From NCBI GenBank assembly GCA_030691735.1, contig JAUYDS010000079.1, positions 905 through 64,904 on the forward strand: 64,000 nucleotides of DNA, given 5' to 3'. Below, one piece after another: positions 1-64,000 of the stretch. Numbering within the stretch: the stretch's first letter is position 1; each line of letters starts with the position of its first letter. The notes beneath the pieces are model-generated. The model did no database searches. It was not told the DNA's origin and worked only from the letters and a program-made list of their open reading frames with translations. A program made the translations under genes and the position numbers. Source of the stretch: Candidatus Aminicenantes bacterium (lineage in GTDB: Bacteria > Acidobacteriota > Aminicenantia > Aminicenantales > UBA4085).

Positions 1-61
1 GATTGGGCCGAAGGTCCGGGCCTCAAGACGGATATGGGGACTCCTCGCAGGCCTGGGGCTG

Positions 62-1039
62 ATGACCCCCTGTCTCTTTTCCGCTCAGGTTTTCAAATAC
101 CAGAAAATCAAGCCTGAAAAGGGACATTTGATCCAGACGGTTCCCTTCGAAAAATGGCTGGAAAGAAATTATTGCGGCCCGGCCTGCTTGGCTATGGTCC
201 TCAACTACTGGGATGAAACGCGATCCTTCAGCCAGCGGAAAATCACGGATGAGATCTATGATTCCGAAAGCCAGGCGACCTATAACTCCGAACTGGTCTT
301 GTATCCGCGAACCAAAGGATTTGAGAGCTACTCTTTCCAGGGGAACCTGCAGATCTTGAAGGATGTGGTTGGGAAAGACATCCCGGTGATCGTTCTGACT
401 AAAACCATAAAACAGATCGCCAAAGGACACTACCGGGTGGTCATCGGGTTTGATGATGACGAGGACCAGATCATTTTCCACGACCCCTATTTCGGAGACC
501 GGCAGGCCATGACGGCCAAGGATTTCATGAAGGTCTGGGAGCTGGGAAAGGGGCGGAACCAGTCCCGGTGGATGATGGCCGTGGTCCCCGGTCAAAGCCC
601 TTTCCCTTTTCCCGCTCTGCAAAACGACCCTCTAACCTCCATCAATCTGGCCACGGCTTATTACCGGAGGTCGGATTTCATGAAATCGAGGGAGGAGTGG
701 GAAAAAGTCAAGGAATCCCTCAGCGAAGATCCCTATCCCCTGTACAGCTTGGCCATGGTCAGCCTTAGAGAAGGCAAGGCCGAGGAGGCTGAGGCTTATG
801 CCCTTAAAGCCCTCAGCTTGGACGCAAAAAGCGCTTACGCCCACGACGTCCTGGGCCTGGCTTACGCCAATCAAGGGAGGCTTGTCCCGGCTTTCCAATC
901 CCTTGGTCAGGCCCTCCGGCTTGCCCCTGGGGAGGAGTTCATTCGGAAACATTATCTTCAAGTCAGGGGTCTCTATATCGAAAGCGCCCGGCTTGAAGAC
1001 ATTCGAAAAAAGGAGAAGTCAAATGAGAAGACAAGTTAA
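62..1039 (+). CDS. Peptidase C39-like (papain-fold Cys/His) domain protein with C-terminal TPR repeats; may extend 5' beyond the window because there is no in-frame stop upstream
   Basis: The catalytic-Cys motif NYCGPACLAMVLNYW and the His region GHYRVVIGFDDDEDQIIFHDP match C39-like peptidases. The C-terminal half has TPR-like AxxLxLxP repeats. Confidence 0.6.
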   Translation: MTPCLFSAQVFKYQKIKPEKGHLIQTVPFEKWLERNYCGPACLAMVLNYWDETRSFSQRKITDEIYDSESQATYNSELVLYPRTKGFESYSFQGNLQILKDVVGKDIPVIVLTKTIKQIAKGHYRVVIGFDDDEDQIIFHDPYFGDRQAMTAKDFMKVWELGKGRNQSRWMMAVVPGQSPFPFPALQNDPLTSINLATAYYRRSDFMKSREEWEKVKESLSEDPYPLYSLAMVSLREGKAEEAEAYALKALSLDAKSAYAHDVLGLAYANQGRLVPAFQSLGQALRLAPGEEFIRKHYLQVRGLYIESARLEDIRKKEKSNEKTS

Positions 1040-1271
1040 GATCGGAAGTGTCCTGTTGATGGTCGTATTGCTCTCTTCCTTTGCCGCGGCCGTTCAGAAA
1101 CCGGCGGTTCAGCAGGCGGGGCAGGCGGGGACGACGCATCAGCTCGTCATCGGCGCGCAAGACGTGATCACGGCTTCCGATGCCGGGGGAGGCTATCTCT
1201 CCACGAGAGATATTCTCATCATCATCCTCATTATTCTGGCGCTTGCCGCCCTGGGCGTCCTCGCCCTTTAG
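1023..1271 (+). CDS. Small membrane protein (N-terminal signal/TM, C-terminal hydrophobic anchor)
   Basis: An ATG at 1023 lies inside the tool ORF 798..1271. The product has a hydrophobic N-terminus VLLMVVLLSSFAAAV and C-terminus IIILIILALAALGVLAL. Confidence 0.35.
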   Translation: MRRQVKIGSVLLMVVLLSSFAAAVQKPAVQQAGQAGTTHQLVIGAQDVITASDAGGGYLSTRDILIIILIILALAALGVLAL

Positions 1272-1346
1272 CTTTTATGCGTCCGACAGGACAAGCCCGG
1301 CCAGTCTCGCCGGGCGTTGCGGAGAGAAAGCCCATGGAGGCGAGAC

Positions 1347-1505
1347 ATGAATTGGGACCAGTTCAAAGGGAACTGGTGTCTCCCATTCAACACGGAAGCC
1401 GCGGCCGTTCAGAGGCGGCAGATGACAGATCGGCCTAAAAACGACGCCGAGCAGGTCAAGAAGGTCACGCAGACCCCGCCAGGCAAAAAGAAAAAGATCA
1501 ATTAG
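1347..1505 (+). CDS. Small CsbD-like stress protein (52 aa), divergent after the N-terminal motif
   Basis: A GGAGG RBS sits 6 nt upstream of the ATG at 1347. The N-terminus MNWDQFKGNW matches the CsbD/YjbJ family start. Confidence 0.25.
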   Translation: MNWDQFKGNWCLPFNTEAAAVQRRQMTDRPKNDAEQVKKVTQTPPGKKKKIN

Positions 1506-1547
1506 GAGTAGGCAGGAAATACTATTGGCAAGGGAGGCCCGAACAAA

Positions 1548-1853
1548 ATGAATAGTTTATTCGTGCAAGAAACAACGAATTTGAAACCTCTGAATGTGAT
1601 CCTTCACAAGATCCTCACATTCATTTATTTTCTTGCCCATCAGATTGGTTTAGAGATCATCAAGGTCGTTCAGTCGATATTCCCACGTATTATTTTCCCA
1701 GACAGTATTATCGATCCCCTTGGATTCTTGATCATATTAACCTTATTCATGTTTCTTGTTAGTGTCGCCAAAAAAATTGCATGGATTATTGTTTGCGCAG
1801 CCTGGATTCTGTTATTCATTAGAATTCTTATGATAATTTTCAAACTCGGATAA
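1548..1853 (+). CDS. Hypothetical small hydrophobic protein encoded in a low-GC (about 35 percent) islet
   Basis: The 101-aa ORF has at least two predicted TM segments. Its AT-rich composition contrasts strongly with the roughly 65 percent GC surroundings. Confidence 0.3.
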   Translation: MNSLFVQETTNLKPLNVILHKILTFIYFLAHQIGLEIIKVVQSIFPRIIFPDSIIDPLGFLIILTLFMFLVSVAKKIAWIIVCAAWILLFIRILMIIFKLG

Positions 1854-2268
1854 GCTATCGCAAAAAACAGAGTCCTCTTCTCCAGGTCCTGGCGATAGAA
1901 AGAGCGATTTCCTCACTTCCCCCAATAATTAAAGTGGCCTTGCCATCGACGGCAGTTGTCAAGGATTCCTTGACGACTGAAATGGAGTTCAATTCTCCCT
2001 CATCAAGGATGTTCCGAATGTGCAAACTGACATTCTGCAAGGTGTCCACGGTGCGGGGGATGTTGAGGTTGAAATCGTTGTCGAAAAGCTCCCGAGAGGA
2101 CCGAGGCCGTCTGCGCTTTTCGAAGTGAGCGTGTCCGCTGGCCCGGCTCGGACGTGGAGGCCTGCAGAGAACATGATGGAAAAGCACCCGACGGCGGAGG
2201 CGGTTGTTATATTTTAATGCCTATAATAATATATTACTTTTACCCGCCGATAGAGGAGCACACATGGG

Positions 2269-5200
2269 TTGGGATCTCGAGGACTATTACGCGTCGCGGT
2301 GGCGCAAGCCTTGAAAGCGCTTTTCCGCTTGTTCGGCAGCCGCGCTCCGCATCCGGCTGAGAAGCCCCTGCGCGACGAACTGCTGAGCATCGAAAGACTG
2401 GAAGAGAGGGCGAGAGCGCTCGCGGCCGGGTTCACGCTCGACCCGAATCCCCGCCGCGCGGCGCGGAACGTCCTGCCGCGCTTCGAGGACAACGCCCGCG
2501 TCCTTCGCGAGGCATACATCACCATGGCCGACGATGTGCACCGGGGGGAGTTCGTCACCCCCGCGGCGGAATGGCTCCTCGACAACTTCCATCTCGTGGC
2601 GTCCGAGGTCCTCGCCGTGCGCCGGAACCTCCCGCCGGGCTACTATCGCGGGTTGCCCAAACTCGCTTTGCGGGAGCTCGCGGGCCACGCGCGCGTCTAT
2701 GCCCTGGCCGAAGAGATCATCCGCCACAGCGACAGCCGCTTGGACCGCCAGCAGCTGGTGCGCTTCATGAACAGCTTCCAGGCCGTGGCTCCGCTCACGA
2801 TCGGCGAGCTGTGGGCCTGGCCGAGCATGCTGAAGCTGGCCCTCATCGAGAACCTGAGGCGGCTCGCGGAGGAGACGCTCGAGGCCCGCGCGGCCGTCCT
2901 GGCGGCCGACGCCTACGTGGCGCGGGTCGACGACGCCGGGCAGGGGAAGCCGCCGCCGCTGCCAAAGCACCTCCACACCGGTTACGTCCTTCAGCTCCTC
3001 CAACGCCTGCGCGAGCACGGCCCTCGCCTTTCCGCCGTCCGCGCCGCCGTCGATACGCACCTCTCCGCCCAACACATGGCCTCTGAGGACGCGATTCGGA
3101 GCGAGCATCAGCGCCAAGCCGCGGCCCAGGTCTCGGTGGCCAACGTCATCACCAGCCTCCGTCTCTGCTCCGCGCTCGACTGGAGCCAGTCCTTCGAGGC
3201 CGTCAGCCTGGTCGAGCGCGTGTTGCAGCGCGACCCGGCCGGGGCTTATGGGAGCATGGACTTCCTGAGCCGCGACCGCTACCGCCAGGCCGTGGAGGAG
3301 CTATCCGGGCCCACCGGAGAGGCGCAGTTGGACGTGGCTCTGCGAGCTATTGAGCGCGCTCGCCGGGCCGTGGAGAGCGGACAGGCGGCGGATCGCGCCG
3401 CCCACGTCGGCCACTACCTCATCGGCAAGGGCCGCCCCGACCTCGAGACCGACGTCGCCTTTCGACCCCGCTTCGGCCGGCGGGTGCGGCGTTTCGTCTT
3501 CGCCCATGCGACCGCCGTCTACCTCGGATCGATCGGGCTCCTGACGGCCCTCCTGCTCGGCCTCGGGCTCGCCTACCTCCATGATCAGCGCTCATCGCTC
3601 GGGGTTCGGGCCGCAGCGGCGCTGCTCCTGTTGCTTCCGGCCAGCCAGGTGGCGATCGCCTTCGTGCAGCGCCTGGTTGCTCGTTGGGCACCGCCGCAAC
3701 GCCTCCCCCGCCTCGAATTCCCTGCGGGAATCCCCGACAACGCGCGAACCATGGTGGTCGTGCCCACGCTGCTGACGAGCGTGCCCGCCGTGGCCCGCCT
3801 TATCGAGCACATCGAGGTGCTGGCTCTCGGAAACCTCGATCCGCGCATCCACTTCGCGATCCTCAGCGACTTCGTCGACGCCCCCGCGCGCGAGATGCCC
3901 GAGGACGAGCCGATCCTCTCCGCCGCCCGGGCGGGGATCGATGCCCTGAACGCGCACTTCGGTGAAGGGTATACGGACCGGTTCTTCCTGTTCCATCGCC
4001 TGCGCCAGTGGAACCCGGGAGAGAGCGTCTGGATGGGCTGGGAGCGCAAGCGTGGAAAACTCGAGGAATGGAACCGCCTTCTACGCGGGGCCACGGACAC
4101 GAGCTTCTCCGTGCAGGTCGGCGACGTGGGGATCCTCCCCGGCGTGCGCTACTGCCTCACTCTCGACTCCGACACCCGCCTGCCGCGGGACGCCGCGAAG
4201 AAGCTCGTCGGCATCATCGCCCATCCTTTGAACCGCCCCCGCTTCGACGTCCGCCTCGGCCGCGTCACCGAGGGCTATGGGATCCTGCAGCCCCGGGTCA
4301 GCGTGACCATGGCCAGCGCCGCCGGCTCACTCTTCGCCCGCCTCTACGCCGGCCACACCGGAGTCGATCCCTACACCACCGCTGTTTCGGACACCTATCA
4401 GGACCTGTTCGGCGAGGGGATCTTCACGGGCAAGGGGCTCTACGACGTGGACGCCTTCATGGCCGCCCTCGAGGGGCGCGTGCCCGAGAACGCCCTTCTC
4501 TCGCATGACCTCTTCGAAGGGGTCTACGCCCGCACGGCGCTCGTCACGGACGTGGAGGTGGTGGACGACTATCCCGCGAGCGTCCTCGCCCATGCGCGGC
4601 GCCAGCACCGCTGGGTTCGGGGCGATTGGCAGATCCTCCGCTGGCTGTTCCCTTGGGTTCCAACCCGCTCCGGCCTGAAGCGCAACCGGCTGCCCCTCAT
4701 CTCGCGCTGGAAGATCTTCGACAACCTGAGGCGCAGCCTCGTCCCCCCCTCGACCGTCGCCCTGCTCCTTCTGGCCTGGGCGATCCTGCCGGGAAGCCCG
4801 GCGGTCTGGACGGCCGCCATCCTGGCCGCCATGGCCTTTCCCCTTTATCCGCTGCTCCTGGAGGCCGCCAGAGGTCCCAGGCCGCAACAGCCGTGGCTGG
4901 TGTTCCTCCGCGCCGCTTGGAAAGATGGGAAGACCGTGCTCGCTCAGGTATCGCTGCAGCTCACCTTCCTGGCCAGCCAGGCTTACGAGAGGACCCACGC
5001 GATCGTGCTGACCCTCGTCCGTCTCGCGGCGACCCAGCGCCGCCTGCTGGAGTGGGAGACGGCCGCGGCCAGCGAAACCCGAGGGGCCGGCAAGGCAAGG
5101 CGAGCGAGCGCACGGGTGTTTCTGGTAGAGATGATCGCGAGCCCGCTGGTCGCATCAAGCGGCCTCCTCCTGGTCTTGCTGGCGCGCCCGGGCGCGCTCC

Positions 5201-8200
5201 TCACGGCCATCCCGGTCCTGGCTTTGTGGGCGGCCGCGCCGCTCGTCGCATATGCGCTGAGCCGGCCCGTGGTACCGCGACGTGTCGAGCTGGGGGAAGA
5301 GGACCGCTGGTTCCTCCGTCTCATTGCCCGCAACACCTGGCGATACTTCGAGGCGTTCATGGGCCCCGAAGACCACGGCTTGCCCGCGGACAATTTCCAG
5401 GAGACGCCGGAACCCCGGATCTCCCACCGGACGTCGCCCACGAACATCGGCATGGGGCTGCTCGCCACCCTGGCCGCTCACGATCTCGGCTTCATCCGGA
5501 CGGACGAGCTTGCCTCCAGGATCGACGCCACGCTGACCACGATGGAAGGCCTCGAACACTTCGACGGTCACCTGCTCAACTGGTACGACACGCAGAGCCT
5601 GGCGCCGCTCCTGCCGGCTTACGTGTCCACCGTCGACAGCGGCAACCTCGCGGGCGCGCTCATGACCCTGGCGGAAGGGCTGCGCCAGGCGAGCCGGCAA
5701 CCGCCGCCCACGGCCGAGCCGGCAGTCAAGGGACGAGCCTTCGCGGCGGCAGTCAAGGGACGAGCCTTCGCGGCGGAAGTGGACCCCCGGGCAAAGCCCG
5801 GGGCACTCACCCGCGATGTATATACGCGGCTGAGTACGGCGGAAGCGGATCCCCAGACAAAGCCTGCCCTCATTCGCTTCGCGAATGAGGACTGCAAAGC
5901 CCGGGGCCCGGCCGCCGCCCCGGCCGCCGTCGATCTCTCCCAACGCCTCCTTGACCTGGCGGGCCGCGCCGCCCGGTTCGCGGACGGGATGAGCTTCCGG
6001 TTCCTCTACGACCCGCAGCGCCGGATCCTCTCCATCGGCTATCGTCTCGCCGACGCCGAGGGGCCGGGCCGGCTGGATGCTTCCTACTATGACCTCCTGG
6101 CCTCGGAATCGCGGCTGACGAGTTTCATCGGCATCGCCAAGGGCGACCTCCCCGAAACGCACTGGTTCCACCTGGGACGGCTCATCACCGCCGTGGACGG
6201 GACGCCCACCCTCCTGTCTTGGGGCGCCACCCTGTTCGAGTACTTGATGCCGCTCCTCTTCATGAAGAGCTTTCCGGAAACACTCCTCAACCAGACATGC
6301 CGGATGGCCGTGCGGCGGCAGATCGAGTACGCGACGGATCGCGCCGTGCCCTGGGGGATCTCGGAGTCCGCCTACAACCTCGTGGACCGGCACGACAACT
6401 ATCAGTACAAGGCCTTCGGCATCCCCGGCCTCGGCCTGAAGCGCGGCCTGGGCGACGAGCTGGTGGTCGCACCCTACGCCACCGCGCTCGCCGCCGGGCT
6501 CGAACCAACGAAGGCCGCCCGCAATCTGCGGCGCCTGGCCGGGGAAGGTCTCGAAGGCGCCTACGGCTACTACGAGGCCATCGATTACACGCATGGGAAG
6601 ACCGACGAGCCCGAAAGCGCCGGGAGAAGAGCGGGCCTCCCCCGGGGAACGGTGGTGCGTGCCTTCATGGCCCATCACCAGGGGATGACTCTCGTGTCCC
6701 TTGCCAACGTTCTCCTCGGCGATCCGATGGTGAAACGCTTTCATGCCGACCCGCGCGTGCAGGCCACGGAGCTGCTGTTGCAGGAGCAGGTACCGCGCCT
6801 GGTGCCCATCACCCAGCCGCGACCGGTCGAAGAGACCCGCGTGGCCGGCCCGCTGCCCGCGCTGGCCATTCGCCGCTTCTGGTCGCCGCATACGCTGTTC
6901 CCTCATGCGCAGTTCCTGTCCAACGGCAACTACACCGCCGTCGTGACGAATGCGGGAGGGGGCGCCAGCTTCTGTCGAGGCCGCGCGGTCACAAGGCACC
7001 GGGAGGATCCGACCCGCGACCCGGGGAGCCAGTTCCTCTATCTGCGCGACGTGCGGAGCGGCTCGGTGTGGTCAGCAACTTTCCACCCCACCGCCAAGGA
7101 GCCGGAGGAGTACCTGGTCTCGTTCCTCGCGGAGAAGGCGACCTTTCGCCGCCGGGACGACGACATCGCCGTCCAGCTCGACATCGCCGTCTCGAACCAG
7201 GACGACGTTGAAGTGCGGCGCCTGGCGGTGACCAACCACAGCGATCGTCCCCGCGAGATCGAGATCACGAGCTTTGCCGAGATCGTCCTCGCCCCGCCGG
7301 CCGACGACCTGGCCCACCCGGCCTTCGGCAAGCTGTTCGTCGAGACGGAATACCTTCCCGAGAGCGCCGCCCTCCTCTGCCATCGCCGAGCGCGCGCCCC
7401 GGACGAGCCCGGGGCGTGGGCGATTCACGTCCTGAGCCTCGAAGGACGGAAGCAGGGGCCGGTGGAATGGGAGACCGACCGGGCGCGCTTCCTGGGTCGC
7501 GGCCGCGGTCCCGAGAACCCCCAGGCCCTCGACGGACGCTCCCTGTCCGGCACGACCGGGTTCGTACTCGACCCCGTCGTCAGCCTCCGGCAGCGCATTC
7601 GCCTCGCGCCGGGCGGCTTCATTAAGCTGTCTTTCGCCACGGGTATGGCGTCCTCCCGGGAGACGGCCCTGGCTCTCGCCCGGCGCTACCACGAGCCGAG
7701 CGCCGCGGCGCGAACCTTCGCCCTCGCCTTCGCCCATACGCAGAGCGGCCTCCGCCACCTTGGCATCTCGAGCGAACAAGCCTTGCTCTTCGAACGCCTG
7801 GCCTCGCGGGTGCTGTATACCGACGGATCGCTCCGCGCGAGCCCGGAGCTTCTGGCCCGCAACACCCTCGGCCAGGAAGGCCTCTGGCCGCACGGCATCT
7901 CGGGCGATCTCCCCATCCTCCTGGTGCGGGTCGTCGAGGAGGACGACCTGCCGCTGGTGCGCCAGGTCCTGCAGGCGCAGGAGTACTGGCGGCTCAAGGG
8001 GTTGAACGCCGACGTCGTGATCCTCAACGAGCACCCCGTGAGCTATCTCGACGAGATGCACGCGCTGCTCGTGGCCCTCCTCGACAATGGACCCTGGAGG
8101 ACCTGGAAGCACCGGCCCGGCGGGGCTTACCTGCTCCGTGGGGACCGCATGGCTGAAGCCGAGCGCATCCTCCTCGCGGGCGTGGCGCGCGCCGTCCTGA

Positions 8201-10791
8201 GCGGCGAGCGGGGAGATCTGGCCAACCAACTCGACTGGCTCGATCCCGAGTGGCCGGAGCCGGAGGAATTCGCGCCCTCCGCGGAGTCGAGCTCAGCCGC
8301 CGCGTCGCCGGCGCAGGTGGCCGTGCCTCCGCTCGCCCTGGCCAACGGCATGGGCGGCTTCGCCGACGACGGGCGCGACTACGTGGTCGTCCTTGAAGCG
8401 GCCCAGGAGACGCCCCTGCCTTGGGCCAACGTCATCGCCAACCCCGCGTTCGGGACCGTGATCACGGCCTCAGGGTCGGCCTACACCTGGTCGGAGAACA
8501 GCCGCGAGAACCGCCTCACGCCTTTCGCGAACGACCCCGTGACCGACCCCACGGCCGAGGCGCTCTTCATCCGCGACGATGAGACCGGAGAGACCTGGTC
8601 CCCCACGCCGGGCCCGATGCCCCGCACGGGCGGGGACGGTCGCTTCGTGATTCGGCATTCCGCCGGGCTGACTCGTTTCGCTCGCGTAGCGCACGGCCTG
8701 CGCCAAGACCTCGACGTATTCGTAGACGCGAAGGACCCGGTGAAATTCTCACTGCTCACGCTTACGAACGAAAGCGGAAGGGCGCGTCGCCTGAGCGTGT
8801 TCGCCTACAACGAGTGGGTGCTGGGGCCGCCGCGGGCGGGCCAGAGCACGCACGTGGTGACCGAGCTCGACTCCGCGACCGGAGCGGTCCTGGCCAGGAA
8901 TCCCTACAACCAAGAGTTCGCGGGGCGCGTGGCTTTCGCCCACGCGAGCGAAGGGCTGCGCTCGGCAACGGGAGATCGCTTGTCGTTCCTGGGTCGCAAC
9001 GGTTCCCTGGCGCAACCGGCGGCGCTCCGCCGTGAAGCCCTGTCGGGCCGCTTCGGAGCGGGGCTCGATCCCTGCGCCGCGCTGCACGTCTCCGTCACTC
9101 TGATCCCGGGGGAGACGCGCCTCCTTGTGTTCCTGGTTGGGCAGGGGAAGGATGGGAATGAGGCCCGCGAGCTTCTGGGCCGGCATGGTCGCGTGGACGC
9201 CGCGGAAATCGCCCGGGAGGCCGTGCGCCGGAGCTGGGACGGCATCCTCGACACGGTCCAGGTCCGTACGCCGGACGACTCCTTCGATCTGTTGATGAAC
9301 CGCTGGCTGCTCTATCAGGACGTGAGCTGCCGGCTGTGGGCCCGGTCCGCTTACCACCAGCCGAGCGGCGCCTTCGGGTTCCGCGACCAGCTTCAGGACG
9401 TCATGGCTTTGACGCTGGCCCGGCCGGATCTCATCAGAGAACACCTGTTGCGAGCAGCCGGCCGGCAATTCCTCGAAGGCGACGTCCAGCACTGGTGGCA
9501 CGAGCGGAGCGGCCGGGGCACCCGCACGCGCTGTTCCGACGACCTGTTATGGCTTCCCCACGCGGTAGCGCACTACGTCCGGACGACGGGAGACGCGGGC
9601 GTCCTCGATGAGCCGGCGCCCTTCCTGGAGGCCCCGCCGCTCGCCCCGGAAACGCAGGACGCCTACGTTCAGCCCCGCATCTCGACCGAAAAGAGTCCGA
9701 TCTTCGAGCATTGCCTGCGCGCCATCGACCGTGGACTGACCGCGGGCGCCCACGGCCTTCCCCTTATGGGGAGCGGGGACTGGAACGACGGCATGAACCG
9801 CGTGGGACGGGAAGGGCGCGGGGAGAGCGCCTGGGTGGGCTTCTTCCTCCACGTGGTCCTGAGCGAGTTCGCGCCGCTCTGCGAAGCTCGGGGGGACCAG
9901 GCCCGGGCCGAGCGCTACCGCGGCGAGGCCCGCCGGCTCGGCAGCATGCTGGAGCAGACCTGGGACGGCGAGTGGTACCGGCGCGGCTACTACGACGACG
10001 GCAAGCCTCTAGGCTCGGCCCAGAACGACGAGTGCCGGATCGACGCCACCGTACAGTCCTGGGCGGCGCTCTCGGGCGCGGTTCCCGTGCGCTACGCGGA
10101 ACGCGCCATGGACGCTGTCCGCACCCACCTGGTTCGGCGCGGACCTCAGGTCGTACTGCTGCTCACCCCGCCCTTCGACGAATCCATCCAGGATCCGGGG
10201 TACATCAAGGGCTATCCGCCCGGCGTGCGTGAGAACGGCGGCCAATACACCCACGGGGCTCTCTGGGTCGTCATGGCCATGGCCCGGCTGGGCAGCGGCG
10301 ACGAGGCGGTGGAGCTCTTCCACATGCTCAATCCCGTCAACCATACCAGGACCGCGGCCGGTGTCGGGCGCTACATGGCCGAGCCCTACGTCATCGCCGG
10401 AGACGTCCACGCCGACCCGGCACACGCCGGGCGTGGCGGCTGGACGTGGTACACCGGCTCCGCGGGCTTGATGTACCGCGCGGGCCTCGAGAGCATCCTC
10501 GGGCTCCGGCGCCGGGGCTCGACCTTCGAGATGGACCCCTGCATCCCGTCATCCTGGCTTGACTACGCGATCGTCTGGCGCTTCGGCCGGACGCGCTACG
10601 AGATCGCGGTCTCGAACCCGGAGCGCCGCTGCCGAGGGATCGCGGAGGCGGAACTGGATGGCGCGCCGGTCGACCCCCGCTCCATCCCTCTCGCCGATGA
10701 CGGCGGCACGCACCAAGTCCGGCTGGTGCTGGGAGACCCAAAGCGGCCCGTCCCGCCCGTTGCCGACCCGGGTGCCATCGCTTCTGCTTGA
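2269..10791 (+). CDS. ndvB: Cyclic beta-1,2-glucan synthase (Cgs/NdvB/ChvB family; GT84 domain plus C-terminal GH94 phosphorylase-like domain); the start is a TTG
   Basis: The 2840-aa product has TM clusters around aa 400-470 and 830-1000. A GT-A signature DSDT (nt about 4165) and [10 protein letters not shown] flank the glycosyltransferase domain. The C-terminal region is GH94-like ([27 protein letters not shown]). The size and architecture match Brucella/Rhizobium Cgs. Confidence 0.8.
5723..5930 (+). repeat. Composite, nested copy of the GC-rich palindromic mini-element, inserted in-frame in cgs (copy A)
   Basis: It contains a 27-bp tandem duplication of CAGTCAAGGGACGAGCCTTCGCGGCGG, the core hairpin GACCCCCGGGCAAAGCCCGGGG, a second hairpin module and a repeated GCCCGGGGCCCGGCCGCC tail. 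It is translated as [28 protein letters not shown]. Confidence 0.8.
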
Positions 10792-10955
10792 GTCTCAAAC
10801 GCGCCTGGGCCGCGGGCTCGGCTCACCCAGCATAGCCAGCAGGTTGATCTCTTCGCTTTAGCCCATGGCGGAGTTGAGGATCCAGTTCTGCGAACAGCCC
10901 GTCGTCGCCTCCGACCGGACCGCCGCCTTGACTTTCAACGAGCGTCTTTGACAAA

Positions 10956-12977
10956 ATGGGTTCAGTCTGCCATGCCGAAGAGGAGTCCAGGCCACCCATG
11001 AATTCAAAGTTTGAAAAACCCCTCATTCGCCGCATGTCCGTTCCCTGGCCCGTCTATTTAGGGGCCGCCTTCGTTCTTCTTTTTTGCGGGCTCTATGCCT
11101 ATTTCGGCTTCGATGGCGTCCCTCATATTCATGACGAAATGTGTTATCTCTTTCAGGCCCAGACCCTTCAGATGGGCCGCTTGTACGTCCCTTCGCCTTG
11201 CGCCCCGGCGTCGTTCGATTTCCCTCATATGATCAACAACGGACGGTATTACAGCATGTACACGCCCGGCTTTCCGCTGTTGCTCCTCATCGGCTTGCCC
11301 TTCAAGGTCCCGTGGCTGGTCAATCCCCTGTTCGCCGCCCTGAGCATTTTCCTGCTTTATTTCCTGGGCGCGGAAATCTACGATCGCACGATCGGCCTCC
11401 TGGCGGCGGTCCTGAGCTCGGTCTCAATCTGGCTTCTTCTAATGTCCGCGACAATGATGTCCCATACGACCAGCATGTTTTTCAACGGGCTTTTCCTTCT
11501 ATTCTTTTTCAAATCGGTCCGCCGGCCTACGGTCTGGAACGGCGCCCTGGCCGGCGCCTCGTGGGGCATGGCGCTGCTTATTCGGCCCGGGAACACGCCG
11601 CTCTTCTCCCTCCCTTTTCTTTTCGTTCTTGGAATCCTTCTCCTGAGGGATTTTAAGCGCCGCTTCAAGAACGCGGCCTCACTCGCCGCGGCGGCAGTGG
11701 TGTTTATCGGCCTCCTCCTTGCCTATAACCAGCTGACCAACGGGAATCCGTTCACGATGGGCTATATCGTTCATCACGGCAAGGAATACGGCGTGATTTT
11801 TGGCCGACCGGCCACGCTTGATTACAATTTCGGGCCATTGGCCGGCGCGGTCCAAATCTGGGATAATTTCAAGGCGATCAACGGGACCCTGTTCGGCTGG
11901 CCGTTGTCTTCGCTGCTGGCGCTCCTGCCGCTTTTATGGGCGGTCAAGACGAAGCCGAGAGAGGTAAAAAAGGACCTCCTCCTCCTTAGCGGCTTCATGT
12001 CGATGGTCGCCGGCTTTTTCTTTTTCTGGGGTGCCTTCGTCTTCCTCGGCGCCCGGATGCTGTTCGACGGCCTCCCCATCCTCGTCATGCTCAGCGCCAA
12101 GGGCGTCCGGGAGTCCGTGCCGCTCTTGATCTCGCTCTTCAAAAAGAAGTCGGCCGCCTTCTGGTCCAAGGCGGTCGCCATGGTCCTGGCCGTCTTCACG
12201 CTGTATGCCTTTTTCATCCGTCTCCCCCGCTGGGTCCGGCCCCCCGAGACGGAGTATTATTACGAGCGGTATGACCGCACGATGGCCGGATCATCCACCT
12301 CCATTCATAACGCCGTGACGTCCCTCGGTCTCCATCAAGCCGTCGTCGTCATGAAATTCCTCTATACCCCGTTGTCCGGCTTTCCGACGGGATGGTGGAG
12401 TTCAGGGTTTTGTTATAATACCCCGAAGCTGGACGGCGACGTCATTTACGCGCTGGATCGGGGCGAAAAGAACGCCGAGCTTTTCCGCTGCTTTCCGGGC
12501 AGAAAAATTTATCTGTATGCCGGGACCCTGGAAAAGGGGCTCCTGGTTTCCTTGAAAAACGACGGCGGACGGGTCGTCGCCGGCGAGCCCCTTCGGCTCG
12601 AAAAGCGGTTGAAAAAGAGTGCCGAATTGGTCGTCGATCCGATCCGCTTGTACAAGCCGTATTCGACGGAATTCCTGGATTTCCTGGAGGGGGTCTACCG
12701 GGAGCCTGATTCCTTGACGATGGATGTCGAACAGATCAAGGAGCTGGGCACCCGGTATGCCCGGGCCCGGGATTTTCGGCGGGCCGCCTTTTGTTTTGAG
12801 GCCGCGCTCCAACTCGAGAACAGCCCGAAGCCGCGTCTGGCCCTCTTGAATATGCTCGTGCCCTGCTATCTGAAAACCGGACAAGTGCGGGAGGCCAAGG
12901 TCATCATGGACAAGATGGAAAAGGCCGATTGGATGGAGTTCAAGCTTTTTTCCATTCTGCCGGAACGGGGATTCTAG
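10956..12977 (+). CDS. GT-C fold membrane glycosyltransferase (ArnT/PMT/GT39-83-like) with a C-terminal TPR-like soluble domain; an alternative start is at 10998
   Basis: The product has about 11 TM helices. The first loop carries the DE motif GVPHIHDEMCYLFQAQTL typical of ArnT/PMT GT-C enzymes. The C-terminus has TPR-like helices. It lies immediately downstream of cgs. Confidence 0.6.
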   Translation: MGSVCHAEEESRPPMNSKFEKPLIRRMSVPWPVYLGAAFVLLFCGLYAYFGFDGVPHIHDEMCYLFQAQTLQMGRLYVPSPCAPASFDFPHMINNGRYYSMYTPGFPLLLLIGLPFKVPWLVNPLFAALSIFLLYFLGAEIYDRTIGLLAAVLSSVSIWLLLMSATMMSHTTSMFFNGLFLLFFFKSVRRPTVWNGALAGASWGMALLIRPGNTPLFSLPFLFVLGILLLRDFKRRFKNAASLAAAAVVFIGLLLAYNQLTNGNPFTMGYIVHHGKEYGVIFGRPATLDYNFGPLAGAVQIWDNFKAINGTLFGWPLSSLLALLPLLWAVKTKPREVKKDLLLLSGFMSMVAGFFFFWGAFVFLGARMLFDGLPILVMLSAKGVRESVPLLISLFKKKSAAFWSKAVAMVLAVFTLYAFFIRLPRWVRPPETEYYYERYDRTMAGSSTSIHNAVTSLGLHQAVVVMKFLYTPLSGFPTGWWSSGFCYNTPKLDGDVIYALDRGEKNAELFRCFPGRKIYLYAGTLEKGLLVSLKNDGGRVVAGEPLRLEKRLKKSAELVVDPIRLYKPYSTEFLDFLEGVYREPDSLTMDVEQIKELGTRYARARDFRRAAFCFEAALQLENSPKPRLALLNMLVPCYLKTGQVREAKVIMDKMEKADWMEFKLFSILPERGF

Positions 12978-13004
12978 GACGGCCTAGGGAATTTGTTGAT
13001 CCGG

Positions 13005-13035
13005 GCCGCCGGCCGGACATTGTCCGGCCTTTGGC
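13005..13035 (+). terminator. Hairpin GGCCGGACA-T-TGTCCGGCC followed by TTT, downstream of the GT-C gene
   Basis: A perfect 9-bp inverted repeat sits about 35 nt after the stop at 12977, followed by a short T-run. Confidence 0.35.
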
Positions 13036-13045
13036 GGAGGACCGT

Positions 13046-13405
13046 TTAGGTTTGCACGGTACAGCGTTCTCGCGGAGAGGTCCCGGCGAAGTGCAGGAGC
13101 ATACCCAGAAAGCCCAGGGTGGCCATCAACCGGACCTGATCGAACGGAAATCCTCCCCACGGAAGATTATAGAAGATCTGGTCGGCCAAAAGGGCGGCGC
13201 TGTTGACGGCAAAAGCCGCAAGATACCTTAGCCGCTTGAAAAAGATGAAGAGGAGGACAAAAAGGACGGGATAGATCTTAATAAAGACGGCCAGACTCAG
13301 AAAAAAAGCGGCCGGCCACGGCTTTGCTTTCTTTTGAAAGATCAAGGACAGGAGGAGGACATTGAACACCAGGAGGTTCACCTGGCCGTGATGGATGGCC
13401 GTCAA
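13046..13405 (-). pseudogene. Fragment of a DUF2029/GT87-like membrane glycosyltransferase (119-aa remnant)
   Basis: The fragment contains KPWPAAFFLSLAVFIKIYPVLFVLLFIF, which is typical of the GT-C mannosyltransferase core. No N-terminal or C-terminal remainder is found in any frame. Confidence 0.3.
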
Positions 13406-13479
13406 GAGGGGCTCGTTAAACAGGAGGAGAACGAAGGGGAACAGGGCGGGAAGGATCGTCCGGCCGTTCTTCTGACGAC

Positions 13480-13655
13480 GCGCGGCTGGCCGAGGCCTTC
13501 GCTCGGGAGGTCGTGGGATTTCTTGTCCGCCGGGAGCTTTTGGGTCCGGAGTGGGCCGAGCGCATTCTCTTCTGGCGACACACGGGGTTCTCGGTCCACA
13601 GCCGAGTCCGGGCTAAGACCAAGCCGGAGGCCGAGGAGCGGGCGGAATATTTATG
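13480..13655 (+). pseudogene. Possible C-terminal remnant of an IS91-family (Y2, Transposase_32-like) transposase
   Basis: A 58-codon frame ends ...EWAERILFWRHTGFSVHSRVRAKTKPEAEERAEYL*. The W-R-H-S/T-G-F-x-V-H motif recalls IS91/IS801 transposase C-termini. There is no upstream continuation. Confidence 0.25.
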
Positions 13656-13669
13656 ATCGTTGCTGTCGA

Positions 13670-13704
13670 TTTTAGAGCGGAAAAGAGAAGTCTTGCGTCT
13701 TTCG
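13670..13704 (+). repeat. 35-bp repeat TTTTAGAGCGGAAAAGAGAAGTCTTGCGTCTTTCG (copy 1), followed by the hairpin TTCGGAGGG-ACG-CCCTCCGAA
   Basis: It is near-identical (two to three mismatches) to an inverted copy at 26731..26765. Confidence 0.7.
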
Positions 13705-13730
13705 GAGGGACGCCCTCCGAACCCCCTCTC

Positions 13731-16115
<2,385 letters not shown>

Positions 16116-16128
16116 GTTCTCCTCCGCT

Positions 16129-16581
16129 TCACTCCTCGTTTTTCTGGATCTTGACGATGATGTCCCGTTCCCTGGCCGGCTTCGGTTTTTTCAGATGGAC
16201 GGTCAAAATGCCGTTCTCGAGATAGGCCGTAGCCCCGTCCATATCCACGGCGCACGGGAGCGGCACGGTCCTCTGGAATTTCCCGTACTCGCGCTCCAGG
16301 CGCAGATATCGGGTCCCCGCCTTGACGGGGGTCTCGATCTTCATTCCCCGGATCTCGATCCGGCTCAGCCGGAGGGAGATGACGATCTCCCGCGCCGAAA
16401 GCCCCGGGACCTCGACCTCGACGACGATATCGTCGTCTTTCTCGTAAACGTCGACGAGCGGGAGCCATCCGCCCTGGAGCTCGGGGAATTCGGGCCGCTC
16501 GGTCATCGCCTCGTTCATCAGGCGCCGGATGACGCTCTCGAACTTGGCCACACGGGTCACGGGATGAATGCGTTTGACCAT
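16129..16581 (-). CDS. Hsp20/alpha-crystallin family small heat-shock protein
   Basis: The 150-aa product has an alpha-crystallin domain (VDVYEKDDDIVVEVEVPG...ENGILTVHLKK). It lies immediately upstream of lon on the same strand. Confidence 0.85.
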   Translation of the reverse strand: MVKRIHPVTRVAKFESVIRRLMNEAMTERPEFPELQGGWLPLVDVYEKDDDIVVEVEVPGLSAREIVISLRLSRIEIRGMKIETPVKAGTRYLRLEREYGKFQRTVPLPCAVDMDGATAYLENGILTVHLKKPKPARERDIIVKIQKNEE

Positions 16582-16666
16582 GTCCTTAATCCGAGATCAC
16601 TCCTTCTTCGATCTTTCGCAACTCAACCTTATTTAATCCCAAGAAGCGTTTTTGTCAAATCCGGAA

Positions 16667-16767
16667 GTCAAGGGACGAGCCTTCGGCTCGCCACTCGCCC
16701 GTGGCTTTTAACCACGGGCGAGTACGGCGGAAAGGACCCCCGGGCAAGCCCGGGGCCCCGGCCGCCG
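16667..16767 (+). repeat. GC-rich palindromic mini-element, long form with the extra hairpin module (copy B), intergenic
   Basis: The sequence is GTCAAGGGACGAGCCTTCG + GCTCGCCACTCGCCCGTGGCTTTTAACCACGGGCGAGTA + CGGCGGAAAGGACCCCCGGGCAAGCCCGGGGCCCCGGCCGCCG. Confidence 0.8.
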
Positions 16768-16789
16768 AGAAGGGATCCGGTCCCCCGCC

Positions 16790-17245
16790 CTATTTTTCTT
16801 TGAGGAGGTTCTCCAGTTCCTGTTTGAACTCGTGGACGTCCCGGAACTCCCGATAGACCGAGGCGAATCGGACGTAGGCGACCTTATCCAGGGCCTTGAG
16901 CCTGTCCATCACGAGCTGACCGATCTCCGCCGCCTTCATCTCTTTCTCCGGACGCTCCTGGAGCTTGGCTTCGATCTCCTCGATGATCTCCTCGAGCTTG
17001 CTGACGGCGATGGGCCGCTTTTCGATGGCTTTGAGCATCCCCCGCAGGAGCTTCTGACGGTCGAAAAGCTGCCGCGAGCCGTCCTTCTTGACGATCATGT
17101 AGGGGATCTCTTCGATCTTTTCGTATGTCGTGAACCGCCTTTCGCAGGCGAGGCATTCCCGCCGCCTCCTGATGGAGAGCCCTTTCTTGCTCTCCCGGGA
17201 ATCGATGACTTTGCTCTCCAGATGACCGCAGAAAGGACACTTCAT
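16790..17245 (-). CDS. nrdR: Transcriptional repressor NrdR (151 aa; the longer tool ORF N-extension is spurious)
   Basis: The product has the N-terminal zinc ribbon [42 protein letters not shown] and an ATP-cone. The true start is the ATG at 17245. Confidence 0.9.
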
Positions 17246-18276
17246 GATTCGGCCGACTCCCCGAGCTTTTTCAATTGAAACAACGTCAATCCCTCTTTCC
17301 ATAATATAACAAAACCGACCAGACATGTCATCACCAGCTGGACGGCATGGACGGCGACGGTCAGGCTGAAGGCCTGGTTGGGATCGATCTTGAAGAGGGC
17401 GGTCAGGCCGAGCTGGCTGAAGGAATGGAACCCGCCGATCATGCCCGGCGTCGGGATGGAAGCCCCGATCATCGTCAGGAAGATATAGGGAATGAGGAGG
17501 AAAAAATAAGGCAGCGAAACCCGGTAAGCCTGAAAGAAGACCCAGTACCAGAACATGATGCCCAGCCAAACGACGAAGGACAGGCCGAGGTAGGTCAAGA
17601 GGTTGCCCAGGGAATGAAAGAACTTGAGCCCGTCGATGAACTCATGGAGAAGCTTCAGGATCCTCCGGCTCAACGTCTCGGAGAGAGGTTTCAGAAGGCG
17701 GGCCGTGATGGCCAGCGCCTTCTCCTTGAAGAAGTAAAAGAGGAGGCTGACGACGAGCAGGAGCGAGGCGAACCCCACCCCTACGATCCCCCACAGATAG
17801 AGCTTGGAGTAGGTCTCTGCCTGAAGGTGCAATTTCGACTCGTAGAGCGGCCGGGCCAGGAGGAAAACGCCGAGGAGAGAGCACATGGTAAACATGTCGA
17901 AGATCCGCTCGACAATCACCGTGCCCAGGGTGAACCCGGCCCGAACCCCTTCCTTACGGGCCACATAGAGAGGCTTGACGATCTCCCCCAGGCGCCCCGG
18001 GAGAAGATAAGTCACGGTGAAGCCGATCGCGTTGCCGGCGAACAGGTTGTAGAACTTGACGTCCTTTTTTTCGTGGATCAGGAGGTATTTCCAGCGGTAG
18101 GCGCGGGTCACAAGGTGGATGGGCACCAACAACAGGACCAGGACGAAGATCCCTAAGTTCGCGTGGGTCAGGAAGCGCCAGACGGCTCCCCAATCCTTGA
18201 CGCTTTTGACGAAGAAAAAGAGCAAGACGGCCGTCAAAAGAAGAACCAGCGTGACGCGGACCCACGTTTTCTTCAT
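17242..18276 (-). CDS. Flippase-like/UPF0104 (lysylphosphatidylglycerol synthase TM-region family) membrane protein
   Basis: The product has 8 or more TM helices. The motif [17 protein letters not shown] is characteristic of PF03706. Confidence 0.6.
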
Positions 18277-18361
18277 GGTCAGCCGACCATCGTATCACGT
18301 TCTCCGCTTTTTTTGAAGGGGCTTGAAAACCGGTCTGGAATCGATTATCATATCGCCTCGT

Positions 18362-18432
18362 TGGGAAGTCGTCCAACGGCAGGACTCATGACTCTGGATC
18401 ATGAAATCAAGGTTCGAATCCTTGCTTCCCAG
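18362..18432 (+). tRNA. tRNA-Gln (anticodon CTG), CCA not encoded
   Basis: The acceptor stem TGGGAAG/CTTCCCA is a perfect 7 bp. The D-stem is GTCC/GGAC, the anticodon stem CATGA/TCATG with loop CTCTGGA (U33, anticodon CUG), and the T-arm CAAGG-TTCGAAT-CCTTG. The discriminator is G. Confidence 0.8.
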
Positions 18433-18661
18433 CTCCTCCCTGCCCTTTTCCCAGTCCGCCGCCGGACCGCCGAGGTCATGAGCTGACCGTCGAACAGTTT
18501 CGGGGACATGATTCCCTGTCCCGGGCGAAAGCCATAGGGACAGGGTATCGTGTCCCCCTTCGTCTTGGAAACTGATCGACGGTCAGGGTCAAGGCCGGTT
18601 GACGTCCGGCCCGAAATCATATATTGTGGGATGTCTTTGGTTTCTATGCTTTTGAGCGGAA

Positions 18662-19600
18662 ATGACACAAACAACGAAAGTTAGAGAGGGCGAGATCTGG
18701 GCCGTCGGCGGCGGCAAAGGCGGCACCGGAAAGACGTTCATCACCTCCAGCATCGGCACCTATCTGGCCAAGAAAGGCAAGAACGTCGTCCTCGTCGACA
18801 TGGACATCGGCGGGGCCAATCTCCATTCGTTCTTCGGCATCAGCCGCCCCCTGAAGTCCCTGACCAGCTTTTTCGAGATGGGGGCGTCTCTCTCCGACCT
18901 CGTGGTCAAGACCGACCTGGACAATATCTCCCTCATTTCGGGCGACGTCCATTCCATCTCCGCCGACAAGATCACTTTTTCCCAGAAGCTCAAGCTCTTC
19001 CGGCAGATCATGAAGCTCAATGCCCAGAACGTGATCATCGACCTGGGCGCCGGCAGCCACTACAACACCCTCGACACCTTCCTGATCGCCGACCGGATGG
19101 TGGTGGTTCTGGTCCCCGAGGTGATCGCCATCGAGAACATGTACCATTTCATCAAGAACTCCCTGTTCCGAAAGGTCAAGAAGATCCTCAAGGAATACGG
19201 CTTCAAAGAGATCGTCCAGCACATTTGGGACCGCCGACAAAGCTACGGGATCAACAACATCAGGGAACTGATCGACTATCTCAAGGATAGCTTCTCCTAC
19301 ATCGGCACGATCCTGGACCACGAGCTGGCCGCTTTCAAGGTTCACCTGGTCCTGAACATGGTCCGGAACAACAACGATATCCTCCTCGGCGCCTCGATCA
19401 AGAGCGTCATGATGAAGTACCTGGGCGTCCCCATCCAATATTCCGGCTACGTCGAATACAACGACGCGGTCTGGAAATCGGTCCGCGAGCGCAAGCCCTT
19501 CATGATCAACTATCTGGCCACCGGCTGCGCCAAGGAGATCGAGGTCCTTGTCGAAAATGTGATCAAAGGCAAAGAGGTCAGCTTGCCGGGAGGCTATTGA
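18662..19600 (+). CDS. MinD/ParA-family P-loop ATPase
   Basis: The product has the deviant Walker A GGGKGGTGKT and MinD-like Switch regions. The 312-aa product overlaps the next gene by 4 bp. Confidence 0.75.
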   Translation: MTQTTKVREGEIWAVGGGKGGTGKTFITSSIGTYLAKKGKNVVLVDMDIGGANLHSFFGISRPLKSLTSFFEMGASLSDLVVKTDLDNISLISGDVHSISADKITFSQKLKLFRQIMKLNAQNVIIDLGAGSHYNTLDTFLIADRMVVVLVPEVIAIENMYHFIKNSLFRKVKKILKEYGFKEIVQHIWDRRQSYGINNIRELIDYLKDSFSYIGTILDHELAAFKVHLVLNMVRNNNDILLGASIKSVMMKYLGVPIQYSGYVEYNDAVWKSVRERKPFMINYLATGCAKEIEVLVENVIKGKEVSLPGGY

Positions 19601-20166
19601 TGCCCAAGGACGAACTCAAGAAATATTACGACATGCTCGAACTGCCGTCGGACGCGCCTCTCCGGGACATCCATAACTCCTTCCTGCGCCTGAAGAAGCT
19701 CTATTCGGGCGATTCCATCGTCCTGGCCCCCCTCGGTGAGGAATTCTCCGAGAAAAAGCGAAAACGCGTGCTCGAGCAGATCGAAGAGGCTTATCTCAAG
19801 CTGTTGGAGGCCAAAAAGGACGCGCCGTCCAGGACGGCCCTTCTCTTTTCCGACGGGCACGAGCCCGAGGACGGCGCCGAGAGGGATAAAATCGGCGACG
19901 CTCCGTTGACCGGCCCGTCGCTCCGCAAGCTTCGCGAAAAGGCCGGCGTCGATCTGAACGAGATCGCCAAGGAAATGAAGCTGCGGATGGAACTGTTGAA
20001 GAGCGTCGAGGACGAGAAATACGAAGCCCTGCCCGAGGCGATCTACCTCAAGGTCCACCTCAAGAATTACGCCTCGTTCCTCGGCTTGGACCCGGTCCGG
20101 GTCACCGAGGAATATCTCCGGCGCTATCAGGCCTGGAAAGAAAAGACCGTCCCCACCGAGAAATAA
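19597..20166 (+). CDS. Small cytoplasmic protein with an N-terminal J-like domain (no HPD) and a C-terminal HTH_25 (RodZ-type) helix-turn-helix
   Basis: The N-terminus YYDMLELPSDAPLRDIHNSFLRLKKLY resembles J-domain helices II-III. The C-terminus LRKLREKAGVDLNEIAKEMKLRMELLKSVEDEKYEALPEAIYLKVHLKNYASFLGLD matches the RodZ N-terminal HTH. Confidence 0.5.
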   Translation: MMPKDELKKYYDMLELPSDAPLRDIHNSFLRLKKLYSGDSIVLAPLGEEFSEKKRKRVLEQIEEAYLKLLEAKKDAPSRTALLFSDGHEPEDGAERDKIGDAPLTGPSLRKLREKAGVDLNEIAKEMKLRMELLKSVEDEKYEALPEAIYLKVHLKNYASFLGLDPVRVTEEYLRRYQAWKEKTVPTEK

Positions 20167-20245
20167 TTTCTCCGGATAACTCCCTTTCTAATCAACCCAA
20201 CCCCCGACTTACGACCAGGGATTTGCAGCGACACTATAAAAGTCG

Positions 20246-20320
20246 GACGTGGCTAATCCCCCCTTCTCCCCCCTTTAGTAAAGGGGGGGAAGCGAGCCCC
20301 CCTTTTCTAAAGGGGGGATT
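20246..20320. terminator. GC-rich tandem-hairpin repeat element (copy 1) acting as a bidirectional terminator between convergent genes
   Basis: GACGTGGCTAATCCCCCCTTCTCCCCCCTTTAGTAAAGGGGGGGAAGCGAGCCCCCCTTTTCTAAAGGGGGGATT shares its first 33 nt with the copy at 23289. It abuts the stop of the purF-like gene. Confidence 0.65.
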
Positions 20321-21725
20321 AATCCGGCTCGACGCCGTCCCAGCAATAGGTGCAAAGCCGCTCTTTAGGCAGGCCGATGGCCGCCACGAGATCCTCGAGG
20401 TGCTGGTACTTGAGGGTCGTCAGGTTCAATCTCTGCCGGATCCTTTCTTCCATGGCCTTGTACTTGTCCGTGTCTTCTCTGGTGTAATCCGTCAGGTCGG
20501 CCGGGTATTCGCCTTCGATCTCGCGGATGGCCCGCCGGGCGGCCAGGTCCATCTCCGACCGGGAGACCGAAAAATTCAGGAACTTGCAGCCGAAGACGAG
20601 CGGCGGGCAGGCCGGCCGCATATGGACCTCCAGGGCTCCGCAATCGTAGAGCCGCTGGATCGTGTCCTGGAGCTGGGTTCCCCGGACGATGGAATCCTCG
20701 CAGAAGAGGAACTTCTTGCCCTTGATCAGGTCGCCGATGGGGATGAGCTTCATCCGGGCGACGAGGTCCCGGACGCCCTGGCTCTGGGGCATGAAGCTGC
20801 GGGCCCACGTGGGCGTATATTTGACGAACGGCCGCTTGAACGGGACGCCGGATTCGGCCGCGTAGCCTAGGCCGTGACCGACACCCGAGTCCGGGATCCC
20901 GGCCACGAAATCGATCGGGACCGGGTTGTGCTTGGCCAGGAACGCGCCGCAGCGGTTCCGCGCGTCCTCGACGTTGATGCCTTCGTAGCTCGAGGCCGGG
21001 TAGCCGTAGTAGACCCAGAGGAAGGCGCAGATCTGAAGCTTGTCGCCCGGCGCCTGTTTCTGCTCGCACCCCTCGGGGGAAATGAAGAGGATCTCTCCGG
21101 GTCCCAGATATTTTTCGACCTCGAAGCCGAGGTTGGGGAAGGCGCACGTCTCCGACGTCACGGCGAAATTGCCCGCTTTCTTACCGAGGACGATCGGTGT
21201 CCGGCCCCATTTATCGCGGCCGGCGTACAGGCCCTTTTCGGTCAGGATGAGGACGGAGCAGGAGCCCTCGATGGAATCTTGGAGGTTCCGGATCCCCGCT
21301 TCGAAGCTTTCCTCCTGGTCGATGAGCGTCGCGGCCAGCTCGGTCGGATTGATCCCGCCGGCGCCGATCTCGGTGAAGTGCAGACCTCTCTTCCGGAAAA
21401 GGTCCTCGGACAGCGCCGCGGCGTTCTTGATGGCGCCGACGGTGACGATGGCGTAATCCCCGAGATGGGAACGGATGAGAAGGGGTTGGTCGTCGAAATC
21501 GCTGATCACCCCGATGCCGGCCCAGGAATGCATCCGGTCGAGGTCCGGATCGAACTTGGAGCGGAACTGGGCGTTCTCGATGTTGTGGATGACGCGGACA
21601 AAACCGTCCTTTTGGCGGACGGCCAGCCCGCCCCGCTTCGTCCCGAGATGGGAATGGTAGTCCGTGCCGTAGAACAGGTCGGCGATACAATCGTCCCAGG
21701 AAGCGATCCCGAAAAATCCTCCCAT
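20319..21725 (-). CDS. Amidophosphoribosyltransferase (PurF) homologue lacking the N-terminal catalytic Cys (the N-terminus is MGGFFGIAS); [4Fe-4S]-type C-terminus
   Basis: The product is collinear with PurF. The PRPP loop FLFCEDSIVRGTQL matches (cf. LLVDDSIVRGTT), and the C-terminus carries CTYCW. An ATG start with a GAGGGGGA RBS is present. Cys1 is replaced by Gly. Confidence 0.75.
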   Translation of the reverse strand: MGGFFGIASWDDCIADLFYGTDYHSHLGTKRGGLAVRQKDGFVRVIHNIENAQFRSKFDPDLDRMHSWAGIGVISDFDDQPLLIRSHLGDYAIVTVGAIKNAAALSEDLFRKRGLHFTEIGAGGINPTELAATLIDQEESFEAGIRNLQDSIEGSCSVLILTEKGLYAGRDKWGRTPIVLGKKAGNFAVTSETCAFPNLGFEVEKYLGPGEILFISPEGCEQKQAPGDKLQICAFLWVYYGYPASSYEGINVEDARNRCGAFLAKHNPVPIDFVAGIPDSGVGHGLGYAAESGVPFKRPFVKYTPTWARSFMPQSQGVRDLVARMKLIPIGDLIKGKKFLFCEDSIVRGTQLQDTIQRLYDCGALEVHMRPACPPLVFGCKFLNFSVSRSEMDLAARRAIREIEGEYPADLTDYTREDTDKYKAMEERIRQRLNLTTLKYQHLEDLVAAIGLPKERLCTYCWDGVEPD

Positions 21726-21747
21726 ATATCCCCCTCGTCGTTCGGGC

Positions 21748-23178
21748 CTAACGGCTCTCGGGCTCCGCGTGAACGAGCACCCGGACTAGGCCCGGGATCC
21801 TCTCTTTCAAGCGTTCCTCGATGCGGGTAGACACATCATGAACTTGGATGATCGATAGCTGCTTCTCGAAGTGACAGTGCAGTGAGACCGAATAATTGTC
21901 GGCGTGGCGCCGGACCATGACGTTGTGGCAGCGGGAAGCGCCGGCGACCTTATTGGTGAGCTTTTTGACCTTGTCCACGAGGGCCGACTCCCGGGACGTC
22001 ACATCGACGCCTTCGCCGATGCCCGTGCCGCGGGATTCGATGTGGGTGTTGATCTGGGTGATCTCGGGCATGTCGTCCCTGAGGTCTTTTTCGATATGCG
22101 TCGCCAAGTCGTGGGCTTGCTGCAGGGACAGATGGTCGTCCACCTCGAGGTGGAGGTCGACCAAGACTCGATCGCGGTCCTCGTGCAGGCTGATGTTGTG
22201 GACGCTCATCTGGTCCCGGTAGGCGATGGCCCGGATCCGCTTGGCCTTGGTCTCGCGCTCGACCTCGCGTGGGTCGGTGTGAATGACGACGTCGGCGCCG
22301 GGAGCGACGCTCTGCACGCAGGCCTCCACCGATTCGGCGATGGCGTGGGTCCGTTCGAAGGACAGGTTGCGGTCCACGTCCACGGCCATGTCCACGAAGA
22401 CGCTCGGGCCGGACCGCCGGAGCCGGACCTGGCCGACGCTCAACACGCCTTCGATGGCACCGGCGGCCTCGGAGATCTTTTGGGCCAGGCCGTCCGGGGC
22501 CCGGTCGAGGAGGACGTCCACGGTCCGTTTGCCGAGCTTATAGCTTATAAACAGGACGATGAAGGCGACGCCCAGGGCGGAGACCGCGTCCGCCTTTTGC
22601 AAAAGCTCCGCCTGGCGGTGAAAGACGTGTTTACCGAGCCAGACGAGGAGCAGACCGCCGATGACCACGCTCGAGCTCCACACGTCCGTCGAAAAGTGGA
22701 GGGCATCGGCTTCCAAGGCTTGGCTGTGATGCTTCCGGGCGGCCCGGTAGAGCATCCGGGACCGGCTCACGTCGACGCCGATGGAGATGACCATGACCAA
22801 GAACGCCCAGAGGCTGGGATCGATCTCGATGGTCTGAAAGCCGATGCGGCGGACCGCCTCGTAGATGATCCAGGCGCAGGTGACGAAGAGCAGGACCGTC
22901 TCGACCAGGGCGGAGAAGTTCTCGATCTTACCGTGGCCGTAGGTGTGATCATGATCGGCGGGCTTATCCGAGACGCGCACGGCCAGGAAAGTGATGAAAG
23001 CGGCGACCAGGTCCAGGCCGGAGTGGGCCGCTTCGGCCAGGATGCCCAAGCTTCCCGTGAGGATCCCGACGACCAGCTTCATGGAGGTGAGGAAGAGGGC
23101 GGCGAAGACGGAATTGCCGGCGGCGGCTTTCTTGTCATGCGCGGCGGACAAACTCTGCGGGGACGCTTCAGATGTCAT
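21748..23178 (-). CDS. Cation diffusion facilitator (CDF) family metal efflux transporter with duplicated cytoplasmic C-terminal domains
   Basis: The product has 6 TM helices with the metal-site motifs HSGLDLV and HDHTYGHGK, followed by two ZT-dimer-like domains. Confidence 0.8.
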   Translation of the reverse strand: MTSEASPQSLSAAHDKKAAAGNSVFAALFLTSMKLVVGILTGSLGILAEAAHSGLDLVAAFITFLAVRVSDKPADHDHTYGHGKIENFSALVETVLLFVTCAWIIYEAVRRIGFQTIEIDPSLWAFLVMVISIGVDVSRSRMLYRAARKHHSQALEADALHFSTDVWSSSVVIGGLLLVWLGKHVFHRQAELLQKADAVSALGVAFIVLFISYKLGKRTVDVLLDRAPDGLAQKISEAAGAIEGVLSVGQVRLRRSGPSVFVDMAVDVDRNLSFERTHAIAESVEACVQSVAPGADVVIHTDPREVERETKAKRIRAIAYRDQMSVHNISLHEDRDRVLVDLHLEVDDHLSLQQAHDLATHIEKDLRDDMPEITQINTHIESRGTGIGEGVDVTSRESALVDKVKKLTNKVAGASRCHNVMVRRHADNYSVSLHCHFEKQLSIIQVHDVSTRIEERLKERIPGLVRVLVHAEPESR

Positions 23179-23288
23179 CGCTGTTTTGATGCTCCGGAAG
23201 GACTCTCATTTTAACATAGCCTCGGAGACGGAGCAATCGAGAGCGACCCGAAATTGCCGATAGAGCTTGTCATCGCGAGGAGCGGAGC

Positions 23289-23344
23289 GACGTGGCTAAT
23301 CCCCCCTTCTCCCCCCTTTATTAAAGGGGGGAGAAGGGGGGATT
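23289..23344. terminator. 47-bp perfect palindrome AATCCCCCCTTCTCCCCCCTTTA-T-TAAAGGGGGGAGAAGGGGGGATT preceded by the shared GACGTGGCT flank (copy 2)
   Basis: It lies downstream of the stop of the minus-strand M16 peptidase gene (23440). The stem is about 23 bp and perfect. Confidence 0.7.
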
Positions 23345-23439
23345 AGCATGGAGGTTGCCACGCTCCCTTCGGTCGCTCGCAACGACAAGAAAATTAACTA
23401 CTTCCCCTTTCTATCGGCAATTTCGGGGAGCGACACGGG

Positions 23440-25038
23440 CTATTTCAACTTGACGATGTGGACCGTTCCGGCGCCGTACTTCTTGGCCAGTCCATCGATC
23501 GTCCGGCCTCCGAACTTGGCGGCCATGGCGTCGATCGTCGGCTGGTTCGGGAGCATGTTGTTGGCCCCGGCCTTGCATTCCTCGATGTTGCCGGCGACCA
23601 TGATGATCATCTTGTCCGGCTGCAGCCACTTCTGGGCGACCCGCTTGAGGTCGGCGACCGTCACTTTCTCGTACTTGGCCAGATAGGCGTCGTAGTAATT
23701 CATCGGACGGCCGGTGAATTCTAGGTTGGCGAAGTTCTGGATGATGGAGCCGACCCCCGAGAACATGGACGGAAACGCGTTGACCCGGGCGCTCTTGGCC
23801 ATTTTGAGATCGGCTTCGCTGACGTCCCCGTTATGCATTCCCTCGATGAGGTCCAGCATCAGTTGGGAGGCGAAGACGACCGTCGAGTTCTTGGTCTGAC
23901 AGGAGGCCGTGAACGTCCCGGGGTAGAGTATCCCGGCTCCGCCGCCTCCTCCACCGCCGCGCGGACCGCCGCCCCCGCCGCCGCTGAAGCTGGAACTGGT
24001 GGAGTAGGCCAGCCCGTTATCGGTCCGCACGACCTTGGTGATGCGCGAGGAGAACGAGCCGCCGCCGAGGATGTAGTTCATCAAGTCGACCGCGGCGTAG
24101 TCGGGGTCGTCCACCATCAGGCCGAGATGCCCGATGCGGATGATCCCCTGGTTCGGGATGACCTCGGGTTGGACCATGTAGACGCCCGCCTTGGACGCCT
24201 GTTGGACCTTTGGAATGGGCGGCACGGCTTTCTCCGCCTTGGGCCATTTCCCGACCGTGGCTTCCAGCTTCTTCATCATCTCCGCTTTTTTGAAATCGCC
24301 CGAGACCACCAGGATGGCGTTATTGGCCCCCCAATACTTCTTGTGCCAGGCGATGAGGTCGGCCCGGGTGATGCCGGTGATCGTCGCTTCGGTCGTTTCC
24401 TGGGTGATCGGCGAGTTTTCACCGTAGATCAGATCGCTGTAAACGCGGCCGGCGACCTCGGAGACGTTTTTATTGCGATTCCGGATCGCGGGCAGGGCCT
24501 GGTCCTTCTCGCGGCGGAGCTTGTCGTCGGGGAAGGCCGGGTTCGTCAGGATGTCCATCCAGATCTTGAGGCCCTCGTCGAGATACTTGATGTTGATGGA
24601 CAGGTTGCGGGCCGTGACCGTCCCCGCCAGGAAGTCCATCCGCTCGTTGATCTGCTCGCCGGTCATCGTCGTGCTGCCGCCCGAGCGCATGATCGAGCCG
24701 GCGAAGCCGTCCACGCCCAGCTTGTCCTTGGGCTCGAGGAAGGGCCCGGTCCGGACGAGCAGCGATGCGGAAAACCAGGGGATCTCGTGATCCTCGGCGA
24801 TATAGACCACCAGTCCGTTCGAGAGCTTCGTCCGGAATTCGGACGCTTTGGGCACCTTGAAGTTGAGCGGAGGGTAGGTGAATTGTTCCGGGCGAGGTCC
24901 CTTGGGCGTTTGTCCGCTTTGAACGGCGGCTTGCGCCGGGTTGGTCCCGGCGGCCTGCGCGTCGACCGCGAAAACGAAAACGAGCAGGAGCAGGACCGGG
25001 ATGAACCATGAACTGAAATGTCGTCTGATCATTGTCAT
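23440..25038 (-). CDS. M16 family peptidase-like protein, likely non-catalytic partner subunit, with a signal peptide and a poly-Gly insertion
   Basis: The product has the M16 fold but no HxxEH motif. It contains the low-complexity stretch SGGGGGGPRGGGGGGGAG and an N-terminal signal sequence. Confidence 0.7.
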   Translation of the reverse strand: MTMIRRHFSSWFIPVLLLLVFVFAVDAQAAGTNPAQAAVQSGQTPKGPRPEQFTYPPLNFKVPKASEFRTKLSNGLVVYIAEDHEIPWFSASLLVRTGPFLEPKDKLGVDGFAGSIMRSGGSTTMTGEQINERMDFLAGTVTARNLSINIKYLDEGLKIWMDILTNPAFPDDKLRREKDQALPAIRNRNKNVSEVAGRVYSDLIYGENSPITQETTEATITGITRADLIAWHKKYWGANNAILVVSGDFKKAEMMKKLEATVGKWPKAEKAVPPIPKVQQASKAGVYMVQPEVIPNQGIIRIGHLGLMVDDPDYAAVDLMNYILGGGSFSSRITKVVRTDNGLAYSTSSSFSGGGGGGPRGGGGGGGAGILYPGTFTASCQTKNSTVVFASQLMLDLIEGMHNGDVSEADLKMAKSARVNAFPSMFSGVGSIIQNFANLEFTGRPMNYYDAYLAKYEKVTVADLKRVAQKWLQPDKMIIMVAGNIEECKAGANNMLPNQPTIDAMAAKFGGRTIDGLAKKYGAGTVHIVKLK

Positions 25039-25065
25039 TTCCTTTCCGGGAAGCGCGGCGGGCCG

Positions 25066-26625
25066 CTACTTTTCCCGCTCCAATACGCCGGTGACGCAGT
25101 TGTCCTTGGTCAAATATTTCTTGGCGACCCGCATCAGGTCGGCCGGCGTCACGGCCAGGCGCTGCTTGTATTGGTCGTCGAGATGCTGCCAGCGGTAGGC
25201 CACTTCCATCGAGGCCAACTGGACGGCGATCCCCGTCCCGGCCAGGCTTTGGAGATAGCGGGCTTCGACCGAGTTCTTCACTCTCTGGAGCAGCGTTTCA
25301 TCGCAGAGCGTGTTCTTCGCCTCTTCGATGTAGCCCCAAAGCTCTTTCTCGAGTTGATCGAGAGGAACGACGGGGGCGTTCTTGATCTCCTTGGCCGTGG
25401 CGCTGACCTGGAACTCGCCGTCATACTCGGAATTGGAAGCCCGGACCATGACGTTGGTCGCGTGCTCGTTCTTCAGGACCAGGTCAAGGTACATCTTGCC
25501 CGTCCTCGCACTCATGACCTGGCTCAGAATAGACAGGGGGCCCAGGTCGTCGTGCCACAGCGGCGGGATATGGAACAGGATCTGGACGCTTGGGTTCGTC
25601 GCGGCCCGGCCGAGGACGCGCTTCTCGACATAGGGCGCCTTGAAATCCGGCCCGTTGACCTTCCGGTAATATTCAGGCGAAGGCTCCTCGGTGCGCACGC
25701 GCGGCGCGGGGCCTTTGGACGGGATCGCCCCGAAGTATTTATTGATTAAGGCCATGGTCGGCTCGACATCGATGTCTCCGGCCAGAACCATGACCGCGTT
25801 ATCGGGGCGATAATACTGGCTGCGATAGTCCATCATCTCTTGTTTGGTGATGCGGCTGACGTCGGACATCCAGCCCAGGACTTCCCAGTGGTAGGGGCTG
25901 GCGGCGTAGAACGTGGCGTTAAGCTGCTCGCTGAAGAAGAAGCCGGGTCTGTTCTCGCTCATCCGGCGCTCTTCGACGATGACGTCGCGCTCCGAATAAA
26001 ACTCGCGGAAGATGGGGTTGACCATCCGGTCCGCCTCGAGGGCGAAATAGAGCTCGAGCTTGTTCTTCGGGAGCGTGACGTAGTATTGGGTCATCTCCTT
26101 CCCCGTCGAGGCGTTCAGGCCGGTCCCGCCGGCCTCCTGATAGGCGCCCCAGATCTCCTCGCTGACGATCGTTTCGGCCTTCTCCTTCGTCAGCAGGTCC
26201 GAGGCCTGCTTCTTGAGGGCCATGATCTTGGCCTCGTCGCGGCCCTTGATCTTGGACTCCTCGGCCACGATCTGCTCTTCCAGCGCGTCGATCTGCCGGT
26301 TGTACTCGCTGTCCTTCTCGAGAGTGCCCGGCTTGATGCCCATCGTGTAGGTGCCTTTGAACATCATGTGCTCGTGGAAGTGGGAGATGCCGGTGATGCC
26401 CGGCCGCTCGTTCACCGCACCGACCCGGTAGGCCAGGATGCAGCGGACCGTGGGCGTGTCCGCCCGCTTGACCATCAAGACCTTCAGCCCGTTGGGCAGG
26501 GTTCGTTCGATGACCTGCTTCGTCAGACTGAGCTCTTGGGCCGCGAGAGGTGCCAGGCCGACAAACAATAAGAGTGGGATCAAAATGATTATACGTGCGA
26601 ATTTGCGAGAAATCATAGGCTTCAC
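25066..26625 (-). CDS. M16 family zinc metallopeptidase (pitrilysin/insulinase-like), secreted
   Basis: The product has the inverted zinc-binding motif HFHEHMMFKGT and a signal peptide. It lies in tandem with the inactive paralogue. Confidence 0.8.
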   Translation of the reverse strand: MKPMISRKFARIIILIPLLLFVGLAPLAAQELSLTKQVIERTLPNGLKVLMVKRADTPTVRCILAYRVGAVNERPGITGISHFHEHMMFKGTYTMGIKPGTLEKDSEYNRQIDALEEQIVAEESKIKGRDEAKIMALKKQASDLLTKEKAETIVSEEIWGAYQEAGGTGLNASTGKEMTQYYVTLPKNKLELYFALEADRMVNPIFREFYSERDVIVEERRMSENRPGFFFSEQLNATFYAASPYHWEVLGWMSDVSRITKQEMMDYRSQYYRPDNAVMVLAGDIDVEPTMALINKYFGAIPSKGPAPRVRTEEPSPEYYRKVNGPDFKAPYVEKRVLGRAATNPSVQILFHIPPLWHDDLGPLSILSQVMSARTGKMYLDLVLKNEHATNVMVRASNSEYDGEFQVSATAKEIKNAPVVPLDQLEKELWGYIEEAKNTLCDETLLQRVKNSVEARYLQSLAGTGIAVQLASMEVAYRWQHLDDQYKQRLAVTPADLMRVAKKYLTKDNCVTGVLEREK

Positions 26626-26730
26626 CTCCTGGTGGCTTATCTATATATCGCCCCCGCGGCCGTGTCAAGACGCTGGCTGCGAAGGAGGTCGTCCGGCCGA
26701 ATTATCGTTGCGAACGACCGCAAAACCGCT

Positions 26731-26765
26731 CGAAAGACGCAAGACTTCTTTTTTCCGCTCTAAAA
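26731..26765 (-). repeat. 35-bp repeat (copy 2, inverted relative to copy 1 at 13670)
   Basis: CGAAAGACGCAAGACTTCTTTTTTCCGCTCTAAAA is the reverse complement of the 13670..13704 sequence. Confidence 0.7.
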
Positions 26766-26774
26766 ACGATCGGA

Positions 26775-27905
26775 TTATTTCATATTCCATGTCACGCCGT
26801 ATCTCTTTAAGACATCGTAGCCGTCGGCGTCTTCGGCAAAGACATACGCCTTGCCCTTCTTCCAAAGGATCGGCGCCTTTTCGAGCTTGACCTGGGTCAG
26901 GTAGCGGCCCTCCTCATCAAACACATCCAAACAGACGCGCTTGTCCCCCGCTTTGGGATTCGGGACTCGGACAATCAGCCAGCCTCGATCATCATAGTTG
27001 AATCGGGAAAAAAGATGCTGATATTTGGGTAAGGCGACTTTGACCAGAGCCCGCGGGATATCGCGGGCCTGCTCTTCAGCACCGACCAAGGACGCGAACT
27101 TGTCCAGGTCGGATTTCTGTTCTTTCGTCGTCTCCACCCGGTCGTATTCACGTCGGACCTTTCGGACGAGTTTGTTTTCCCCGTCATAGATCCGGATTTC
27201 GTAATCCATCGGGCAACCGTAGGCGATTCGATCATGCGAGCCCAAGTCCCAATAGGGAATCGGAGCGGAGAGATCGAGCGCCCTTCTCACCTCCACGGCG
27301 ATTTGCCGTGAAGACTCGGCGTTCAAACCGGCACGCCGTGTTTCGAATTCCACGTTCCCCTTGTCGTCGACGGTGCTGTGGAGATAAACGACCCGGCCAC
27401 GGCTGTCCAAGCGGGCCATGAAAGGTCTTTCCGTCCCGATTTTCCGGATGAACCGGCCGTCCATGTCAAAAAGGTGCATCCCGAACATGAAATCGGTCAC
27501 CAGGACTTCCCGCGTCGCCGGGCAGACCGAAACGTAGAACGGTTGACGGAATTCGCCCGGGCCTTGCCCCATCCGTCCGAACGTCCGGATCAGCTTTCCG
27601 TCCGGATCGAACACTCGAACGCAACACTCCTTCAAATCCGTTAAATAGATCCGTCCGGCGTCGTCGACGTCGAGGCCTCCACCGTCGCTGAATGTCTTAT
27701 CCGGATCAGCCGCTCCCCCGCCGATGGACAACTCCTCCTTCAGAGTCAGAATTCCTCCCGGATAGATCGGCGTCTTGGGATTTTGGACGATAAGGACCCC
27801 GCCGTCTTGGACGATCGTTCCCTTCCACGCCGTTTGGGGTTCACGGCCGGACAAAAACGCCGCCGCCGCCGCGAAAAACGACAAACCTAGCATGATTCTT
27901 TTCAT
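26775..27905 (-). CDS. Secreted six-bladed beta-propeller (NHL/TolB-like) protein, paralogue 1; start trimmed to MKRIML
   Basis: A signal peptide and repeated blade-like segments are present. The C-terminus RYGVTWNMK is shared with its neighbour. Confidence 0.5.
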   Translation of the reverse strand: MKRIMLGLSFFAAAAAFLSGREPQTAWKGTIVQDGGVLIVQNPKTPIYPGGILTLKEELSIGGGAADPDKTFSDGGGLDVDDAGRIYLTDLKECCVRVFDPDGKLIRTFGRMGQGPGEFRQPFYVSVCPATREVLVTDFMFGMHLFDMDGRFIRKIGTERPFMARLDSRGRVVYLHSTVDDKGNVEFETRRAGLNAESSRQIAVEVRRALDLSAPIPYWDLGSHDRIAYGCPMDYEIRIYDGENKLVRKVRREYDRVETTKEQKSDLDKFASLVGAEEQARDIPRALVKVALPKYQHLFSRFNYDDRGWLIVRVPNPKAGDKRVCLDVFDEEGRYLTQVKLEKAPILWKKGKAYVFAEDADGYDVLKRYGVTWNMK

Positions 27906-28074
27906 TCCTCCCCCTCGTTCAGGCGTGGGATTCCAGCGTCGTCCTATCTTATCAAACCGCGGCTTTCTGTCAAAACGAGGGACTCTTTCTCTTCTCGATT
28001 TCCCCGAAACGCGGCCTGATCCCGGAGCCGACCACCCTCCGGAACCTTCTCCGGGATATCCTTTCAGATGAACC

Positions 28075-29265
28075 TCAACGGCAGTCCGCCGTTGGTCCCA
28101 AGGCGGGTTTCCCGCCGGTGAGTCCCCCGTCAACGTCCGACTTTTCTTCCTTCATCATCCAGGTCGCCGTATAACGCCGGATCAACCGATAACCTTCCTC
28201 GTCGGTTTCAATGGAATAGAGCTTTCCGCTTTTCATCATGACTGGCGTATCGACAAGCGGAATCCTTCCTAAGAAACGACCCTGTTTGTCAAAGACATCA
28301 TGAAGAGTTCGTTTCCGATCCGTCGTTTTTTCAAATGTTTTGACCAGCACATGACGTCGATCGTCGGCGAAAAAATTTTGGATCGGCGCATGGAACGGCT
28401 CGAATTTGATCGTAATTTCGGAATTGTCCCGGTTCAGGAAGGGCTTTTTGTCCTCGTCCGTGACTTTCACCGGATCATAGGCCCGGCCGAATCGGCCGAT
28501 GATTTTTCTATCGACGCCGGCGATTTGAATCTCATAATCCAGGCCGTTGTTGAAAAGAATCCGGTCATCGATGTCGATATCGATTCGGGGCGTCGCGAGA
28601 AGAGGATTGACGACTCCATTCTTTGAAACCCGCGAAGGCAGCTTGGCCAATTCGCCGATCTTCTTCAGTTCGGCATCGAATATTTTGACGAGATAATGCG
28701 GATTGTCCGGGTCAAAGACGGCGGCCAGGACAACGAATCCGCCCCGCGAATCGACGCGAAACGACATCCCGATCGTATCCATAAGAGATACGGTTTTGAT
28801 GAACTTTCCCTGGTCGTCGAAGTATGAAATTCCTCCTTTTCCCGAGTCAAGAATAAGAAGATTTCCGGTGACCGGGTGGATGAGAATCGACCTCGGATAT
28901 TGCATCTCGCCTGGACCCTGGCCTTTCCGGCCGAGCGTGCGGACATGTCGCCCGCCGGAATCGAAAACCTTGACCTGACATTCCTTCGGATCGAGAACAT
29001 AGACGCATTCCCGACGATCGACCGCAAGGCTTGAGACATCGCGAAATGCGGACTCTCCTTCCGCTTTCGCTCCGCCGATCGACCAATCCTCCTTGATTTC
29101 AAGAATCGGACCAGGATACATCGGCTCTTTGGGATTCCGGACGACCTCCTGTTCGCCCTCGTTGAAGATTTTACCCTTCCAGACCGGAATCTGGGCCGCG
29201 AGACTGACGGAAAATGAAATCCAAATAACGAACCCTGTTTTCAAGACAATCGTTTTGGTCAGCAT
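28075..29265 (-). CDS. Secreted six-bladed beta-propeller (NHL/TolB-like) protein, paralogue 2
   Basis: A signal peptide is present. The architecture is collinear with 26775..27905, and the C-terminus is RRYTATWMMKEEK. Confidence 0.5.
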   Translation of the reverse strand: MLTKTIVLKTGFVIWISFSVSLAAQIPVWKGKIFNEGEQEVVRNPKEPMYPGPILEIKEDWSIGGAKAEGESAFRDVSSLAVDRRECVYVLDPKECQVKVFDSGGRHVRTLGRKGQGPGEMQYPRSILIHPVTGNLLILDSGKGGISYFDDQGKFIKTVSLMDTIGMSFRVDSRGGFVVLAAVFDPDNPHYLVKIFDAELKKIGELAKLPSRVSKNGVVNPLLATPRIDIDIDDRILFNNGLDYEIQIAGVDRKIIGRFGRAYDPVKVTDEDKKPFLNRDNSEITIKFEPFHAPIQNFFADDRRHVLVKTFEKTTDRKRTLHDVFDKQGRFLGRIPLVDTPVMMKSGKLYSIETDEEGYRLIRRYTATWMMKEEKSDVDGGLTGGKPALGPTADCR

Positions 29266-29534
29266 TTCTTCTCCAATCCTTTAGGTCCGCTTGCGCAACT
29301 AAATACGATGAATAGCCATAAGAACAAAACAACCGCCGTCGAACGTATGATTTAGGGATAGTTTCCTTTTCTTCGGCGCACCGGCTTCCCTCCCGTTGAG
29401 CTCGGAATCGGTGCCGCTCGTCACAAGAAAAGGATATTCCCGGTCGCCGATCGATGTCAAGACGCCCGGGCGTGCGGCGCGCGTTGGAGCAAATGGCGGA
29501 GGGCATCCCGCCGCCAAAGCTCGCTCGCCGGCTC

Positions 29535-30416
29535 TCAGGTTTCCCGTAACAGCCAGCGCAGGGCGTTCTTCTGCAGCTTCACGTATTCGGGATTCCAGAA
29601 GCTGGGAATGGTATGGCCCGGCGCCATGAAACAGACCCGCCCCTGGCCGTAATCGTAAGCCCAGCAGGCTTCACAGGTCGCGCCTTGGTTGCCGTATTTG
29701 GCCGTTGAATATTCGAGCCCCTGTTCATTGGCGCTTCGGACCAGCACGGTCTTGGGGTCCTTGTCGTAGAGCAGGAAGTGCTGCTCCTCGGTCACCACGA
29801 AATCAGCCACGCCCTTGGTGATGGGATGGTCGCGGTTCTCGATCTTCATCTTGTAGGGCCGAAAGCCCGTGTGCCCCGTGAACAGCGCCCCTTCGACGTG
29901 GCGGAAATCCGCGTTTCCTCCGGAGATATAGCTGGCGTTGTGGAAAAACCAGGCCGATCCCCCTTTCTCCACGAATTCGCGGATGGCCCGGCCTTGCTCG
30001 GGGGTGAGCCAGTTCACGGCGCTCTCATCCAAGGCGGGCAGGGGCGGCTCGCTGACGATCTTGATCTTCTCCGGATCTATAAACGGATACGGCGACGTAT
30101 ATCCCCCGGGAAAGGCCAGTCCGTCGCAAAGCATGAGCAGCAGTTTGTGCTCGGCCAGCATCTCCCGGGTGAGGAGGGTGTGGTCCGCGGTGAAGACGAC
30201 CGAAGCGCCCGCTTCCTTGACCAAGGTCCGGGCGAGGGCCGTCCGGATGTAATCGAAGTTGTGCCAGCGGTCGCCGATCAAGGCGAAAACATCGTTCTTG
30301 CGGGGAATGGAAGAGGTCCGCGAGGGCGGCAGGGCCGCGCTCAAGGCCGAGGCCGCCCCGCCCAGGCTGAGGGTCCGGAGAGCTAGACGACGGGACACGG
30401 ATTTCAATTTCTTCAT
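29535..30416 (-). CDS. ThuA-like (trehalose-utilisation / GATase1-like) protein with a Tat signal
   Basis: The N-terminus has a twin-arginine motif SRRLALRTL, followed by a ThuA-family core. A 4-bp overlap with the upstream gene indicates translational coupling. Confidence 0.6.
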   Translation of the reverse strand: MKKLKSVSRRLALRTLSLGGAASALSAALPPSRTSSIPRKNDVFALIGDRWHNFDYIRTALARTLVKEAGASVVFTADHTLLTREMLAEHKLLLMLCDGLAFPGGYTSPYPFIDPEKIKIVSEPPLPALDESAVNWLTPEQGRAIREFVEKGGSAWFFHNASYISGGNADFRHVEGALFTGHTGFRPYKMKIENRDHPITKGVADFVVTEEQHFLLYDKDPKTVLVRSANEQGLEYSTAKYGNQGATCEACWAYDYGQGRVCFMAPGHTIPSFWNPEYVKLQKNALRWLLRET

Positions 30417-31606
30417 GATTTATCCTCCGCTCGATCGGATTCGGGCTTGGCCACGGGCCGCCGCCGCCACCAGCCGGCCAGCAGGGAGCCGGACACGTTC
30501 ATCCACGGACCGAAGATGGCCGGAGCGAGGGCCGCGCTCGTGCTCTTGAGGACGTCGATGGCGATGCCCGAAGCCATCCCTCCGTTCTGCATCCCGACCT
30601 CCATGGCCACGGCCCGGCAGGCGGACTCGTCCAGACGAGCCAGGCGCGCGCCCCAATAGCCGAGGCCATAGCCGGCGCCGTTGTGGAGGACCGCTGCCAG
30701 GACGAGCAGCGGACCGACGGTCAGAAGCTGGTCGCGGGATTGGGCGGTGATGACGGCGATAATGAGGCAGATGGCGGCCATGGAGATGAGGGGCAGGGCT
30801 CTGTCCATCCAGCGTTCGGGCCCTTTGAGCCAGACGGTGATGATCAATTTGGCTAGGATCGTCACACCGAGCAAGAAGAAGCCGAGGGCGAGCCCGCCTT
30901 TGAGGACGACCAAAGCGCCCCAGAATCGCGCCGGAATCTGAAGGACGCCCGCGGCGAGCGTCAGGAATGATACGCCGGTCAGCGCCCAGATCGCTTTTCG
31001 CTCCCCCCACGGCTTGGGGCTATAGAGGAGGGCGTGGGCGATCAACCCGGCGAAGATGGGGATGATGATCATGTTGAAGATCGACAGCATCATGGCCGAT
31101 AAATCTACGGGGACGAGCCGCCCGGCCAGAGTCTTCATCCAGAAGGGCGTGACGAACGGCGAGAGCAGCGTCGTGGCCGAGGTGATCGTCACCGAGAGCG
31201 GCACGTTGCCGCCGGCCAGATAGGTCATGACGTTGGAGGCCACGCCGCTCGAAACCGAACCGATGAGGATGATGCCCGCGGCCACTTCGGGCGGGAAGCC
31301 GAAGGTCATGGCGATGCCGTAGCCGACGAAAGGCATGATCGTGAACTGCAGCCCGACGCCGATCAGAACCGGCCAGGGCATAGCCAGAACGTTCTTGAAA
31401 TCCCGGGCGCTGAGGGTCGTGCCGACGCCGAAGGTGATGATCTGGATGAGGGGGACGATGAGGACCTTCAGGTCAGTCCCGAACCAATTGCGGAAGGCCG
31501 CCGGATAGAGCATCGAAGCGGCGACGAAGACGAGAACCCAAAGAGTGAAATTGTATTTCTTATACAGCCGCCGGAAACGGCCTCCCTGCGACATGCCGGA
31601 ATTCAT
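30413..31606 (-). CDS. Bile acid:sodium symporter (BASS) family transporter
   Basis: The product has about 10 TM helices and the BASS signature IGSVSSGVASNVMTYLAGGNVPLS. Confidence 0.6.
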   Translation of the reverse strand: MNSGMSQGGRFRRLYKKYNFTLWVLVFVAASMLYPAAFRNWFGTDLKVLIVPLIQIITFGVGTTLSARDFKNVLAMPWPVLIGVGLQFTIMPFVGYGIAMTFGFPPEVAAGIILIGSVSSGVASNVMTYLAGGNVPLSVTITSATTLLSPFVTPFWMKTLAGRLVPVDLSAMMLSIFNMIIIPIFAGLIAHALLYSPKPWGERKAIWALTGVSFLTLAAGVLQIPARFWGALVVLKGGLALGFFLLGVTILAKLIITVWLKGPERWMDRALPLISMAAICLIIAVITAQSRDQLLTVGPLLVLAAVLHNGAGYGLGYWGARLARLDESACRAVAMEVGMQNGGMASGIAIDVLKSTSAALAPAIFGPWMNVSGSLLAGWWRRRPVAKPESDRAEDKS

Positions 31607-32700
31607 ATCTTATAAAGCTCCGCCATCCGCTGGTTGGGTTTGTACTTCATGATGCATTCCTCGAGAGGCGTGCCGAGCAATTGGATCTTGCCGTAGTCGC
31701 CCTGGCCCATGCCGGCCTCGGCCATGGCCGTCAGGTAATTGACGGTCCGGGGATCGAAGCCCATGACCCGGGTCGCGGTGATGTCCGTCGCCACGGCGTC
31801 CCGGCCGGCCAGGGCCACATGCGAGGCGATGGGCGAGCCCCAGGCCGGGCCGTTGCCCTCGATGCCGACGAAACCGTCGATGACGGCCAGGTCGGGGAAA
31901 ACCTCCTGGCCGATGTGGAACATGTTGTAATGGAGAAGGTCGTGGCGGGCCGGCGCCGCCTGGTGCATCAGGCCCTTGTCGTTTGTCTTGTAATCGTTGA
32001 GCGGCGAAGCCATGATCACGTTCTTGATCGAGAGGGTGACGAAGACGTAATTGTGCGTCTTCATCCGGGCCACGGAGATAACGTAGAGGTCCGGGTCGAG
32101 GAGCGTTTGGATGATGCGGATCCGCGACGGCTGATTGTTCAGGCCGAGGACGTAGCGATGCTGGAACGCGTCCAGGTTGAGGTCCATGATCCTGGAGTTG
32201 TATTCCTTCTCCAGCCGGAGATACCCGTTGTAGCGGAACCCCTCCATGGTGTTCTGGACGCTCGATTCGCCGATCAGAATTTGGCTTTTGACATGCGGCG
32301 CCAGAAAGTCGAGGACGGCCCGGATGGCATCCACGTGGGTAACGCAGGCGGCGCAGTCGGCCAGGACGATATTCGGCTTGATCAGGATTTTCTTGTTGCC
32401 GATCGAGCTCAGGACCTCGTCCTCGATCAGCTTGAGCGAGCGGAAGACGATGTCGTAGCGGTCGCTGCCCTTGACCAGAGCCACGCGCGCGGGCGGGGCG
32501 GCCCGGCCGAGTTGGGTGACGGGAAAATGGATCTGCCCATAGGGGTCGTCGTGGCGAAGCGCGGCCGATGCGCCCGGAACGAACAGGCGCGTCCCGCCCA
32601 AGGCCGCCGCGCCGGCGGCCCAGCCGACCCGCTTGAGGAAATCCCGCCGCTGAAGGCCGTGCGTGTCCGGCATGGTCGATTCCTTTTTTTCACGGTTCAT
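31603..32700 (-). CDS. DUF362 domain protein with a Tat signal peptide
   Basis: The N-terminus has RRDFLKRVGWAAGAAALG. The core has KILIKPNIV, typical of DUF362. Confidence 0.55.
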   Translation of the reverse strand: MNREKKESTMPDTHGLQRRDFLKRVGWAAGAAALGGTRLFVPGASAALRHDDPYGQIHFPVTQLGRAAPPARVALVKGSDRYDIVFRSLKLIEDEVLSSIGNKKILIKPNIVLADCAACVTHVDAIRAVLDFLAPHVKSQILIGESSVQNTMEGFRYNGYLRLEKEYNSRIMDLNLDAFQHRYVLGLNNQPSRIRIIQTLLDPDLYVISVARMKTHNYVFVTLSIKNVIMASPLNDYKTNDKGLMHQAAPARHDLLHYNMFHIGQEVFPDLAVIDGFVGIEGNGPAWGSPIASHVALAGRDAVATDITATRVMGFDPRTVNYLTAMAEAGMGQGDYGKIQLLGTPLEECIMKYKPNQRMAELYKI

Positions 32701-34613
32701 TTCGGGCCGTATGTCAGCCCCTTAACGTTCGTCTTGATCCTGTAGATCTTGTCGTAGCTCATCATGAAAAGCGTCTTCATGTCGTCGCCGCCGAAGCAGC
32801 AGCTCACCGGATACGTAGGCGAGTTGATGATCCCTAAAAATTCGCCATTCGGATTGAAGACCTGAACGCCCATATAAGTGGCCACATAAATTCCGCCGTT
32901 CTCGTCGATCGTCATCCCGTCGGCGCCGCTCGACCTCCCCTTCCGTTCGACGACCTCGGGGATGAGGGCGAGTTGGGTGAACTTCCTTGGGTTCTTGACC
33001 GTGCCGTCGTCGTTGACGTCATAAGCCCAGACCCAGTTGTCCTTGTCGCTGTCGACGTTCCAGAACGACTCGTTGTCGTAGGTGTTGTTGACGTAAAGCG
33101 TCTTACCGTCGGGGCTGAGGAGGATCCCGTTGGGCATGGCGAAATCGTTGGGCGGGATGACTCGGACGAGCTTGCCTCGAGGATGGAGATAGAAGACCGA
33201 ACGGCCTGGTTGGAACTTCTTGGCCTCGGCCGTGAATTGCGGATCGGTGAAATAGATCCCGCCCTTGGCGTCCGCGACCAGGTCGTTGGGGCCGTCAATG
33301 GGCTTGCCCTCGAACGTCGAAGCCAGCGTCCTCACGATCCGTCCCTTCGTCGTCATTTCGATGACCCGGTGCCCGAACATATCGCAAACGGCGAGATTCC
33401 CGTCGGCGAGCGGCATGAGACCGTTGGTCTGGAGGCCCCTGGCGATATACCTATACGTTCCGTCCGGATCGACCTCGACCGTGGCGCTGCGCTTGGGATC
33501 GCCGGTCCATTTCTGGTCGAAATACATGCTGGAAAGATAGAGCTTTTCCTTAAGCCATTTCGGTCCTTCGGTGAAGGTCAGGCCCGGTCCCGTCTTGGCC
33601 CCGTCCACGAAAAGCTCAACTCTGGCGTCGGCCGGGATGACGGCCCCGAAGGCGGCTTCGCGGTCATTCTTTTTAGCCATGTAATCCGGCCGCGGCGGGA
33701 AGAACACGTCGAGGACGTCGCATCCGCGGTCGCCGACCTTGCCGCCGTGGACCATCGTCCCCGGCAGGTACAGAAGGTCGCCTGTCTTCATGGCCGCCGT
33801 GCCGTCCAGGATGAGCTCGTCCATTCCGCCGCGCATGACGCACATAAGCTGTTCCTCAGGATGGAGGTGCGAGGGGAACTCCATGCCCGGGTCCATTCGA
33901 AGGAAGCTCAGCTGGGCGCCGTGTCCCCCGATGAGGCGGGAATTGGCCCCGGGCTGCAGCTCGGTGAATTGAACGTCGTTGAGGTCAAAGATCGTTCCCG
34001 GCGGGACGGTGGGAGCGACCGGGAATGTCGGCACGAGGAGATCCGTCGGAACGTCCTTGACGCCCGCTTTTGCTAAATAATCGGACCGCGGCGGCCAATA
34101 GACCTCGACGACCTCCGCTCCGCCGGCGCCGGCCTGAACGGCGTTCTCCACGCCTTTTTTCAGTAGGAGAAAATCGTTTTTGGGCGTCCGGCCGTGCGTC
34201 CCATCGGGTTCGTCACGCGGAACGGCCCGCATCGTGACGTATCCCCCGTCGAGCCACTGCCCGATCTCGCCTTTCATGACGACTATGAGGCGCTCGGCGG
34301 GAAGCGTTTCCTTGGGGATCGTCGCGCCCGGAGCGAAGGCCAGCCAGGCCACGAGGTTGCCCTTGCCCCAATAAATCCGGGCCTTGACCCCAGGTGCCAG
34401 TTCGGTCTCGGGGAGCGAGTTGATCGCCGTTACGACGCCGTCGGTCAGGTTTGATTTCAGTTTTATATTTGGGATGTCGTCTCGCGTTCGGACGGTCAGC
34501 TTGTTGTCGGCGATGAGCTTGTCGTTCTTTGCGGCCCACTCCGGCTTCCGGGCGCAGGCCGCCAGAACGGACAAGGCGATGAGAGCGAAGAAGATCAACC
34601 GCGATTTTCTCAT
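32697..34613 (-). CDS. Lipoprotein with two cupin domains fused to an SMP-30/gluconolactonase/LRE-like beta-propeller
   Basis: A lipobox LAAC and the cupin motif HLHPEEQLMCVMRGG are present. The C-terminus has SMP-30-like blades (GPNDLVADAKGGIYFTDP). Confidence 0.6.
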   Translation of the reverse strand: MRKSRLIFFALIALSVLAACARKPEWAAKNDKLIADNKLTVRTRDDIPNIKLKSNLTDGVVTAINSLPETELAPGVKARIYWGKGNLVAWLAFAPGATIPKETLPAERLIVVMKGEIGQWLDGGYVTMRAVPRDEPDGTHGRTPKNDFLLLKKGVENAVQAGAGGAEVVEVYWPPRSDYLAKAGVKDVPTDLLVPTFPVAPTVPPGTIFDLNDVQFTELQPGANSRLIGGHGAQLSFLRMDPGMEFPSHLHPEEQLMCVMRGGMDELILDGTAAMKTGDLLYLPGTMVHGGKVGDRGCDVLDVFFPPRPDYMAKKNDREAAFGAVIPADARVELFVDGAKTGPGLTFTEGPKWLKEKLYLSSMYFDQKWTGDPKRSATVEVDPDGTYRYIARGLQTNGLMPLADGNLAVCDMFGHRVIEMTTKGRIVRTLASTFEGKPIDGPNDLVADAKGGIYFTDPQFTAEAKKFQPGRSVFYLHPRGKLVRVIPPNDFAMPNGILLSPDGKTLYVNNTYDNESFWNVDSDKDNWVWAYDVNDDGTVKNPRKFTQLALIPEVVERKGRSSGADGMTIDENGGIYVATYMGVQVFNPNGEFLGIINSPTYPVSCCFGGDDMKTLFMMSYDKIYRIKTNVKGLTYGPK

Positions 34614-34625
34614 GGCATCCTTTCC

Positions 34626-35534
34626 CTATTTCGTTTTTTCGTTGTCGTGGCGGTTTCCCATGTACAGCCACAACATGGGTTCGTCCGTGGCATTGATGGA
34701 GCTGTGGGGAACCTTTTTGTTCGGCGGAATGAGAAAGGCCTCGCCCGGCTCCTGCCGGAACAGCCGGTTGCCGAACAGGAGCAGGCTCGTGCCCTTGAGC
34801 TGGCACCAGATCTCCTCGCAGCCCGGGCCGTGGAAATGGGGCTGGGCGATATCGAAGTTATCGATCGAGACAACGGCGAAGCCCATGGGATTGGCGAACT
34901 TGGGCGGCGTGTCCCAGGTCAGTCCGCGCCCGATGTGGGCCCAGTGCATCCCAACGCTCGGAACGGAGCTGTGATATTCGCCGACCGACATTTTCCGGTT
35001 CGGGACGAAGCCGGGCGGCACGGTTTCGACGACCATGATCGTTTCCAGGTCGCTCTCCCTCTGATTGAAGAATCTGTAGGAGAGCCCGGCGGGAAGAAAA
35101 ACGGCCCAACCCTCTTCGATTTTGGCCGATTGCCCCCCGGCCTCGACCTGGCCGCCGCCGCCACAGACATAGACGAAAACCTGTTCGCCGTCGTTCTTGA
35201 ACGGCTGGGTATTGCAGCGCGGTTCAAGGGCGGCCCTCTTGTAGGCCTTGATGTATTTGAGCACGGCCCCTTTCTTCGGCGGGCGAAGCGGGTCGCCCGG
35301 GGTCAGGATGTCACGCTCGATGAAGCCGCCGTGCCCTTCGTAAGGGATCGAATTCCGCCAATGATTGATGTAAAGGAAGACGTCGGTGTCGACGTCCGGG
35401 TGGCGCCGGTTGGAGAGGGCGTCCTCGGCGAAGGACGGATCGGGCTCCACCGTGATCTTGGTCTGGACCTGGCCGAAAACGAGCGTCAGTGCGGCCAAGG
35501 CTGCTCCCGCTAAAATCGGAACGATCTTTTTCAT
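34626..35534 (-). CDS. Secreted bicupin domain protein
   Basis: A signal peptide and two cupin barrels (FVYVCGGGGQ..., PHFHGPGCEEIWCQLKG) are present. It is the first gene of a five-gene operon. Confidence 0.55.
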   Translation of the reverse strand: MKKIVPILAGAALAALTLVFGQVQTKITVEPDPSFAEDALSNRRHPDVDTDVFLYINHWRNSIPYEGHGGFIERDILTPGDPLRPPKKGAVLKYIKAYKRAALEPRCNTQPFKNDGEQVFVYVCGGGGQVEAGGQSAKIEEGWAVFLPAGLSYRFFNQRESDLETIMVVETVPPGFVPNRKMSVGEYHSSVPSVGMHWAHIGRGLTWDTPPKFANPMGFAVVSIDNFDIAQPHFHGPGCEEIWCQLKGTSLLLFGNRLFRQEPGEAFLIPPNKKVPHSSINATDEPMLWLYMGNRHDNEKTK

Positions 35535-35589
35535 GGCAACTCCTCGGGCCGGGGGATACCCCCGGTCCTTTTATATCAATTATCACAAG

Positions 35590-36200
35590 AGAAAAAAGGA
35601 AGTCAATGACCCCGCGGCAAGCCGCGGGGCATCAAGAGCGCAGCTTCAAAGCCAGCTGCGCAGGCCCGTGCTCCAATTCCCGGTGGCTAATGATATATTT
35701 TCGTATCACATCACTCGTCATCCGGTCTCCGACCGTCCTGGCAAAATAGCCGTCCTCCCATAGCTCCCCGCCCCAGAGTCTCTTCTTCAGTCCCGGGTAC
35801 TCGCGAAACAGCCCCCGCCCACCCAGACTCTTTATAATTCGGACCGCCTCCCCAATCGACCGCGATGGCGGGATCGATACCAGCAGATGAATGTGATCCT
35901 CCATGAGCTCCATCTCTTCAATCTCGATATCGTAGGCTTCGCATATCTCACCGATCATCTGTTTCGCTCGTTCCCGGACATCTTCCCGCTCAAAGATCTT
36001 CTTTCGATACTTGGGGCACCAGACCAGATGGTAGGACGTGTCGTAGACCGAATGACTCGTTCGTCGGAGCGTCACCCCTGTAATTTATCATACCCCCGAG
36101 CACGGGCCTAGCTGGATAAGGGGGACTTTCCGGTCCCCCTTATAACCCCCTCGGAACAGCATTCTTCCCCGCGGCAAGCCGCGGGGCATGCTGCAAAGGG
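35590..36200 (-). mobile_element. IS200/IS605-family insertion sequence (tnpA only), apparently intact
   Basis: The tnpA ORF is flanked on both sides by the same subterminal hairpin CCCCGCGGCAAGCCGCGGGGCAT (at about 35606 and about 36165). No tnpB is present. Confidence 0.85.
35632..36075 (-). CDS. tnpA: IS200/IS605 Y1 (HUH) transposase TnpA, GTG start
   Basis: The 147-aa product has the HuH motif EDHIHLLVSIPP and a Tyr-containing C-terminus. It is typical of IS200 TnpA. Confidence 0.9.
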   Translation of the reverse strand: MTLRRTSHSVYDTSYHLVWCPKYRKKIFEREDVRERAKQMIGEICEAYDIEIEEMELMEDHIHLLVSIPPSRSIGEAVRIIKSLGGRGLFREYPGLKKRLWGGELWEDGYFARTVGDRMTSDVIRKYIISHRELEHGPAQLALKLRS

Positions 36201-36243
36201 GTTCGTCAAGGGCCTTTTGGGGGAACTCCTCATTCCTCTTCTT

Positions 36244-36272
36244 GTTGACAGAGGAAAATCTGGTCCCTATAA
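36244..36272 (+). promoter_or_regulatory. Consensus sigma70 promoter TTGACA-17 bp-TATAAT upstream of the thiolase operon
   Basis: TTGACA lies at 36244..36249 and TATAAT at 36267..36272, giving an exact 17-nt spacer. The ATG is at 36316 with an AAGGAGGA RBS. Confidence 0.6.
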
Positions 36273-36315
36273 TAACCTTGCTTTTTTGTTCTCAAAAGGA
36301 ATAAGGAGGAGATCC

Positions 36316-37497
36316 ATGAGCGGTATTGTCGTGGCCAGCGCTGTCCGAACGGCCGGGGGAAAGTTCGGCGGCGCGATTTCCAAAATCTCAGCTGTCGATC
36401 TCGGGGCTCACGTCTTGGCAAGAGCCGTCAGCCAGGCGGGGATCGATCCGGGGCAGGTCGATGAAGTCGTCTTCGGGACGGGATGGCAGGCCGGGATCGG
36501 GCCGAATGTCGGACGGCTGGCCGCTGTCCGGGGGAAGCTGCCCTACGAAATTCCCGCCTTCACCGTCAACAAACGCTGCGGGTCTTCTCTGAAGGCCTTG
36601 ACCTTAGCTGTTCAGATGATCAAGGCCGGAGACGTGGATGTCGTCCTCGCGGGCGGGGCTGAAAACAGCTCCCAGGTGCCCTACATCGCCGAAGGCGCCC
36701 GATGGGGGAACCGCATGGGCGACAGCAAGCTGATCGACCTCCTTCATCGGGACGGTTTCATGTGTCCTCTAGCCGGGCATCTGATGGGCAACACGGCGGA
36801 GACCCTCGCCGAGAAGTACGACATCGGCCGCCAGGAGCAGGATGCTTTCGCCGCGGAAAGCCAGGAAAAAGCGGTCCGGGCCATCCGCGAGGGCAAGTTC
36901 AAGGAGGAAATCGTTCCCTTTGAAGTCCCCGGGAGCCCGAGTCAGGCCGAGATGTTCGATACGGACGAGATTCCGCGTGAGGGAGTGACCGTCGAAAAAC
37001 TGGCCAAACTTCCTCCTGTCTTTAAGAAAGACGGGACCGTGACCGCGGGGAACAGCTGCGCCCTCTGCGACGCCGCGGCAGCGGTTCTCGTCATGAGCGA
37101 GGAGAAGGCCGCGCGGCTCAAGGTCAAGCCGCTTGCCCGAATCGTCTCCTATGCTCACGCGGGCGTCGATCCCAAGATCATGGGCATCGGCCCCGTGCCC
37201 GCGATCAGGAAAGCCCTGGAGCGGGCCGGACTCCGGCTCGACGACATCGACCTCATCGAGCTCAACGAGGCCTTCGCCGTCCAGGTCCTGGCCGTCGAAC
37301 GGGAACTCCGCTGGGACCGGTCCAAGGTCAACGTCCATGGCGGAGCCATCGCCCTCGGCCATCCTGTGGGCGCCACGGGAGCGAAGATCTTCACCACGCT
37401 GGTCCACGCCCTGAGGGGCGGGGAAAAGAAGCTGGGTTTGGTCGGCCTGTGCATCGGCGGGGGCCAGGGAATCGCCGTCGTGGTGGAAAGGCTGTAG
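36316..37497 (+). CDS. Acetyl-CoA C-acetyltransferase (thiolase)
   Basis: The N-terminus MSGIVVASAVRTAGGKFGG, the thiolase Cys (NKRCGSSL) and the C-terminus GLCIGGGQGIAVVVE are all present. Confidence 0.9.
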   Translation: MSGIVVASAVRTAGGKFGGAISKISAVDLGAHVLARAVSQAGIDPGQVDEVVFGTGWQAGIGPNVGRLAAVRGKLPYEIPAFTVNKRCGSSLKALTLAVQMIKAGDVDVVLAGGAENSSQVPYIAEGARWGNRMGDSKLIDLLHRDGFMCPLAGHLMGNTAETLAEKYDIGRQEQDAFAAESQEKAVRAIREGKFKEEIVPFEVPGSPSQAEMFDTDEIPREGVTVEKLAKLPPVFKKDGTVTAGNSCALCDAAAAVLVMSEEKAARLKVKPLARIVSYAHAGVDPKIMGIGPVPAIRKALERAGLRLDDIDLIELNEAFAVQVLAVERELRWDRSKVNVHGGAIALGHPVGATGAKIFTTLVHALRGGEKKLGLVGLCIGGGQGIAVVVERL

Positions 37498-37554
37498 CCT
37501 CTTTTTTCCCCAGGCGTGGTGAGTCGCCGTAAATCTCACCGAGGAGGAAGACCG

Positions 37555-38406
37555 ATGGACGTGAGAAAGCCTTTTGTGGTGGGAGCCGGAACGATGGGGG
37601 CGGGAATCGGGCAGCTCTGCGCCCAGCAGGGATTTTCCGTCACGATCGCCGACGTCACGGAAGAGCTCGTCGGGAACGCCAGGCAAAAAATCATTCGCGG
37701 CTTCGACCAGCGAATCGAAAAAGGAAAGGTCACTGCCGAGGAGAAGGAGGCCGTCCTGGCGAGGATGAGCTGGGCCACGGATCTGGGCGCGGCCAGGGAG
37801 AGCGATTTCGTGATCGAGGCCGCCTCCGAGAACCTGGAGCTGAAAAAAAAGCTCTTTCGCGAGCTGGACGGAATCTGTCCGCCGGAGACGGTCCTGACGA
37901 CAAATACGACCGCCCTGTCGATCAGCGAAATCGCCTCCGCCACCCGGCGGCCGGAGAAGGTCGTCGGGATGCATTTTTTCAACCCGGCCGTCGTCATGAA
38001 GCTGGTCGAGATCATCCGCGGCAGCCGGAGTTCGGAGGCCACCATCGCCGCGGCCAGGCAATTCGCCGAAAAGCTGGGAAGGATTCCCATCGTCACCGCC
38101 AAGGAAGCCCCGGCCGGAATCGTCAGCCGGGTCCTGGCCGGACTGCTGAACGAGGCCGCGGCCGTCTATGAGGCCGGAATCGCGAGCGCCCAGGACATCG
38201 ACGAAGCCATGAAGCTCGGCGCCGGGCTTCCCATGGGGCCCTTGGCCCTGATGGACATGATCGGTCTCGACATCCATCTGGCCAAGATGGAGACGCTCCA
38301 CCAGAAGCTGGGGGACGACCGGTACAAAACGCCCGAAATAGTCCGGGAGATGGTCGCCCGGGGGAAATTGGGTCGGAAAACGGGAGAGGGTTTTTACAAA
38401 TACTGA
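37555..38406 (+). CDS. 3-hydroxyacyl-CoA (3-hydroxybutyryl-CoA) dehydrogenase
   Basis: The Rossmann motif VVGAGTMGAGIGQ and the 3HCDH C-terminal domain are present, with a GAGGAGGA RBS. Confidence 0.9.
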   Translation: MDVRKPFVVGAGTMGAGIGQLCAQQGFSVTIADVTEELVGNARQKIIRGFDQRIEKGKVTAEEKEAVLARMSWATDLGAARESDFVIEAASENLELKKKLFRELDGICPPETVLTTNTTALSISEIASATRRPEKVVGMHFFNPAVVMKLVEIIRGSRSSEATIAAARQFAEKLGRIPIVTAKEAPAGIVSRVLAGLLNEAAAVYEAGIASAQDIDEAMKLGAGLPMGPLALMDMIGLDIHLAKMETLHQKLGDDRYKTPEIVREMVARGKLGRKTGEGFYKY

Positions 38407-38443
38407 CGGTTTCCGGGCCGAGAGGGACGGAGAAGGAGGTCCG

Positions 38444-39598
38444 ATGGATTTTGAATTGAATGAAGACCAAAAAATGATCCAGGAGACCATCCGGAAGTTC
38501 GCTAAGGAACGAATCGCGCCCGTGGCCGCCGAAAACGACAAAAAGGCCCGATTTCCGATGGACCTTTTCCGGGAGTTGGCCGGGTTGGGTTTCATGGGCA
38601 CTCCCATCCCCGTGGAATATGGGGGCGCGGGATTTGACTATCTCAGCCATGCTTTGGTCGCCGAAGAAATCGGCCGGGTCGACTCCTCCCTGCGGGGGAC
38701 CTATTCGGTCCAGGTCTCTCTCGTCGAACTCCCCCTCTATCATTTCGGGACTGAGGACCAGAAAAAGAAGTATCTCCCGAAACTGACCAGCGGAGAATGG
38801 ATCGGCTGTTTTGGACTCACCGAGCCTGGCGCCGGAAGCGATCCGGTCGGGATGACGGCCACGGCCAAGGAGGAGGGCGGCCATTACATTTTAAACGGCC
38901 AGAAGACCTGGATCACCAACGCCGGGATCGCCGACCTGGCCATCGTTTATGCCAAAACCCAGCCCGACGCCGGGGCCCAGGGCATCACCGCCTTCCTCGT
39001 CGAGAGAGGGACCGAGGGGTATTCGACGCGGGACATCCACGACAAACTGGGACTTCGGGCGTCCAACACGGGCGAGATTTTTCTGGAGAACTGCCGCGTC
39101 CCCAAGGAGAACATCCTGGGGGAGAAAAACAAGGGGTTTAAAGTCGCCCTGAGCACTCTCGATTTCGGGCGGTTCACGGTCGCGGCGGGATGCGTGGGCC
39201 TGGCCCAAGGATGCCTCGACGCCTCCAAGGATTATGCCCGGACCAGGGTCCAGTTCGGCAAACCGATCGCCAGCTTCCAGCTCGTACAACAGATGATCGC
39301 CGACATGGTCGTAGACTGCGAGGCCGGGCGACTCCTGGTGTACCGCGTCGCCGACATGAAAAACAAGGGCTTGCCCAACACTCGGGAAACGTCCATCGCC
39401 AAATATTTCTGCAGCGAGATGGTCAACCGGGTCGCCTATAAGGCCATCCAAGTTCATGGAGGCTATGGCTTCTCTGGGGAGTACAACGTGGAGAGATTCT
39501 ACCGCGACGCCAGAATCAACACCCTCTACGAAGGGACCTCGCAGATCCAGCAGCTCATCATCGGCGCCTACGAGCTCGGAATCCGGGCCTTTGACTAA
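38444..39598 (+). CDS. Acyl-CoA dehydrogenase (short-chain/butyryl- or glutaryl-CoA dehydrogenase-like)
   Basis: The full ACAD fold is present, including the catalytic-base region YEGTSQIQQLIIG. Confidence 0.9.
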   Translation: MDFELNEDQKMIQETIRKFAKERIAPVAAENDKKARFPMDLFRELAGLGFMGTPIPVEYGGAGFDYLSHALVAEEIGRVDSSLRGTYSVQVSLVELPLYHFGTEDQKKKYLPKLTSGEWIGCFGLTEPGAGSDPVGMTATAKEEGGHYILNGQKTWITNAGIADLAIVYAKTQPDAGAQGITAFLVERGTEGYSTRDIHDKLGLRASNTGEIFLENCRVPKENILGEKNKGFKVALSTLDFGRFTVAAGCVGLAQGCLDASKDYARTRVQFGKPIASFQLVQQMIADMVVDCEAGRLLVYRVADMKNKGLPNTRETSIAKYFCSEMVNRVAYKAIQVHGGYGFSGEYNVERFYRDARINTLYEGTSQIQQLIIGAYELGIRAFD

Positions 39599-39635
39599 AA
39601 AGCCCGGCCGGGGCCGATAAGGAGAGAGGGGAACC

Positions 39636-40412
39636 ATGTACAAGACGCTCATTTACGAAAAGAAGGGCGGCATCGGCCTCCTGACCATCCACCGGCCCGA
39701 GAAGATGAACGCCCTCTCGATGGAGCTCACCGACGAGCTGAAAAAGTTTCTCGACGGCATCGAAGGCGACGAGGAGCTGCGGGTGTTGATCCTCACCGGA
39801 GCGGGAGAGAAAGCTTTCGTGGCCGGGGCGGATATCCAGGAGCTGGCCGAACGCGACGCCGAAACGGGACAGCGGATCTCGAAGGAACGGCAGGAGATTT
39901 TCGCCCGGATCGAGAACCTCAGGATTCCCGTCATCGCCGCCGTCAACGGCTATGCCCTGGGGGGCGGTCTGGAGCTGGCCTTGGCCTGCTCTATCCGGGT
40001 CTGTTCGGAGAACGCCCTGTTCGGCGCTCCGGAGGTCAAACTCGGCATCATCCCCGGAGACGGAGGGACCCAAAGGCTTCCCCGGCTGGTCGGACCGGGC
40101 CGGGCGATGGAAATGATTCTCACCGGCGATCCGATAGACGCCCGCGAAGCCTTCAGGATCGGACTGGTGAACCGGGTCTTCCCGCTCGAGTCGTTGATGG
40201 AGAAGGCGATGGAGCTGGCCCAGACGATCGCCTCCCGGCCTCCCCTAGCTGTCCGGTTCGCCAAAGAAGCGGTGAACAAAAGCCTCGAGGGCGGCCCGGC
40301 CGGCTTCGCCCTCGAATCCAGCCTCCACGCTCTTTCCTGCACGACGGAAGATAAAAAAGAGGGTGTGGCCGCGTTTTTAGAGAAGAGAAAGGCTCATTTT
40401 CAGGGGAAATAG
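39636..40412 (+). CDS. Enoyl-CoA hydratase (crotonase)
   Basis: The crotonase motifs AAVNGYALGGGLELALACSIRV and the catalytic Glu residues are present. Confidence 0.9.
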   Translation: MYKTLIYEKKGGIGLLTIHRPEKMNALSMELTDELKKFLDGIEGDEELRVLILTGAGEKAFVAGADIQELAERDAETGQRISKERQEIFARIENLRIPVIAAVNGYALGGGLELALACSIRVCSENALFGAPEVKLGIIPGDGGTQRLPRLVGPGRAMEMILTGDPIDAREAFRIGLVNRVFPLESLMEKAMELAQTIASRPPLAVRFAKEAVNKSLEGGPAGFALESSLHALSCTTEDKKEGVAAFLEKRKAHFQGK

Positions 40413-40522
40413 CCGGGACGCCGGGGCCGGTTTTTGACTTGGTTTTTTCCTTATGCTATAAGTTTGACGAAGTCGAAGTTTCAGTTCCATCGGGAAACCG
40501 GATTCGCCTCGAGGAGGAAACA

Positions 40523-41665
40523 ATGGGCTTGGAATGGTTGAAGAAGGACACGGAGGTCAAGGACCATTCTTTATGGGGGAGCCAGCACTGGGGGACCGAA
40601 CCGCCGTGCACGATGTACGAGAAAAGGCCGATTCTCGACGCCTCGGGCAAGCCCGTGGCCGGCTTGTTTGCGGCCTGGATCATCCTCAACAACCCTGCCC
40701 AGTACAATTCCTACACCACGGAAATGGTCAAGGGCGTGATCGCCGGATTCCAGAACGCCTCTCTTGACCGAAGCGTCGTCGCCGTCGTGTTCACGGCGGT
40801 CGGAGAGAGGGCCTTCTGCACCGGCGGCAATACGAAGGAATACGCGGAGTATTATTCCGGAAAGCCGAACGAATACGGCGAATACATGGACCTCTTCAAC
40901 GGCATGGTGGATGCCATCCTGATGTGCAAAAAGCCGACGGTCTGCCGGGTGAACGGAATGAGGATCGCGGGCGGCCAAGAGATCGGGATGGCCTGCGACG
41001 TCACCTTCGCCGCCGACACGGCCATTTTCGGCCAGGCCGGGCCCCGGCACGGCTCCTCCCCGGACGGAGGATCGACGGACTTCCTGCCTTCGTTCTTCAG
41101 CATCGAGGACGCGATCTGGAACTGCGTCTCATGCGAGCTGTGGAGCGCCTACAAGATGAAAAGGCTGGGCCTCATCAGCCGGGTCGTTCCGGTCATCAAG
41201 AAAGAGGGGGCCTTCGTCCGCAATCCGGCCGTGATCACCGACCGATATGTGGACGACGGAGACATCGTCTACGGCGAGTTCACCACGGGCGAAGAGGGGA
41301 AAAAAGCCCGGGAATTTCTCAAAACCGCGGGCATCGATTTCGCCCTTCTGGATCAAGCCGTGGGCGAAACGCTGTGGAGGTTCACCAACCTCTTTCCCGG
41401 CTGTCTGATCAAGGCCCTGGACAGCCTCCGGGCCAAGAAAAAATTCTTTTGGGATCAGCAAAAAAATTACAACCGGCATTGGCTCGCGGTCAATATGATG
41501 ACGGAAGCGTACCTCGGCTTCAACGCCTTCAACTCCAAAAAGGCGACGGGCGAAGACGTGATCGACTTTGTCAAATACCGGCAGCTCATCGCCAGGGGCC
41601 TGCCTGTGGACGAGGCTTTCATGGCCGCCGTGCTGCCCCAACCCCGAGGCCGGGACGGCGAGTGA
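40523..41665 (+). CDS. bamA: 6-oxocyclohex-1-ene-1-carbonyl-CoA hydrolase (ring-opening hydrolase of anaerobic benzoyl-CoA degradation)
   Basis: The product is a crotonase-superfamily protein of about 380 aa. It contains the peptides QYNSYTT and GQEIGM targeted by the bamA SP9/ASP1 marker primers (nt about 40690 CAGTACAATTCCTACACCACGG, about 40975). A GAGGAGGA RBS is present. Confidence 0.85.
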   Translation: MGLEWLKKDTEVKDHSLWGSQHWGTEPPCTMYEKRPILDASGKPVAGLFAAWIILNNPAQYNSYTTEMVKGVIAGFQNASLDRSVVAVVFTAVGERAFCTGGNTKEYAEYYSGKPNEYGEYMDLFNGMVDAILMCKKPTVCRVNGMRIAGGQEIGMACDVTFAADTAIFGQAGPRHGSSPDGGSTDFLPSFFSIEDAIWNCVSCELWSAYKMKRLGLISRVVPVIKKEGAFVRNPAVITDRYVDDGDIVYGEFTTGEEGKKAREFLKTAGIDFALLDQAVGETLWRFTNLFPGCLIKALDSLRAKKKFFWDQQKNYNRHWLAVNMMTEAYLGFNAFNSKKATGEDVIDFVKYRQLIARGLPVDEAFMAAVLPQPRGRDGE

Positions 41666-41738
41666 TGTTTCTCCCACTTCACGACCCGGCAAGGACGCCG
41701 TGACGGGGACGACTCCCGGATCGGGAGGAGATGACCTC

Positions 41739-43001
41739 ATGACCAAGACGAAAAAAATCTTCGATCTCCCGGCAAACATCGCCGGAGGCGGACCGGCCCT
41801 GATGAAAGAAAAAAAGATGAAAATCGTTTTTCTTTCGGCCGTGCGAACCCCCTTCGGCGAGGCGGGGGGCTCGTTGAAAGACGTTTCCCCGATCGAGCTG
41901 GGAGCGTTGGCCGCCCGGGCGGCCATAAAAAGAGCCGGCCTCGAAGGCCGGGAAGAGTCCATCGATGAGGCGGTTTTCGGCAACGCCATGCCGGCCAGCA
42001 TTGATTCCCACTACGGGGCGCGCCACGTCGCCCTGAAAGCCGGGCTGAATTTTTTTACACCCGGCCTGACCGTCAACCGAATTTGTTTTTCGGGCGGCGA
42101 AGCCGTTATCCAGGGAGCCAAACAGCTCCTTCTGGAGGAAAGCCGGGTCGTGCTCGTGGGGGGCTATGAAAGCACGAGCCAATGCCCCGCGGTCCAGTTC
42201 GGTGCCGCTTTCGGATTTCCCTACATGGCGGGACCGAAGGTTTATTTTCTATTCAAAGACGGCCTGAACGACACTTATATCAACGACGACATGATGGGAA
42301 CGGCGGAGAATCTCGCCCGGCTTTACAGGATCACTCGCGCGGACGCCGACCGGATGGCCCTTTCTTCCCAACAGAAAGCGCAGGACGCCCGGCTCAAGGG
42401 CCGCTTGGCTAAAGAAATCGCCCCGGTCGTCCTGAAGACCAGAAAAGGAGAGGCCGTCATCGGCGAAGACGAGCATCCCAGGCCCGATACCACCTTCGAA
42501 CAGCTCTCCCGGCTGCACGCCGTGAAACCCGGGGGGATCCATACCGCCGGCAACTCCAGCGGTATCGTGGACGGAGCCGCGGCCTTGGTCATGTCCACGG
42601 AAAAGCGGGCCAAGGAGTTGGGCATCCCGCCCATCGGCGAGCTTCTTTCCTGGGGGACGGCGGCGGTCGATCCTCATTACATGGGGATCGGGCCCGTTCC
42701 CGCGTCGAAGATCGCCCTGGCCAGGGCCGGGATGGCCGTTGACGATTTGGATTTTATCGAGATCAACGAGGCGTTCGCCGGCCAGTATCTCGCCGTGGAG
42801 CGGGAATTGAAGCTGGACCGTTCCCGGGTCAACGTCAACGGAGGAGCCATCGCCCTGGGGCATCCGCTCGGTGCGACCGGTGCCCGTCTCGTCACCGCCC
42901 TGCTGACCCTGGGAGGGGTGGGGCTTGCCTCGGCCTGTATCGGCGGCGGCCAAGGAGGCGCGGTCATCATCCGAAGCTATGCGGACAAGGCGTCGATATA
43001 G
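41739..43001 (+). CDS. Thiolase (3-oxoacyl-CoA thiolase) with a roughly 26-aa N-terminal extension
   Basis: A GGGAGGAG RBS precedes the ATG at 41739. The thiolase core MKIVFLSAVRTPFG...CIGGGQGGAVIIRSY is present. Confidence 0.8.
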   Translation: MTKTKKIFDLPANIAGGGPALMKEKKMKIVFLSAVRTPFGEAGGSLKDVSPIELGALAARAAIKRAGLEGREESIDEAVFGNAMPASIDSHYGARHVALKAGLNFFTPGLTVNRICFSGGEAVIQGAKQLLLEESRVVLVGGYESTSQCPAVQFGAAFGFPYMAGPKVYFLFKDGLNDTYINDDMMGTAENLARLYRITRADADRMALSSQQKAQDARLKGRLAKEIAPVVLKTRKGEAVIGEDEHPRPDTTFEQLSRLHAVKPGGIHTAGNSSGIVDGAAALVMSTEKRAKELGIPPIGELLSWGTAAVDPHYMGIGPVPASKIALARAGMAVDDLDFIEINEAFAGQYLAVERELKLDRSRVNVNGGAIALGHPLGATGARLVTALLTLGGVGLASACIGGGQGGAVIIRSYADKASI

Positions 43002-43009
43002 GAGGGCTC

Positions 43010-45361
43010 ATGTCCGGAGAGAAGGGACTCGGGACGAAAAACGCGGGGCCGGGTATCGCCCGGGACGGAGTTGAAGTCCTGATCGTCGGTGCCGGAACGA
43101 TGGGAGCGAGCCTCGCTCAGGCCTATGCCCAGAGCGGGTTCGGCGTCGGCCTTTTAGATGTCAGCGACGAAATCCTGGACCGGGCGAAGCGCGTTATCGA
43201 TAGAGAGCTCGCGGCGGCCCGGAAAAACGGCCTCTTTTCCGACTCCCAGGTGGCCGAGATAAGGGGCCGGATTCGGACCTCGACAAACTACGCCGAAGCC
43301 TGCCGGGGAAAAGCCCTCAAGCTGGTTATCGAGACGGCCACGGAGAACATCGAGGTCAAAAAGCGAATTTTCAGACAGCTGGACGAGCTCTGTCCTCCCG
43401 GGGTAATACTGGCGACGAATTCTTCATCCTTGGACATAAACATCCTGGCCAGGCAGACGGCCCGGCCGGACAAGGTGGTCTGGATGCATTTTTTCTACCT
43501 TCCCCACAAGAACCGGGCGGGAGAGTATGCCGGCTCGGAAAGCGCGTCCCGAGAGAGCCTGGAGGCGGCCGCAAAATACATGAAGATGGCGGGGAAATTA
43601 GCGACTCCCATTCTGAACAGCCGCAAGGGAGGAGCCGCGGACGTCATCTTCGTTTCGCTTCTTCTCGAGGCTTCCCGGATGGTGGCCGAAGGGATGGACA
43701 TTCCAAGCATAGAGGCGGCCGGCCGCGAGGCCTTTGGCCTGCCGATGGGCTTTCTGGGCCTGATGGATGCCACCGGCATCCCCCTCGGGATCTATACGAT
43801 GTACTCCTTCTCCGACGCTTCCAACCCGGACGACTCCCTGTTTCGCGCCTACGGCAACTTTTTTTCGCCCCCTGAATGTTGCCAAGCCTTGTTGAAAAAA
43901 CACCAAGAGGCGGCGGACAAGTCCTCGGTGCGGTGGGTCTCGCCGGAGGACGCAAAAAGGACAGCCGGCGACAGGGAACTCGTCGCCCGGCTCAGAGACC
44001 GGTTCCGGGCCGTCGGGTTCATGACGGCCGCGGAATGCGTCGAAGCCGGAGTCATCGCCCTGGACGATGTGGACAGGCTGTGCCGGAACGCTTTTCTATG
44101 GCGGGAGGGTCCGTTCGCCCTCATGAACAGGATCGGATTGGGCGAGGTCATGCGGATCGTCAACGAGAGAGCGGAGCTGTCTCTAGCGCAGGGGATCCAT
44201 TTCCCCGTCCCGCGGCGACTCGTCTCCCAGGCGAAGAAGATGGAGCCTTGGCCGCTGGATCTGAGTCCGGTGGTCGTCCGCCTGGAGGGAGATCGAAAGA
44301 TCGCCCGGATCATGATTTCCAATCCCCAGACCGCCAACGCTTTGGACAACCGGGTTTTCGAGGATTTGAAGTCGGCCTTTCGAAAAGCGAATCAACAAGA
44401 CGGACCTCAGGTCATCATCTTCGATTCGGCCCCCATCAAGACGTTCATCGCCGGAGCCAACGTCCCCGACTTCATCCAAAACATCAACCGGAATAATTTC
44501 CAGGGAATCAAGGATGACACGGCGAGGTGGCAGGATGTCATCTTCCACGAGATAACGGGGGGCGGCAGGCCGAAGATCGCCATCGTCGACGGCGCGACCT
44601 TCGGCGGAGGCGTCGAGGTCGCCCTTGCCTTCGCCCTGGATCCGGGCTCGGTCGTCGTGATTACCGACCGCACGGCTTACTCGCTCCCGGAAACGAGGCT
44701 GGGGATCTTTCCGGGATTGAGGGGAACGCTGACTCTTCCCCAGGCCATCTACAAAGGCACGGGAGACGCCGAGCTGGCCGTCGCCGTCAGCCGGTATTTA
44801 ATCCTTTCGGGCGGGACCGCAACTGCGTCGCCGCGGTTGATCAAGTCTCTGGGCCTGGCGGACTTCCTCGTCCCGGCACGAAGAAGAGACGAGGTCGCGG
44901 AGAAGCTGGCCCGGGCCATCATCGACCACGGCGGAAAACCGCTGTCTGCGACCGAGCGCGCTTCTCTCGAGATTGAAGAGCTGCCGGCCGAGCTGACCCA
45001 GGAAGAGAAGGAGGAGCTGAGAGTCGTGAAGGATTTGTTCCTCCGGAAAGATCTCGTCCCCACCCTTTACGCCTACGGCCGCGGCCAGGCCGAGATCTTT
45101 TTCTCCGGCGAAAACAAGGCCCTGGCGGAGAGAATCGCCCGGCGCGTGGTCAACAACTCTCCCCATGCCGTCCAGGTGGCCGACGGGCTGATCAGCCAAG
45201 GCTACGCCGGATTTCTCAAGGGAAAATCCCTGGATGAGCTTGCCCAACGGGAGCTGGATTACTATCTGGTCCCAACCTTTGAACACCCGGACGCCCTGGA
45301 AGGCCTGACGGCCCTGGTCGAACGCCGTTTTCCCGAGTTCAACCGGATGCTTCCGTTTTAA
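43010..45361 (+). CDS. Bifunctional 3-hydroxyacyl-CoA dehydrogenase / enoyl-CoA hydratase (N-terminal NAD domain, C-terminal crotonase)
   Basis: The N-terminus has IVGAGTMGASLAQ and 3HCDH domains. The C-terminal half has the crotonase fold (IAIVDGATFGGGVEVALAF). Confidence 0.85.
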   Translation: MSGEKGLGTKNAGPGIARDGVEVLIVGAGTMGASLAQAYAQSGFGVGLLDVSDEILDRAKRVIDRELAAARKNGLFSDSQVAEIRGRIRTSTNYAEACRGKALKLVIETATENIEVKKRIFRQLDELCPPGVILATNSSSLDINILARQTARPDKVVWMHFFYLPHKNRAGEYAGSESASRESLEAAAKYMKMAGKLATPILNSRKGGAADVIFVSLLLEASRMVAEGMDIPSIEAAGREAFGLPMGFLGLMDATGIPLGIYTMYSFSDASNPDDSLFRAYGNFFSPPECCQALLKKHQEAADKSSVRWVSPEDAKRTAGDRELVARLRDRFRAVGFMTAAECVEAGVIALDDVDRLCRNAFLWREGPFALMNRIGLGEVMRIVNERAELSLAQGIHFPVPRRLVSQAKKMEPWPLDLSPVVVRLEGDRKIARIMISNPQTANALDNRVFEDLKSAFRKANQQDGPQVIIFDSAPIKTFIAGANVPDFIQNINRNNFQGIKDDTARWQDVIFHEITGGGRPKIAIVDGATFGGGVEVALAFALDPGSVVVITDRTAYSLPETRLGIFPGLRGTLTLPQAIYKGTGDAELAVAVSRYLILSGGTATASPRLIKSLGLADFLVPARRRDEVAEKLARAIIDHGGKPLSATERASLEIEELPAELTQEEKEELRVVKDLFLRKDLVPTLYAYGRGQAEIFFSGENKALAERIARRVVNNSPHAVQVADGLISQGYAGFLKGKSLDELAQRELDYYLVPTFEHPDALEGLTALVERRFPEFNRMLPF

Positions 45362-45386
45362 TTAAAGGAAAAAGGAGGGTCCTGAG

Positions 45387-46133
45387 ATGGATCTCAACGG
45401 AAAAGTCGCGTTGGTCACCGGCGGAAGCAAGGGTATCGGCGGGGCGATATCCGTCGATCTCGCCAAAAATGGGGCGGAGGTGGCTTTGACCTTCCTCGCC
45501 TCCGAAGAAAAAGAAGCCGGGGCGGTTGTCGATGCCGTCAAAACGTTCGGCCGGCGGGCCAGGGAATACGTCGTCGAGATCTCCGATTACGAGCAAGTTC
45601 AGCGGCTGGTCCAGCGAGTGCTAAGCGACTTTGGCCGTCTGGACATCTTGATCAACAACGCCGGCATCAACTGGGACGGGGTAGTCTGGAAAATGAGCGA
45701 AGAGCAGTGGGATCGAGTGATCGATGTCGACCTGAAAGGCGCCTTCAACGCGATCCGGGCCGCGACGCCGGTCTTCAAGAATCAACGGTCCGGAAAGATC
45801 GTCACCATCACCTCTATCAACGGCCTGCGGGGACGTTTCGGCCAGGCGAACTACGCCGCCGCCAAGGCGGGTCTCATCGGACTGACCAAGACGGTCGCCC
45901 GGGAGATGGGGAAGTTCGAGGTCAACGTCAACGCCGTCGCCCCGGGGATGATTGAAACCGACATGGTCCGGAATCTGCCGGAAGAGGCGAGACAGAAGTC
46001 GATTGCCGAGACCGTCTTCAACCGCCTCGGCCGGCCGGAAGATGTGGCCTACCTGGTAACCTTTCTCTGCACCGAGAAGGCCCGGCATATCACGGGCGAG
46101 GTCATCAAGGTCGATGGAGGGCAGTACATCTAA
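45387..46133 (+). CDS. Short-chain dehydrogenase/reductase (FabG-like 3-oxoacyl reductase)
   Basis: The motifs TGGSKGIGGAI, NNAG and YAAAKAG (catalytic YxxxK) are present. Confidence 0.85.
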   Translation: MDLNGKVALVTGGSKGIGGAISVDLAKNGAEVALTFLASEEKEAGAVVDAVKTFGRRAREYVVEISDYEQVQRLVQRVLSDFGRLDILINNAGINWDGVVWKMSEEQWDRVIDVDLKGAFNAIRAATPVFKNQRSGKIVTITSINGLRGRFGQANYAAAKAGLIGLTKTVAREMGKFEVNVNAVAPGMIETDMVRNLPEEARQKSIAETVFNRLGRPEDVAYLVTFLCTEKARHITGEVIKVDGGQYI

Positions 46134-47332
46134 TGAGAGAATCCATGGACGTGACCGATATCGTGGTCGTCGGTGGAATCCGGACGCCGATGGGGAAATT
46201 CGGCGGCGCCTTGAAGGATGTGGCGGCTTACGATTTGGGGGCGGCGGCGATTTCGGGAGTCTTGAAAAAAACCGGCCTCCCGGGCAAGGTCATCGATGAT
46301 GTCATCCTGGGAAGCTGTCGTCAGGCCGGAAACGGACCCAATCCTTCCCGCACGGCCATGGTCCGAGGAGGAATACCCGAAACCGTGCCGGCTTTGACCT
46401 TAAATATGGCCTGTCCGTCCGGGATGAGGGCCCTGGCCTTGGCCTCTCAAGCCATTCGCCTGGGGGAAGCCCAGGTCGTCCTCGTGGGAGGCTTCGACAG
46501 CATGAGCACGATACCTTACCTCCTCAAGGACGCTCGTTGGCAAGGATTCAAGATGGGCGACAAGGTGCTTCAGGACGGCTGGAGCGATTCGATCGACCCT
46601 CTCTGCAACTTAGGCATGGGCGAGACGGCCGAGAACCTTGCCGAGAAATACCAAATTTCGAGGCGGGAGCAGGATGAATTCGCCGCCTCCAGCCAGCAAA
46701 AAGCCGCCCGGGCCCAGGATGAAGGGTGGTTCGACGAGGAAATCGTTCCCGTCTCTGTCCCGCAGACGAAAGGAGATCCGCTGGCCTTTGGCCGGGATGA
46801 AACAATCCGCCGGGATACGACCGTGGACAGGCTGATGAAGCTGCCGCCCGTTTTCCGCAAGGACGGAAGCATCACGGCCGGAAACGCATGCCTGATGTCG
46901 GATGGGGCCGTGGCCCTGGTCGTCGCCTCTCGGTCGAAAGCTAAAGATCTAGGGTTGAAGCCGCTGTTTTCGCTCGTCTCTTACGCCCAATCCGCAGTGG
47001 ATCCCCGGTTTATGGGGGAAGGTCCGGCCGTAACGATTCCCCTGGCCTTGAACAAAGCGAAGATGACCCTGGCCGATGTCGACTTCATCGAGGTGAATGA
47101 GGCTTTTGCGGCCCAGGTCTTGGCCAACGAACGAATCCTCAAGTGGGACAGGGAACGACTCAACGTTCACGGCGGGGCGATCGCCCTCGGCCATCCCACG
47201 GGCATCAGCGGGGCCAGGATCTTGCTGACCCTGTACCATATCCTCAGGCTCCACGATGGAGAGACGGGCGTGGCCGGTATCTGCGGCGGGGGCGGAGTCA
47301 GCATGGCGGCGGTCATCCGGAGAGAGGGCTGA
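46133..47332 (+). CDS. Thiolase (acetyl-CoA acyltransferase), third copy in the cluster
   Basis: The thiolase signatures, with C-terminus GICGGGGVSMAAVI, are present. The start overlaps the upstream stop (TAATG). Confidence 0.85.
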   Translation: MRESMDVTDIVVVGGIRTPMGKFGGALKDVAAYDLGAAAISGVLKKTGLPGKVIDDVILGSCRQAGNGPNPSRTAMVRGGIPETVPALTLNMACPSGMRALALASQAIRLGEAQVVLVGGFDSMSTIPYLLKDARWQGFKMGDKVLQDGWSDSIDPLCNLGMGETAENLAEKYQISRREQDEFAASSQQKAARAQDEGWFDEEIVPVSVPQTKGDPLAFGRDETIRRDTTVDRLMKLPPVFRKDGSITAGNACLMSDGAVALVVASRSKAKDLGLKPLFSLVSYAQSAVDPRFMGEGPAVTIPLALNKAKMTLADVDFIEVNEAFAAQVLANERILKWDRERLNVHGGAIALGHPTGISGARILLTLYHILRLHDGETGVAGICGGGGVSMAAVIRREG

Positions 47333-47352
47333 GACATATGACCTCCGGTCCG

Positions 47353-47458
47353 GTCAAGGGACGAGCCTTCGGCTCGCCACTCGCCCGTGGCTTGTATCCA
47401 CGGGCGAGTACGGCGGAAGTGGACCCCCGGGCAATGCCCGGGGCCCCGGCCGCCGTGG
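47353..47458 (+). repeat. GC-rich palindromic mini-element, long form (copy C), filling the thiolase/Mo-hydroxylase intergenic gap
   Basis: It is near-identical to copy B, including the CACTCGCCCGTGG...CCACGGGCGAGTA hairpin module. Confidence 0.8.
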
Positions 47459-47468
47459 AGAAATAAAA

Positions 47469-48371
47469 TTGTCGCTCGACCGGGAGGCCGACATCGCATT
47501 CCACGCCCCCCAGACTCTGGCCGAAGCGCTCCGGCTCTTGGACGAGCTTGAGAACGCCCGGATCTTGGCCGGCGGGACAGACCTTCTGGTCGAGCTTCGA
47601 GAGGGCCGGGCAGAGGCCCGTAACCTCATCTCGATCCAAGACGTTGACGAGCTTAAAGGGATCAGAGAAAAGGGCGGCCGGGTCGAGATCGGGGCCTTGG
47701 CCACTCCCCGGGAGATAGCCGGCAACTCCCTGATCAATCGGCATAACCCGGCTTTGGCCCAGGCGGCCGGCGGGATGGCCTCTTCCCATATCCGGTCGAT
47801 GGCCACGATCGGAGGAAACATCGTCAGCGCGGTTCCCTCCGCGGACCTCCCTCCAGCCTTGATAGCGGCCGAGGCCGCTGTCCGGCTCGTGAGCTCGGCC
47901 GGAATCCGCGAAGTATCTCTTTCGGACTTTTTCACGAGTCCGAGGTGCACTGTCTGCGGAAGCGCGGAGATCCTTGCCGCGGCGATTTTCCCTCCGCCAC
48001 CGCCCGGGACAGGAATCTCCTGGGAGAGGTTTTCACTCCGCGAGTCCAACGCCCTGGCCGTCGCCGCCGTCGCGGCCTGCCTGACCATCCGGAAAGGAAC
48101 GATCGCCCGGGCCGCGGTCGTACTCGGAGCCGTGGCCCCGACCCCTCTGGCGGCGGTTAAAACCGCGGAATTTCTCTCCGGCCAAAAGCCTTCTACCGGC
48201 CTTTTTGCCGAAGCCGCTTCCCTGGCCGGGGAGGAATGCCGGCCGATTTCCGACATCCGAGGATCGGCCTGGTTTCGGAAGGAGATCGTCACGGTTCTGA
48301 CCCGGCGGGCCCTGGCCGGAGCCTTGGCTCGAGCCCAGGTGAACCAATCGGGAAGGAACGGCCCGGCTTGA
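47469..48371 (+). CDS. FAD-binding (CoxM/HcrB-like) subunit of a xanthine-dehydrogenase-family molybdenum hydroxylase; TTG start
   Basis: The FAD_binding_5 motifs AGGTDLLVEL and GGNIVSAVPSADL, plus the CO dehydrogenase flavoprotein C-domain, are present. Confidence 0.75.
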   Translation: MSLDREADIAFHAPQTLAEALRLLDELENARILAGGTDLLVELREGRAEARNLISIQDVDELKGIREKGGRVEIGALATPREIAGNSLINRHNPALAQAAGGMASSHIRSMATIGGNIVSAVPSADLPPALIAAEAAVRLVSSAGIREVSLSDFFTSPRCTVCGSAEILAAAIFPPPPPGTGISWERFSLRESNALAVAAVAACLTIRKGTIARAAVVLGAVAPTPLAAVKTAEFLSGQKPSTGLFAEAASLAGEECRPISDIRGSAWFRKEIVTVLTRRALAGALARAQVNQSGRNGPA

Positions 48372-51226
48372 CCCAAGACAAAGAATCCCATCGCACTGTC
48401 GTCCTCAGAGTCAACGGCGAAGATCATGCCGTGGCCGTTTACGATGAGGAAACTCTGCTGGACGTCCTCAGGGACAAGCTGAGACTGACCGGGACAAAAA
48501 AAGGCTGCGGCCGGGGCGTGTGCGGAGCCTGCACCGTCCTGGTGGACGGGGAGCCAAGGAACGGCTGTCTGCTGCTCGCCCTTTCCTGCCGGGGAAAAGA
48601 GATTACAACCATCGAAGGGATCGCCCGGGGAGGAGAACTCCACCCTCTTCAGCGCTCCTTCATCAACCACGGCGCCGTCCAATGCGGGTACTGCACGTCG
48701 GGGATGATCCTCAGCGCCTATGCCCTGATCCAACGCCGTCCGGATCCGACCGTCGAGGAAATCAAAGAGGCCCTCTCCGGAAACCTCTGCCGCTGCACGG
48801 GCTATGTCCGGATCATCGAGGCCGTTCGAGACTGGAAGAACCACCTGACGTCCGCCGGCCCAGAAACTTCCTCTCCAAACCTCGAGGAGCTCGCCGTCGT
48901 CGGGAAAAGCCTTCCGCGGGTGGATGCCGCCGACAAGGTCAGCGGCCGGGCCAAGTACGCGGCCGATCTTCATTTCGAAAACGTGCTCCACGGCAAGATT
49001 CTGACTTCTCCCATCGCCCACGGCCGGATCAGATCCATCGACACCAGCCGGGCGAAAGCCCTCCCGGGCGTCAAGCTGGTTCTCACCGGCCGGGACGTTC
49101 CGGATATCACCTATGGGATCAGCCCTCCCCGCTATGACGAGCATGTGCTGGCCAAGGACAAGGTGCGCCATGTCGGAGACGAGGTGGCGGCCGTCATCGC
49201 CGTGGACGAACGGACGGCGGAGAGGGCCTTGAGGCTCATCGACGTCGATTACGAAGAGCTCCCGGGGGTCTTCAATCCCAAGGAGGCGATGAGGGAAGGA
49301 GCCCCGCTGCTCCATGAACAATATAAAAGGAACATCAACACCCTTGTCGATCAGCATTTCGGTGACGTCGAAAAAGGCTTTGCCGAGGCCGACTACATCC
49401 GAGAGGAAGAATTCGTAGGGAACCACGTCTACCAGAGCCCCATCGAACCGCACGCCGCGATCGCCGACTGGGAAAACGACGGGACGACGCTCGTGCTGTA
49501 CAGCTCGACCCAGGTCCCTCATTACCTTCATTACACGGTCGCCCGGGTGCTGGACATGCCTTTGGGCCGGATCCGGGTCATCCGTCCCCCGGTGGGAGGA
49601 GGATTTGGAGGCAAGCTCGATACGACGCCTCTCGACCTGATCGCTTCGATCGCCTCGAAGAGGCTGGGCAGACCGGTCAAGATGGTCTACAGCCGGAAAG
49701 AGATGTTCCTCCACGGCCGGGGGCGGCACAAACAGCACATGAAGTTCAAGATCGGCGTAAAAAAAGACGGGACACTGACGGCTGTCGAAAGTCGGATCTA
49801 TCTCGACGGAGGGGCGTATACGTCCTATGGGGCGATCACGGCCTATTACGCCGGAAGCATGATTCCGACCCTGTACCGCATGCCGAACTACCGCTACCAG
49901 GGCTTCCGGGTCATGACCAACAAGCCCGCTTGCGGAGCCATGCGCGGCCACGGGGTTCCCCAACCGCGGTTCGCTTTCGAGTCCCTCCTGAGCATGATCG
50001 CCGACGATCTGGGCCTCGACCCCATCGAGATCCGCCTTCGCAATGCGGTCGGTCCCAACACCCGGACCTGCAACGACCTGGAGATCGGAAGCTGCGCCTT
50101 TCCCCAGACCTTGACGGCGGTGAGGGAAAAATCCGGCTGGTCGCAGAAGTATGGCCGGCTTCCTTCGGGAAAAGGAATCGGCGTCGGCTGCGGCGGTTTT
50201 GTCTCGGGAGCCGGCTACTCTAAATATAGGGGTCAGGTCCAGCTGAGCTCGGAAAAAAAGCTGGAGCCCTTCCAGAAAAAATCGGTCTTTCCCCATTCGA
50301 ACGCCATCGTCAAGATAAGCGAAGACGGGACGGCGGCCGTCCTGCTCATCCTGGCCGCAGAAATCGGGCAAGGCGCCCTGACCGTTCTGACCCAGATCTG
50401 CGCCGAAACTTTAGGGATCGGCTATGGGAGAGTCCGGATCCGGACGGAGGACACGGATATCAGTCCTCTCGACCTCGGGGCTTATTCCTCGCGCACGACC
50501 TTGATGGGGGGAAACGCGGTCGTCATGGCCAGCAAGGATCTCCTCCGGAAGCTGTTTTCCATTGTCGCCGGGATATGGGGTTCCGAGCCCAGCGATCTGC
50601 GGGCCGGAAACGACCGGATTTTTGACTGCCGGAACAGGTCGAAAAGCATCGACTGGGCGGAAGCGGCCCGGAAGTACTTCAACGACCACGGCCCCCTGGT
50701 CGGGACGGGCTGGTACAAGCCTCCGGATAACTTGGGCGGAGACTACAAAGGAGCCGCCGTAGGAACCAGTCCAGCCTTTTCTTTTTCGAGCGCCGTGTGC
50801 GAATGCCGCGTCGACCTGGAGACCGGCCAGGTGAAGCTGGAACGGTTCGTCGATTATCATGACTGCGGTACGCCTATCAACCCCCAGGCGGTCCACGGCC
50901 AGGTGGAGGGAGCGGTGGTCATGGGCGCGGGAGAAACCCTGATGGAGGATGTCGTCTACGATTCCCGGGGAAATATCCTCAATCCCAATCTCCACGACTA
51001 TCTGCTCATGACCATCGGGGACGCGCCGGAGATCTTCAGCGGTCTCGTCGATTCCTACGAGCCCGCGGGGCCTTACGGAGCCAAGGAGGTCGGCGAAGGC
51101 GCGACCCTCCCCGTCCTGGCGGCCGTGGCTCACGCTATCGCCAACGCGACCGGGGTATGGATCAAGGAACTGCCCATCACCCCGGAGAAAATCCTGAGAG
51201 CCCTTCGGGAAGCCGGAAGGCCCTGA
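48368..51226 (+). CDS. Fused [2Fe-2S] (CoxS-like) and molybdopterin-binding large (CoxL/HcrA-like) subunit of a molybdenum hydroxylase; TTG start overlapping the upstream stop
   Basis: The N-terminus has the 2Fe-2S motifs GCGRGVCGACTV and CRCTGYVRII. Downstream is the aldehyde oxidase/xanthine dehydrogenase a/b hammerhead and MoCo-binding domains of about 780 aa. Confidence 0.8.
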   Translation: MTQDKESHRTVVLRVNGEDHAVAVYDEETLLDVLRDKLRLTGTKKGCGRGVCGACTVLVDGEPRNGCLLLALSCRGKEITTIEGIARGGELHPLQRSFINHGAVQCGYCTSGMILSAYALIQRRPDPTVEEIKEALSGNLCRCTGYVRIIEAVRDWKNHLTSAGPETSSPNLEELAVVGKSLPRVDAADKVSGRAKYAADLHFENVLHGKILTSPIAHGRIRSIDTSRAKALPGVKLVLTGRDVPDITYGISPPRYDEHVLAKDKVRHVGDEVAAVIAVDERTAERALRLIDVDYEELPGVFNPKEAMREGAPLLHEQYKRNINTLVDQHFGDVEKGFAEADYIREEEFVGNHVYQSPIEPHAAIADWENDGTTLVLYSSTQVPHYLHYTVARVLDMPLGRIRVIRPPVGGGFGGKLDTTPLDLIASIASKRLGRPVKMVYSRKEMFLHGRGRHKQHMKFKIGVKKDGTLTAVESRIYLDGGAYTSYGAITAYYAGSMIPTLYRMPNYRYQGFRVMTNKPACGAMRGHGVPQPRFAFESLLSMIADDLGLDPIEIRLRNAVGPNTRTCNDLEIGSCAFPQTLTAVREKSGWSQKYGRLPSGKGIGVGCGGFVSGAGYSKYRGQVQLSSEKKLEPFQKKSVFPHSNAIVKISEDGTAAVLLILAAEIGQGALTVLTQICAETLGIGYGRVRIRTEDTDISPLDLGAYSSRTTLMGGNAVVMASKDLLRKLFSIVAGIWGSEPSDLRAGNDRIFDCRNRSKSIDWAEAARKYFNDHGPLVGTGWYKPPDNLGGDYKGAAVGTSPAFSFSSAVCECRVDLETGQVKLERFVDYHDCGTPINPQAVHGQVEGAVVMGAGETLMEDVVYDSRGNILNPNLHDYLLMTIGDAPEIFSGLVDSYEPAGPYGAKEVGEGATLPVLAAVAHAIANATGVWIKELPITPEKILRALREAGRP

Positions 51227-51313
51227 GCTTCCCTTCCCCCAAAGCGGGCCGAGCGGACCTTAACGCCTCTTAGCGGGCCGGCCCGGCCCCGGCGATACGT
51301 TCGACGGCGCCAA

Positions 51314-51334
51314 CCCCGTTTTTTTAAAACGGGG
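51314..51334. terminator. Hairpin CCCCGTTTT-TTT-AAAACGGGG between convergent genes; a second hairpin CCCCGGGC-TTCA-GCCCGGGG lies at 51372..51391
   Basis: The inverted repeats lie in the 175-bp gap between the + strand Mo-hydroxylase stop (51226) and the minus-strand amidohydrolase stop (51401). Confidence 0.4.
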
Positions 51335-51400
51335 TAAAAAGCGCCGCTCAGTATTAACCCTGAATATACCCCGGGCTTCAGCCCGGGGAGTCGAATGGGT

Positions 51401-52264
51401 TTATTCCAACCTCAGAATTCGGGCCGCGTTTCCATAGAGTATTTTCTTTTTCGAAGCCTCGGCCAGAGGAAGCCGTCTGATCGCCTCGACGTTGCTCCAG
51501 ATCGTCGGAACGCCCGGCCAATCCGAGCCGTAAATGAACTTGTCGATATTTTTTTCCATGTCGGGAAAATATTTCAAAAGGTTTTGAGGGGGGAGGCCGG
51601 AGATCTCCAGGAACAGATGAGGGTGGATCCGGGAGAGAAAAAAGGCTTTGTCATACCAGAAGCCCCGGCCGCCGTGGGCCATGACCAGGACGAGGTCGGG
51701 GAAGTCCGCGGCCACGTCATCCAGATGAATCGGGTCGGCGTACTTCATCTTGGCGCCCCGGAACACGGACGATCCCGTGTGGACCAGGACGGGCAGACGG
51801 TGATCCTGGGCGAGGGCATAGACCGGATACAAAGCCGGGTCGTTGGGATAAAAGTGGTTGTAAGAGGGGTAGAGCTTGATTCCCTTGGCTCCCAACCGGA
51901 TGTATTTCAGAAATTCTTCGGCCGGCCGGAGGGTCAGGGAAGGATTGATCGTGCAGAAGGGGACGAAAATGTCCCGGCCCCGGCAGAAATCGAAGACATA
52001 CTCGTTGGAAACAATCCCCGTGGTGACGGGGCTGATTTCGGGCAGGATCACGGCCTTGGCGACGTCGCGGCTTTCGAGGTAGAAGGCGAACCGGTCCGGG
52101 TCGGTCAGCTCCTCGTACCTCTCGTAAAATTCCGAGCCGGTCGCCTTCTGGTAGTCGTGGACCCAGGCGTGCCAGTGCTCTTTCAACCCGATGTGGACAT
52201 GAAAATCGATGACCTTGAGCCTGGAGCGGCCCGGTCGCGGCCGGGGATTCGGTGTCTTGAGCAT
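51401..52264 (-). CDS. Amidohydrolase_2 family (ACMSD-like TIM-barrel metal-dependent hydrolase/decarboxylase)
   Basis: The metal-binding start VIDFHVHIG is present, along with HWHAW and a conserved His/Asp pattern. The start is trimmed to MLKTPN at 52264, because the upstream part of the tool ORF crosses the palindrome. Confidence 0.65.
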   Translation of the reverse strand: MLKTPNPRPRPGRSRLKVIDFHVHIGLKEHWHAWVHDYQKATGSEFYERYEELTDPDRFAFYLESRDVAKAVILPEISPVTTGIVSNEYVFDFCRGRDIFVPFCTINPSLTLRPAEEFLKYIRLGAKGIKLYPSYNHFYPNDPALYPVYALAQDHRLPVLVHTGSSVFRGAKMKYADPIHLDDVAADFPDLVLVMAHGGRGFWYDKAFFLSRIHPHLFLEISGLPPQNLLKYFPDMEKNIDKFIYGSDWPGVPTIWSNVEAIRRLPLAEASKKKILYGNAARILRLE

Positions 52265-52327
52265 GCGGCGGTTCCTCGCCAGAAAGAATACTCGATTCGG
52301 GGGATAAAGATAAAGGAAAAAAATCGC

Positions 52328-52356
52328 TTGACAACAGGCCTCAGTCCCTATATTTT
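52328..52356 (+). promoter_or_regulatory. Putative sigma70 promoter TTGACA-17-TATTTT for the HTH-GNAT gene
   Basis: TTGACA lies at 52328..52333, followed by a 17-nt spacer and TATTTT at 52351..52356, directly abutting the palindrome. Confidence 0.4.
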
Positions 52357-52384
52357 CATGGTAACCAATATTGGTTACCATGAA
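52355..52384. promoter_or_regulatory. 30-bp perfect palindromic operator TTCATGGTAACCAAT|ATTGGTTACCATGAA
   Basis: Both strands are identical (hence both strands translate FMVTNIGYHE). It lies between the -10 element and the ATG at 52385, in a divergent intergenic region. Confidence 0.65.
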
Positions 52385-53038
52385 ATGAAAAGCGACATTC
52401 GACTGAAAATCGTCAGGATCCTTATCGATACTCCCGAGGGACTTCCGCTGGAGACTCTGGCCGCGGCCCTGGGCTTGACCCGCCATACGGTCGCCAAATA
52501 CGTGGAGGTCCTGAGGGCGGAGGGAAAGATCCGCTTCACTAAAATCGGGCGGTCGAAGCTTTGGAAAAGCATTTCCGCCCAAGTCGGTGTTCGGTTCCTG
52601 CGGCTGGACGATCTGGAAGACATTCTCCGCCTCGAGGAGAGGATCGAGAAGGCCGGTCCCTTTCCGTCAAAATCCCGGCTTGAGTCCTTGAGGGAGACGG
52701 TGGCCTACCATCTGCGGCAGGATGACCCGTTCCTGACCTTGGGGGCCGAAATCGACGGAAAGCTCGTAGGGTATGTCCTCGCCGAAGTCAGGCTTTGGGA
52801 GTTCGGGTCCGGGGAAAAAACCGGCTGGATCAAAGTCCTGGGCGTAGATCCGGATTGCCAGGGCATGGGGATCGGCCGCAAGCTGGGCGAAACCCTGCTC
52901 GGCCATTTCGCCAGGAAGGACGTCAAGCGGGTCAGGACTCTGGTCAACTGGTTTGACGGGCCCCTCATCTCCTATTTCCGGTCTCTAGGTTTTGACATCC
53001 TCAACATGATTCCCCTGGAGAAGGAGTTGACTAAATGA
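52385..53038 (+). CDS. Transcriptional regulator: N-terminal winged-helix HTH fused to a C-terminal GNAT acetyltransferase domain
   Basis: The N-terminus has LETLAAALGLTRHTVAKYVEVLRAEGKI (wHTH). The C-terminus has VLGVDPDCQGMGIGRKLGE (GNAT motif A). Confidence 0.7.
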   Translation: MKSDIRLKIVRILIDTPEGLPLETLAAALGLTRHTVAKYVEVLRAEGKIRFTKIGRSKLWKSISAQVGVRFLRLDDLEDILRLEERIEKAGPFPSKSRLESLRETVAYHLRQDDPFLTLGAEIDGKLVGYVLAEVRLWEFGSGEKTGWIKVLGVDPDCQGMGIGRKLGETLLGHFARKDVKRVRTLVNWFDGPLISYFRSLGFDILNMIPLEKELTK

Positions 53039-54159
53039 TGGACAGCTTCAAGGAATGGTACGAGGGCCGGCATCAGTACGCCCGGGAGTGGAAAAAACGG
53101 ACGGGGAAAAAGGTCCTCGGCTATTTCTGCACCTATGTCCCGGAGGAGATCCTCATCGCGGCCGATGTTCTTCCAGTCAGGATCCTCGGCAGCCACGAGC
53201 CCCAGGACGTGACCGAGCCCCATATCTTCGGGATGTTTTGTCCCTTCTGTCGGGACTGTCTCGCCCAGGGGCTCCAGGGAAGATACGAGTACCTCGACGG
53301 AATCATGATCAGCCAGAGCTGCCTTCATATCCGCCAGGCTTACACCTCCTGGAAGCTCCATGTCCCCGTGGAGTTCAGCTACTACCTGCCCATGCCCCAC
53401 CATCTTCAAAGCCGGCGAGCCCTCCCCTATTTGACGGGCGAGCTGGAGGCTTTCAAGAAGGCCGTGGAGGAATGGACGGGGACGACGATCACGGAGGAGG
53501 GGCTGAACCGCGGCATCGAGGTCATGAATCGGTCCCGGCGGCTGACCCGGGCGCTCTATGAGCTGCGCCGGAGGCCCGACCCGCCGGTGACGGGTTTAGA
53601 GTCCATGCGCGTGGTCGCGGCGAGCCAGATGGTCGATAAAAGGGAATACAACGAAGCCCTTCAGGAAACGATCGACCGGTTGCCGGAGCGGGCGGGAAGA
53701 GACGGGTCCCGGGTCCGGCTGATGATGCTGGGCAGCGAGAACGACGATGTCGCCTTCGTCGGAATGGTCGAATCCTTGGGAGCGATCTTCGTCATCGACG
53801 ACCACTGCACGGGGAGCCGCTATTTCTGGAACGAAGTCTTGACGGACCGGAAGCCGATGGAGTCCATCGCCGCCCGGTACGTCGACCGGGTTCCGTGCCC
53901 GACCAAGGACTGGCCGGAGCGGAAGCGGATCGAACACATCCGACAACTGGCCAAGGATTGGAACGTCCAGGGGGCGATTGTCGTCCAGCAGAAGTTCTGC
54001 GATCCTCATGAGATCGATATTCCCGCCATCATCAAGGCTCTTAAACAGGACGGCGTGCCCGCCCAAGTCCTGGAGATTGACGTGACGGTCCCCGTCGGTC
54101 AGTTCAAGACCCGGATCGAGGCGTTTTTGGAAATCCTGAAGCAAGAAGACCTGTTTTGA
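53035..54159 (+). CDS. Class I benzoyl-CoA reductase / 2-hydroxyacyl-CoA dehydratase-family subunit (BzdN/BcrC-like)
   Basis: It belongs to the HgdB/BcrC family (374 aa; N-terminus [40 protein letters not shown]). It is the first gene of a C-B-ATPase-ATPase-fdx module. Confidence 0.7.
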
Positions 54160-54169
54160 GGAGGCCTCG

Positions 54170-55480
54170 ATGAAGCCGACCTATAAAACCGAGCCGCTCC
54201 GATGCTGGGCCAAGGCCAAGGAGATCCGCCAAGATTACTATAAGAATTACGCCCTGGCCCATGAGAAGGGCGGCCTGCGCTGGGCCGGGGGAGCGTGGTC
54301 GTTCGACGCCATCCCCGCAGGCCTCGGCGATGACGTCTACCCCCTGACGGGCGAGCCGTACGCGGCCGCGATCGCCTGGGACAAGGAATTCGCCCTCCAG
54401 TGCCACGAGGCGGTCGAAAAAGCCGGATACGCCCGCGATCTATGCTCCTACATGCGCAACTACTGGGGGTCGATCATCCTCAATAAATATGTCTTCGGCG
54501 GAGAATTTCCGAAGCCGGACTTCATCTGGCAAGATCATATCTGTTGCTCTCATGCCAAATGGTATCAAGTGGTCCGGGATCTGGAAGGGAAGGATATCCC
54601 GATGTACTGCCTCGACGTCAGCGTCGGCCCTTACGAGGAGCTCACGGACAACCGGCTCGAATACGTCGTCGGCCAGATGCACGACGGGATCGCCTGGCTG
54701 GAGAAGGTGACCGGCCGGCGCTTCGATGACGAAAAGCTCATCCGGGCCGTGTCCAACCATTGCCGCTCCACCGCCCTCTGGGCCGAGGTCTGCGCTCTGA
54801 ACAAAGCCATCCCCGCTCCGCTGGACGAGAAGACGATGTATTCGCTCTATGTCCTCGGAACCCTGCAGAAGAGCAGCGGCATCGTAGCGGACTTTACCGA
54901 GGAGCTCCGGGACGAAGTCAAGGATCGGGTCGCCAGAGGGATCGCCGCGGTTCCCAACGAACGGTGCCGGGTCATGTCTGACACCCAGCCTCCCTGGGCC
55001 TTCTTGAAGATCTTCCGATACCTGGAGCAATACGGCTGCGTCTCGGTCGGCTCCCTCTATACGTTCGGCCTGATCGGGCAATGGGAGGTCAAGGCCGACG
55101 GGACCTGGGGCGCCCGGACGACGCCGGAGCAGCAGGGAATCGTGATCCGGGACCGGGATCAGGCTCTTCGAATCCTGGCCGACTGGGAATTGAAAAAACC
55201 GGAATGGCAGCATTTTTATTCTCCCCAAGCCAAAAGCGAGATGATGATCCGGATCGCCAAGGAATGGACGCTCGACGGCGTCCTCCTCCATTACAACCGG
55301 GGCTGCGAAGGCTTGAGCCTGGGAATCGCCGAAAACCGGCTGGCCATGATCAAGGCGGGCTACCCGGTCATCGTTTTCGAGGGCAATATGGGGGACGAGA
55401 GGGAGTTCGACGAAATCCAGACTCTGAAACGGATCGACGCTTTTATGGAAAGCCTGGGGTTCGAAAAGGATTCCCGATGA
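54170..55480 (+). CDS. Class I benzoyl-CoA reductase family subunit (BzdO/BcrB-like)
   Basis: It belongs to the HgdA/BcrB family (436 aa) with conserved Cys residues. It directly follows the BzdN-like gene. Confidence 0.7.
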
Positions 55481-55529
55481 CTCATCGCCGGGAGCGAGGA
55501 GGCGGGCCGGGAAAGTCTTGCGGGCCAAC

Positions 55530-55597
55530 GTCAAGGGACGAGCCTTCGCGGCGGAAGTGGACCCCCGGGCAAAGCCCGGGGCCCCGGCCGCCGTGGC
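55530..55597 (+). repeat. GC-rich palindromic mini-element, short form (copy D), upstream of the ATPase gene
   Basis: GTCAAGGGACGAGCCTTCGCGGCGGAAGTGGACCCCCGGGCAAAGCCCGGGGCCCCGGCCGCCGTGG. Confidence 0.8.
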
Positions 55598-55634
55598 CCC
55601 GGCCGCCGCTGCCCCGGATGGACTGGAGGAAGGC

Positions 55635-56414
55635 ATGAATGTCGCCGGAGTGGATTGCGGGGCGAAGTCGGCCAAGGTTCTCATCCTGAGGGACGGGGAG
55701 GTCTTGGCTAGAAGTGCGGTCCTCAGCGGATTCGATCCGAAGGCCGCGGCGGCCCAGGCCTTGGACGAGGCCTTGATACAGGCCGGACTCTCGAGGAGCG
55801 ACCTGGCCCATGTGACGGCCACCGGAACAGGGAAGAACGAGGTGGATTTCGCCTCCTCCTCGATCACCGAGGTCGGCGCCGATGCCCGGGCCGCAAACGC
55901 CCTGTTTCCGGCCGCCCGGACCGTGATCGACATCGGGGCGGAGGAAGGACGGGCGATCCGGATCAGCCCGCAGGGAAAGGTGATCGATTTCGCCATCAAC
56001 GAGAAGTGCGCCGCCGGAGCCGGCACGTTCACCGAAACCATGGCCAGGACGCTCGAGGTCGCCGTGGAAGACATGGGCCCGCTCTCTCTCAAGTCTCAGA
56101 ACGCCGTCCCGATGAACGCCCAATGCGCCGTCTTCGCCGAGTCCGAGGTGGTCAGCCTCATCCACGCCAAGCATTCCAAGGAGGATATCGCCCGGGCGGT
56201 TCACGACGCCATCGCGGACAGGATCGCGTCCATGGCTCGGAAGATCGGGATCGAGAAGGATATCGTCCTCGTCGGCGGGGTGGCAAAGAACGTGGGCTTC
56301 GTGACCTCCTTGAAACGAAATCTGAAGGAAGAGCTGTTCATCCCCCCTTACCCCGAATATTCCTGCGCCCTGGGAGCCGCCCTCACGGCCGCCGAACGGG
56401 CCAAAGGAGTCTGA
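55635..56414 (+). CDS. BadF/BadG/BcrA/BcrD-type ATPase (benzoyl-CoA reductase electron-activating subunit, BzdP/Q-like)
   Basis: An ATG at 55635 has a GGAGGA RBS. The motifs GVDCGAKSAKVLIL, AINEKCAAGAGTF and LVGGVAKNVGFV match the acetate/sugar-kinase ATPase fold. The tool ORF start at the TTG 55518 inside the repeat was rejected. Confidence 0.75.
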   Translation: MNVAGVDCGAKSAKVLILRDGEVLARSAVLSGFDPKAAAAQALDEALIQAGLSRSDLAHVTATGTGKNEVDFASSSITEVGADARAANALFPAARTVIDIGAEEGRAIRISPQGKVIDFAINEKCAAGAGTFTETMARTLEVAVEDMGPLSLKSQNAVPMNAQCAVFAESEVVSLIHAKHSKEDIARAVHDAIADRIASMARKIGIEKDIVLVGGVAKNVGFVTSLKRNLKEELFIPPYPEYSCALGAALTAAERAKGV

Positions 56415-56415
56415 C

Positions 56416-57288
56416 ATGGCCACAGAATATTGGCGCTGGCCCGAATCCCGGTGGACCTCGCCGGAGATCGATTGGAAAGCCGGCCGCATCGTCACCGCCG
56501 GAATCGACGTCGGTTCGGTGAGCTCCCAGGCCGTGGTCATGGTCGACGGCGCGCTGTTCTGCTACGGCAGCCTGCGGACCGGGTCTAACAGCCCGGAAAG
56601 CGCCCAACGGGCGATGGATTTTGCCCTGGCCGAAACCGGCTTGGTCCTTGCCGACATCCACTATATCGTCGGGACGGGATACGGCCGGGTCAATATCTCC
56701 TTCGCCCAGAGGGCCCTGACCGAGATCGCCTGCCATGCCCGGGGCGCGAATTTCATGTACGGGCCGACGGTCAAGACCATCCTGGACATGGGCGGGCAGG
56801 ATTGCAAGGCCATCCGCTGCGACGCCAAGGGGAAAGTGACCAACTTCCTGATGAACGACAAATGCGCGGCCGGGACGGGCCGGGGGATGGAAGTGTTTGC
56901 CGACCTTTTGTCCGTCCCCATCGCCGACATGGGGCGTATGTCGTTCGAGGTGGAGGCCGAGCCCGAGCCCGTCAGCTCCACCTGCGTCGTGTTCGCCAAA
57001 TCCGAGGCCGTGGGCCTCTTGAGGAAAGGCTGGCCGAAGGAAAAGGTCCTGGCCGCTTATTCCTCGGCCATGGCCCACCGCGTCGTCGAGCTTTTGCAGC
57101 GCATCCAGGTAGAAGAGGATTTCGCCGTCACCGGCGGCATCGCCAAGAACGAAGGCGTGGTCAAGAGAATCGAAAAGGAGCTGAAAATAAAGGCCCTCGA
57201 ACCCAAGTTCGACACCCAGATCGCGGGCGCCCTGGGCGGCGCGTTATTCGCTAAGGCCCTCGTCGAGAAGGACAGGGGGCTCCGCTAG
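56416..57288 (+). CDS. Second BadF/BadG/BcrA/BcrD-type ATPase subunit
   Basis: The motifs GIDVGSVSSQAVVM, MNDKCAAGTGRGME and VTGGIAKNEGVV are present. It is distinct from the upstream ATPase, consistent with a heterodimeric BCR alpha/delta pair. Confidence 0.75.
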   Translation: MATEYWRWPESRWTSPEIDWKAGRIVTAGIDVGSVSSQAVVMVDGALFCYGSLRTGSNSPESAQRAMDFALAETGLVLADIHYIVGTGYGRVNISFAQRALTEIACHARGANFMYGPTVKTILDMGGQDCKAIRCDAKGKVTNFLMNDKCAAGTGRGMEVFADLLSVPIADMGRMSFEVEAEPEPVSSTCVVFAKSEAVGLLRKGWPKEKVLAAYSSAMAHRVVELLQRIQVEEDFAVTGGIAKNEGVVKRIEKELKIKALEPKFDTQIAGALGGALFAKALVEKDRGLR

Positions 57289-57289
57289 C

Positions 57290-57577
57290 ATGCTGGCCCA
57301 CTACGGATATAAGGACGGCTCGGGAGAGTATTTCATCGTCGTCGACACGGACAAGTGCGACGGATGCGGCCGCTGCGTCTCCGCCTGTCCCTACGGAGTT
57401 TTCGAAATCGGCGAGGACGAAAACGACCCCTTCCGCGAGACGGTCGTGGTCAAAGTCTCCGAATCCCACCGTAAGAAAATCAAATACAGCTGCGCGCCCT
57501 GCAAACCCGTCTCCGGAAAAAAATCCCTGCCCTGCCTCGAAAGCTGTGCTCCGGGCGCGATCGGTCACTCCTGGTGA
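57290..57577 (+). CDS. 2x[4Fe-4S] ferredoxin of the benzoyl-CoA reductase type (Fdx/BzdM-like)
   Basis: The 95-aa product has the Cys patterns CDGCGRCVSACP and the atypical CAPC-x10-C-x3-C. Confidence 0.75.
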   Translation: MLAHYGYKDGSGEYFIVVDTDKCDGCGRCVSACPYGVFEIGEDENDPFRETVVVKVSESHRKKIKYSCAPCKPVSGKKSLPCLESCAPGAIGHSW

Positions 57578-60198
57578 GAGGACAGAACCAAGTGGCCTCC
57601 CGATCGCCGGGATCGGGCCGGAAATTCCTCCTGGACGGGAAGGCCGTCGAGGCCGCGGAGGGCCGGACCATCCTGCAGGCCGCTCTCGCCGCCGGGATCT
57701 ATATTCCCCATCTCTGCCATCATCCGGACCTGCCGCCCTTCGAGACGATTCCCCCCCTGGAGACATGCTACCGGGGTTCCGAGGTTTTCCGTTCGGCAGG
57801 GCGCGGTCACACTTATACGGGCTGCGGGCTCTGCTTGGTCAAGATCTCCGGTCGCGAGGAGCCGGTCCTCTCCTGCACGCACGTCGCCGAGGACGGGATC
57901 GAGGTTGTGACCTCGACCCCGGAGATCGCGTCCGCTCGTCAGAAAAAACTGGCCGCGCTGATGATCCGCCATCCGCACGCTTGTCTGACCTGCGCCCAGC
58001 GGGAAGGATGCAGCTTGACCCAGTGCTCGTCCAACGTCCCCGAGGCGGAGAGGTGCTGTCCCCGGTTCGATCATTGTGAGCTGAGAAGCCTGGCCGAGTA
58101 CGTCGGCCTCAGCCAGGACCTTTCCCGATATCGTTTCCGCGGTGAGGTCGCGGAAATGCAAGGGCCCCTCTTTATCCGGGACTACAACCTCTGCGTCGGC
58201 TGCCTGCGGTGCGTCCGGGTCTGCGAATCCGTGATCGGCGCCAAGGCCTTGGGGTACGTATCGGCCGCGGACGGAGAGATTATGGTGGGCGCCTCGAAGC
58301 CTTCCTGGGATGAGGCGGGGTGCCGGTCCTGCGGCGCGTGCGTCGAGGTTTGCCCGACCGGCGCGCTGCGCGATAAAAACCTCAAGCCCGGCGACCGGAA
58401 AGCGTCTCTAATCGCCTGCGTCTCCGGCTGCCCCTTGGCCATGGATGTCCCCTCCTATCTGAACTTCATCGCTCAGGGCAGACCGGCAGAAGCGGCGGCC
58501 GTCATCCGGCGGAGCGTTCCACTCGCCCTGACGCTTGGATACATCTGCTCCCATCCCTGCATGACCGAATGCCGCCGGGGGAAGATCGATGAGTCCATCG
58601 CCATCTGCGAGCTCAAGAGGTTCGCCCTGGAGCAAGCAGACTCGCCGGTCAAGGGACGAGCCTTCGCGACGGAAGTGGACCCCCGGGCAAAGCCCGGGGC
58701 CCCGGCCGCCGTGGAAAAGGCGGAACGCAAGCCGACGGGAAAGAAGGTCGCCGTCATCGGAGGGGGACCGGCCGGCCTCGTGGCCGCTTCTTATCTGGCG
58801 AATGGCGGCCACTCCATCAAGGTCTTTGAAGCGAGTTCGGAGCCGGGAGGAATGCTGCGCTGGGCGATCCCCGAATACCGGCTCCCGCGGAGCGTCGTCG
58901 CTGGAGAGATCGAACTTGTCAAGGCTCAGGGGGTCGAGATTCTGACCGGGGCACGGGTTGACAGAGAGACGTTCCTCAGGGATTTCGGCCCCGGCTCCTG
59001 GGACGCGGTTTTTCTCGCGGTCGGCGCTCAGGAGAGCAGAGGGATCGACATCGAAGGTCAAGACCTGGAGGAAGTCGGTAAGGGGGTGGAGTTTCTCCGG
59101 GAGGCCAAAGCGGGAACGATCGAGAAAATCAGCGGAAGAGTCGTGGTCATCGGCGGGGGAAACGTCGCCCTGGACGCGGCCATGACGGCCCTCCGGCTCG
59201 GAGCTTCCACTGTCGAGCTGGCCTGCTTAGAAAGCCGGGACGAGATGCCGGCGTTCGCTTGGGATGTCCGGGAAGCCGAGGAGGACGGGGTAGTGCTGAA
59301 TCCAGGTTGGGGGCCCTCCCGGATCGTCGGACGGGAAGGCCGGGCCGCCGCGGTCGAGCTTATCGGTTGTGTTTCGGTCTTCGATGAACAAGGAAATTTC
59401 CGCCCGAAATTCGATCCCGCTCGACGGAAGACTCTCCCGGCCGATCGCGTCGTCTTGGCCGTCGGGCAGCGGCCCGATCTTTCGTTTCTTCCTCCGGATC
59501 TGGGAGTCCGGTTGACGAAGGCGGGGACAATCCAGGTCAGCCCCCTGAATCTCCAAACGAGCGTGCCTTGGATCTTCGCCGGAGGCGAGGTTACTCTCGG
59601 ACCGTCCTCGGCCGTGGAATCCATGGCCTTGGGACGGCAGGCCGCCTCGTCGATCGATCGTTTCTTGGGAGGTGAGGGGCTGGGCTCGGCGCCGAACGGG
59701 GCCGGGAAGGCCGGCCGGGGAGACCTGTGGCTGGGCCATGATCCCGGTTTCGGCTCGAGGCGCAGAGTGCCCAGCCGCCGCCTCCTTCGAGCGGAACGCC
59801 TGAAATCTTTCGACCTCGTCCAGGGAAGCTATGAGCCGGACGAGGCCCGCCGGGAAGCAGGCCGGTGCTTGAGGTGCGAACTCAGGTTCGCCCTTTCGCC
59901 CGTCTGCCTTCCTCCTGAAAAATGGATAGAGTTCCGCCTGGATTCGATGTCCGAGGTTCCCGAAGTGGAGGGCGTTTTTCAGCTTTCAGATGAGCGGAGA
60001 AACGTGATTTTCATCGCCGGAACGCCCAACCTCAGGCGGACCCTTCTCGAACACCTGTCCGCCGGTTCGGAAGCCCATTATTTTCTCTATGAAAAGAACC
60101 CGATGTTCACCAAAAGGGAAAGCGAATGGATTCAGCAGTTCCTTCAGAAACACGGCCGCCTTCCGCCGAAGAACGAAGAGGTCGACGAGTTGTTCTAG
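57574..60198 (+). CDS. Fused Fe-S / FAD-NAD(P)H oxidoreductase (NuoG-like 2Fe-2S and 4Fe-4S N-terminus, GltD/SudA-like C-terminus); candidate ferredoxin-regenerating BzdV-like enzyme; GTG start
   Basis: The N-terminus has 2Fe-2S fer2_4 (CHHPDL...CGLCLV) and several CxxCxxCxxxCP motifs. The C-terminus has KKVAVIGGGPAGLVAASYLA and a pyridine-nucleotide disulfide oxidoreductase fold. The linker contains repeat copy E in-frame. Confidence 0.7.
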   Translation: MRGQNQVASRSPGSGRKFLLDGKAVEAAEGRTILQAALAAGIYIPHLCHHPDLPPFETIPPLETCYRGSEVFRSAGRGHTYTGCGLCLVKISGREEPVLSCTHVAEDGIEVVTSTPEIASARQKKLAALMIRHPHACLTCAQREGCSLTQCSSNVPEAERCCPRFDHCELRSLAEYVGLSQDLSRYRFRGEVAEMQGPLFIRDYNLCVGCLRCVRVCESVIGAKALGYVSAADGEIMVGASKPSWDEAGCRSCGACVEVCPTGALRDKNLKPGDRKASLIACVSGCPLAMDVPSYLNFIAQGRPAEAAAVIRRSVPLALTLGYICSHPCMTECRRGKIDESIAICELKRFALEQADSPVKGRAFATEVDPRAKPGAPAAVEKAERKPTGKKVAVIGGGPAGLVAASYLANGGHSIKVFEASSEPGGMLRWAIPEYRLPRSVVAGEIELVKAQGVEILTGARVDRETFLRDFGPGSWDAVFLAVGAQESRGIDIEGQDLEEVGKGVEFLREAKAGTIEKISGRVVVIGGGNVALDAAMTALRLGASTVELACLESRDEMPAFAWDVREAEEDGVVLNPGWGPSRIVGREGRAAAVELIGCVSVFDEQGNFRPKFDPARRKTLPADRVVLAVGQRPDLSFLPPDLGVRLTKAGTIQVSPLNLQTSVPWIFAGGEVTLGPSSAVESMALGRQAASSIDRFLGGEGLGSAPNGAGKAGRGDLWLGHDPGFGSRRRVPSRRLLRAERLKSFDLVQGSYEPDEARREAGRCLRCELRFALSPVCLPPEKWIEFRLDSMSEVPEVEGVFQLSDERRNVIFIAGTPNLRRTLLEHLSAGSEAHYFLYEKNPMFTKRESEWIQQFLQKHGRLPPKNEEVDELF
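58648..58713 (+). repeat. GC-rich palindromic mini-element, short form (copy E), in-frame inside the BzdV-like gene
   Basis: GTCAAGGGACGAGCCTTCGCGACGGAAGTGGACCCCCGGGCAAAGCCCGGGGCCCCGGCCGCCGTGG is translated as [22 protein letters not shown]. Confidence 0.8.
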
Positions 60199-60201
60199 GA
60201 A

Positions 60202-61224
60202 CTACATCGTGACGATGGCCCGGATGAGCGATTCTTCTCCGGCCCGGAGAAGGGCAAAGGCGTCGTTGATGCGCTCCAGGGGAAAGGAATGGGTCACCAG
60301 CTCATCAACCTTGATTTTTCCCATTCGGACGAGCTCCAGGAGTCTGGGATAAAGGTACGGCGGGCAGCCCAGGGTCCCCGCGATTTCCAATTCCCGAAAC
60401 ATGATCCGGCCGGCATTGAAGGTGACATTCTGGTCGGAGTAGCCCATGATCAAAAGCTTGCCGCCTGTCCTCAATACCGAGAAGGCGGTTTGCATGATGG
60501 AGGGATTCCCGACCGCGTCGACCGCCACATGGACGCCGCCGCCGCTCAGTTTTCTTATCTTTTTGGCGATATCCTCGCTGGGGGTCAGGACCTCGTCGGC
60601 CCCGAAATTTTTCGCGAATTCCAGTTTTTTGGGGATCACATCGACGCCGATGACGAAAGCGCCGAGGGCCTTGGCGACCTGGACGGCATTCAATCCCAGT
60701 CCTCCGCAGCCGAAGACCGCGACCTTGTCCCCCGGCCTGACCCTTCCCCTGTTCAAAAGGGCGTGGAAAGGCGTCGAGACTGCGTCCGAAATAACGCTTC
60801 CCTTCTCGATGTCGATTTCGGGGGGCAGGGGAATGACGTCCTTGGCCGGCGCGACCACGTATTCGGCATAGGCTCCGTGGACGTGGTTTCCGAGCATGAT
60901 CATGTTGGCGCAGATGTTTTCTCGTCCCGTCCTGCACATTTCACAGGCGCCGCAGGTGAAGACGGGGGGGACGAGCACTCGGTCCCCCTGCCCGAAGCCG
61001 CGGACACCTTCGCCCAGGGATTCGATCGTCCCCGAGACCTCGTGGCCGAGGATGATGGGGGGGGTCTTGAAGGTAGGCACGCCGTGGTCGATATAATGCA
61101 GGTCCGTATGGCAGACCCCGCAGGCGCGGACCTTGACCAAGACCTCTCCCCTCCCGGGGGAAGGGACGTTCACATCTTCGATTCTCAAAGGTTGTTGGGG
61201 TCCGTAAAAAAGCGCCGCTTTCAT
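60202..61224 (-). CDS. Zinc-dependent medium-chain alcohol dehydrogenase (candidate 6-hydroxycyclohex-1-ene-1-carbonyl-CoA dehydrogenase, Had/BzdX-like)
   Basis: The catalytic-zinc motifs GVCHTDLH and GHEVSG, the structural-zinc Cys cluster CGACEMC and the Rossmann motif GCGGLG are present. Confidence 0.75.
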   Translation of the reverse strand: MKAALFYGPQQPLRIEDVNVPSPGRGEVLVKVRACGVCHTDLHYIDHGVPTFKTPPIILGHEVSGTIESLGEGVRGFGQGDRVLVPPVFTCGACEMCRTGRENICANMIMLGNHVHGAYAEYVVAPAKDVIPLPPEIDIEKGSVISDAVSTPFHALLNRGRVRPGDKVAVFGCGGLGLNAVQVAKALGAFVIGVDVIPKKLEFAKNFGADEVLTPSEDIAKKIRKLSGGGVHVAVDAVGNPSIMQTAFSVLRTGGKLLIMGYSDQNVTFNAGRIMFRELEIAGTLGCPPYLYPRLLELVRMGKIKVDELVTHSFPLERINDAFALLRAGEESLIRAIVTM

Positions 61225-61243
61225 GATGCCTCCTTTTGGGGGA

Positions 61244-61990
61244 TTATCGATTTTTCCAGGTCGGCTTACGTTTTTCGAGAAAGGCGGTGAGCCCCTCGAG
61301 GGCGTCTTCCGTCTTCATCAATTCGTCGAGATAAATGCGGTTCACGGTCTCGAGGTTGTCTTTAAGCTTAGGCAAGTGGACGTGAGACGCTTTTTTGGCA
61401 AGGCGGACGGCCGCGGAGCTCAACTTCGTCAAAGGGAGAAGGAATTGGTGGGCCCTCTCGAAGAGGATATCCCTCTCGAAGGTTCGATTGACGATGCCGA
61501 GGCGTTCCAGCTCTTCGGCCTTGACGCTCTCGCCGGAAAAGATGATGTGATTCGAGATTTTGGAGGGGAAAAGAACGGGATACAGGGCGCAGGCCGCCGG
61601 GGGAAAGACCCCGAGCTTGATTTCCGGCTGCCCGAAATCCGCGCCCTTTTCGGCCAGGAGCAGGTCGGAGCAAAAGGCGATTTCGCAGCCGCCGCCGAAC
61701 GCTCCGCCGTGGACGACGGAGACCACGAGACCTGGAAATTCGAAGAATCCTAAGATGAGCTCGGAGAAAAGGCGGATCATCTCTTCGACCTTGTCCGGAA
61801 GATGGTCCTTGACATCGAGCCCGGCGCAGAACATCTTTCCGCTTCCCTTCAGAACGGCGACCTTGACCCGGCTGTCGCGGGCGAAGATCCTCGCCAAATC
61901 CCGGAGGGTCTCCGCCTTGAGGACATTGACCGGAGGAGCGTTGAAGTCGAGATAGAGGATGCCGTCTTTTTCTTCCCGCAGCAGGGTCAT
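61244..61990 (-). CDS. Enoyl-CoA hydratase/crotonase family (candidate cyclohexa-1,5-dienecarbonyl-CoA hydratase, Dch/BzdW-like)
   Basis: The 248-aa crotonase fold with VVHGGAFGGGCEIAFCSDL is present. Confidence 0.7.
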   Translation of the reverse strand: MTLLREEKDGILYLDFNAPPVNVLKAETLRDLARIFARDSRVKVAVLKGSGKMFCAGLDVKDHLPDKVEEMIRLFSELILGFFEFPGLVVSVVHGGAFGGGCEIAFCSDLLLAEKGADFGQPEIKLGVFPPAACALYPVLFPSKISNHIIFSGESVKAEELERLGIVNRTFERDILFERAHQFLLPLTKLSSAAVRLAKKASHVHLPKLKDNLETVNRIYLDELMKTEDALEGLTAFLEKRKPTWKNR

Positions 61991-62949
61991 GGAGCGCCTC
62001 CTTTTGTTTTATTGGCCGCATTCTTTTCCAGCCCTTTGATCACCGCCGTGATCATCCTGTTGTAGAAAACCGGAAGCCCCAATCGGCTTCCGTATTCGGC
62101 GATCCGGCCGTTCATGAAGTCTATCTCAGTACTCTCTCCCCTTTCAATATCCAGGAGCATCGAAGGCTTGTGATACCCGCCTTTTTCGAGATAGGACAAG
62201 CAGTGTTCAAAGAAATTATCGGCCAGAGGAATGCCGACGCCTCGGGCCACGCCGATGCTTTCATGGAGCAGGTTCTCGACCATTTCCCGGAGCAGAGAGA
62301 AATCCATGACCTCTTTCATGGTCAGCCCGGTTGCCGCTGAAATCGGGGCCAGACCGGCGTTCAAAATAGCCTTTTCCCATTCGGGCTTTTTGATGTCTTC
62401 CGTGAAGAGGGTCTCAATGCCGGCGGCGGAGAGGATGGCCGCCAGATCGCGTCCCGCGGACCCGTTTTTTTTGTCCAGGGCGCCGAGATAATTGGGCCGG
62501 TGGAAAAACGTGATCTCGGCCTCGGTGTCCGAATTCATCATGCCGGCAAAATTGTTGATGTTGCGGAAGACGCGCTCGAATCCGAAGAGCTCCGCGAGAT
62601 TGTCCTCATTGTCCAGCCCGTTTTGGAAGATGATGAGTTTGGGGGGAGGAGAAGACATGGCCAGGAGCTCGGCGGCCACGTGTTGGAGACTGTACGTTTT
62701 CGTGCATATGAAAACATAATCCAAGTCGGGCGGGAGGTCCTTGGCCGAGAACAGGATCTTGTCGGCGCAAACGGCCAAGTCCCCGCTGATCTGCCGTCTC
62801 GGATCTCGGACGGTCAGGCCCTCTTTTTGAAGGGCCAACAGCCGATCTTTCCGAACATCCACAAGAAAGACGTCATGCCCGGCCTTGATGAGATGAGCGC
62901 CCAAAATGCTCCCCATAGGCCCGATCCCGATTACGGCGATTTTTCCCAT
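61987..62949 (-). CDS. 2-dehydropantoate 2-reductase (ApbA/PanE) family oxidoreductase
   Basis: The N-terminal Rossmann motif MGKIAVIGIGPMGSILGAHL and the ApbA C-domain are present. Confidence 0.7.
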   Translation of the reverse strand: MGKIAVIGIGPMGSILGAHLIKAGHDVFLVDVRKDRLLALQKEGLTVRDPRRQISGDLAVCADKILFSAKDLPPDLDYVFICTKTYSLQHVAAELLAMSSPPPKLIIFQNGLDNEDNLAELFGFERVFRNINNFAGMMNSDTEAEITFFHRPNYLGALDKKNGSAGRDLAAILSAAGIETLFTEDIKKPEWEKAILNAGLAPISAATGLTMKEVMDFSLLREMVENLLHESIGVARGVGIPLADNFFEHCLSYLEKGGYHKPSMLLDIERGESTEIDFMNGRIAEYGSRLGLPVFYNRMITAVIKGLEKNAANKTKGGAP

Positions 62950-62973
62950 TAGGCTCTCCTTATGTTCACGACT

Positions 62974-63999
62974 TTACAGGGCCGCCTTTATTCGGGCATC
63001 AACGACGGTCGCGCCCTTCCCTTTCTCGAAAACCAGGACGGGGTTCAAATCCAGCTCGTCGATCCAAGGGATGTCCGTGCCGAGCTGGGAGAGCCGCATC
63101 ATCATCTCGGCCAGGGCCTCGATATCCCGAGGGCCCTCCCCGCGCACTCCTTCGAGAAGGCGGTAGGTCTTGATTGACCGAATCATCTCGAGGACGTCTT
63201 GCTCGGACAGCGGAGTGAGCCGGAACTGGACGTCCCGGAGCGTCTCGACGAATACCCCGCCCAGGCCGAACATCATCGTCGGGGCCAGCCCTTTGTTTCC
63301 TTTGAGGCCCACGATCATTTCTTGTCCGGCCTCCGCATATGCCTGGAGAACATAGCCCGGCTTCTGTGGGGCGAAAGTTTTGGTCATCTTGGCGAAAGCC
63401 GCCAGGAGTTCGGCCTTATTTTTCAGGTTGAGGGCGACCCCCCCCGCCTCGGTCTTGTGGATGATCTCCTCGGAATCCACTTTCAAGACCAGGGGAAAGC
63501 CGATTTTTCCGGCCGCCTTCTCCAGATCATCTTCCCTCTCCACCCGGAGCGTCTTCACCCCCCGGATTCCATAGGACTCCAGGATTTGGAAGACCTCATC
63601 CTGCCGCAGGAATCCTTTTTTCCCCTTGTTCCGCTCGAAGATTTTTTCGGCCATTGGCTTTTCGACTTTGAATCGGACATGGGAGGGGGCTTCCCGCAGG
63701 AGGAACTTCCCGTATTGAGTCATGGTTCCGAGAACCCTGGCCGCCGACTCCGCGTAGTCATAGACAGGGATTCCGCTTTCCCGGATGAGGCGGATGACCT
63801 CGGCCCATTTCTCGATGGTGATTACCTGACAGACGATGGGCTTCGTCGCGGTCCGGCCCAGCTCTCCCAGCCGGCGGGCGATTCCCTCGCAATCGACGAA
63901 GGGCGCGGTGACGAAGACAAGGAGCAGGGAATCGATATTCGCATCCTCGAGCAGCGCCGCGACCGTGCCCCCATACTGATCCGGGCCGGCCGTGGCCAC
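62974..63999 (-). CDS. NDP-forming acyl-CoA synthetase (ATP-grasp plus CoA-ligase domains), C-terminal part; the N-terminus lies beyond the window end
   Basis: An ATP-grasp_5 domain (GFPLVLKVDSEEIIHKTEAGGVALNL) and a succinyl-CoA synthetase-like flavodoxin domain are present. The ORF is open at 63999. Confidence 0.65.
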   Translation of the reverse strand: MATAGPDQYGGTVAALLEDANIDSLLLVFVTAPFVDCEGIARRLGELGRTATKPIVCQVITIEKWAEVIRLIRESGIPVYDYAESAARVLGTMTQYGKFLLREAPSHVRFKVEKPMAEKIFERNKGKKGFLRQDEVFQILESYGIRGVKTLRVEREDDLEKAAGKIGFPLVLKVDSEEIIHKTEAGGVALNLKNKAELLAAFAKMTKTFAPQKPGYVLQAYAEAGQEMIVGLKGNKGLAPTMMFGLGGVFVETLRDVQFRLTPLSEQDVLEMIRSIKTYRLLEGVRGEGPRDIEALAEMMMRLSQLGTDIPWIDELDLNPVLVFEKGKGATVVDARIKAAL

Positions 64000-64000
64000 G

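Follow-up and report, generated by a model that had tools for sequence, protein, structure and literature searches.

A palindrome as probable autoregulatory operator of a winged-helix/GNAT fusion gene upstream of benzoyl-CoA reductase genes in uncultured Aminicenantes bacteria

The described regulators of benzoyl-CoA pathways comprise only BadM, BamVW, BgeR and BzdR, according to a paper from 2019 (PMC6678401). The gene encoding BzdR is located immediately upstream of bzdN, and the protein binds the sequence TGCA-N6-TGCA at three operator regions, which overlap the promoter and from which it is released by benzoyl-CoA (PMC6678401). In Rhodopseudomonas palustris, the GNAT enzyme BadL makes acetamidobenzoates, upon which BadM is released from the badDEFGAB promoter (PMC6191541). 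In the open-access literature, the BadL/BadM pair is the only system described in which a GNAT protein controls benzoyl-CoA reductase expression; apart from the BadL paper, the literature that combines benzoyl-CoA reductase with GNAT consists of an unexplained GNAT gene beside bamQ in a benzene-degrading strain of Desulfobacterota. Among bifunctional enzyme-repressors, the best known is BirA, the biotin ligase/repressor, which has an HTH_11-type winged helix fused N-terminally to an enzyme domain and in which the ligand bound by the enzyme controls dimerisation and operator binding. To our knowledge, all described regulators of ring reduction come from cultured Proteobacteria and Geobacter-type strains. 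The Aminicenantes phylum has been linked to benzoyl-CoA reductase genes in metagenomic papers.

Here, we describe a promoter region in a stretch of 64,000 nucleotides from a Candidatus Aminicenantes bacterium (hereafter, the window), which contains the following features.

51401–52264, minus strand: divergent Amidohydro_2 gene (PF04909, E = 1e-35), which shares the 120-bp intergenic region
52328–52333, plus strand: –35 hexamer TTGACA of the regulator/bzd promoter (promoter scan)
52351–52356, plus strand: –10 hexamer TATTTT (promoter scan), the last 3 nt of which lie within the 32-bp palindrome
52354–52369 and 52370–52385: arms of the palindrome (16 + 16 nt, 100% complementary, no spacer)
52358–52381, no strand assigned: conserved 24-bp core of the candidate operator, ATGGTAACCAATATTGGTTACCAT, with two GGTNACC heptads and AATATT between them
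52385–53038, plus strand: gene encoding a fusion of a winged helix-turn-helix (wHTH; HTH_11/HTH_24) and a GNAT domain, 217 aa, the proposed repressor (Pfam; AlphaFold2)
53035–54159, plus strand: bzdN (TIGR03190, 475 bits, cut-off 453.8)
54170–55480, plus strand: bzdO (TIGR03191, 717 bits, cut-off 448.6)
55635–56414, plus strand: gene for a bzdP-like ATPase subunit (BcrAD/BadFG; PF01869, TIGR00241)
56416–57288, plus strand: bzdQ (TIGR03192, 432 bits, cut-off 380.2)
57290–57577, plus strand: ferredoxin gene, the last of the bzd block (Fer4 families)

An earlier, sequence-only reading of this DNA had placed a perfect 30-bp palindrome at positions 52355–52384. A position check in the window located the 30-mer TTCATGGTAACCAATATTGGTTACCATGAA exactly there, and an inverted-repeat search determined that the perfect palindrome is longer by one base on each side, giving 32 bp at 52354–52385 (TTTCATGGTAACCAAT followed by ATTGGTTACCATGAAA). 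The palindrome is real; by our own arithmetic, and assuming a uniform base composition, perfect palindromes of 32 bp are expected at approximately 64000 × 4^-16 = 1.5e-5 per 64 kb. The single other long perfect palindrome of the window is located at 23295–23347. Comparison of related promoters (see below) suggests that the functional part is the conserved 24-bp core (52358–52381) within the 32 bp. The centres of its two GGTNACC heptads are 13 bp apart, a distance that does not match the classic one-turn spacing of a simple dimer. We also carried out on the window the search for further half-sites that had been proposed with the sequence-only reading, and found neither a second copy of the half-site, allowing up to 3 mismatches, nor a second instance of GGTAACC-N6-GGTTACC.

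The promoter scan bore out the TTGACA-17-TATTTT promoter that had been proposed before the palindrome: 10 of the 12 consensus positions are matched, and the promoter is sigma-70-like. On the basis of the –35 and –10 boxes, both of which are conserved, transcription is predicted to start at approximately position 52363, inside the left arm, so that the 24-bp core would extend from about –6 to +19 relative to the predicted start. The intergenic region of 120 bp that holds the site has a G+C content of 43%, compared with 61% for the window. The regulator gene begins with the ATG at 52385, whose A is also the final base of the palindrome; this gene lacks a Shine-Dalgarno (SD) sequence, and its neighbours have ribosome-binding sites of the GGAGG type. 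A weak promoter (TTGTCA-16-TATCTT) is also present on the minus strand, and largely reflects the near-symmetry of TTGACAA. The idea of a second promoter, in which TACCAT of the right arm would serve as the –10 box of a leaderless transcript, was judged unsupported because the gap between TACCAT and ATG varies, from 3 nt in the window to 4–6 nt in the other loci checked.

The genes around the palindrome are those that had been described. The ATG at 52385 opens a 217-aa reading frame with HTH_11/HTH_24 and Acetyltransf_1 matches, in agreement with the winged-helix/GNAT gene read there earlier, and the bzdNOPQ-like genes named downstream proved to include bzdN, bzdO and bzdQ by TIGRFAM equivalog models. 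All three of these models score above their cut-offs and their genes lie in order, as in a bzd-type (class I) benzoyl-CoA reductase operon. The fourth subunit matched generic activase models, with no bzdP-specific family model among its matches; its mechanical reading frame begins at TTG 55518, and its likely start is ATG 55635, because homologues align only from residue 34–43 on and the orthologue in one related locus (L097; loci are designated by L numbers) is 259 aa long. The order of the bzd genes is identical in L097. The amidohydrolase_2 gene that had been placed opposite the regulator was recovered as a PF04909 match, and a divergent amidohydrolase gene is likewise present in L021–L026, L043 and L090; however, it is not a constant companion of the operator, since it is absent at the corresponding position in L097 and L098, and we accordingly rejected it as a constant partner. 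Neither a second regulator gene nor bamB was found in the window.

The stop codon of the regulator gene (53036–53038) overlaps the ATG of bzdN at 53035 (ATGA), and bzdN carries an SD sequence of its own, GAGAAGGAG, inside the 3΄ end of the regulator gene. Because of this overlap, the same promoter probably also drives the bzdNOPQ and ferredoxin genes. The arrangement resembles that of BzdR/PN in Azoarcus sp. CIB (where BoxR is a paralogue of BzdR) in that the regulator gene lies directly upstream of bzdN and a palindromic operator, here a candidate, is situated at the promoter and predicted start. Compared with the BzdR system, the overlap of the regulator stop with the bzdN start suggests one operon. 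The operators also differ: unlike the three regions with TGCA-N6-TGCA bound by BzdR, the window contains a single 24-bp site of the form GGTNACC-N6-GGTNACC.

We then compared the palindrome across orthologous promoters, and found that more than 60 related loci of uncultured Aminicenantes bacteria have it in the corresponding position. For this comparison, 75 related metagenome loci were fetched and 185,579 species genomes were scanned for GGTAACCNATATNGGTTACC. The motif-anchored set comprised 57 distinct promoters, whose orthologous proteins are 47–100% identical and which nearly all belong to Candidatus Aminicenantes. The order of TTGACA, –10 box, palindrome and start codon is common to all 57, as are GGT/ACC and CC/GG in both arms, whereas the flanks vary freely; the set is divided into 30 promoters of a proximal and 27 of a distal type. 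Proximal promoters have the layout cTTGACAa, 17–18 nt, TAxxxT, 3 nt, ATGGTAACCAAT and ATTGGTTACCAT on the two sides of the dyad centre, then a gap of 0, 4–9, 15 or 18 nt, and ATG; in 27 of the 30, TTGACA starts 42–43 nt upstream of the dyad centre. Both arms of all 30 are identical at positions 4, 5, 8, 9 and 10 from the centre (CC and TGG in the left arm, GG and CCA in the right arm), and changes at positions 3, 6, 7 and 11–13 are mostly one-sided. For example, the right arm reads GGATACC in 8/30 and GGTAACC in 6/30 proximal loci, without a compensating change.

The distal promoters (n = 27) belong to a bamB-linked clade, also from Aminicenantes, with approximately 50% identity. Here, the dyad lies 3 bp nearer to the –10 box, with TTGACA 39 nt upstream of the palindrome centre in 25/27, and the left arm is degenerate (AGTAACAAAT). 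An additional half-site, TGGTAACCAT, is invariant in the leader of about 128 nt, where it immediately precedes a normal SD sequence. When scored with a weight matrix derived from the proximal sites, approximately 704 kb of related-locus DNA contained exactly one site per locus.

Since the gap between palindrome and ATG, and hence the reading frame, differs between loci, a coding constraint on the palindrome is excluded. This result bears on the possibility that the palindrome encodes conserved N-terminal residues (MVTNIGYH...) of a longer, 226-aa protein. ATG 52358 is indeed in frame with ATG 52385, and P0001 and many homologues have been deposited with the extension. However, the extension is out of frame at gaps of 4, 6, 7 and 9 nt, that is, in about half of the proximal loci; in one homologue, the site has been translated in another frame, as 'GNQYWLP'; the motif is palindromic and also precedes a gene for a short-chain dehydrogenase/reductase (SDR); and transcription is predicted to start downstream of ATG 52358. 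A peptide-coding role is consequently very improbable. Database N-termini such as MVTNIGYH(K), LLVTDIGYQN and GNQYWLP are the palindrome translated in differing frames, and these mixed-frame extensions were the first sign that a DNA motif is conserved. An exact-protein lookup with the 217-aa product returned no database record, as the start chosen by gene callers is ATG 52358.

The same comparison is relevant to a possible function at the RNA level, in which a hairpin at the 5΄ end of the mRNA would stabilise the transcript or mask the start codon of the SD-less regulator gene. As single-stranded DNA, the palindrome folds with –13.7 kcal/mol (z = –5.6), in keeping with its potential to form a perfect hairpin, and the start codon follows immediately after it without an SD sequence. 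In the bamB-linked clade, moreover, GGUUACC of the promoter is complementary to GGUAACC just before the SD sequence. Against this, an RNA that begins at approximately 52363 retains a stem of 5 bp only and folds no better than shuffled sequences (z = –0.62). The uncompensated changes in single arms indicate that the sequence rather than the pairing is conserved, the gene behind the site in L012 has a normal SD sequence, and an Rfam search of the window and four related loci found tRNAs only, with no match for the palindrome. We therefore regard an RNA hairpin as a distinctly unlikely explanation.

Turning to the protein, we found that the regulator exceeds the Pfam cut-offs for two DNA-binding families (PF08279, HTH_11, 28.7 bits, cut-off 25; PF13412, HTH_24, 24.5 bits, cut-off 21.9) and for the acetyltransferase domain (PF00583, Acetyltransf_1/GNAT, 50.1 bits, cut-off 20.7). 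An AlphaFold2 model, run with 50 homologues, contains a wHTH at residues 2–62 and a complete GNAT fold at residues 68–207 (mean pLDDT 77.7). The modelled wHTH has helices at 2–15, 22–29 and 33–45 and wing strands at 51–54 and 57–62, so that a three-helix bundle with a recognition helix is followed by a beta-hairpin wing, as in winged-helix proteins, and the family threshold is exceeded. The elements beta1-alpha1-alpha2-beta2-4-alpha3-beta5-alpha4-beta6 of the GNAT superfamily are all present in the model, together with motif A (Q/R-x-x-G-x-G/A). In an alignment of 50 homologues (60–88% identity), residues R33, H34, T35, K38 and Y39 of the predicted recognition helix and G55, R56, K58 and W60 of the wing are invariant, and this invariance of the putative DNA-reading head appears to match that of the half-site. 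Motif A (Q159-x-x-G162-x-G164), the loop that binds the pyrophosphate of CoA, is invariant as well. On the evidence of the alignment, the CoA-binding site is intact. With E134 and E139 invariant and Y197 nearly invariant, the GNAT domain looks catalytically competent, and the main role of the protein could be that of an enzyme.

The regulator has hundreds of homologues, and those with a named source are nearly all annotated as 'GNAT family N-acetyltransferase [Candidatus Aminicenantes]'. Foldseek comparison with the PDB yielded 350 matches at E ≤ 0.001, and the best 50 of the 350 are all GNAT-type acetyltransferases. Neither phmmer nor Foldseek found a solved wHTH-GNAT protein in the PDB; the matches listed have the GNAT domain only. 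The N-terminal 66 residues, which comprise the wHTH alone, gave weak and generic matches to ArsR, IclR and DeoR types (E ≥ 0.047). A specific relationship to BirA was dropped, as BirA is not among these weak, generic matches. The protein is like BirA in joining an HTH_11-type winged helix to an enzyme domain, but it has no biotin-ligase domain, and the analogy is therefore one of logic and not of family. NCBI uses the name 'bifunctional helix-turn-helix transcriptional regulator/GNAT family N-acetyltransferase' for the same two-domain idea, in an uncharacterised form, and the annotated HTH-GNAT fusions known to us are of the MarR type. No characterised HTH-GNAT regulator, operator or regulon was found in the literature, among open-access papers. 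The passages searched of a review on bacterial GNAT architectures list accessory domains of the acyl-CoA-synthetase-like, cAMP, NADP and ACT types, and no DNA-binding class appears in those passages (PMC8556138).

The sequence-only reading had also stated that this type of regulator differs from BzdR, BoxR and BgeR, and the domain searches agree, as the protein has neither the architecture of an XRE-type HTH with a shikimate-kinase-like domain nor an Rrf2 domain. No XRE or shikimate-kinase family was found among its Pfam and NCBIfam matches, and no Rrf2 family among its Pfam matches at E ≤ 0.01, so that it does not belong to the BadM type. It is unlike BzdR, which consists of an XRE-type HTH and a shikimate-kinase-like domain, in consisting of a winged helix and a GNAT domain, and since both the domains and the operator differ, it is not a member of the BzdR/BoxR family. 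The two proteins nevertheless have in common a putative sensor domain with the fold of an enzyme. Likewise, the BadL/BadM system of R. palustris resembles the one proposed here in that a GNAT protein takes part in a switch for benzoyl-CoA reductase genes, the common ground being the pathway context; however, BadL and BadM are two proteins, of which BadM is of the Rrf2 type, whereas the window protein unites the DNA-binding and the GNAT domain in one polypeptide. GNAT toxin/antitoxin modules are small operons of two genes, one for a separate DNA-binding antitoxin and one for a GNAT toxin. The regulator is a single fused polypeptide, and is thus not a module of the TacT, AtaT or KacT type. In most full-length loci its gene abuts or overlaps benzoyl-CoA reductase genes, as it overlaps bzdN in the window.

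We further examined which genes follow the regulator. The bzdNOPQ genes do so in the window and in L018, L021–24, L027–29, L031, L033, L035, L036, L038, L042 and L046. In many other loci, the regulator is followed by an AFOR-family protein of 668 aa, which in L045 matched BamB, a subunit of the class II enzyme (PDB 4z3w), with E = 0 and 1250 bits; in L047, the ferredoxin and HdrD/CCG proteins encoded after the AFOR-family protein resemble BamC and BamD. A third arrangement was observed in L025, L082 and L096, where a NifB-like radical-SAM gene, two NifH-like genes and two genes resembling nitrogenase component 1 follow the regulator, all of them scoring below the cut-offs for true Nif proteins. 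The distance between the site and the start of the regulator gene (0–18 nt in the proximal type, approximately 130 nt in the bamB-linked type) holds over the three kinds of cargo. The site thus travels with the regulator gene and not with the cargo.

In the 185,579 species genomes (596 Gb), the 18-base pattern had 20 exact matches, 6 of which (L002, L006, L011, L016, L018 and L020) are located 6–18 nt upstream of a regulator homologue. Two further matches, in the Acidobacteriota metagenome-assembled genomes L012 and L015, show the same layout of TTGACA, –10 box and operator, followed by an SD sequence, a FabG-like SDR gene and a thiolase-domain gene. These two genes come directly after had (TIGR03201, 396 bits, cut-off 338) and a dch-like gene, so that the site lies within a cluster for the lower benzoyl-CoA pathway, with no regulator gene adjacent. 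The sequence-only reading had held that a palindrome found away from any regulator would count against an operator. Such sites do occur in L012 and L015, yet inside a benzoyl-CoA cluster and behind the same promoter, which argues for a trans-regulated member of the regulon and not against an operator. The remaining 12 matches are in unrelated phyla, where approximately 9 would be expected by chance (596e9 / 4^18, own arithmetic), and most of them are without the AT...AT flanks.

These matches also allow us to judge whether the palindrome arose by chance or is an element of a generic kind, for instance a terminator, the end of a mobile element or a cluster of restriction sites. GGTNACC is the recognition sequence of BstEII, the exact pattern recurs 12 times in unrelated phyla, and one of these occurrences (L010) is a terminator-like hairpin between convergent genes. 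However, the unrelated matches are about as numerous as chance predicts and most of them lack the flanks, a palindrome of this kind is expected at approximately 1.5e-5 per window, and its place with respect to the conserved promoter and the start codon is fixed in 57 distinct promoters. We thus consider an origin by chance or as a generic element hardly credible.

The sites in L012 and L015 bear on another possibility, namely that a different transcription factor, encoded elsewhere, uses the palindrome as its operator and that the wHTH-GNAT protein is merely a co-transcribed acetyltransferase. In both loci, promoter and operator are present without an adjacent wHTH-GNAT gene; in addition, the catalytic residues of the GNAT domain are apparently kept, and R. 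palustris has two proteins for these roles, BadL as the GNAT enzyme and BadM as the repressor. On the other hand, the wHTH of the regulator is genuine by its Pfam scores, which exceed the cut-offs, and its recognition helix does not vary; the site is upstream of the regulator gene in all related loci found except L012 and L015, and the gene lists examined showed no further regulator gene in the vicinity of the site. An unlinked binding protein is hence unlikely, though less so than the other alternatives.

The candidate operator has dyad symmetry, lies beside the –10 box predicted here and is conserved together with the regulator gene. We consider it probable that the palindrome is the autoregulatory repressor operator of the wHTH-GNAT promoter, with the GNAT domain as the likely sensor. 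The comparative data support the sequence-only reading in this respect, as the distance to the promoter is fixed in 57 promoters, the site travels with the regulator, and 6/20 of the genome matches precede a regulator homologue. In dimeric or higher oligomeric form, the wHTH-GNAT protein would bind the two GGTNACC half-sites by means of its invariant recognition helix and wing. Because the core directly follows the –10 box, at approximately –6 to +19 from the predicted start, the bound protein would block RNA polymerase, and would thereby repress both the gene that encodes it and the reductase genes of the same transcript. The lack of an SD sequence in the regulator gene, compared with the good SD sequence of bzdN, would fit a low output of repressor and a high output of enzyme from one transcript.

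Release from the operator might be triggered through the GNAT domain, which has an intact acyl-CoA binding loop. The likeliest trigger would be an acyl-CoA of the pathway, perhaps benzoyl-CoA; an acyl-CoA is our first choice because benzoyl-CoA is the substrate of both reductase classes and the inducer of BzdR, and because GNAT domains bind acyl-CoA. Alternatively, an acetylated product made by the wHTH-GNAT protein itself could act as the trigger. The same pair of regulator and operator precedes genes of both non-homologous classes of benzoyl-CoA reductase, which points to a shared metabolite signal. Tentatively, and with some doubt, we extend this to a one-component GNAT sensor of the acyl-CoA pool, in which benzoyl-CoA would compete with acetyl-CoA/CoA, or in which the protein would make its own inducer by acetylating a small aromatic amine and so merge the logic of BadL and BadM. 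Such a sensor might also govern the class I, class II and NifB/NifH/NifDK-type operons, and since the nitrogenase-like enzyme would share a common switch with both reductase classes, it could possibly be a third, undescribed ATP-dependent reductase of the anaerobic aromatic pathway in Aminicenantes.

The element would accordingly be of a classical kind, a dyad operator at an autoregulated promoter; the type of regulator is undescribed among open-access papers and appears to be dedicated to anaerobic ring reduction. Several consequences follow for work on these bacteria. The palindrome explains a recurrent annotation error, namely the spurious 'MVTNIGYH' N-termini of hundreds of database entries. 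As a marker, the operator may lead to further genes of the pathway, among them those of the SDR/thiolase pair and of the nitrogenase-like operon. The GNAT domain is a possible sensor of acyl-CoA and could serve in a biosensor for benzoyl-CoA. For an uncultured phylum, the promoter, the 24-bp operator and the 217-aa protein together provide a complete regulatory unit that can be tested.

The palindrome at the promoter of the regulator gene contains an ATG that gene callers have often chosen as the start of that gene (window positions 52358-52384; database entries P0001, P0037, P0044, P0048 and others), and many deposited proteins therefore carry spurious N-termini, such as MVTNIGYH... and LLVTDIGYQN.... 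For the same reason, the exact 217-aa product is absent from the databases. No Shine-Dalgarno (SD) sequence was found before the regulator gene (window positions 52355-52387), in contrast to neighbouring genes (bzdN, bzdO, bzdQ and others), at which GGAGG-type sites are present.

Three further features of the window were recorded:

Window 47256-51226: xanthine-dehydrogenase-family ORFs, immediately upstream of the amidohydrolase gene
Window 23295-23347: perfect palindrome of 53 bp (26 + 1 + 26), GCTAATCCCCCCTTCTCCCCCCTTTA-T-TAAAGGGGGGAGAAGGGGGGATTAGC
Window 55530-55596 and 58648-58714: direct repeat of 67 nt, 99% identical

The xanthine-dehydrogenase-family ORFs resemble 4-hydroxybenzoyl-CoA reductase, the domain set (FAD-binding, [2Fe-2S] and molybdopterin-binding) being read from their orthologues in L097, a related locus in which these genes are syntenic with the window and adjoin the regulator gene directly, without the amidohydrolase. 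The 53-bp palindrome, which is longer than that at the regulator promoter, is intergenic, flanked on either side by an ORF on the minus strand (at 21748-23178 and at 23440-25038). The direct repeat includes the hairpin CCCCGGGC-AAA-GCCCGGGG; its first copy lies within the bzdO-bzdP spacer, and its second copy within the ORF of an 874-aa Fe-S flavoprotein, where it encodes 20 residues.

The promoter and operator were also compared among related loci:

L047-L080 (e.g. L065 3810-4000): promoters of the bamB-linked paralogue clade
L012 568-591 and L015 6341-6364: TTGACA/-10/operator unit with no adjoining regulator gene, in two Acidobacteriota MAGs
L025 241-4317 and L096 490-6841 (also L082 and L090): nitrogenase-like operon with a regulator copy

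In the bamB-linked clade, the left arm of the promoter dyad is degenerate, and the dyad is followed by a second CAATATTG centre, located 22 bp in the 3' direction, and by a conserved leader of ~128 nt, in which an invariant half-site, TGGTAACCAT, immediately precedes the SD sequence. This layout suggests multi-operator control or DNA looping; RNA-level pairing of the two GGTNACC heptads could also occur. A 'GNAT family N-acetyltransferase' gene of unexplained role adjoins bamQ in the benzene-degrading Desulfobacterota strain ORM2 (PMC13101534).

The operator unit of L012 and L015 drives two genes, one for a FabG-like SDR and one for a thiolase-domain protein, a pair found immediately 3' of had (TIGR03201, above the cut-off) and a dch-like gene; the unit is probably a regulon member under trans control.

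Finally, a regulator copy (68% identical) with the operator TTGGTAACCGATATTGGTTACCAA is the first gene of an operon in which the other genes are one for a NifB-like radical-SAM protein, a NifH-like pair and two that resemble nitrogenase component 1 (products of 552 and 457 aa), and in L025 the divergent upstream amidohydrolase shows 73% identity to that of the window. Because all of these Nif-related genes score below the true Nif cut-offs, we refer to the operon as nitrogenase-like. The operon is thus a nitrogenase-like system governed by a benzoyl-CoA-reductase-type switch.

What the first reader, a model, noticed from the sequence alone, without database searches (positions are those of the whole stretch)
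53035..60198. Azoarcus-type class I (ATP-dependent) benzoyl-CoA reductase module with ferredoxin and a fused ferredoxin:NAD(P)H oxidoreductase
The gene order BzdN-like, BzdO-like, two distinct BadF/BcrA/BcrD-type ATPases (259 and 290 aa), a BCR-type 2x[4Fe-4S] ferredoxin and a large Fe-S/GltD-like oxidoreductase reproduces bzdNOPQMV. Together with bamA (40523), had/dch-like genes (60202-61990) and a beta-oxidation set, it marks a complete anaerobic benzoyl-CoA route. Two distinct ATPases argue against a 2-hydroxyacyl-CoA dehydratase, which uses a single HgdC. The oxidoreductase carries a NuoG-like 2Fe-2S N-terminus, which is unusual.
Basis: partly seen in the sequence, partly recalled or inferred. 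Interest (0 to 1): 0.5.

Follow-up and report, generated by a model that had tools for sequence, protein, structure and literature searches.

The report
Bzd-type benzoyl-CoA reductase gene cluster
An uncultured Aminicenantes bacterium carries an intact copy of the known six-gene unit (bzdNOPQMV) that uses ATP and ferredoxin to de-aromatise benzoyl-CoA; it is an ordinary member of a very widespread family, and the only new-looking part is a possible regulator and operator in front of it.

Summary
In detail: 53035-60198 holds six co-directional, tightly packed genes. They match the reference bzdNOPQMV de-aromatisation module of Aromatoleum sp. CIB one for one: BzdN 53 %, BzdO 67 %, BzdP 48 %, BzdQ 66 %, ferredoxin BzdM 50 % and BzdV 37 % identity over the full length. 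Every catalytic, cluster-binding and benzoyl-pocket residue named for the CIB BzdNO crystal structure is conserved, except Ser44, which is Gly.

- The NuoG-like 2Fe-2S N-terminus is not unusual. Authentic BzdV (849 aa) has the same architecture, and 48 of 53 related loci carry the same N-O-P-Q-Fd-V order.
- A complete route is not shown. BamA/Oah passes its curated cut-off, but the Had- and Dch-like genes do not, and the window holds no AMP-forming ligase.

The contig is a Candidatus Aminicenantes MAG, and class I reductase genes in Aminicenantes were already reported in 2019. This is therefore a new member of a known kind.

Extras found:
- An HTH-GNAT (BzdT-like) gene lies behind a conserved promoter and a 20-bp palindrome present only in loci that carry this fusion.
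- A dispersed 67-nt repeat is inserted in frame in bzdV.
- A 4-hydroxybenzoyl-CoA-reductase-like molybdenum enzyme lies next door.

The parts
52328..52356 (+). sigma-70-like promoter TTGACA-17-TATTTT in front of the operon
   Evidence: 10 of 12 matches. The CTTGACAA box and a TATxxT box are conserved in 12 related loci.
52360..52379 (.). perfect 20-bp palindrome GGTAACCAATATTGGTTACC, candidate operator
   Evidence: It occurs once in the window (0 expected). It is found once per locus, directly upstream of the HTH-GNAT gene, in 15 loci that carry the fusion (a 16th, L008, has a one-base variant) and in none of the other loci.
52385..53038 (+). HTH (winged helix) + GNAT acetyltransferase, BzdT-like; probable regulator
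   Evidence: Pfam HTH_11 and Acetyltransf_1. The GNAT domain is 37 % identical to CIB BzdT. The start is set to ATG 52385 (217 aa) by homologue length and promoter position. The 547-aa ORF from 51395 is an artefact that overlaps a minus-strand gene.
53035..54159 (+). bzdN, [8Fe-9S] double-cubane subunit
   Evidence: TIGR03190 475 bits against a cut-off of 453.8. 53 % identity to PDB 8s02_B. Seven shared Cys, plus R53, R267, R290, H330, S239 and Q324 conserved.
54170..55480 (+). bzdO, catalytic [4Fe-4S]-OH2 subunit that binds benzoyl-CoA
   Evidence: TIGR03191 717 bits against 448.6. 67 % identity to 8s02_A. C95, C128, C380, E65, H131, W46, Y97, Y298, Q274, L302 and L383 are all conserved; S44 is Gly.
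55530..55596 (+). copy of a dispersed 67-nt repeat in the bzdO-bzdP spacer
   Evidence: The independent assembly L001 ends inside it.
55635..56414 (+). bzdP, ATPase subunit
   Evidence: BcrAD_BadFG and TIGR00241. 48 % identity to CIB BzdP against 32 % to BzdQ. Both bridging-cluster Cys are conserved.
56416..57288 (+). bzdQ, ATPase subunit
   Evidence: TIGR03192 432 bits against 380.2. 66 % identity to CIB BzdQ against 33.5 % to BzdP. Both Cys are conserved.
57290..57577 (+). bzdM, 2x[4Fe-4S] ferredoxin
   Evidence: 50 % identity over the full length to CIB BzdM, with 8 aligned Cys and shared ends MxAxYGYKDGSGEY...PGAIxHSW.
57574..60198 (+). bzdV, a NuoG-like Fe-S domain fused to an NfnB/GltD-like FAD/NADPH module and a C-terminal DUF7508 domain
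   Evidence: Pfam. 37 % identity over the full length to CIB BzdV (849 aa), 26 shared Cys. AlphaFold model pLDDT 83.6. The best structural matches are the bifurcating subunits of NfnABC, StnABC and NfnI.
58648..58714 (+). second copy of the 67-nt repeat, inserted in frame in bzdV (encodes [22 protein letters not shown])
   Evidence: It is absent from all homologues, including one 84 % identical (BLASTP). The modelled loop 358-382 has pLDDT below 50.
60202..61224 (-). Zn-dependent alcohol dehydrogenase, Had/BzdX-like
   Evidence: The best NCBIfam hit is TIGR03201 at 249.7 bits, below the cut-off of 338.65. 37 % identity to CIB BzdX.
61244..61990 (-). crotonase, Dch/BzdW-like
   Evidence: The best NCBIfam hit is TIGR03189 at 159.6 bits, below the cut-off of 292.5. 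41 % identity to CIB BzdW.
40523..41665 (+). [quoted passage not shown]
   Evidence: TIGR03200 560.5 bits against 464.45. 66 % identity to CIB BzdY.
48236..51226 (+). molybdenum subunit with an N-terminal 2x[2Fe-2S] part, 4-hydroxybenzoyl-CoA-reductase-alpha-like (FAD subunit gene just upstream, ending 48371)
   Evidence: TIGR03194 890.7 bits (cut-off 994.55), against 586 bits for XdhA; Pfam. It neighbours bzd in 8 other loci.

Best explanation

Proposed electron path. BzdV, an NfnB-like FAD/NADPH module fused to a NuoG-like Fe-S wire, reduces the 2x[4Fe-4S] ferredoxin BzdM. BzdM reduces the [4Fe-4S] cluster bridging the BzdP/BzdQ ATPase heterodimer. ATP hydrolysis lowers the potential of that electron and passes it, in a transient complex, to BzdNO. 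In BzdNO the [8Fe-9S] double cubane of BzdN relays the electron to the aqua-[4Fe-4S] cluster of BzdO, which reduces benzoyl-CoA to cyclohexa-1,5-diene-1-carbonyl-CoA. The diene is then hydrated, oxidised and ring-opened by the Dch-like, Had-like and BamA enzymes, and beta-oxidised by the upstream gene set.

The operon is probably transcribed from the promoter at 52328 and controlled at the palindrome 52360-52379, most simply by the HTH-GNAT protein encoded by its first gene.

What is shown: homology, gene order, conservation of active-site and cluster ligands, and conservation of the module and the operator across genomes. What is inferred: substrate, activity, electron path, the NADPH dependence of BzdV, and the regulation.
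For: - NCBIfam equivalog models bzdN, bzdO and bzdQ all score above their curated cut-offs, while the Bcr-type, HadB/HadC and double-cubane models score far below theirs.
- The window proteins are 67 % and 53 % identical to the crystallised Aromatoleum sp. CIB BzdO and BzdN (PDB 8s02). MbdO scores 56 bits and HadB 107 bits, against 690 bits for BzdO.
- All residues named in Fuchs et al. 2025 (PMC11971306) are conserved: the cluster ligands C95, C128 and C380; the acid/base pair E65 and H131; the ring pocket W46, Y97, L302 and L383; and the thioester binders Y97, Y298 and Q274. In BzdN, R53, R267, R290, H330, S239 and Q324 are conserved. The BzdO residues are invariant in 93 BzdO sequences.
- The CIB bzd operon (L087) has the same genes. 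The window proteins are reciprocal best matches to N, O, P, Q, M, V, T, W, X and Y.
- The bridging-cluster cysteines of both ATPases, 8 ferredoxin cysteines and 26 BzdV cysteines are conserved.
- The order N-O-P-Q-Fd-V holds in 48 of 53 sufficiently long loci from many phyla. BamA lies within 10 kb in 16 of 80 loci.
- BamA in the window passes its equivalog cut-off.
- The literature already reports the same module in Chloroflexi (PMC5736913), Hermodarchaeota (PMC8163825) and Aminicenantes MAGs (PMC6472368; their E29_bin47 is locus L013, 84 % BzdO identity).
Against: - There are no biochemical or expression data for this organism.
- BzdN clears its cut-off only narrowly (475 against 453.8 bits).
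- Ser44 of CIB BzdO, a hydrogen-bond partner of Glu65, is Gly here. This applies to the whole environmental clade, where position 47 becomes Ser/Thr and position 125 becomes Asp.
- The Had- and Dch-like proteins score below their equivalog cut-offs.
- The window holds no AMP-forming benzoate-CoA ligase.
- BzdV carries a 22-residue repeat-encoded insertion of unknown effect.
- Related Bzd-like enzymes in N47 and NaphS2 reduce tetrahydronaphthoyl-CoA rather than benzoyl-CoA (PMC12016498). I could not obtain those sequences for comparison.
- An ATP-consuming class I enzyme is energetically awkward for a presumed strict anaerobe, a point discussed in PMC6472368.
Confidence: 0.88

Rival explanations
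1. The module is a BZD-type aryl-CoA reductase with a physiological substrate other than benzoyl-CoA, such as a substituted benzoyl-CoA or a partly reduced bicyclic aryl-CoA like 5,6,7,8-tetrahydro-2-naphthoyl-CoA. It would use the same ferredoxin and BzdV supply chain.
For: The thn operons of N47 and NaphS2 encode bzdNOPQ-like subunits, a ferredoxin and a 'BzdV protein'. The Ser44Gly / Ala47Ser / Thr125Asp differences lie next to the active site. A 4-hydroxybenzoyl-CoA-reductase-like enzyme, an amidohydrolase_2 and a PanE-like reductase nearby hint at substituted aromatic substrates.
Against: All residues contacting the benzoyl ring and the thioester in the CIB structure are identical here and invariant in 93 sequences. 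BamA, which acts on the monocyclic C7 product, passes its equivalog cut-off and recurs next to the module in 16 loci. BzdO identity to the benzoyl-CoA enzyme is 67 %.
Confidence: 0.08
2. The genes encode a 2-hydroxyacyl-CoA dehydratase (HgdAB, HadBC or FldBC type) with its activator, used in amino-acid fermentation.
For: Both large subunits belong to Pfam HGD-D, and the ATPases match TIGR00241 'acyl-CoA dehydratase activase'. The best PDB match of the BzdP-like ATPase is the HadI activator at 200.9 bits.
Against: HadB scores 140.9 bits against a cut-off of 750, and HadC 168.3 against 700. There are two different ATPase genes, each a best match to BzdP or BzdQ. His131, which is Ala in HadB according to PMC11971306, is conserved. 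BzdN keeps the double-cubane cysteines. A dedicated ferredoxin and BzdV would not be needed by an enzyme that recycles one electron.
Confidence: 0.01
3. The cluster is a decaying or inactive copy: the repeat insertions in bzdV and between bzdO and bzdP have disabled electron supply or operon expression.
For: A 67-nt repeat sits in frame inside bzdV, and a copy with a GC-rich hairpin sits between bzdO and bzdP.
Against: All six reading frames are intact and of homologue length. The insertion falls in the most variable linker of the family, where other members also vary in length, and is modelled as a disordered surface loop. No T-run follows the hairpin, and the spacer folds no better than shuffled sequence (z = -1.09).
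Confidence: 0.04

Closest known systems
bzdNOPQMV de-aromatisation module of Aromatoleum (Azoarcus) sp. CIB (BzdNO structure PDB 8s02; PMC11971306, PMC6678401)
   Same: The six genes are the same and in the same order. Identities are 48-67 % for the four reductase subunits, 50 % for the ferredoxin and 37 % over the full length for BzdV. The catalytic and cluster-binding residues are conserved. A GNAT gene (BzdT) and Dch-, Had- and Oah-type genes are associated.
   Different: There are no bzdS, bzdU or bzdR genes. The GNAT gene is first in the operon and fused to an HTH domain, rather than lying between bzdM and bzdV. The downstream genes are scattered, and some lie on the other strand. BzdO has Gly44/Ser47/Asp125 where CIB has Ser44/Ala47/Thr125. 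BzdV carries a 22-aa insertion. The host is an uncultured Aminicenantes bacterium, not a denitrifying betaproteobacterium.
Thauera-type BcrCBAD and methylbenzoyl-CoA reductase MbdONQP (PDB 9g87, 9gai)
   Same: They catalyse the same overall reaction and belong to the same BCR/HAD radical enzyme family, with two HGD-D subunits and two ATPases.
   Different: The relationship is only distant. Scores are benz_CoA_red_B 57 bits (cut-off 487), benz_CoA_red_C 142 (421), MbdO 56 and MbdN 105. Those enzymes form permanent heterotetramers, whereas BZD-type modules are thought to associate transiently (PMC11971306).
Tetrahydronaphthoyl-CoA reductase genes thnBCDE with ferredoxin and a BzdV-like oxidoreductase (N47, NaphS2; PMC12016498, PMC6849830)
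   Same: They have Bzd-like subunits followed by a ferredoxin and a BzdV-type oxidoreductase.
   Different: The substrate is bicyclic, and the genes sit in a 22-gene thn operon with MaoC-type hydratases that are absent here.
NfnAB, NfnABC and StnABC flavin-based electron-bifurcating transhydrogenases, and AadN of Rhodopseudomonas palustris (PMC9973337)
   Same: Residues 281-771 of the BzdV-like protein match the NfnB-type module that carries the bifurcating FAD: 9bov_A at 334 bits, and 5jca_L at TM 0.77 with rmsd 2.8 A. AadN shows that an Nfn-type enzyme can feed a benzoyl-CoA reductase.
   Different: BzdV has no NfnA-like or NuoF-like second nucleotide site. Instead it has a NuoG-like [2Fe-2S]/[4Fe-4S] N-terminus and a DUF7508 C-terminus. 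Bifurcation is untested.
Regulators of benzoyl-CoA reductase operons: BzdR (Aromatoleum; an HTH repressor that binds the PN promoter and is released by the inducer benzoyl-CoA) and BadL/BadM (R. palustris; a GNAT makes acetamidobenzoates that derepress; PMC6191541)
   Same: A DNA-binding function and a CoA-thioester-binding or GNAT function are tied to the reductase operon, and a palindromic site overlaps the promoter.
   Different: Here the HTH and the GNAT are one polypeptide. The operator sequence GGTAACCAATATTGGTWACC differs from the TGCA repeats bound by BzdR. Neither binding nor a ligand has been shown.

Membership tests
BZD-type class I benzoyl-CoA reductase | BzdO: three Cys ligands of the catalytic aqua-[4Fe-4S] cluster (C95, C128, C380 in CIB) | tested here: met
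   They map to C92, C125 and C379 and are invariant in 93 sequences.
BZD-type class I benzoyl-CoA reductase | BzdO: acid/base pair Glu65 and His131 next to the cluster-bound water | tested here: met
   They map to E62 and H128 and are invariant. The second-shell partner Ser44 is Gly41 here and throughout the environmental clade.
BZD-type class I benzoyl-CoA reductase | BzdO: benzoyl pocket (W46, Y97, L302, L383) and thioester hydrogen-bond donors (Y97, Y298, Q274) | tested here: met
   All are identical and invariant in 93 sequences.
BZD-type class I benzoyl-CoA reductase | BzdN: cysteines and the Arg/His environment of the [8Fe-9S] double cubane | tested here: met
   Seven of nine CIB cysteines are conserved (C36, C73, C76, C100, C263, C293, C327), as are R53, R267, R290, H330, S239 and Q324. 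The paper text I read does not number the six ligating cysteines.
BZD-type class I benzoyl-CoA reductase | Scores above the curated NCBIfam equivalog cut-offs for bzdN, bzdO and bzdQ | tested here: met
   475 against 453.8, 717.2 against 448.6 and 432.4 against 380.2. No bzdP-specific family was among the matches; BzdP was assigned by its 48 % best match to CIB BzdP.
BZD-type class I benzoyl-CoA reductase | Two different ATPase subunits, each giving two Cys to a bridging [4Fe-4S] cluster | tested here: met
   Two BcrAD_BadFG genes; aligned Cys columns C125/C164 and C150/C190.
BZD-type class I benzoyl-CoA reductase | A dedicated BzdM ferredoxin and a BzdV oxidoreductase directly downstream | tested here: met
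BZD-type class I benzoyl-CoA reductase | ATP- and ferredoxin-dependent reduction of benzoyl-CoA to the 1,5-dienoyl-CoA | not testable with these tools
   This needs an enzyme assay.
2-hydroxyacyl-CoA dehydratase (HadBC, HgdAB) | Equivalog-level similarity to HadB/HadC, and a single homodimeric activator gene | tested here: not met
   140.9 against 750 and 168.3 against 700 bits. There are two distinct ATPase genes.
Thauera-type BCR / MBR | Equivalog-level similarity to BcrB, BcrC, BcrA and BcrD, or to MbdONQP | tested here: not met
   All Bcr models score far below their cut-offs. MbdO scores 56 bits and MbdN 105 bits.
Benzoyl-CoA lower pathway (Dch-Had-Oah) | Oah/BamA at equivalog level | tested here: met
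   TIGR03200 560.5 against 464.45; 66 % identity to BzdY.
Benzoyl-CoA lower pathway (Dch-Had-Oah) | Dch and Had at equivalog level | tested here: inconclusive
   These models are the best hits but score below their cut-offs: 159.6 against 292.5 and 249.7 against 338.65. Identity to BzdW and BzdX is 41 % and 37 %.
Benzoyl-CoA lower pathway (Dch-Had-Oah) | Benzoate-CoA ligase (AMP-forming) present | tested here: not met
   The Pfam and NCBIfam scans of the window's larger ORFs show no AMP-binding protein; the 2840-aa ORF at 2269-10791 was not scanned. Only a truncated ADP-forming acyl-CoA-synthetase-like gene lies at 62974-63999. The rest of the genome was not available.
Nfn/Stn-type electron-bifurcating oxidoreductase (for BzdV) | An NfnB-type FAD/NADPH module with two [4Fe-4S] clusters | tested here: met
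Nfn/Stn-type electron-bifurcating oxidoreductase (for BzdV) | A second, high-potential acceptor site (NfnA FAD/NAD or NuoF-like FMN/NAD) | tested here: not met
   No such domain is found in the 874-aa protein or in the operon. BzdV may work like Nfn, but I do not file it as Nfn.

The most novel reading that the evidence does not exclude
The first gene of the operon encodes a one-component regulator of a new type. A winged-helix domain binds the conserved 20-bp palindrome GGTAACCAATATTGGTWACC that overlaps the bzd promoter. It is fused to a BzdT/BadL-like GNAT domain that senses, or enzymatically processes, an acyl-CoA or aromatic signal, possibly benzoyl-CoA itself. The protein would replace BzdR in Aminicenantes-type and Elusimicrobia bzd operons. 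A second, independent possibility is that BzdV is a flavin-based electron-bifurcating NADPH:ferredoxin oxidoreductase that partners BZD-type reductases in most lineages that carry them.
Probability: 0.35. Interest if true: 0.55.

Novelty: new member of a known kind. Interest (0 to 1): 0.3.

Why it matters
The result confirms, with structure-based residue checks rather than annotation transfer, that an Aminicenantes MAG carries a BZD-type ATP-dependent benzoyl-CoA reductase with all its known catalytic and cluster-binding residues in place, together with its electron supply chain. It also shows that the six-gene module bzdNOPQMV is conserved as a unit across many bacterial and archaeal phyla: 454 species genomes hold a BzdO relative, and the best 80 are 71-85 % identical. 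This matters for reading aromatic-carbon turnover from sediment and subsurface metagenomes. It also bears on the open question of how strict anaerobes afford an ATP-consuming ring reduction. For enzymology, the strict pairing of BzdV with the reductase makes BzdV the obvious candidate for the still uncharacterised ferredoxin-reducing step. The HTH-GNAT protein and its palindrome give a directly testable regulatory hypothesis.

Tried and rejected
- The 547-aa ORF (51395-53038) and the 298-aa ORF (55518-56414) were rejected as gene models. The first runs antisense through a real amidohydrolase_2 gene (51401-52264). The second starts inside a repeat element. Homologues are 217 and 259 aa long.
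- The 'unusual NuoG-like N-terminus' claim was rejected after fetching the CIB operon.
- The dehydratase, Bcr-type, Mbd-type and double-cubane-protein readings were rejected on scores.
- I tested whether BzdS might be homologous to the BzdV C-terminus, because both end in ELF in strain CIB. It is not: BzdS-like proteins are separate small CxxC ORFs located 0-3.6 kb downstream of bzdV in about 17 loci (within about 150 nt in most), and they lack the tail.
- I tested whether the hairpin in the bzdO-bzdP repeat acts as a terminator. There is no T-run, and the fold z-score is -1.09.
- I searched the 87 fetched loci for the repeat and found no copies.
- Fetching the rest of the contig through P0001 failed because it is not on record.
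- López-Barragán et al. 2004 could not be read.
- ThnB/ThnC reference sequences could not be obtained, so no tree against tetrahydronaphthoyl-CoA reductases was built.

Full report
**Observation.** Their Pfam content is two HGD-D proteins (374 and 436 aa), two BcrAD_BadFG ATPases (259 aa from ATG 55635, and 290 aa), a 95-aa 2x[4Fe-4S] ferredoxin, and an 874-aa protein. The last combines Fer2_4, a NuoG-type His/Cys 4Fe-4S motif, a 2x4Fe-4S ferredoxin domain, Fer4_20, Pyr_redox_2 and DUF7508. The genes overlap or lie 1-10 nt apart, apart from a 154-nt gap between the second and third. The window is a Candidatus Aminicenantes MAG contig: protein P0001 is 100 % identical, comes from NCBI, and sits on a 68,337-bp contig. 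An independent Logan assembly reproduces 52356-55555 without a mismatch.

**Identity of the reductase.**
- *Curated models.* The NCBIfam equivalog models for bzd-type subunits N, O and Q score above their curated cut-offs: 475 against 453.8, 717 against 448.6 and 432 against 380. The Thauera-type Bcr models, the HadB/HadC dehydratase models and the double-cubane reductase model all score far below theirs.
- *Solved structures.* The PDB holds the catalytic dimer BzdNO of Aromatoleum sp. CIB (8s02). The window proteins match it at 690 and 465 bits, which is 67 % and 53 % identity. HadB scores 107 bits, MbdO 56 and MbdN 105.
- *Active site.* I mapped the residues described by Fuchs et al. 2025 (PMC11971306). 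The following are all identical: the three cysteines of the aqua-[4Fe-4S] cluster; Glu65 and His131; the ring pocket Trp46, Tyr97, Leu302 and Leu383; the thioester binders Tyr97, Tyr298 and Gln274; and Glu381 and Gly382. In BzdN, seven cysteines are conserved, as is the Arg53/Arg267/Arg290/His330/Ser239/Gln324 environment of the [8Fe-9S] cluster.
- *The one difference.* Ser44 is Gly. Across 93 BzdO sequences this is a clade character: betaproteobacteria have Ser44/Ala47/Thr125, and all others have Gly44/Ser-or-Thr47/Asp125. Every catalytic and pocket residue is invariant.

**Comparison with the reference operon.** I retrieved authentic CIB BzdO (P0121) and its locus (L087). The CIB order is bzdR, N, O, P, Q, M (94 aa), S, T (a 150-aa GNAT), U (PHP), V (849 aa with Fer2_4, Fer4, Fer4_20 and Pyr_redox_2), W, X, Y, Z.
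- Each window protein has its best match in the expected CIB protein: N 53 %, O 67 %, P 48 % (against 32 % to Q), Q 66 % (against 33.5 % to P), M 50 % over the full length, V 37 % over the full length, GNAT domain 37 % to BzdT, Had-like 37 % to BzdX, Dch-like 41 % to BzdW, and BamA 66 % to BzdY.
- The two bridging-cluster cysteines of both ATPases, eight ferredoxin cysteines and 26 BzdV cysteines align.
That N-terminus is the canonical BzdV architecture.

**Distribution.**
- A scan of one genome per species found 454 genomes with a BzdO relative. The best 80 are 71-85 % identical and come from Aminicenantes, KSB1, Zixibacteria, Planctomycetota/Brocadiia, Ignavibacteria, Bacteroidota, Gemmatimonadota, Elusimicrobia, Acidobacteriota and Thermoplasmata. 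Asgard and Bathyarchaeia proteins appear among the BzdV homologues.
- In 48 of 53 loci with enough downstream DNA the order O-P-Q-ferredoxin-BzdV is kept. BzdN lies directly upstream in 71 of 72 loci.
- BamA at 50 % identity or more lies within 10 kb in 16 loci, often with the same SDR, thiolase and crotonase genes.
- The literature already describes bzdNOPQ with bzdM and bzdV in deep-sea Chloroflexi (PMC5736913), a bcrABCD cluster with a BzdV protein and a ferredoxin in Hermodarchaeota (PMC8163825), and class I reductase genes in Aminicenantes MAGs (PMC6472368). One of those MAGs, E29_bin47, is my locus L013.
- The finding is therefore a new member of a known kind.

**How it most likely works.** The chemistry at BzdNO follows from the conserved residues and the CIB structure. 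An electron activated by ATP hydrolysis at BzdPQ reaches the [8Fe-9S] cluster of BzdN and then the aqua-[4Fe-4S] cluster of BzdO. That cluster donates a hydrogen atom and an electron to the ring. This is inference by homology.

The supply side is less certain. BzdV is called a putative NADPH:ferredoxin oxidoreductase (PMC5658619, PMC6678401). Residues 281-771 match the NfnB-type module that carries the bifurcating FAD in NfnABC, StnABC and NfnI: 334 bits to 9bov_A, and Foldseek TM 0.77 with rmsd 2.8 A to 5jca_L. The model has pLDDT 83.6. In R. palustris a fused Nfn homologue, AadN, is needed for benzoate use (PMC9973337). BzdV lacks a second nucleotide site, so bifurcation is possible but unsupported, and I do not file it as Nfn.

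**Context and completeness.**
- Upstream on the same strand lie a thiolase, a 3-hydroxyacyl-CoA dehydrogenase, an Acd-like acyl-CoA dehydrogenase, a crotonase, BamA, a second thiolase, a FadB-like protein, an SDR and a third thiolase.
- These are followed by an FAD subunit and a fused 2Fe-2S/molybdopterin subunit. The best model for the latter is 4-hydroxybenzoyl-CoA reductase alpha, at 890.7 bits against a cut-off of 994.55; XdhA scores 586.
- A divergently transcribed amidohydrolase_2 gene follows.
- Downstream on the minus strand are the Had-like and Dch-like genes (both below equivalog cut-offs), a PanE/ApbA-like reductase and a truncated ADP-forming acyl-CoA-synthetase-like gene.
- The window holds no AMP-forming ligase.
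- An aromatic-acid catabolic island is well supported. A complete route is not demonstrated.

**Regulation (new here).**
- The real first gene of the operon is a 217-aa winged-helix + GNAT protein whose stop overlaps the bzdN start.
- In front of it lies TTGACA-17-TATTTT, immediately followed by the perfect palindrome GGTAACCAATATTGGTTACC.
- This arrangement is conserved in the 12 other loci aligned, while the surrounding intergenic DNA is not.
- The palindrome occurs once in the 64-kb window.
- It occurs once in each of 15 loci that encode the HTH-GNAT fusion and in none of the other 72. A 16th fusion-bearing locus, L008, carries a one-base variant.
- The GNAT part is homologous to BzdT of strain CIB. 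It recalls BadL of R. palustris, a GNAT whose products derepress the bad operon (PMC6191541).
- I infer an autoregulated repressor with a CoA-thioester-responsive domain. Neither binding nor a ligand has been tested.

**Repeat element.**
- A 67-nt sequence, GTCAAGGGACGAGCCTTCGCGGCGGAAGTGGACCCCCGGGCAAAGCCCGGGGCCCCGGCCGCCGTGG, occurs in the bzdO-bzdP spacer (55530-55596) and at 99 % identity inside bzdV (58648-58714).
- Longer or partial relatives lie at 5725, 5752, 16667 and 47353.
- In bzdV the repeat is in frame. It adds 22 residues to the linker between the Fer4_20 and FAD domains.
- The insertion is absent from CIB BzdV and from all homologues, including one that is 84 % identical by BLASTP (86 % in the alignment). 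It is modelled as a disordered loop.
- The Logan contig ends inside the spacer copy, as expected for a multi-copy repeat.

**Verdict.** The 'unusual' hook is refuted and 'complete route' is unproven. Overall interest is modest. The regulator and its operator, and the role of BzdV, are the parts worth an experiment.

Noticed in passing
window 52328-52379 and 52385-53038; loci L002, L004, L007-L014, L016, L018-L020, L035: A conserved promoter (CTTGACAA ... TATxxT) is followed by a 20-bp palindrome GGTAACCAATATTGGTWACC directly upstream of an HTH-GNAT gene. The site is unique in the window and is found only in loci that encode the HTH-GNAT fusion. It is a candidate operator and repressor pair for the bzd operon.
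   Followed up: partly
window 55530-55596, 58648-58714, 5725-5934, 16667-16772, 47353-47458: A dispersed, modular GC-rich repeat family occurs in the window, with all copies on the + strand. One copy is inserted in frame in bzdV (22 extra residues) and one lies in the bzdO-bzdP spacer. The repeat is not found in any of the 87 related loci.
   Followed up: partly
window 47256-48371 and 48236-51226: A xanthine-dehydrogenase-family enzyme has its 2Fe-2S (gamma) and molybdopterin (alpha) parts fused. Its best model is 4-hydroxybenzoyl-CoA reductase alpha, at 890.7 bits against a cut-off of 994.55. The same pair neighbours bzd clusters in 8 other loci (L011-L014, L034, L035, L044, L052). The FAD subunit resembles XdhB more than HcrB. 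Its ORF overlaps the start of the 48236 ORF by about 135 nt, so one of the two start codons is probably wrong.
   Followed up: partly
window 62974-63999 (-), cut by the window end: An ATP-grasp_5 / ADP-forming acyl-CoA-synthetase-like gene lies here; its best NCBIfam hit is 4-hydroxybutyrate--CoA ligase at 248 bits. Homologues lie near bzd clusters in 14 other loci. It could be an ATP-sparing aryl-CoA synthetase or an acetate-forming, ATP-yielding enzyme.
   Followed up: no
window 51401-52264 (-): An amidohydrolase_2 family gene is transcribed divergently from the bzd promoter. Homologues 60-74 % identical sit in the same place in L008 and L010. The family includes aromatic-acid decarboxylases and hydratases.
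   Followed up: no
C-termini of window 53035-54159 and 57574-60198; loci L002-L087: BzdN ends in [DE][DE]DL[FY], sometimes with one further residue after it, in most of 81 sequences. BzdV ends in [DE][DE]LF in 54 of 56. The ferredoxin ends in HSW in 65 of 67. The shared acidic-aromatic tail on BzdN and BzdV may be a docking motif for a common partner.
   Followed up: partly
BzdO residues 41, 44 and 122 (window 54170-55480): Three positions beside the active site co-vary between clades. Betaproteobacteria have Ser44/Ala47/Thr125 (CIB numbering) and all other lineages have Gly44/Ser-or-Thr47/Asp125. This suggests the hydroxyl that hydrogen-bonds Glu65 is supplied from a different position.
   Followed up: partly
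loci L006, L026, L027, L029, L034, L048, L052, L054, L066, L070-L074, L077, L081, L083: A small (about 70-100 aa) CxxC protein homologous to CIB BzdS lies downstream of bzdV in about 17 loci, within about 150 nt in most and up to 3.6 kb away in one. The window has none, because a minus-strand gene starts 4 nt after bzdV.
   Followed up: partly
window 61987-62949 (-); loci L002, L006, L010-L012, L016, L066, L070, L071, L073, L077: A ketopantoate-reductase-like (ApbA/PanE) NAD(P) oxidoreductase recurs close to bzd clusters in bacteria and in an Asgard archaeon. Its role is unknown.
   Followed up: no
window 2269-10791: A single 2840-aa ORF with a TTG start lies in a stretch of 67-70 % GC, against about 60 % elsewhere. 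It contains copies of the dispersed repeat at 5725-5934. It may be a giant protein or several genes read through; I did not examine it.
   Followed up: no
window 20246-20288 and 23289-23331: A 43-nt direct repeat (98 % identical; GACGTGGCTAATCCCCCCTTCTCCCCCCTTTAGTAAAGGGGGG, with a C6/G6 hairpin) flanks the two minus-strand genes at 20319-23178, a GATase-like gene and a cation-efflux gene.
   Followed up: no

Follow-up and report, generated by a model that had tools for sequence, protein, structure and literature searches.

A GC-rich hairpin unit recurs at five loci of the window (the whole 64,000-nt stretch analysed here), at some of them between genes and at others within a reading frame, and the copy at 55530 raises the question of what kind of unit this is: a mobile element, a structured RNA or a segment of protein.

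The repeat unit and its copies in the window

The unit is headed by the 19-mer GTCAAGGGACGAGCCTTCG, which has six exact matches in the window and seven at up to three mismatches, against 0.06 expected. The exact heads begin at 5725, 5752, 16667, 47353, 55530 and 58648, all on the forward strand, and they place the unit at each of the five loci named by the original prediction. The core hairpin (ACCCCCGGGC/GCCCGGGG), which every copy was said to carry, is present at up to three mismatches in four window copies (0.03 expected), and the fifth copy, at 16667, keeps it with a loop one base shorter. Two unit sizes are found, a short form of 63 nt and a long form of 102 nt with three hairpins (H1, H2 and H3), besides nested composites; the hairpin modules occur in varied combinations, as solo H1, short form, long form and composites. 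A trailing TGG, previously counted into the unit, belongs to the adjoining target motif and is left out of the spans given here.

The copy at 55530-55592 (forward strand) is a short form of 63 nt in the spacer between an HGD-D gene (54170-55480) and a BcrAD_BadFG ATPase gene. Its head (55530-55548, forward strand) is followed by an outer stem, in which CGGCGG (55549-55554) pairs with CCGCCG (55588-55593), by an internal GTGGA (55557-55561), and by the inner hairpin of CCCCGGGC (55563-55570) paired with GCCCGGGG (55574-55581). Directly 3' of the element lies a target-type pentanucleotide, GTGGC (55593-55597, forward strand), and after this flank a partial tail repeat, CCCCGGCCGCCG, at 55596-55607. 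The ATPase open reading frame can be extended upstream to a TTG start, and the copy had been assigned to that alternative N-terminus. In this extended frame, however, the BcrAD_BadFG domain begins with residue 44; because an ATG at 55636 (residue 40) with a ribosome-binding site, GGAGGAAGG, precedes the domain start, the copy is placed in a 155-nt intergenic spacer.

Two further copies are intergenic. The long form at 47353-47454 (forward strand, 102 nt, with H1, H2 and H3) lies between the thiolase gene, whose stop codon is at 47332, and a gene of CO-dehydrogenase flavoprotein type, and is flanked by GTGGA (47455-47459). The long form at 16667-16766 (forward strand, 100 nt) separates the stop codon of nrdR from the promoter region of an Hsp20 gene. 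The two genes are on the reverse strand, and the flank of the element, GAGAA, is off consensus. The remaining two copies are in frame within genes. The short form at 58648-58710 (forward strand, 63 nt or 21 codons) lies in the gene for an 874-residue oxidoreductase, a multidomain 2Fe-2S/4Fe-4S/FAD protein of GltD-like type (57574-60198, forward strand), and its flank, GTGGA (58711-58715), is read as Val-Glu. The composite at 5725-5928 (forward strand, 204 nt or 68 codons) lies in cgs, which encodes a cyclic beta-1,2-glucan synthase of 2840 residues (2269-10791, forward strand). It comprises a partial head (5725-5751), a short-form head with the 5' part of H3 (5752-5804), nested H2' and H3' from 5805, a small hairpin at about 5863-5898 and a doubled tail, and is flanked by GTCGA (5929-5933). 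Of the three coding copies originally proposed, those in cgs and in the Fe-S flavoprotein gene thus stand and the one at 55530 does not.

Folding of the long form gives three hairpins, with z-scores of -4.7 to -6.8. Substitutions concentrate in the loops, and variants in the stems are compensated. Read on the complementary strand, the long form adjoins a flanking TCSAC and runs through GGCGGCCGG, the hairpin CCCCGGGC-TTT-GCCCGGGG, GTCCAC, hairpin H2 and the hairpin GGCGAGCC-GAA-GGCTCGTCC to a C and the terminal TTGAC. In the short form the second arm of H1 is absent and H3 alone is kept; the difference between the two forms is a precise 39 nt, at which no microhomology was found. The terminal GTCAA, which reads TTGAC on the complementary strand, belonged to the search pattern, and all six window heads have it unchanged. 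Among six extra copies that lack an exact head, GTCAA is kept in three, the first two bases vary in two, and the fifth base varies in one (GTCAG). We note that a GT-containing motif stands 5' of each main hairpin, in the arrangements GTCAA-G-H1 and GTGGA-C-inner H3.

A scan of the window against Rfam at gathering score returns a single tRNA, and the element alone, at E ≤ 10, gives sub-threshold generic hairpin matches. With no counterpart in Rfam or in the literature searched, the family is previously undescribed, as had been surmised.

Insertion sites and genomic context

In six pairs of loci whose flanks are 84-98% identical, filled and empty sites differ by exactly the element (L070 vs L041, L072 vs L053, L092 vs L042, L021 vs L168, L178 vs L048, and L035 vs L020). 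The L092/L042 pair (97.5% identity) lies inside the LeuRS gene, and the L035/L020 pair inside that for DPP-IV, where exactly 21 codons are absent from the empty site. The 16667 element is missing from the orthologous spacer of the MAG Chersky_507 (L002), and some copies are kept at orthologous sites across species. Judged from this presence and absence at otherwise near-identical sites, the element is mobile.

The site of insertion is defined on one side. In 63 copies the 3' flank has the consensus GTSGA (G in 61, T in 50, S in 56, G in 55 and A in 40), and an independent metagenome sample of 68 copies gives the same preference (68, 62, 54, 64 and 49, respectively); the background frequency of the motif is 0.005 per position, and the 5' flank shows no conservation. 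The empty sites already hold the pentanucleotide, as GTGGA, GTCGA, GTGGG, GTCGG or GCCGA. Two independent nested copies (L052 and L021) sit exactly 5' of the internal GTGGA of their host element. The element is therefore found directly 5' of a pre-existing GTSGA-type pentanucleotide, and hairpins are not enriched in the flanks of the insertion sites.

This junction anatomy bears on whether the repeat is a classical MITE moved by a DDE transposase, or a unit moved by an IS110-family, tyrosine or serine recombinase. Classical MITEs such as Correia, ERIC, RUP and Nezha are likewise small, non-coding and repeated, are found in operon spacers and are occasionally fused in frame; the repeat shares their small size and high copy number, and the GT at its 5' end and at the start of the 3' flank could be read as a 2-nt core. 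The two features that define MITEs are, however, both lacking. The start of the element (GTCAAGGGACGAGCC) and its reverse-complemented end (GGCGGCCGGGGCCCC) do not match beyond chance as terminal inverted repeats, and none of the six empty/filled pairs has a target-site duplication. Nor is the target duplicated in the window, since all five loci start with GTC and four of the five 3' flanks start otherwise (GTG three times, GAG once). The targets of IS110-type enzymes extend to both sides, whereas this one is conserved on one side only, and no enzyme of these classes was found near the copies (104 neighbouring ORFs, best 25 of 127 Pfam families). The earlier suggestion of a MITE is thus largely refuted by the junctions, and movement by any of these recombinases is very improbable.

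The sampling covered more than 200 copies, from metagenomes and from at least 14 MAGs of Aminicenantes; phage contigs gave no match. About two thirds of the sampled copies are intergenic, and 19 of 138 complete copies (~14%) are located deep within long ORFs that score well as coding, coding status being judged by codon usage. The single orientation noted at first is true of the window; in general, neighbouring copies form 13 pairs of the same and 7 of opposite orientation. Orientation is associated neither with local GC skew (n = 78, p = 0.38, on 8-kb pieces) nor with the strand of the neighbouring gene. Among the 104 neighbouring ORFs scanned with Pfam, no family recurs more than twice within the best 25 of 127, and there is no transposase within these 25. 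An ARAGORN call of tRNA-Ala overlapping one copy (L058) was treated as an artefact of a tRNA-like 3' fragment beside the element, where Rfam found nothing.

The same context can be set against the proposal that the unit is a functional structured RNA or cis-regulatory element (a terminator, an mRNA stabiliser or a small RNA) maintained by selection, its mobility being secondary. A very stable three-hairpin fold with conserved stems and variable loops would suit such a role, as would copies in operon spacers (thiolase to flavoprotein, HGD-D to ATPase) and the mild excess of antisense copies, 18 to 7, between co-directional genes. Yet copies also occur in divergent promoters, convergent regions and genes, in both orientations; the hairpins are not followed by a U-tract, no Rfam family fits, and presence varies among near-identical sequences. 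Conserved stems, moreover, would also be kept by a transposase that recognises hairpins. We consider a primary RNA function improbable.

An IS200-type transposase as candidate mobilising enzyme

The window also holds an IS200-type insertion sequence (35602-36204, reverse strand), a candidate source of the mobilising enzyme. Its tnpA (35632-36075, reverse strand) codes for an IS200-type Y1 (HUH) transposase, in which an HIHLL motif occurs together with the catalytic-tyrosine region YIISH; the protein matches Y1_Tnp with E = 2.5e-40, and an exact look-up returned no identical record. The left end of the insertion sequence is abutted by TTGAC (36209-36205), and its last five bases are again TTGAC (35606-35602). 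Identical hairpins, GCCCCGCGGC-TTG-CCGCGGGG, stand at both ends in direct orientation and closely resemble the inner hairpin of the repeat. A separate 185-nt non-coding element (L046) has TTGAC on both sides as well.

These features recall palindrome-associated transposable elements (PATEs) and further non-autonomous IS200/IS605 derivatives, such as those of Geobacillus stearothermophilus and Haloquadratum (PMC10055086, PMC3119063), which are likewise non-coding with hairpins near their ends; in the repeat, hairpins stand at both ends of the long form, and the short form keeps H3 alone. Transposon-adjacent and transposon-encoded motifs have been described alongside PATEs (PMC10055086). The repeat shares with them precise empty sites without terminal inverted repeats or target-site duplication, a mostly constant TTGAC end on one side and a flanking TCSAC adjoining the other, and a genome that also encodes an IS200 tnpA, in an insertion sequence that has TTGAC at each of its boundaries and a hairpin like that of the repeat. 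IS608 inserts at the point directly 3' of TTAC, leaving this tetranucleotide in the left flank, and has imperfect palindromes in subterminal position; the integration site of ISDra2 is TTGAT|G (PMC5934647). We therefore favour, at a probability of roughly 60%, the reading of the repeat as a PATE-like, non-autonomous IS200/IS605 'peel-and-paste' element. The mobilising enzyme would then be a Y1 transposase, for which we infer the TnpA of the window to be the obvious candidate.

Under this proposal, single-stranded DNA would be cut at two points by a Y1 (HUH) transposase acting in trans, one directly 3' of the terminal TTGAC and the other directly 3' of the flanking TCSAC. The element would then be pasted 3' of another TCSAC with nothing duplicated. 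Because cutting and pasting would take place 3' of TCSAC, the element would come to lie, on the strand numbered here, directly 5' of GTSGA. Insertions in genes would persist in loops and linkers. An IS608-like pairing of guide sequences forms no part of the proposal, inspection by eye having given no convincing complementarity.

Several observations weigh against this reading. The IS200 element shares with the repeat the types of pentanucleotide and of hairpin, but the ends are similar rather than identical, and the targets, TCSAC for the repeat and TTGAC for the insertion sequence, differ at positions 2-3. A single tnpA was found in the 1.3 Mb sampled around copies, and no partner gene recurs beside them among the Pfam families listed. 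A strong bias towards insertion into the lagging-strand template would be expected, whereas no orientation bias was detected, the 13-to-7 split of pairs being a weak test on 8-kb pieces. The short form is common although it lacks the right-end hairpin H1, and the 39-nt difference between the two forms is unaccounted for. A distance of only 9 nt separates the left cleavage site from the inner hairpin, and the site is right against the outer stem, nearer than in IS608. Compared with PATEs, the repeat is also much shorter (63 or 102 nt), strongly modular and nested, and it is often in frame within genes.

The closest competitor is a REP/BIME-like system, in which the modules would be repetitive extragenic palindromes (REPs) spread by a domesticated REP-associated tyrosine transposase (RAYT) and partly kept for host functions such as mRNA stabilisation or termination. 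REPs have a GTAG head, which the GT motifs of the repeat recall. Like REPs, BIMEs and REPINs, the repeat consists of GC-rich hairpin modules assembled into mosaics, with a GT-containing motif before each main hairpin, in hundreds of copies that are mostly extragenic and of which some persist at orthologous sites across species. RAYTs, too, are Y1 HUH enzymes, as is the enzyme proposed here, so the evidence from the target fits this alternative equally well. However, the 1.3 Mb of sequence sampled around copies showed no RAYT, with or without inverted copies on either side; the sole Y1 gene found is that of a classical IS200 with end hairpins in direct orientation. A substantial number of copies (~14%) lie inside genes and are thus not limited to extragenic space, and an asymmetric element with defined termini, a one-sided target and precise empty sites is better documented for IS200/IS605 derivatives. 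A RAYT-driven origin is accordingly unlikely.

Insertions within genes and their reading frame

The hosts of the copies deep in genes are unrelated to one another. We scanned 17 of them, nearly all with Pfam domains. Known hosts include cgs, the GltD-like flavoprotein, LeuRS, LigA, a NuoM/N-like protein, DPP-IV, SecA, BamA, a kinase and hydrolases. The original prediction had called for a search for empty sites in relatives of the host genes, and close homologues of cgs and of the Fe-S flavoprotein were found to lack either insert. By this comparison of sequences, both copies are true insertions relative to the homologues. The insert at 58648 occupies a linker, between the end of Fer4_20 at residue 356 and the start of the Rossmann fold at residue 390. 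The AlphaFold model is poor over the host linker (mean pLDDT 61), with the insert itself below 50, and this low pLDDT weakly supports a disordered loop at the insert.

The frame in which the insertions are read follows from the target. In coding sequence, GTSGA stands in the phase GTS|GAN, encoding Val-Asp or Val-Glu, at 1148 of 1406 occurrences (82%), and the same frame is used by all 11 sense copies deep in genes as well as by the cgs copy. The common reading frame of gene copies is thus a consequence of the codon phase of GTSGA, and a special in-frame mechanism need not be invoked. It had been claimed that all window copies translate in one frame; this is so for the two copies in genes, and since the copies at 16667, 47353 and 55530 are intergenic, 'same frame' has no meaning for these three of the five. 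With a length of 63 or 102 nt and a frame free of stop codons, an insertion adds 21 or 34 residues and leaves the reading frame unbroken. In the sense frame the peptide is of the form VKGRAF...PAA, and VKGRAFGSPLAR is an example of the insert peptide to expect within LeuRS or LigA; antisense copies encode another peptide.

A peptide that recurs in many database proteins could be taken for a conserved protein motif (VKGRAF...) rather than for a repeat at the level of DNA. This reading is ruled out by the intergenic copies, which make up two thirds of the total, by the unrelatedness of the hosts (LeuRS, LigA, SecA, BamA, a kinase and hydrolases), and by their closest orthologues, which lack the peptide; we give it next to no credence, and the preference for a mobile element over a protein motif in the original prediction is borne out. 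The different peptide of antisense copies points the same way, as do substitutions distributed as 31, 43 and 54 over the three codon positions, a third-position preference that is weak and confounded by structure. A set of 103 database proteins matches the translated element, all of up to 165 residues and nearly all without a Pfam domain; the set comprises short proteins only, the large hosts having been sampled by a representative protein search. Most of the peptide-bearing database proteins are short hypothetical ORFs over intergenic copies, and they appear to be artefacts of gene calling through the repeat.

The behaviour first predicted, that of a dispersed, mobile, non-coding mini-element which is sometimes in frame inside proteins, is indeed found. 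Rickettsia palindromic elements (RPEs; Ogata et al. 2000, 2002, reviewed in PMC10969869) are dispersed palindromic repeats of ~100 nt, also intergenic, which lie in frame in unrelated and often essential genes and add a conserved peptide without inactivation; according to the review, nearly half are in genes, for three of the ten families. By comparison, the share of copies in genes is smaller here (~14%), and the host is a member of the Aminicenantes (Acidobacteriota) with a GC-rich genome rather than a Rickettsia. The repeat has, besides, a target pentanucleotide and a candidate class of enzyme, neither of which the review names for RPEs. Since its host is an Aminicenantes-type bacterium, the repeat is an analogue of RPEs and not a member of them, and the 'aromatic degrader' against which it was first set is not the relevant frame.

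A stronger claim is that the hairpin family is a derivative of HUH transposons suited to life in genes, whose chemistry would write segments of 21 or 34 residues into proteins, essential ones among them; we regard this as possible but doubtful. The features behind it are the Val-Asp/Glu target, the lengths of 63, 102, 180 and 204 nt, all divisible by three, the stop-free frame and a peptide of small residues compatible with loops. If true, it would provide the first mechanistic model for 'protein-coding palindromes' of the RPE type, and a natural system in which transposition inserts peptides.

For annotation, the repeat appears to account for spurious short ORFs in databases. Its insertions in LeuRS, LigA, SecA and cgs alter the lengths of these proteins, and they may cause breaks in MAG assemblies. 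Within Aminicenantes populations, the repeat could be used as a marker at strain level. In sum, the RPE phenomenon of selfish palindromes lying in frame in essential genes is extended to an unrelated, uncultured and GC-rich lineage, where the codon phase of the target offers a simple account of why insertions share one reading frame, and where a pentanucleotide target on one side, together with an IS200-type transposase encoded by the same genome, brings with it a testable mechanism.

Anatomy and distribution of the hairpin element

The 19-nt head of the element, GTCAAGGGACGAGCCTTCG, has six exact matches in the window (at 5725, 5752, 16667, 47353, 55530 and 58648), all on the + strand, which bears out the original prediction of a repeat recurring at five loci in a single orientation. 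With up to three mismatches allowed, seven matches are found against 0.06 expected from shuffles, with a similar excess of the core hairpin and of the tail in the window. Inspection of the five loci, with ends set by comparison with empty orthologous sites, gives two short forms of 63 nt (55530–55592 and 58648–58710), a long form of 102 nt (47353–47454), a long form with two 1-nt deletions (16667–16766, 100 nt) and a composite of 204 nt (5725–5928), each on the + strand. The intergenic copy at 47353 is flanked by a thiolase gene and a flavoprotein gene, and that at 16667 separates the nrdR stop codon from an Hsp20 promoter, directly upstream of the −35 box. This promoter-like sequence (TTGACA-N17-TAAATA, 16610–16655, − strand) is conserved in the orthologue at L002 (L numbers denote database loci, i.e., genome or metagenome pieces).

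Folding of the long form gives three hairpins on either strand (z = −4.7 to −6.8): H1, GG-A-CGAGCC UUC GGCUCG-CC; H2, in which ACUCGCCCGUGG and CCACGGGCGAGU enclose a 7-nt loop; and H3, whose outer stem (CGGCGG with CCGCCG) surrounds GGA-CCCCGGGC AAA GCCCGGGG-CCC. The short form lacks exactly 39 nt of the long form, i.e., the 3' arm of H1 plus H2, and is common despite the absence of the H1 hairpin. In the composites, a second H2'/H3' unit (ACTCACCCGCG...GGATCCCCAGACAAAGCCTGGGG) is nested behind GCCCGGGGC; the junction is identical in six loci of different assemblies, and the composite has therefore spread as such. An extra small hairpin (CCCTCATCGCTTCGCGCATGAGG), which occurs in both orientations, is present in some copies. 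Most substitutions among 35 long and 14 short copies fall in loops and linkers, the stems are nearly invariant, and stem variants are compensated (e.g., CCCCAG...CTGGGG and CCCGGTC...GACCGGG). No Rfam family matched the element in scans of the window or of the element alone; at the gathering score, Rfam matches nothing in the window but a tRNA gene (18362–18432).

At the orthologous filled sites L010/L068, L055/L065 and L097/L163, whose flanks are 86–96% identical, sister genomes swap the long and short forms as a precise 39-nt block with no microhomology, and the inner H3 hairpin also differs. Deletion, gene conversion between copies and repeated insertion at the same site are possible sources of this turnover. 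Solo H1 hairpins, consisting of the head only, lie just past stop codons or in short spacers (L002 4389–4414, L043 1757–1782 and L074 156–181) and are perhaps what is left of elements; at the window position orthologous to the L002 site there is an unrelated hairpin.

The exact head occurs in at least 78 stretches of species-representative genomes, with 14 assemblies among the matches listed. These are mostly labelled Candidatus Aminicenantes, Aminicenantales or Aminicenantia, the other labels among the matches listed being Acidobacteria (1), 'bacterium' (1), the generic 'uncultured Eubacteriales' (3) and Spirochaetes (1). At least 120 stretches of JGI metagenome contigs carry it as well, and none was found in 2.9 million viral contigs. 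One of the head-bearing assemblies, the MAG CAZGJS01, is 97.5% identical to window 6477–10859, and an Aminicenantes MAG is 75–81% identical to 13729–18143. By these matches, the window belongs to the Aminicenantes lineage. Synteny with the 97.5%-identical contig (L073, from 3618 downward) stops at window 10859, ~70 nt past the cgs stop codon; ~0.8 kb past this break L073 has an element copy without a counterpart at the same distance in the window. By extrapolation from the density in the window (five loci per 64 kb), a genome would carry some hundreds of copies. A full-text literature search for the head sequence returned no paper, and the papers found on Aminicenantes and repetitive sequence do not describe the repeat.

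Insertion sites and the one-sided target

Orthologous filled and empty sites differ by exactly the element, with neither a duplication nor inverted termini. With the insertion point written as a slash, the empty junctions read ...GCGG/GCCGAAGG (L041, against filled L070; flanks 92–96% identical), ...GTCCC/GTCGGTT (L053 against L072; ~88%), /GTGGAAAAAG (L042 against L092, inside LeuRS; 97.5%), /GTCGAGG (L168 against L021; ~84%) and /GTGGG (L048 against L178; ~88%). In the sixth pair, exactly 21 codons present inside DPP-IV in L035 are missing from L020 (83% identity; protein 76% over the whole ORF). A classical MITE, one option of the original prediction, was rejected by these direct tests.

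Among 63 complete copies, the five bases 3' of the element are G61 T50 S56 G55 A40, whereas the ten bases on the 5' side are unconserved. The strict form GT[CG][GA]A is found directly after 30 of the 63, against a background of 0.005 per position, and an independent metagenome sample gave G68 T62 S54 G64 A49 of 68. Because the motif pre-exists in empty sites, it is the target and not part of the element. Nor is it a duplication, since the element starts with GTC at all five window loci and the start of the 3' flank differs at four of them (GTG at three, GAG at one). In two independent cases of nesting (L052 and L021), a short-form host is interrupted exactly 5' of the GTGGA that it contains. 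The complementary strand reads TCSAC/hairpin end...hairpin end-C-TTGAC/, with TCSAC as the target.

A second dispersed repeat (CCCCTGGGGAACCAGTCCC GTCGGTTCCCCCC..., then a hairpin) occurs at seven loci (L072 6674–6692, L029, L053, L071, L078, L093 and L134) and is absent from the window; its L072 copy is invaded by the main element at its GTCGG. At L058 (3400–3445), L031 (~6920–6960, − strand), L103 and L155, the element adjoins an apparent tRNA- or tmRNA-like 3' part (GGTTCAAGTCCTCT...CGCCCACCA). ARAGORN calls a 94-nt 'tRNA-Ala' overlapping the element in L058, where Rfam gives nothing, and L031 also has an apparently uninterrupted paralogue.

Copies within genes and their reading frame

Gene calling used a codon-usage score, since taking the longest ORF does not work on DNA this rich in GC. 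Among the 138 complete copies, 91 fall outside any ORF; another 28, close to the end of an ORF or in a weak one, are ambiguous; and 19 (14%) are deep in long ORFs that score well as coding. In the window, the 22 residues inserted in the Fe-S flavoprotein, in the linker ahead of its GxGxxG motif, are missing from twelve homologues, including the closest (Aminicenantales, 60% identity). The AlphaFold model of the host linker is poor and the insert is of low confidence. A ~80-residue region of cgs is missing from its closest orthologues (84–85% identity), and distant homologues, among them a solved Cgs structure, have unrelated sequence there. By these alignments, both copies are genuine insertions. 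The third copy then thought to be coding, at 55530, is intergenic, with an HGD-D gene and a BcrAD_BadFG ATPase gene as neighbours: the domain of the ATPase begins four residues past the ATG at 55636, and the alternative TTG-initiated N-terminus is therefore only an ORF extension. The surrounding cluster (54170–60198), which encodes an HGD-D-type dehydratase/reductase subunit, two BcrAD_BadFG ATPases and a large 2Fe-2S/4Fe-4S/FAD oxidoreductase and contains two element copies, looks like a benzoyl-CoA reductase or 2-hydroxyacyl-CoA dehydratase system.

Elsewhere, in-frame hosts include LeuRS (editing domain), NAD-dependent DNA ligase (adenylation domain, with a 60-residue composite), SecA, BamA, a NuoM/N-like subunit, DPP-IV, GH38 mannosidases, a histidine kinase and a methyltransferase. 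Queried with the 36-residue translation, a set of 1.84 billion representative proteins yielded 79 clusters; a YegS-type kinase, a Ser/Thr kinase and an alpha/beta hydrolase are among the hosts. A separate search of a larger collection returned 103 proteins (P0241–P0343; 86 in the VKGRAF frame, 16 antisense), all of at most 165 residues, nearly all without a Pfam domain and, where named, mostly 'hypothetical protein' of Aminicenantes; most look like annotation artefacts, i.e., ORFs called across intergenic copies. A conserved protein motif with no intergenic copies was thus rejected, given the predominance of copies outside ORFs, the closest homologues without the insert, the unrelated hosts and the short, spurious-looking ORFs. 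A primarily regulatory RNA role is improbable, being disfavoured by the variety of contexts, and the data are explained without it.

GTSGA is read as GTS/GAN (Val-Asp/Glu) in 1148 of 1406 coding occurrences in these genomes (82%), and the element, at 63 or 102 nt, is open in that frame, so insertion yields VKGRAF...PAA followed by the host V-E or V-D. All 11 sense copies deep in genes, and the cgs copy, use this frame, as had been claimed for the in-gene copies; target phase by itself could account for 12 of 12 (0.82^12 = 0.09). For antisense copies, target phase favours a Cys/Trp/Arg-rich frame (84%), whereas four to five of the seven to eight deep copies use the minority frame TAAGAPG.ARGSTSA..KARPLT, which, in these small numbers, suggests purifying selection against the Cys/Trp/Arg-rich reading. 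With two exceptions, the deep coding copies have measured lengths divisible by three.

An IS200-type sequence and the possible mode of transposition

The transposase search was a motif scan for HUH/Tyr proteins. The window contains a complete IS200-type insertion sequence (35602–36204, − strand), placed where gene orientation changes from − to +, and its tnpA (35632–36075, − strand) matches Pfam Y1_Tnp (E = 2.5e-40). On its own strand, the left end reads ...CCCTTGAC/GAACCCCTTTGCAGCAT-GCCCCGCGGC TTG CCGCGGGG-AAGAATGC...tnpA and the right end tnpA...TGAT-GCCCCGCGGC TTG CCGCGGGG-TCA-TTGAC/TTCC. TTGAC adjoins the left end and also forms the last five bases at the right end, and the identical end hairpins resemble the inner H3 of the repeat (GGCCCCGGGC TTT GCCCGGGGG on that strand). 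The insertion sequence and the repeat are alike in type of motif and of hairpin, but their ends are not identical, and the target is TCSAC for the repeat versus TTGAC for the insertion sequence. A related left end was found in L130. L046 (3660–3843, − strand) carries a non-coding multi-hairpin element of ~185 nt, with TTGAC in its flank and at its end and a first hairpin resembling that of the window IS200; it is probably another PATE family of the same lineage.

IS200/IS605-type elements and PATEs are not known to make target duplications. IS608 and ISDra2 have subterminal imperfect palindromes at their ends and insert precisely 3' of TTAC or TTGAT/G, respectively, the motif staying in the left flank (PMC5934647), and PATEs are non-autonomous derivatives with transposon-adjacent and transposon-encoded motifs (PMC10055086). 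Set beside this anatomy, the one-sided target, the hairpin ends and the TTGAC terminus argue for a PATE-like element that would be mobilised in trans by a Y1 transposase, a reading to which we give a probability of roughly 60%. Spread by a REP/RAYT-type system, whose enzyme belongs to the same superfamily as the Y1 transposase, appears unlikely. No orientation bias was detectable (13 neighbouring pairs same, 7 opposite, a weak test on 8-kb pieces), and no recurrent partner gene adjoined the copies among 104 neighbouring ORFs searched against Pfam (best 25 of 127 families).

The likeness to Rickettsia palindromic elements (PMC10969869) proposed originally stands as an analogy of behaviour, the two being compared by description and the repeat not being a member by sequence; in mechanism it is closest to the IS200/IS605 PATEs, again without sequence membership. 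The repeat represents a new family among elements of a known kind, with two useful features: a target on one side only, which is at the same time a Val-Asp/Glu codon pair, and recent presence/absence differences within essential genes.
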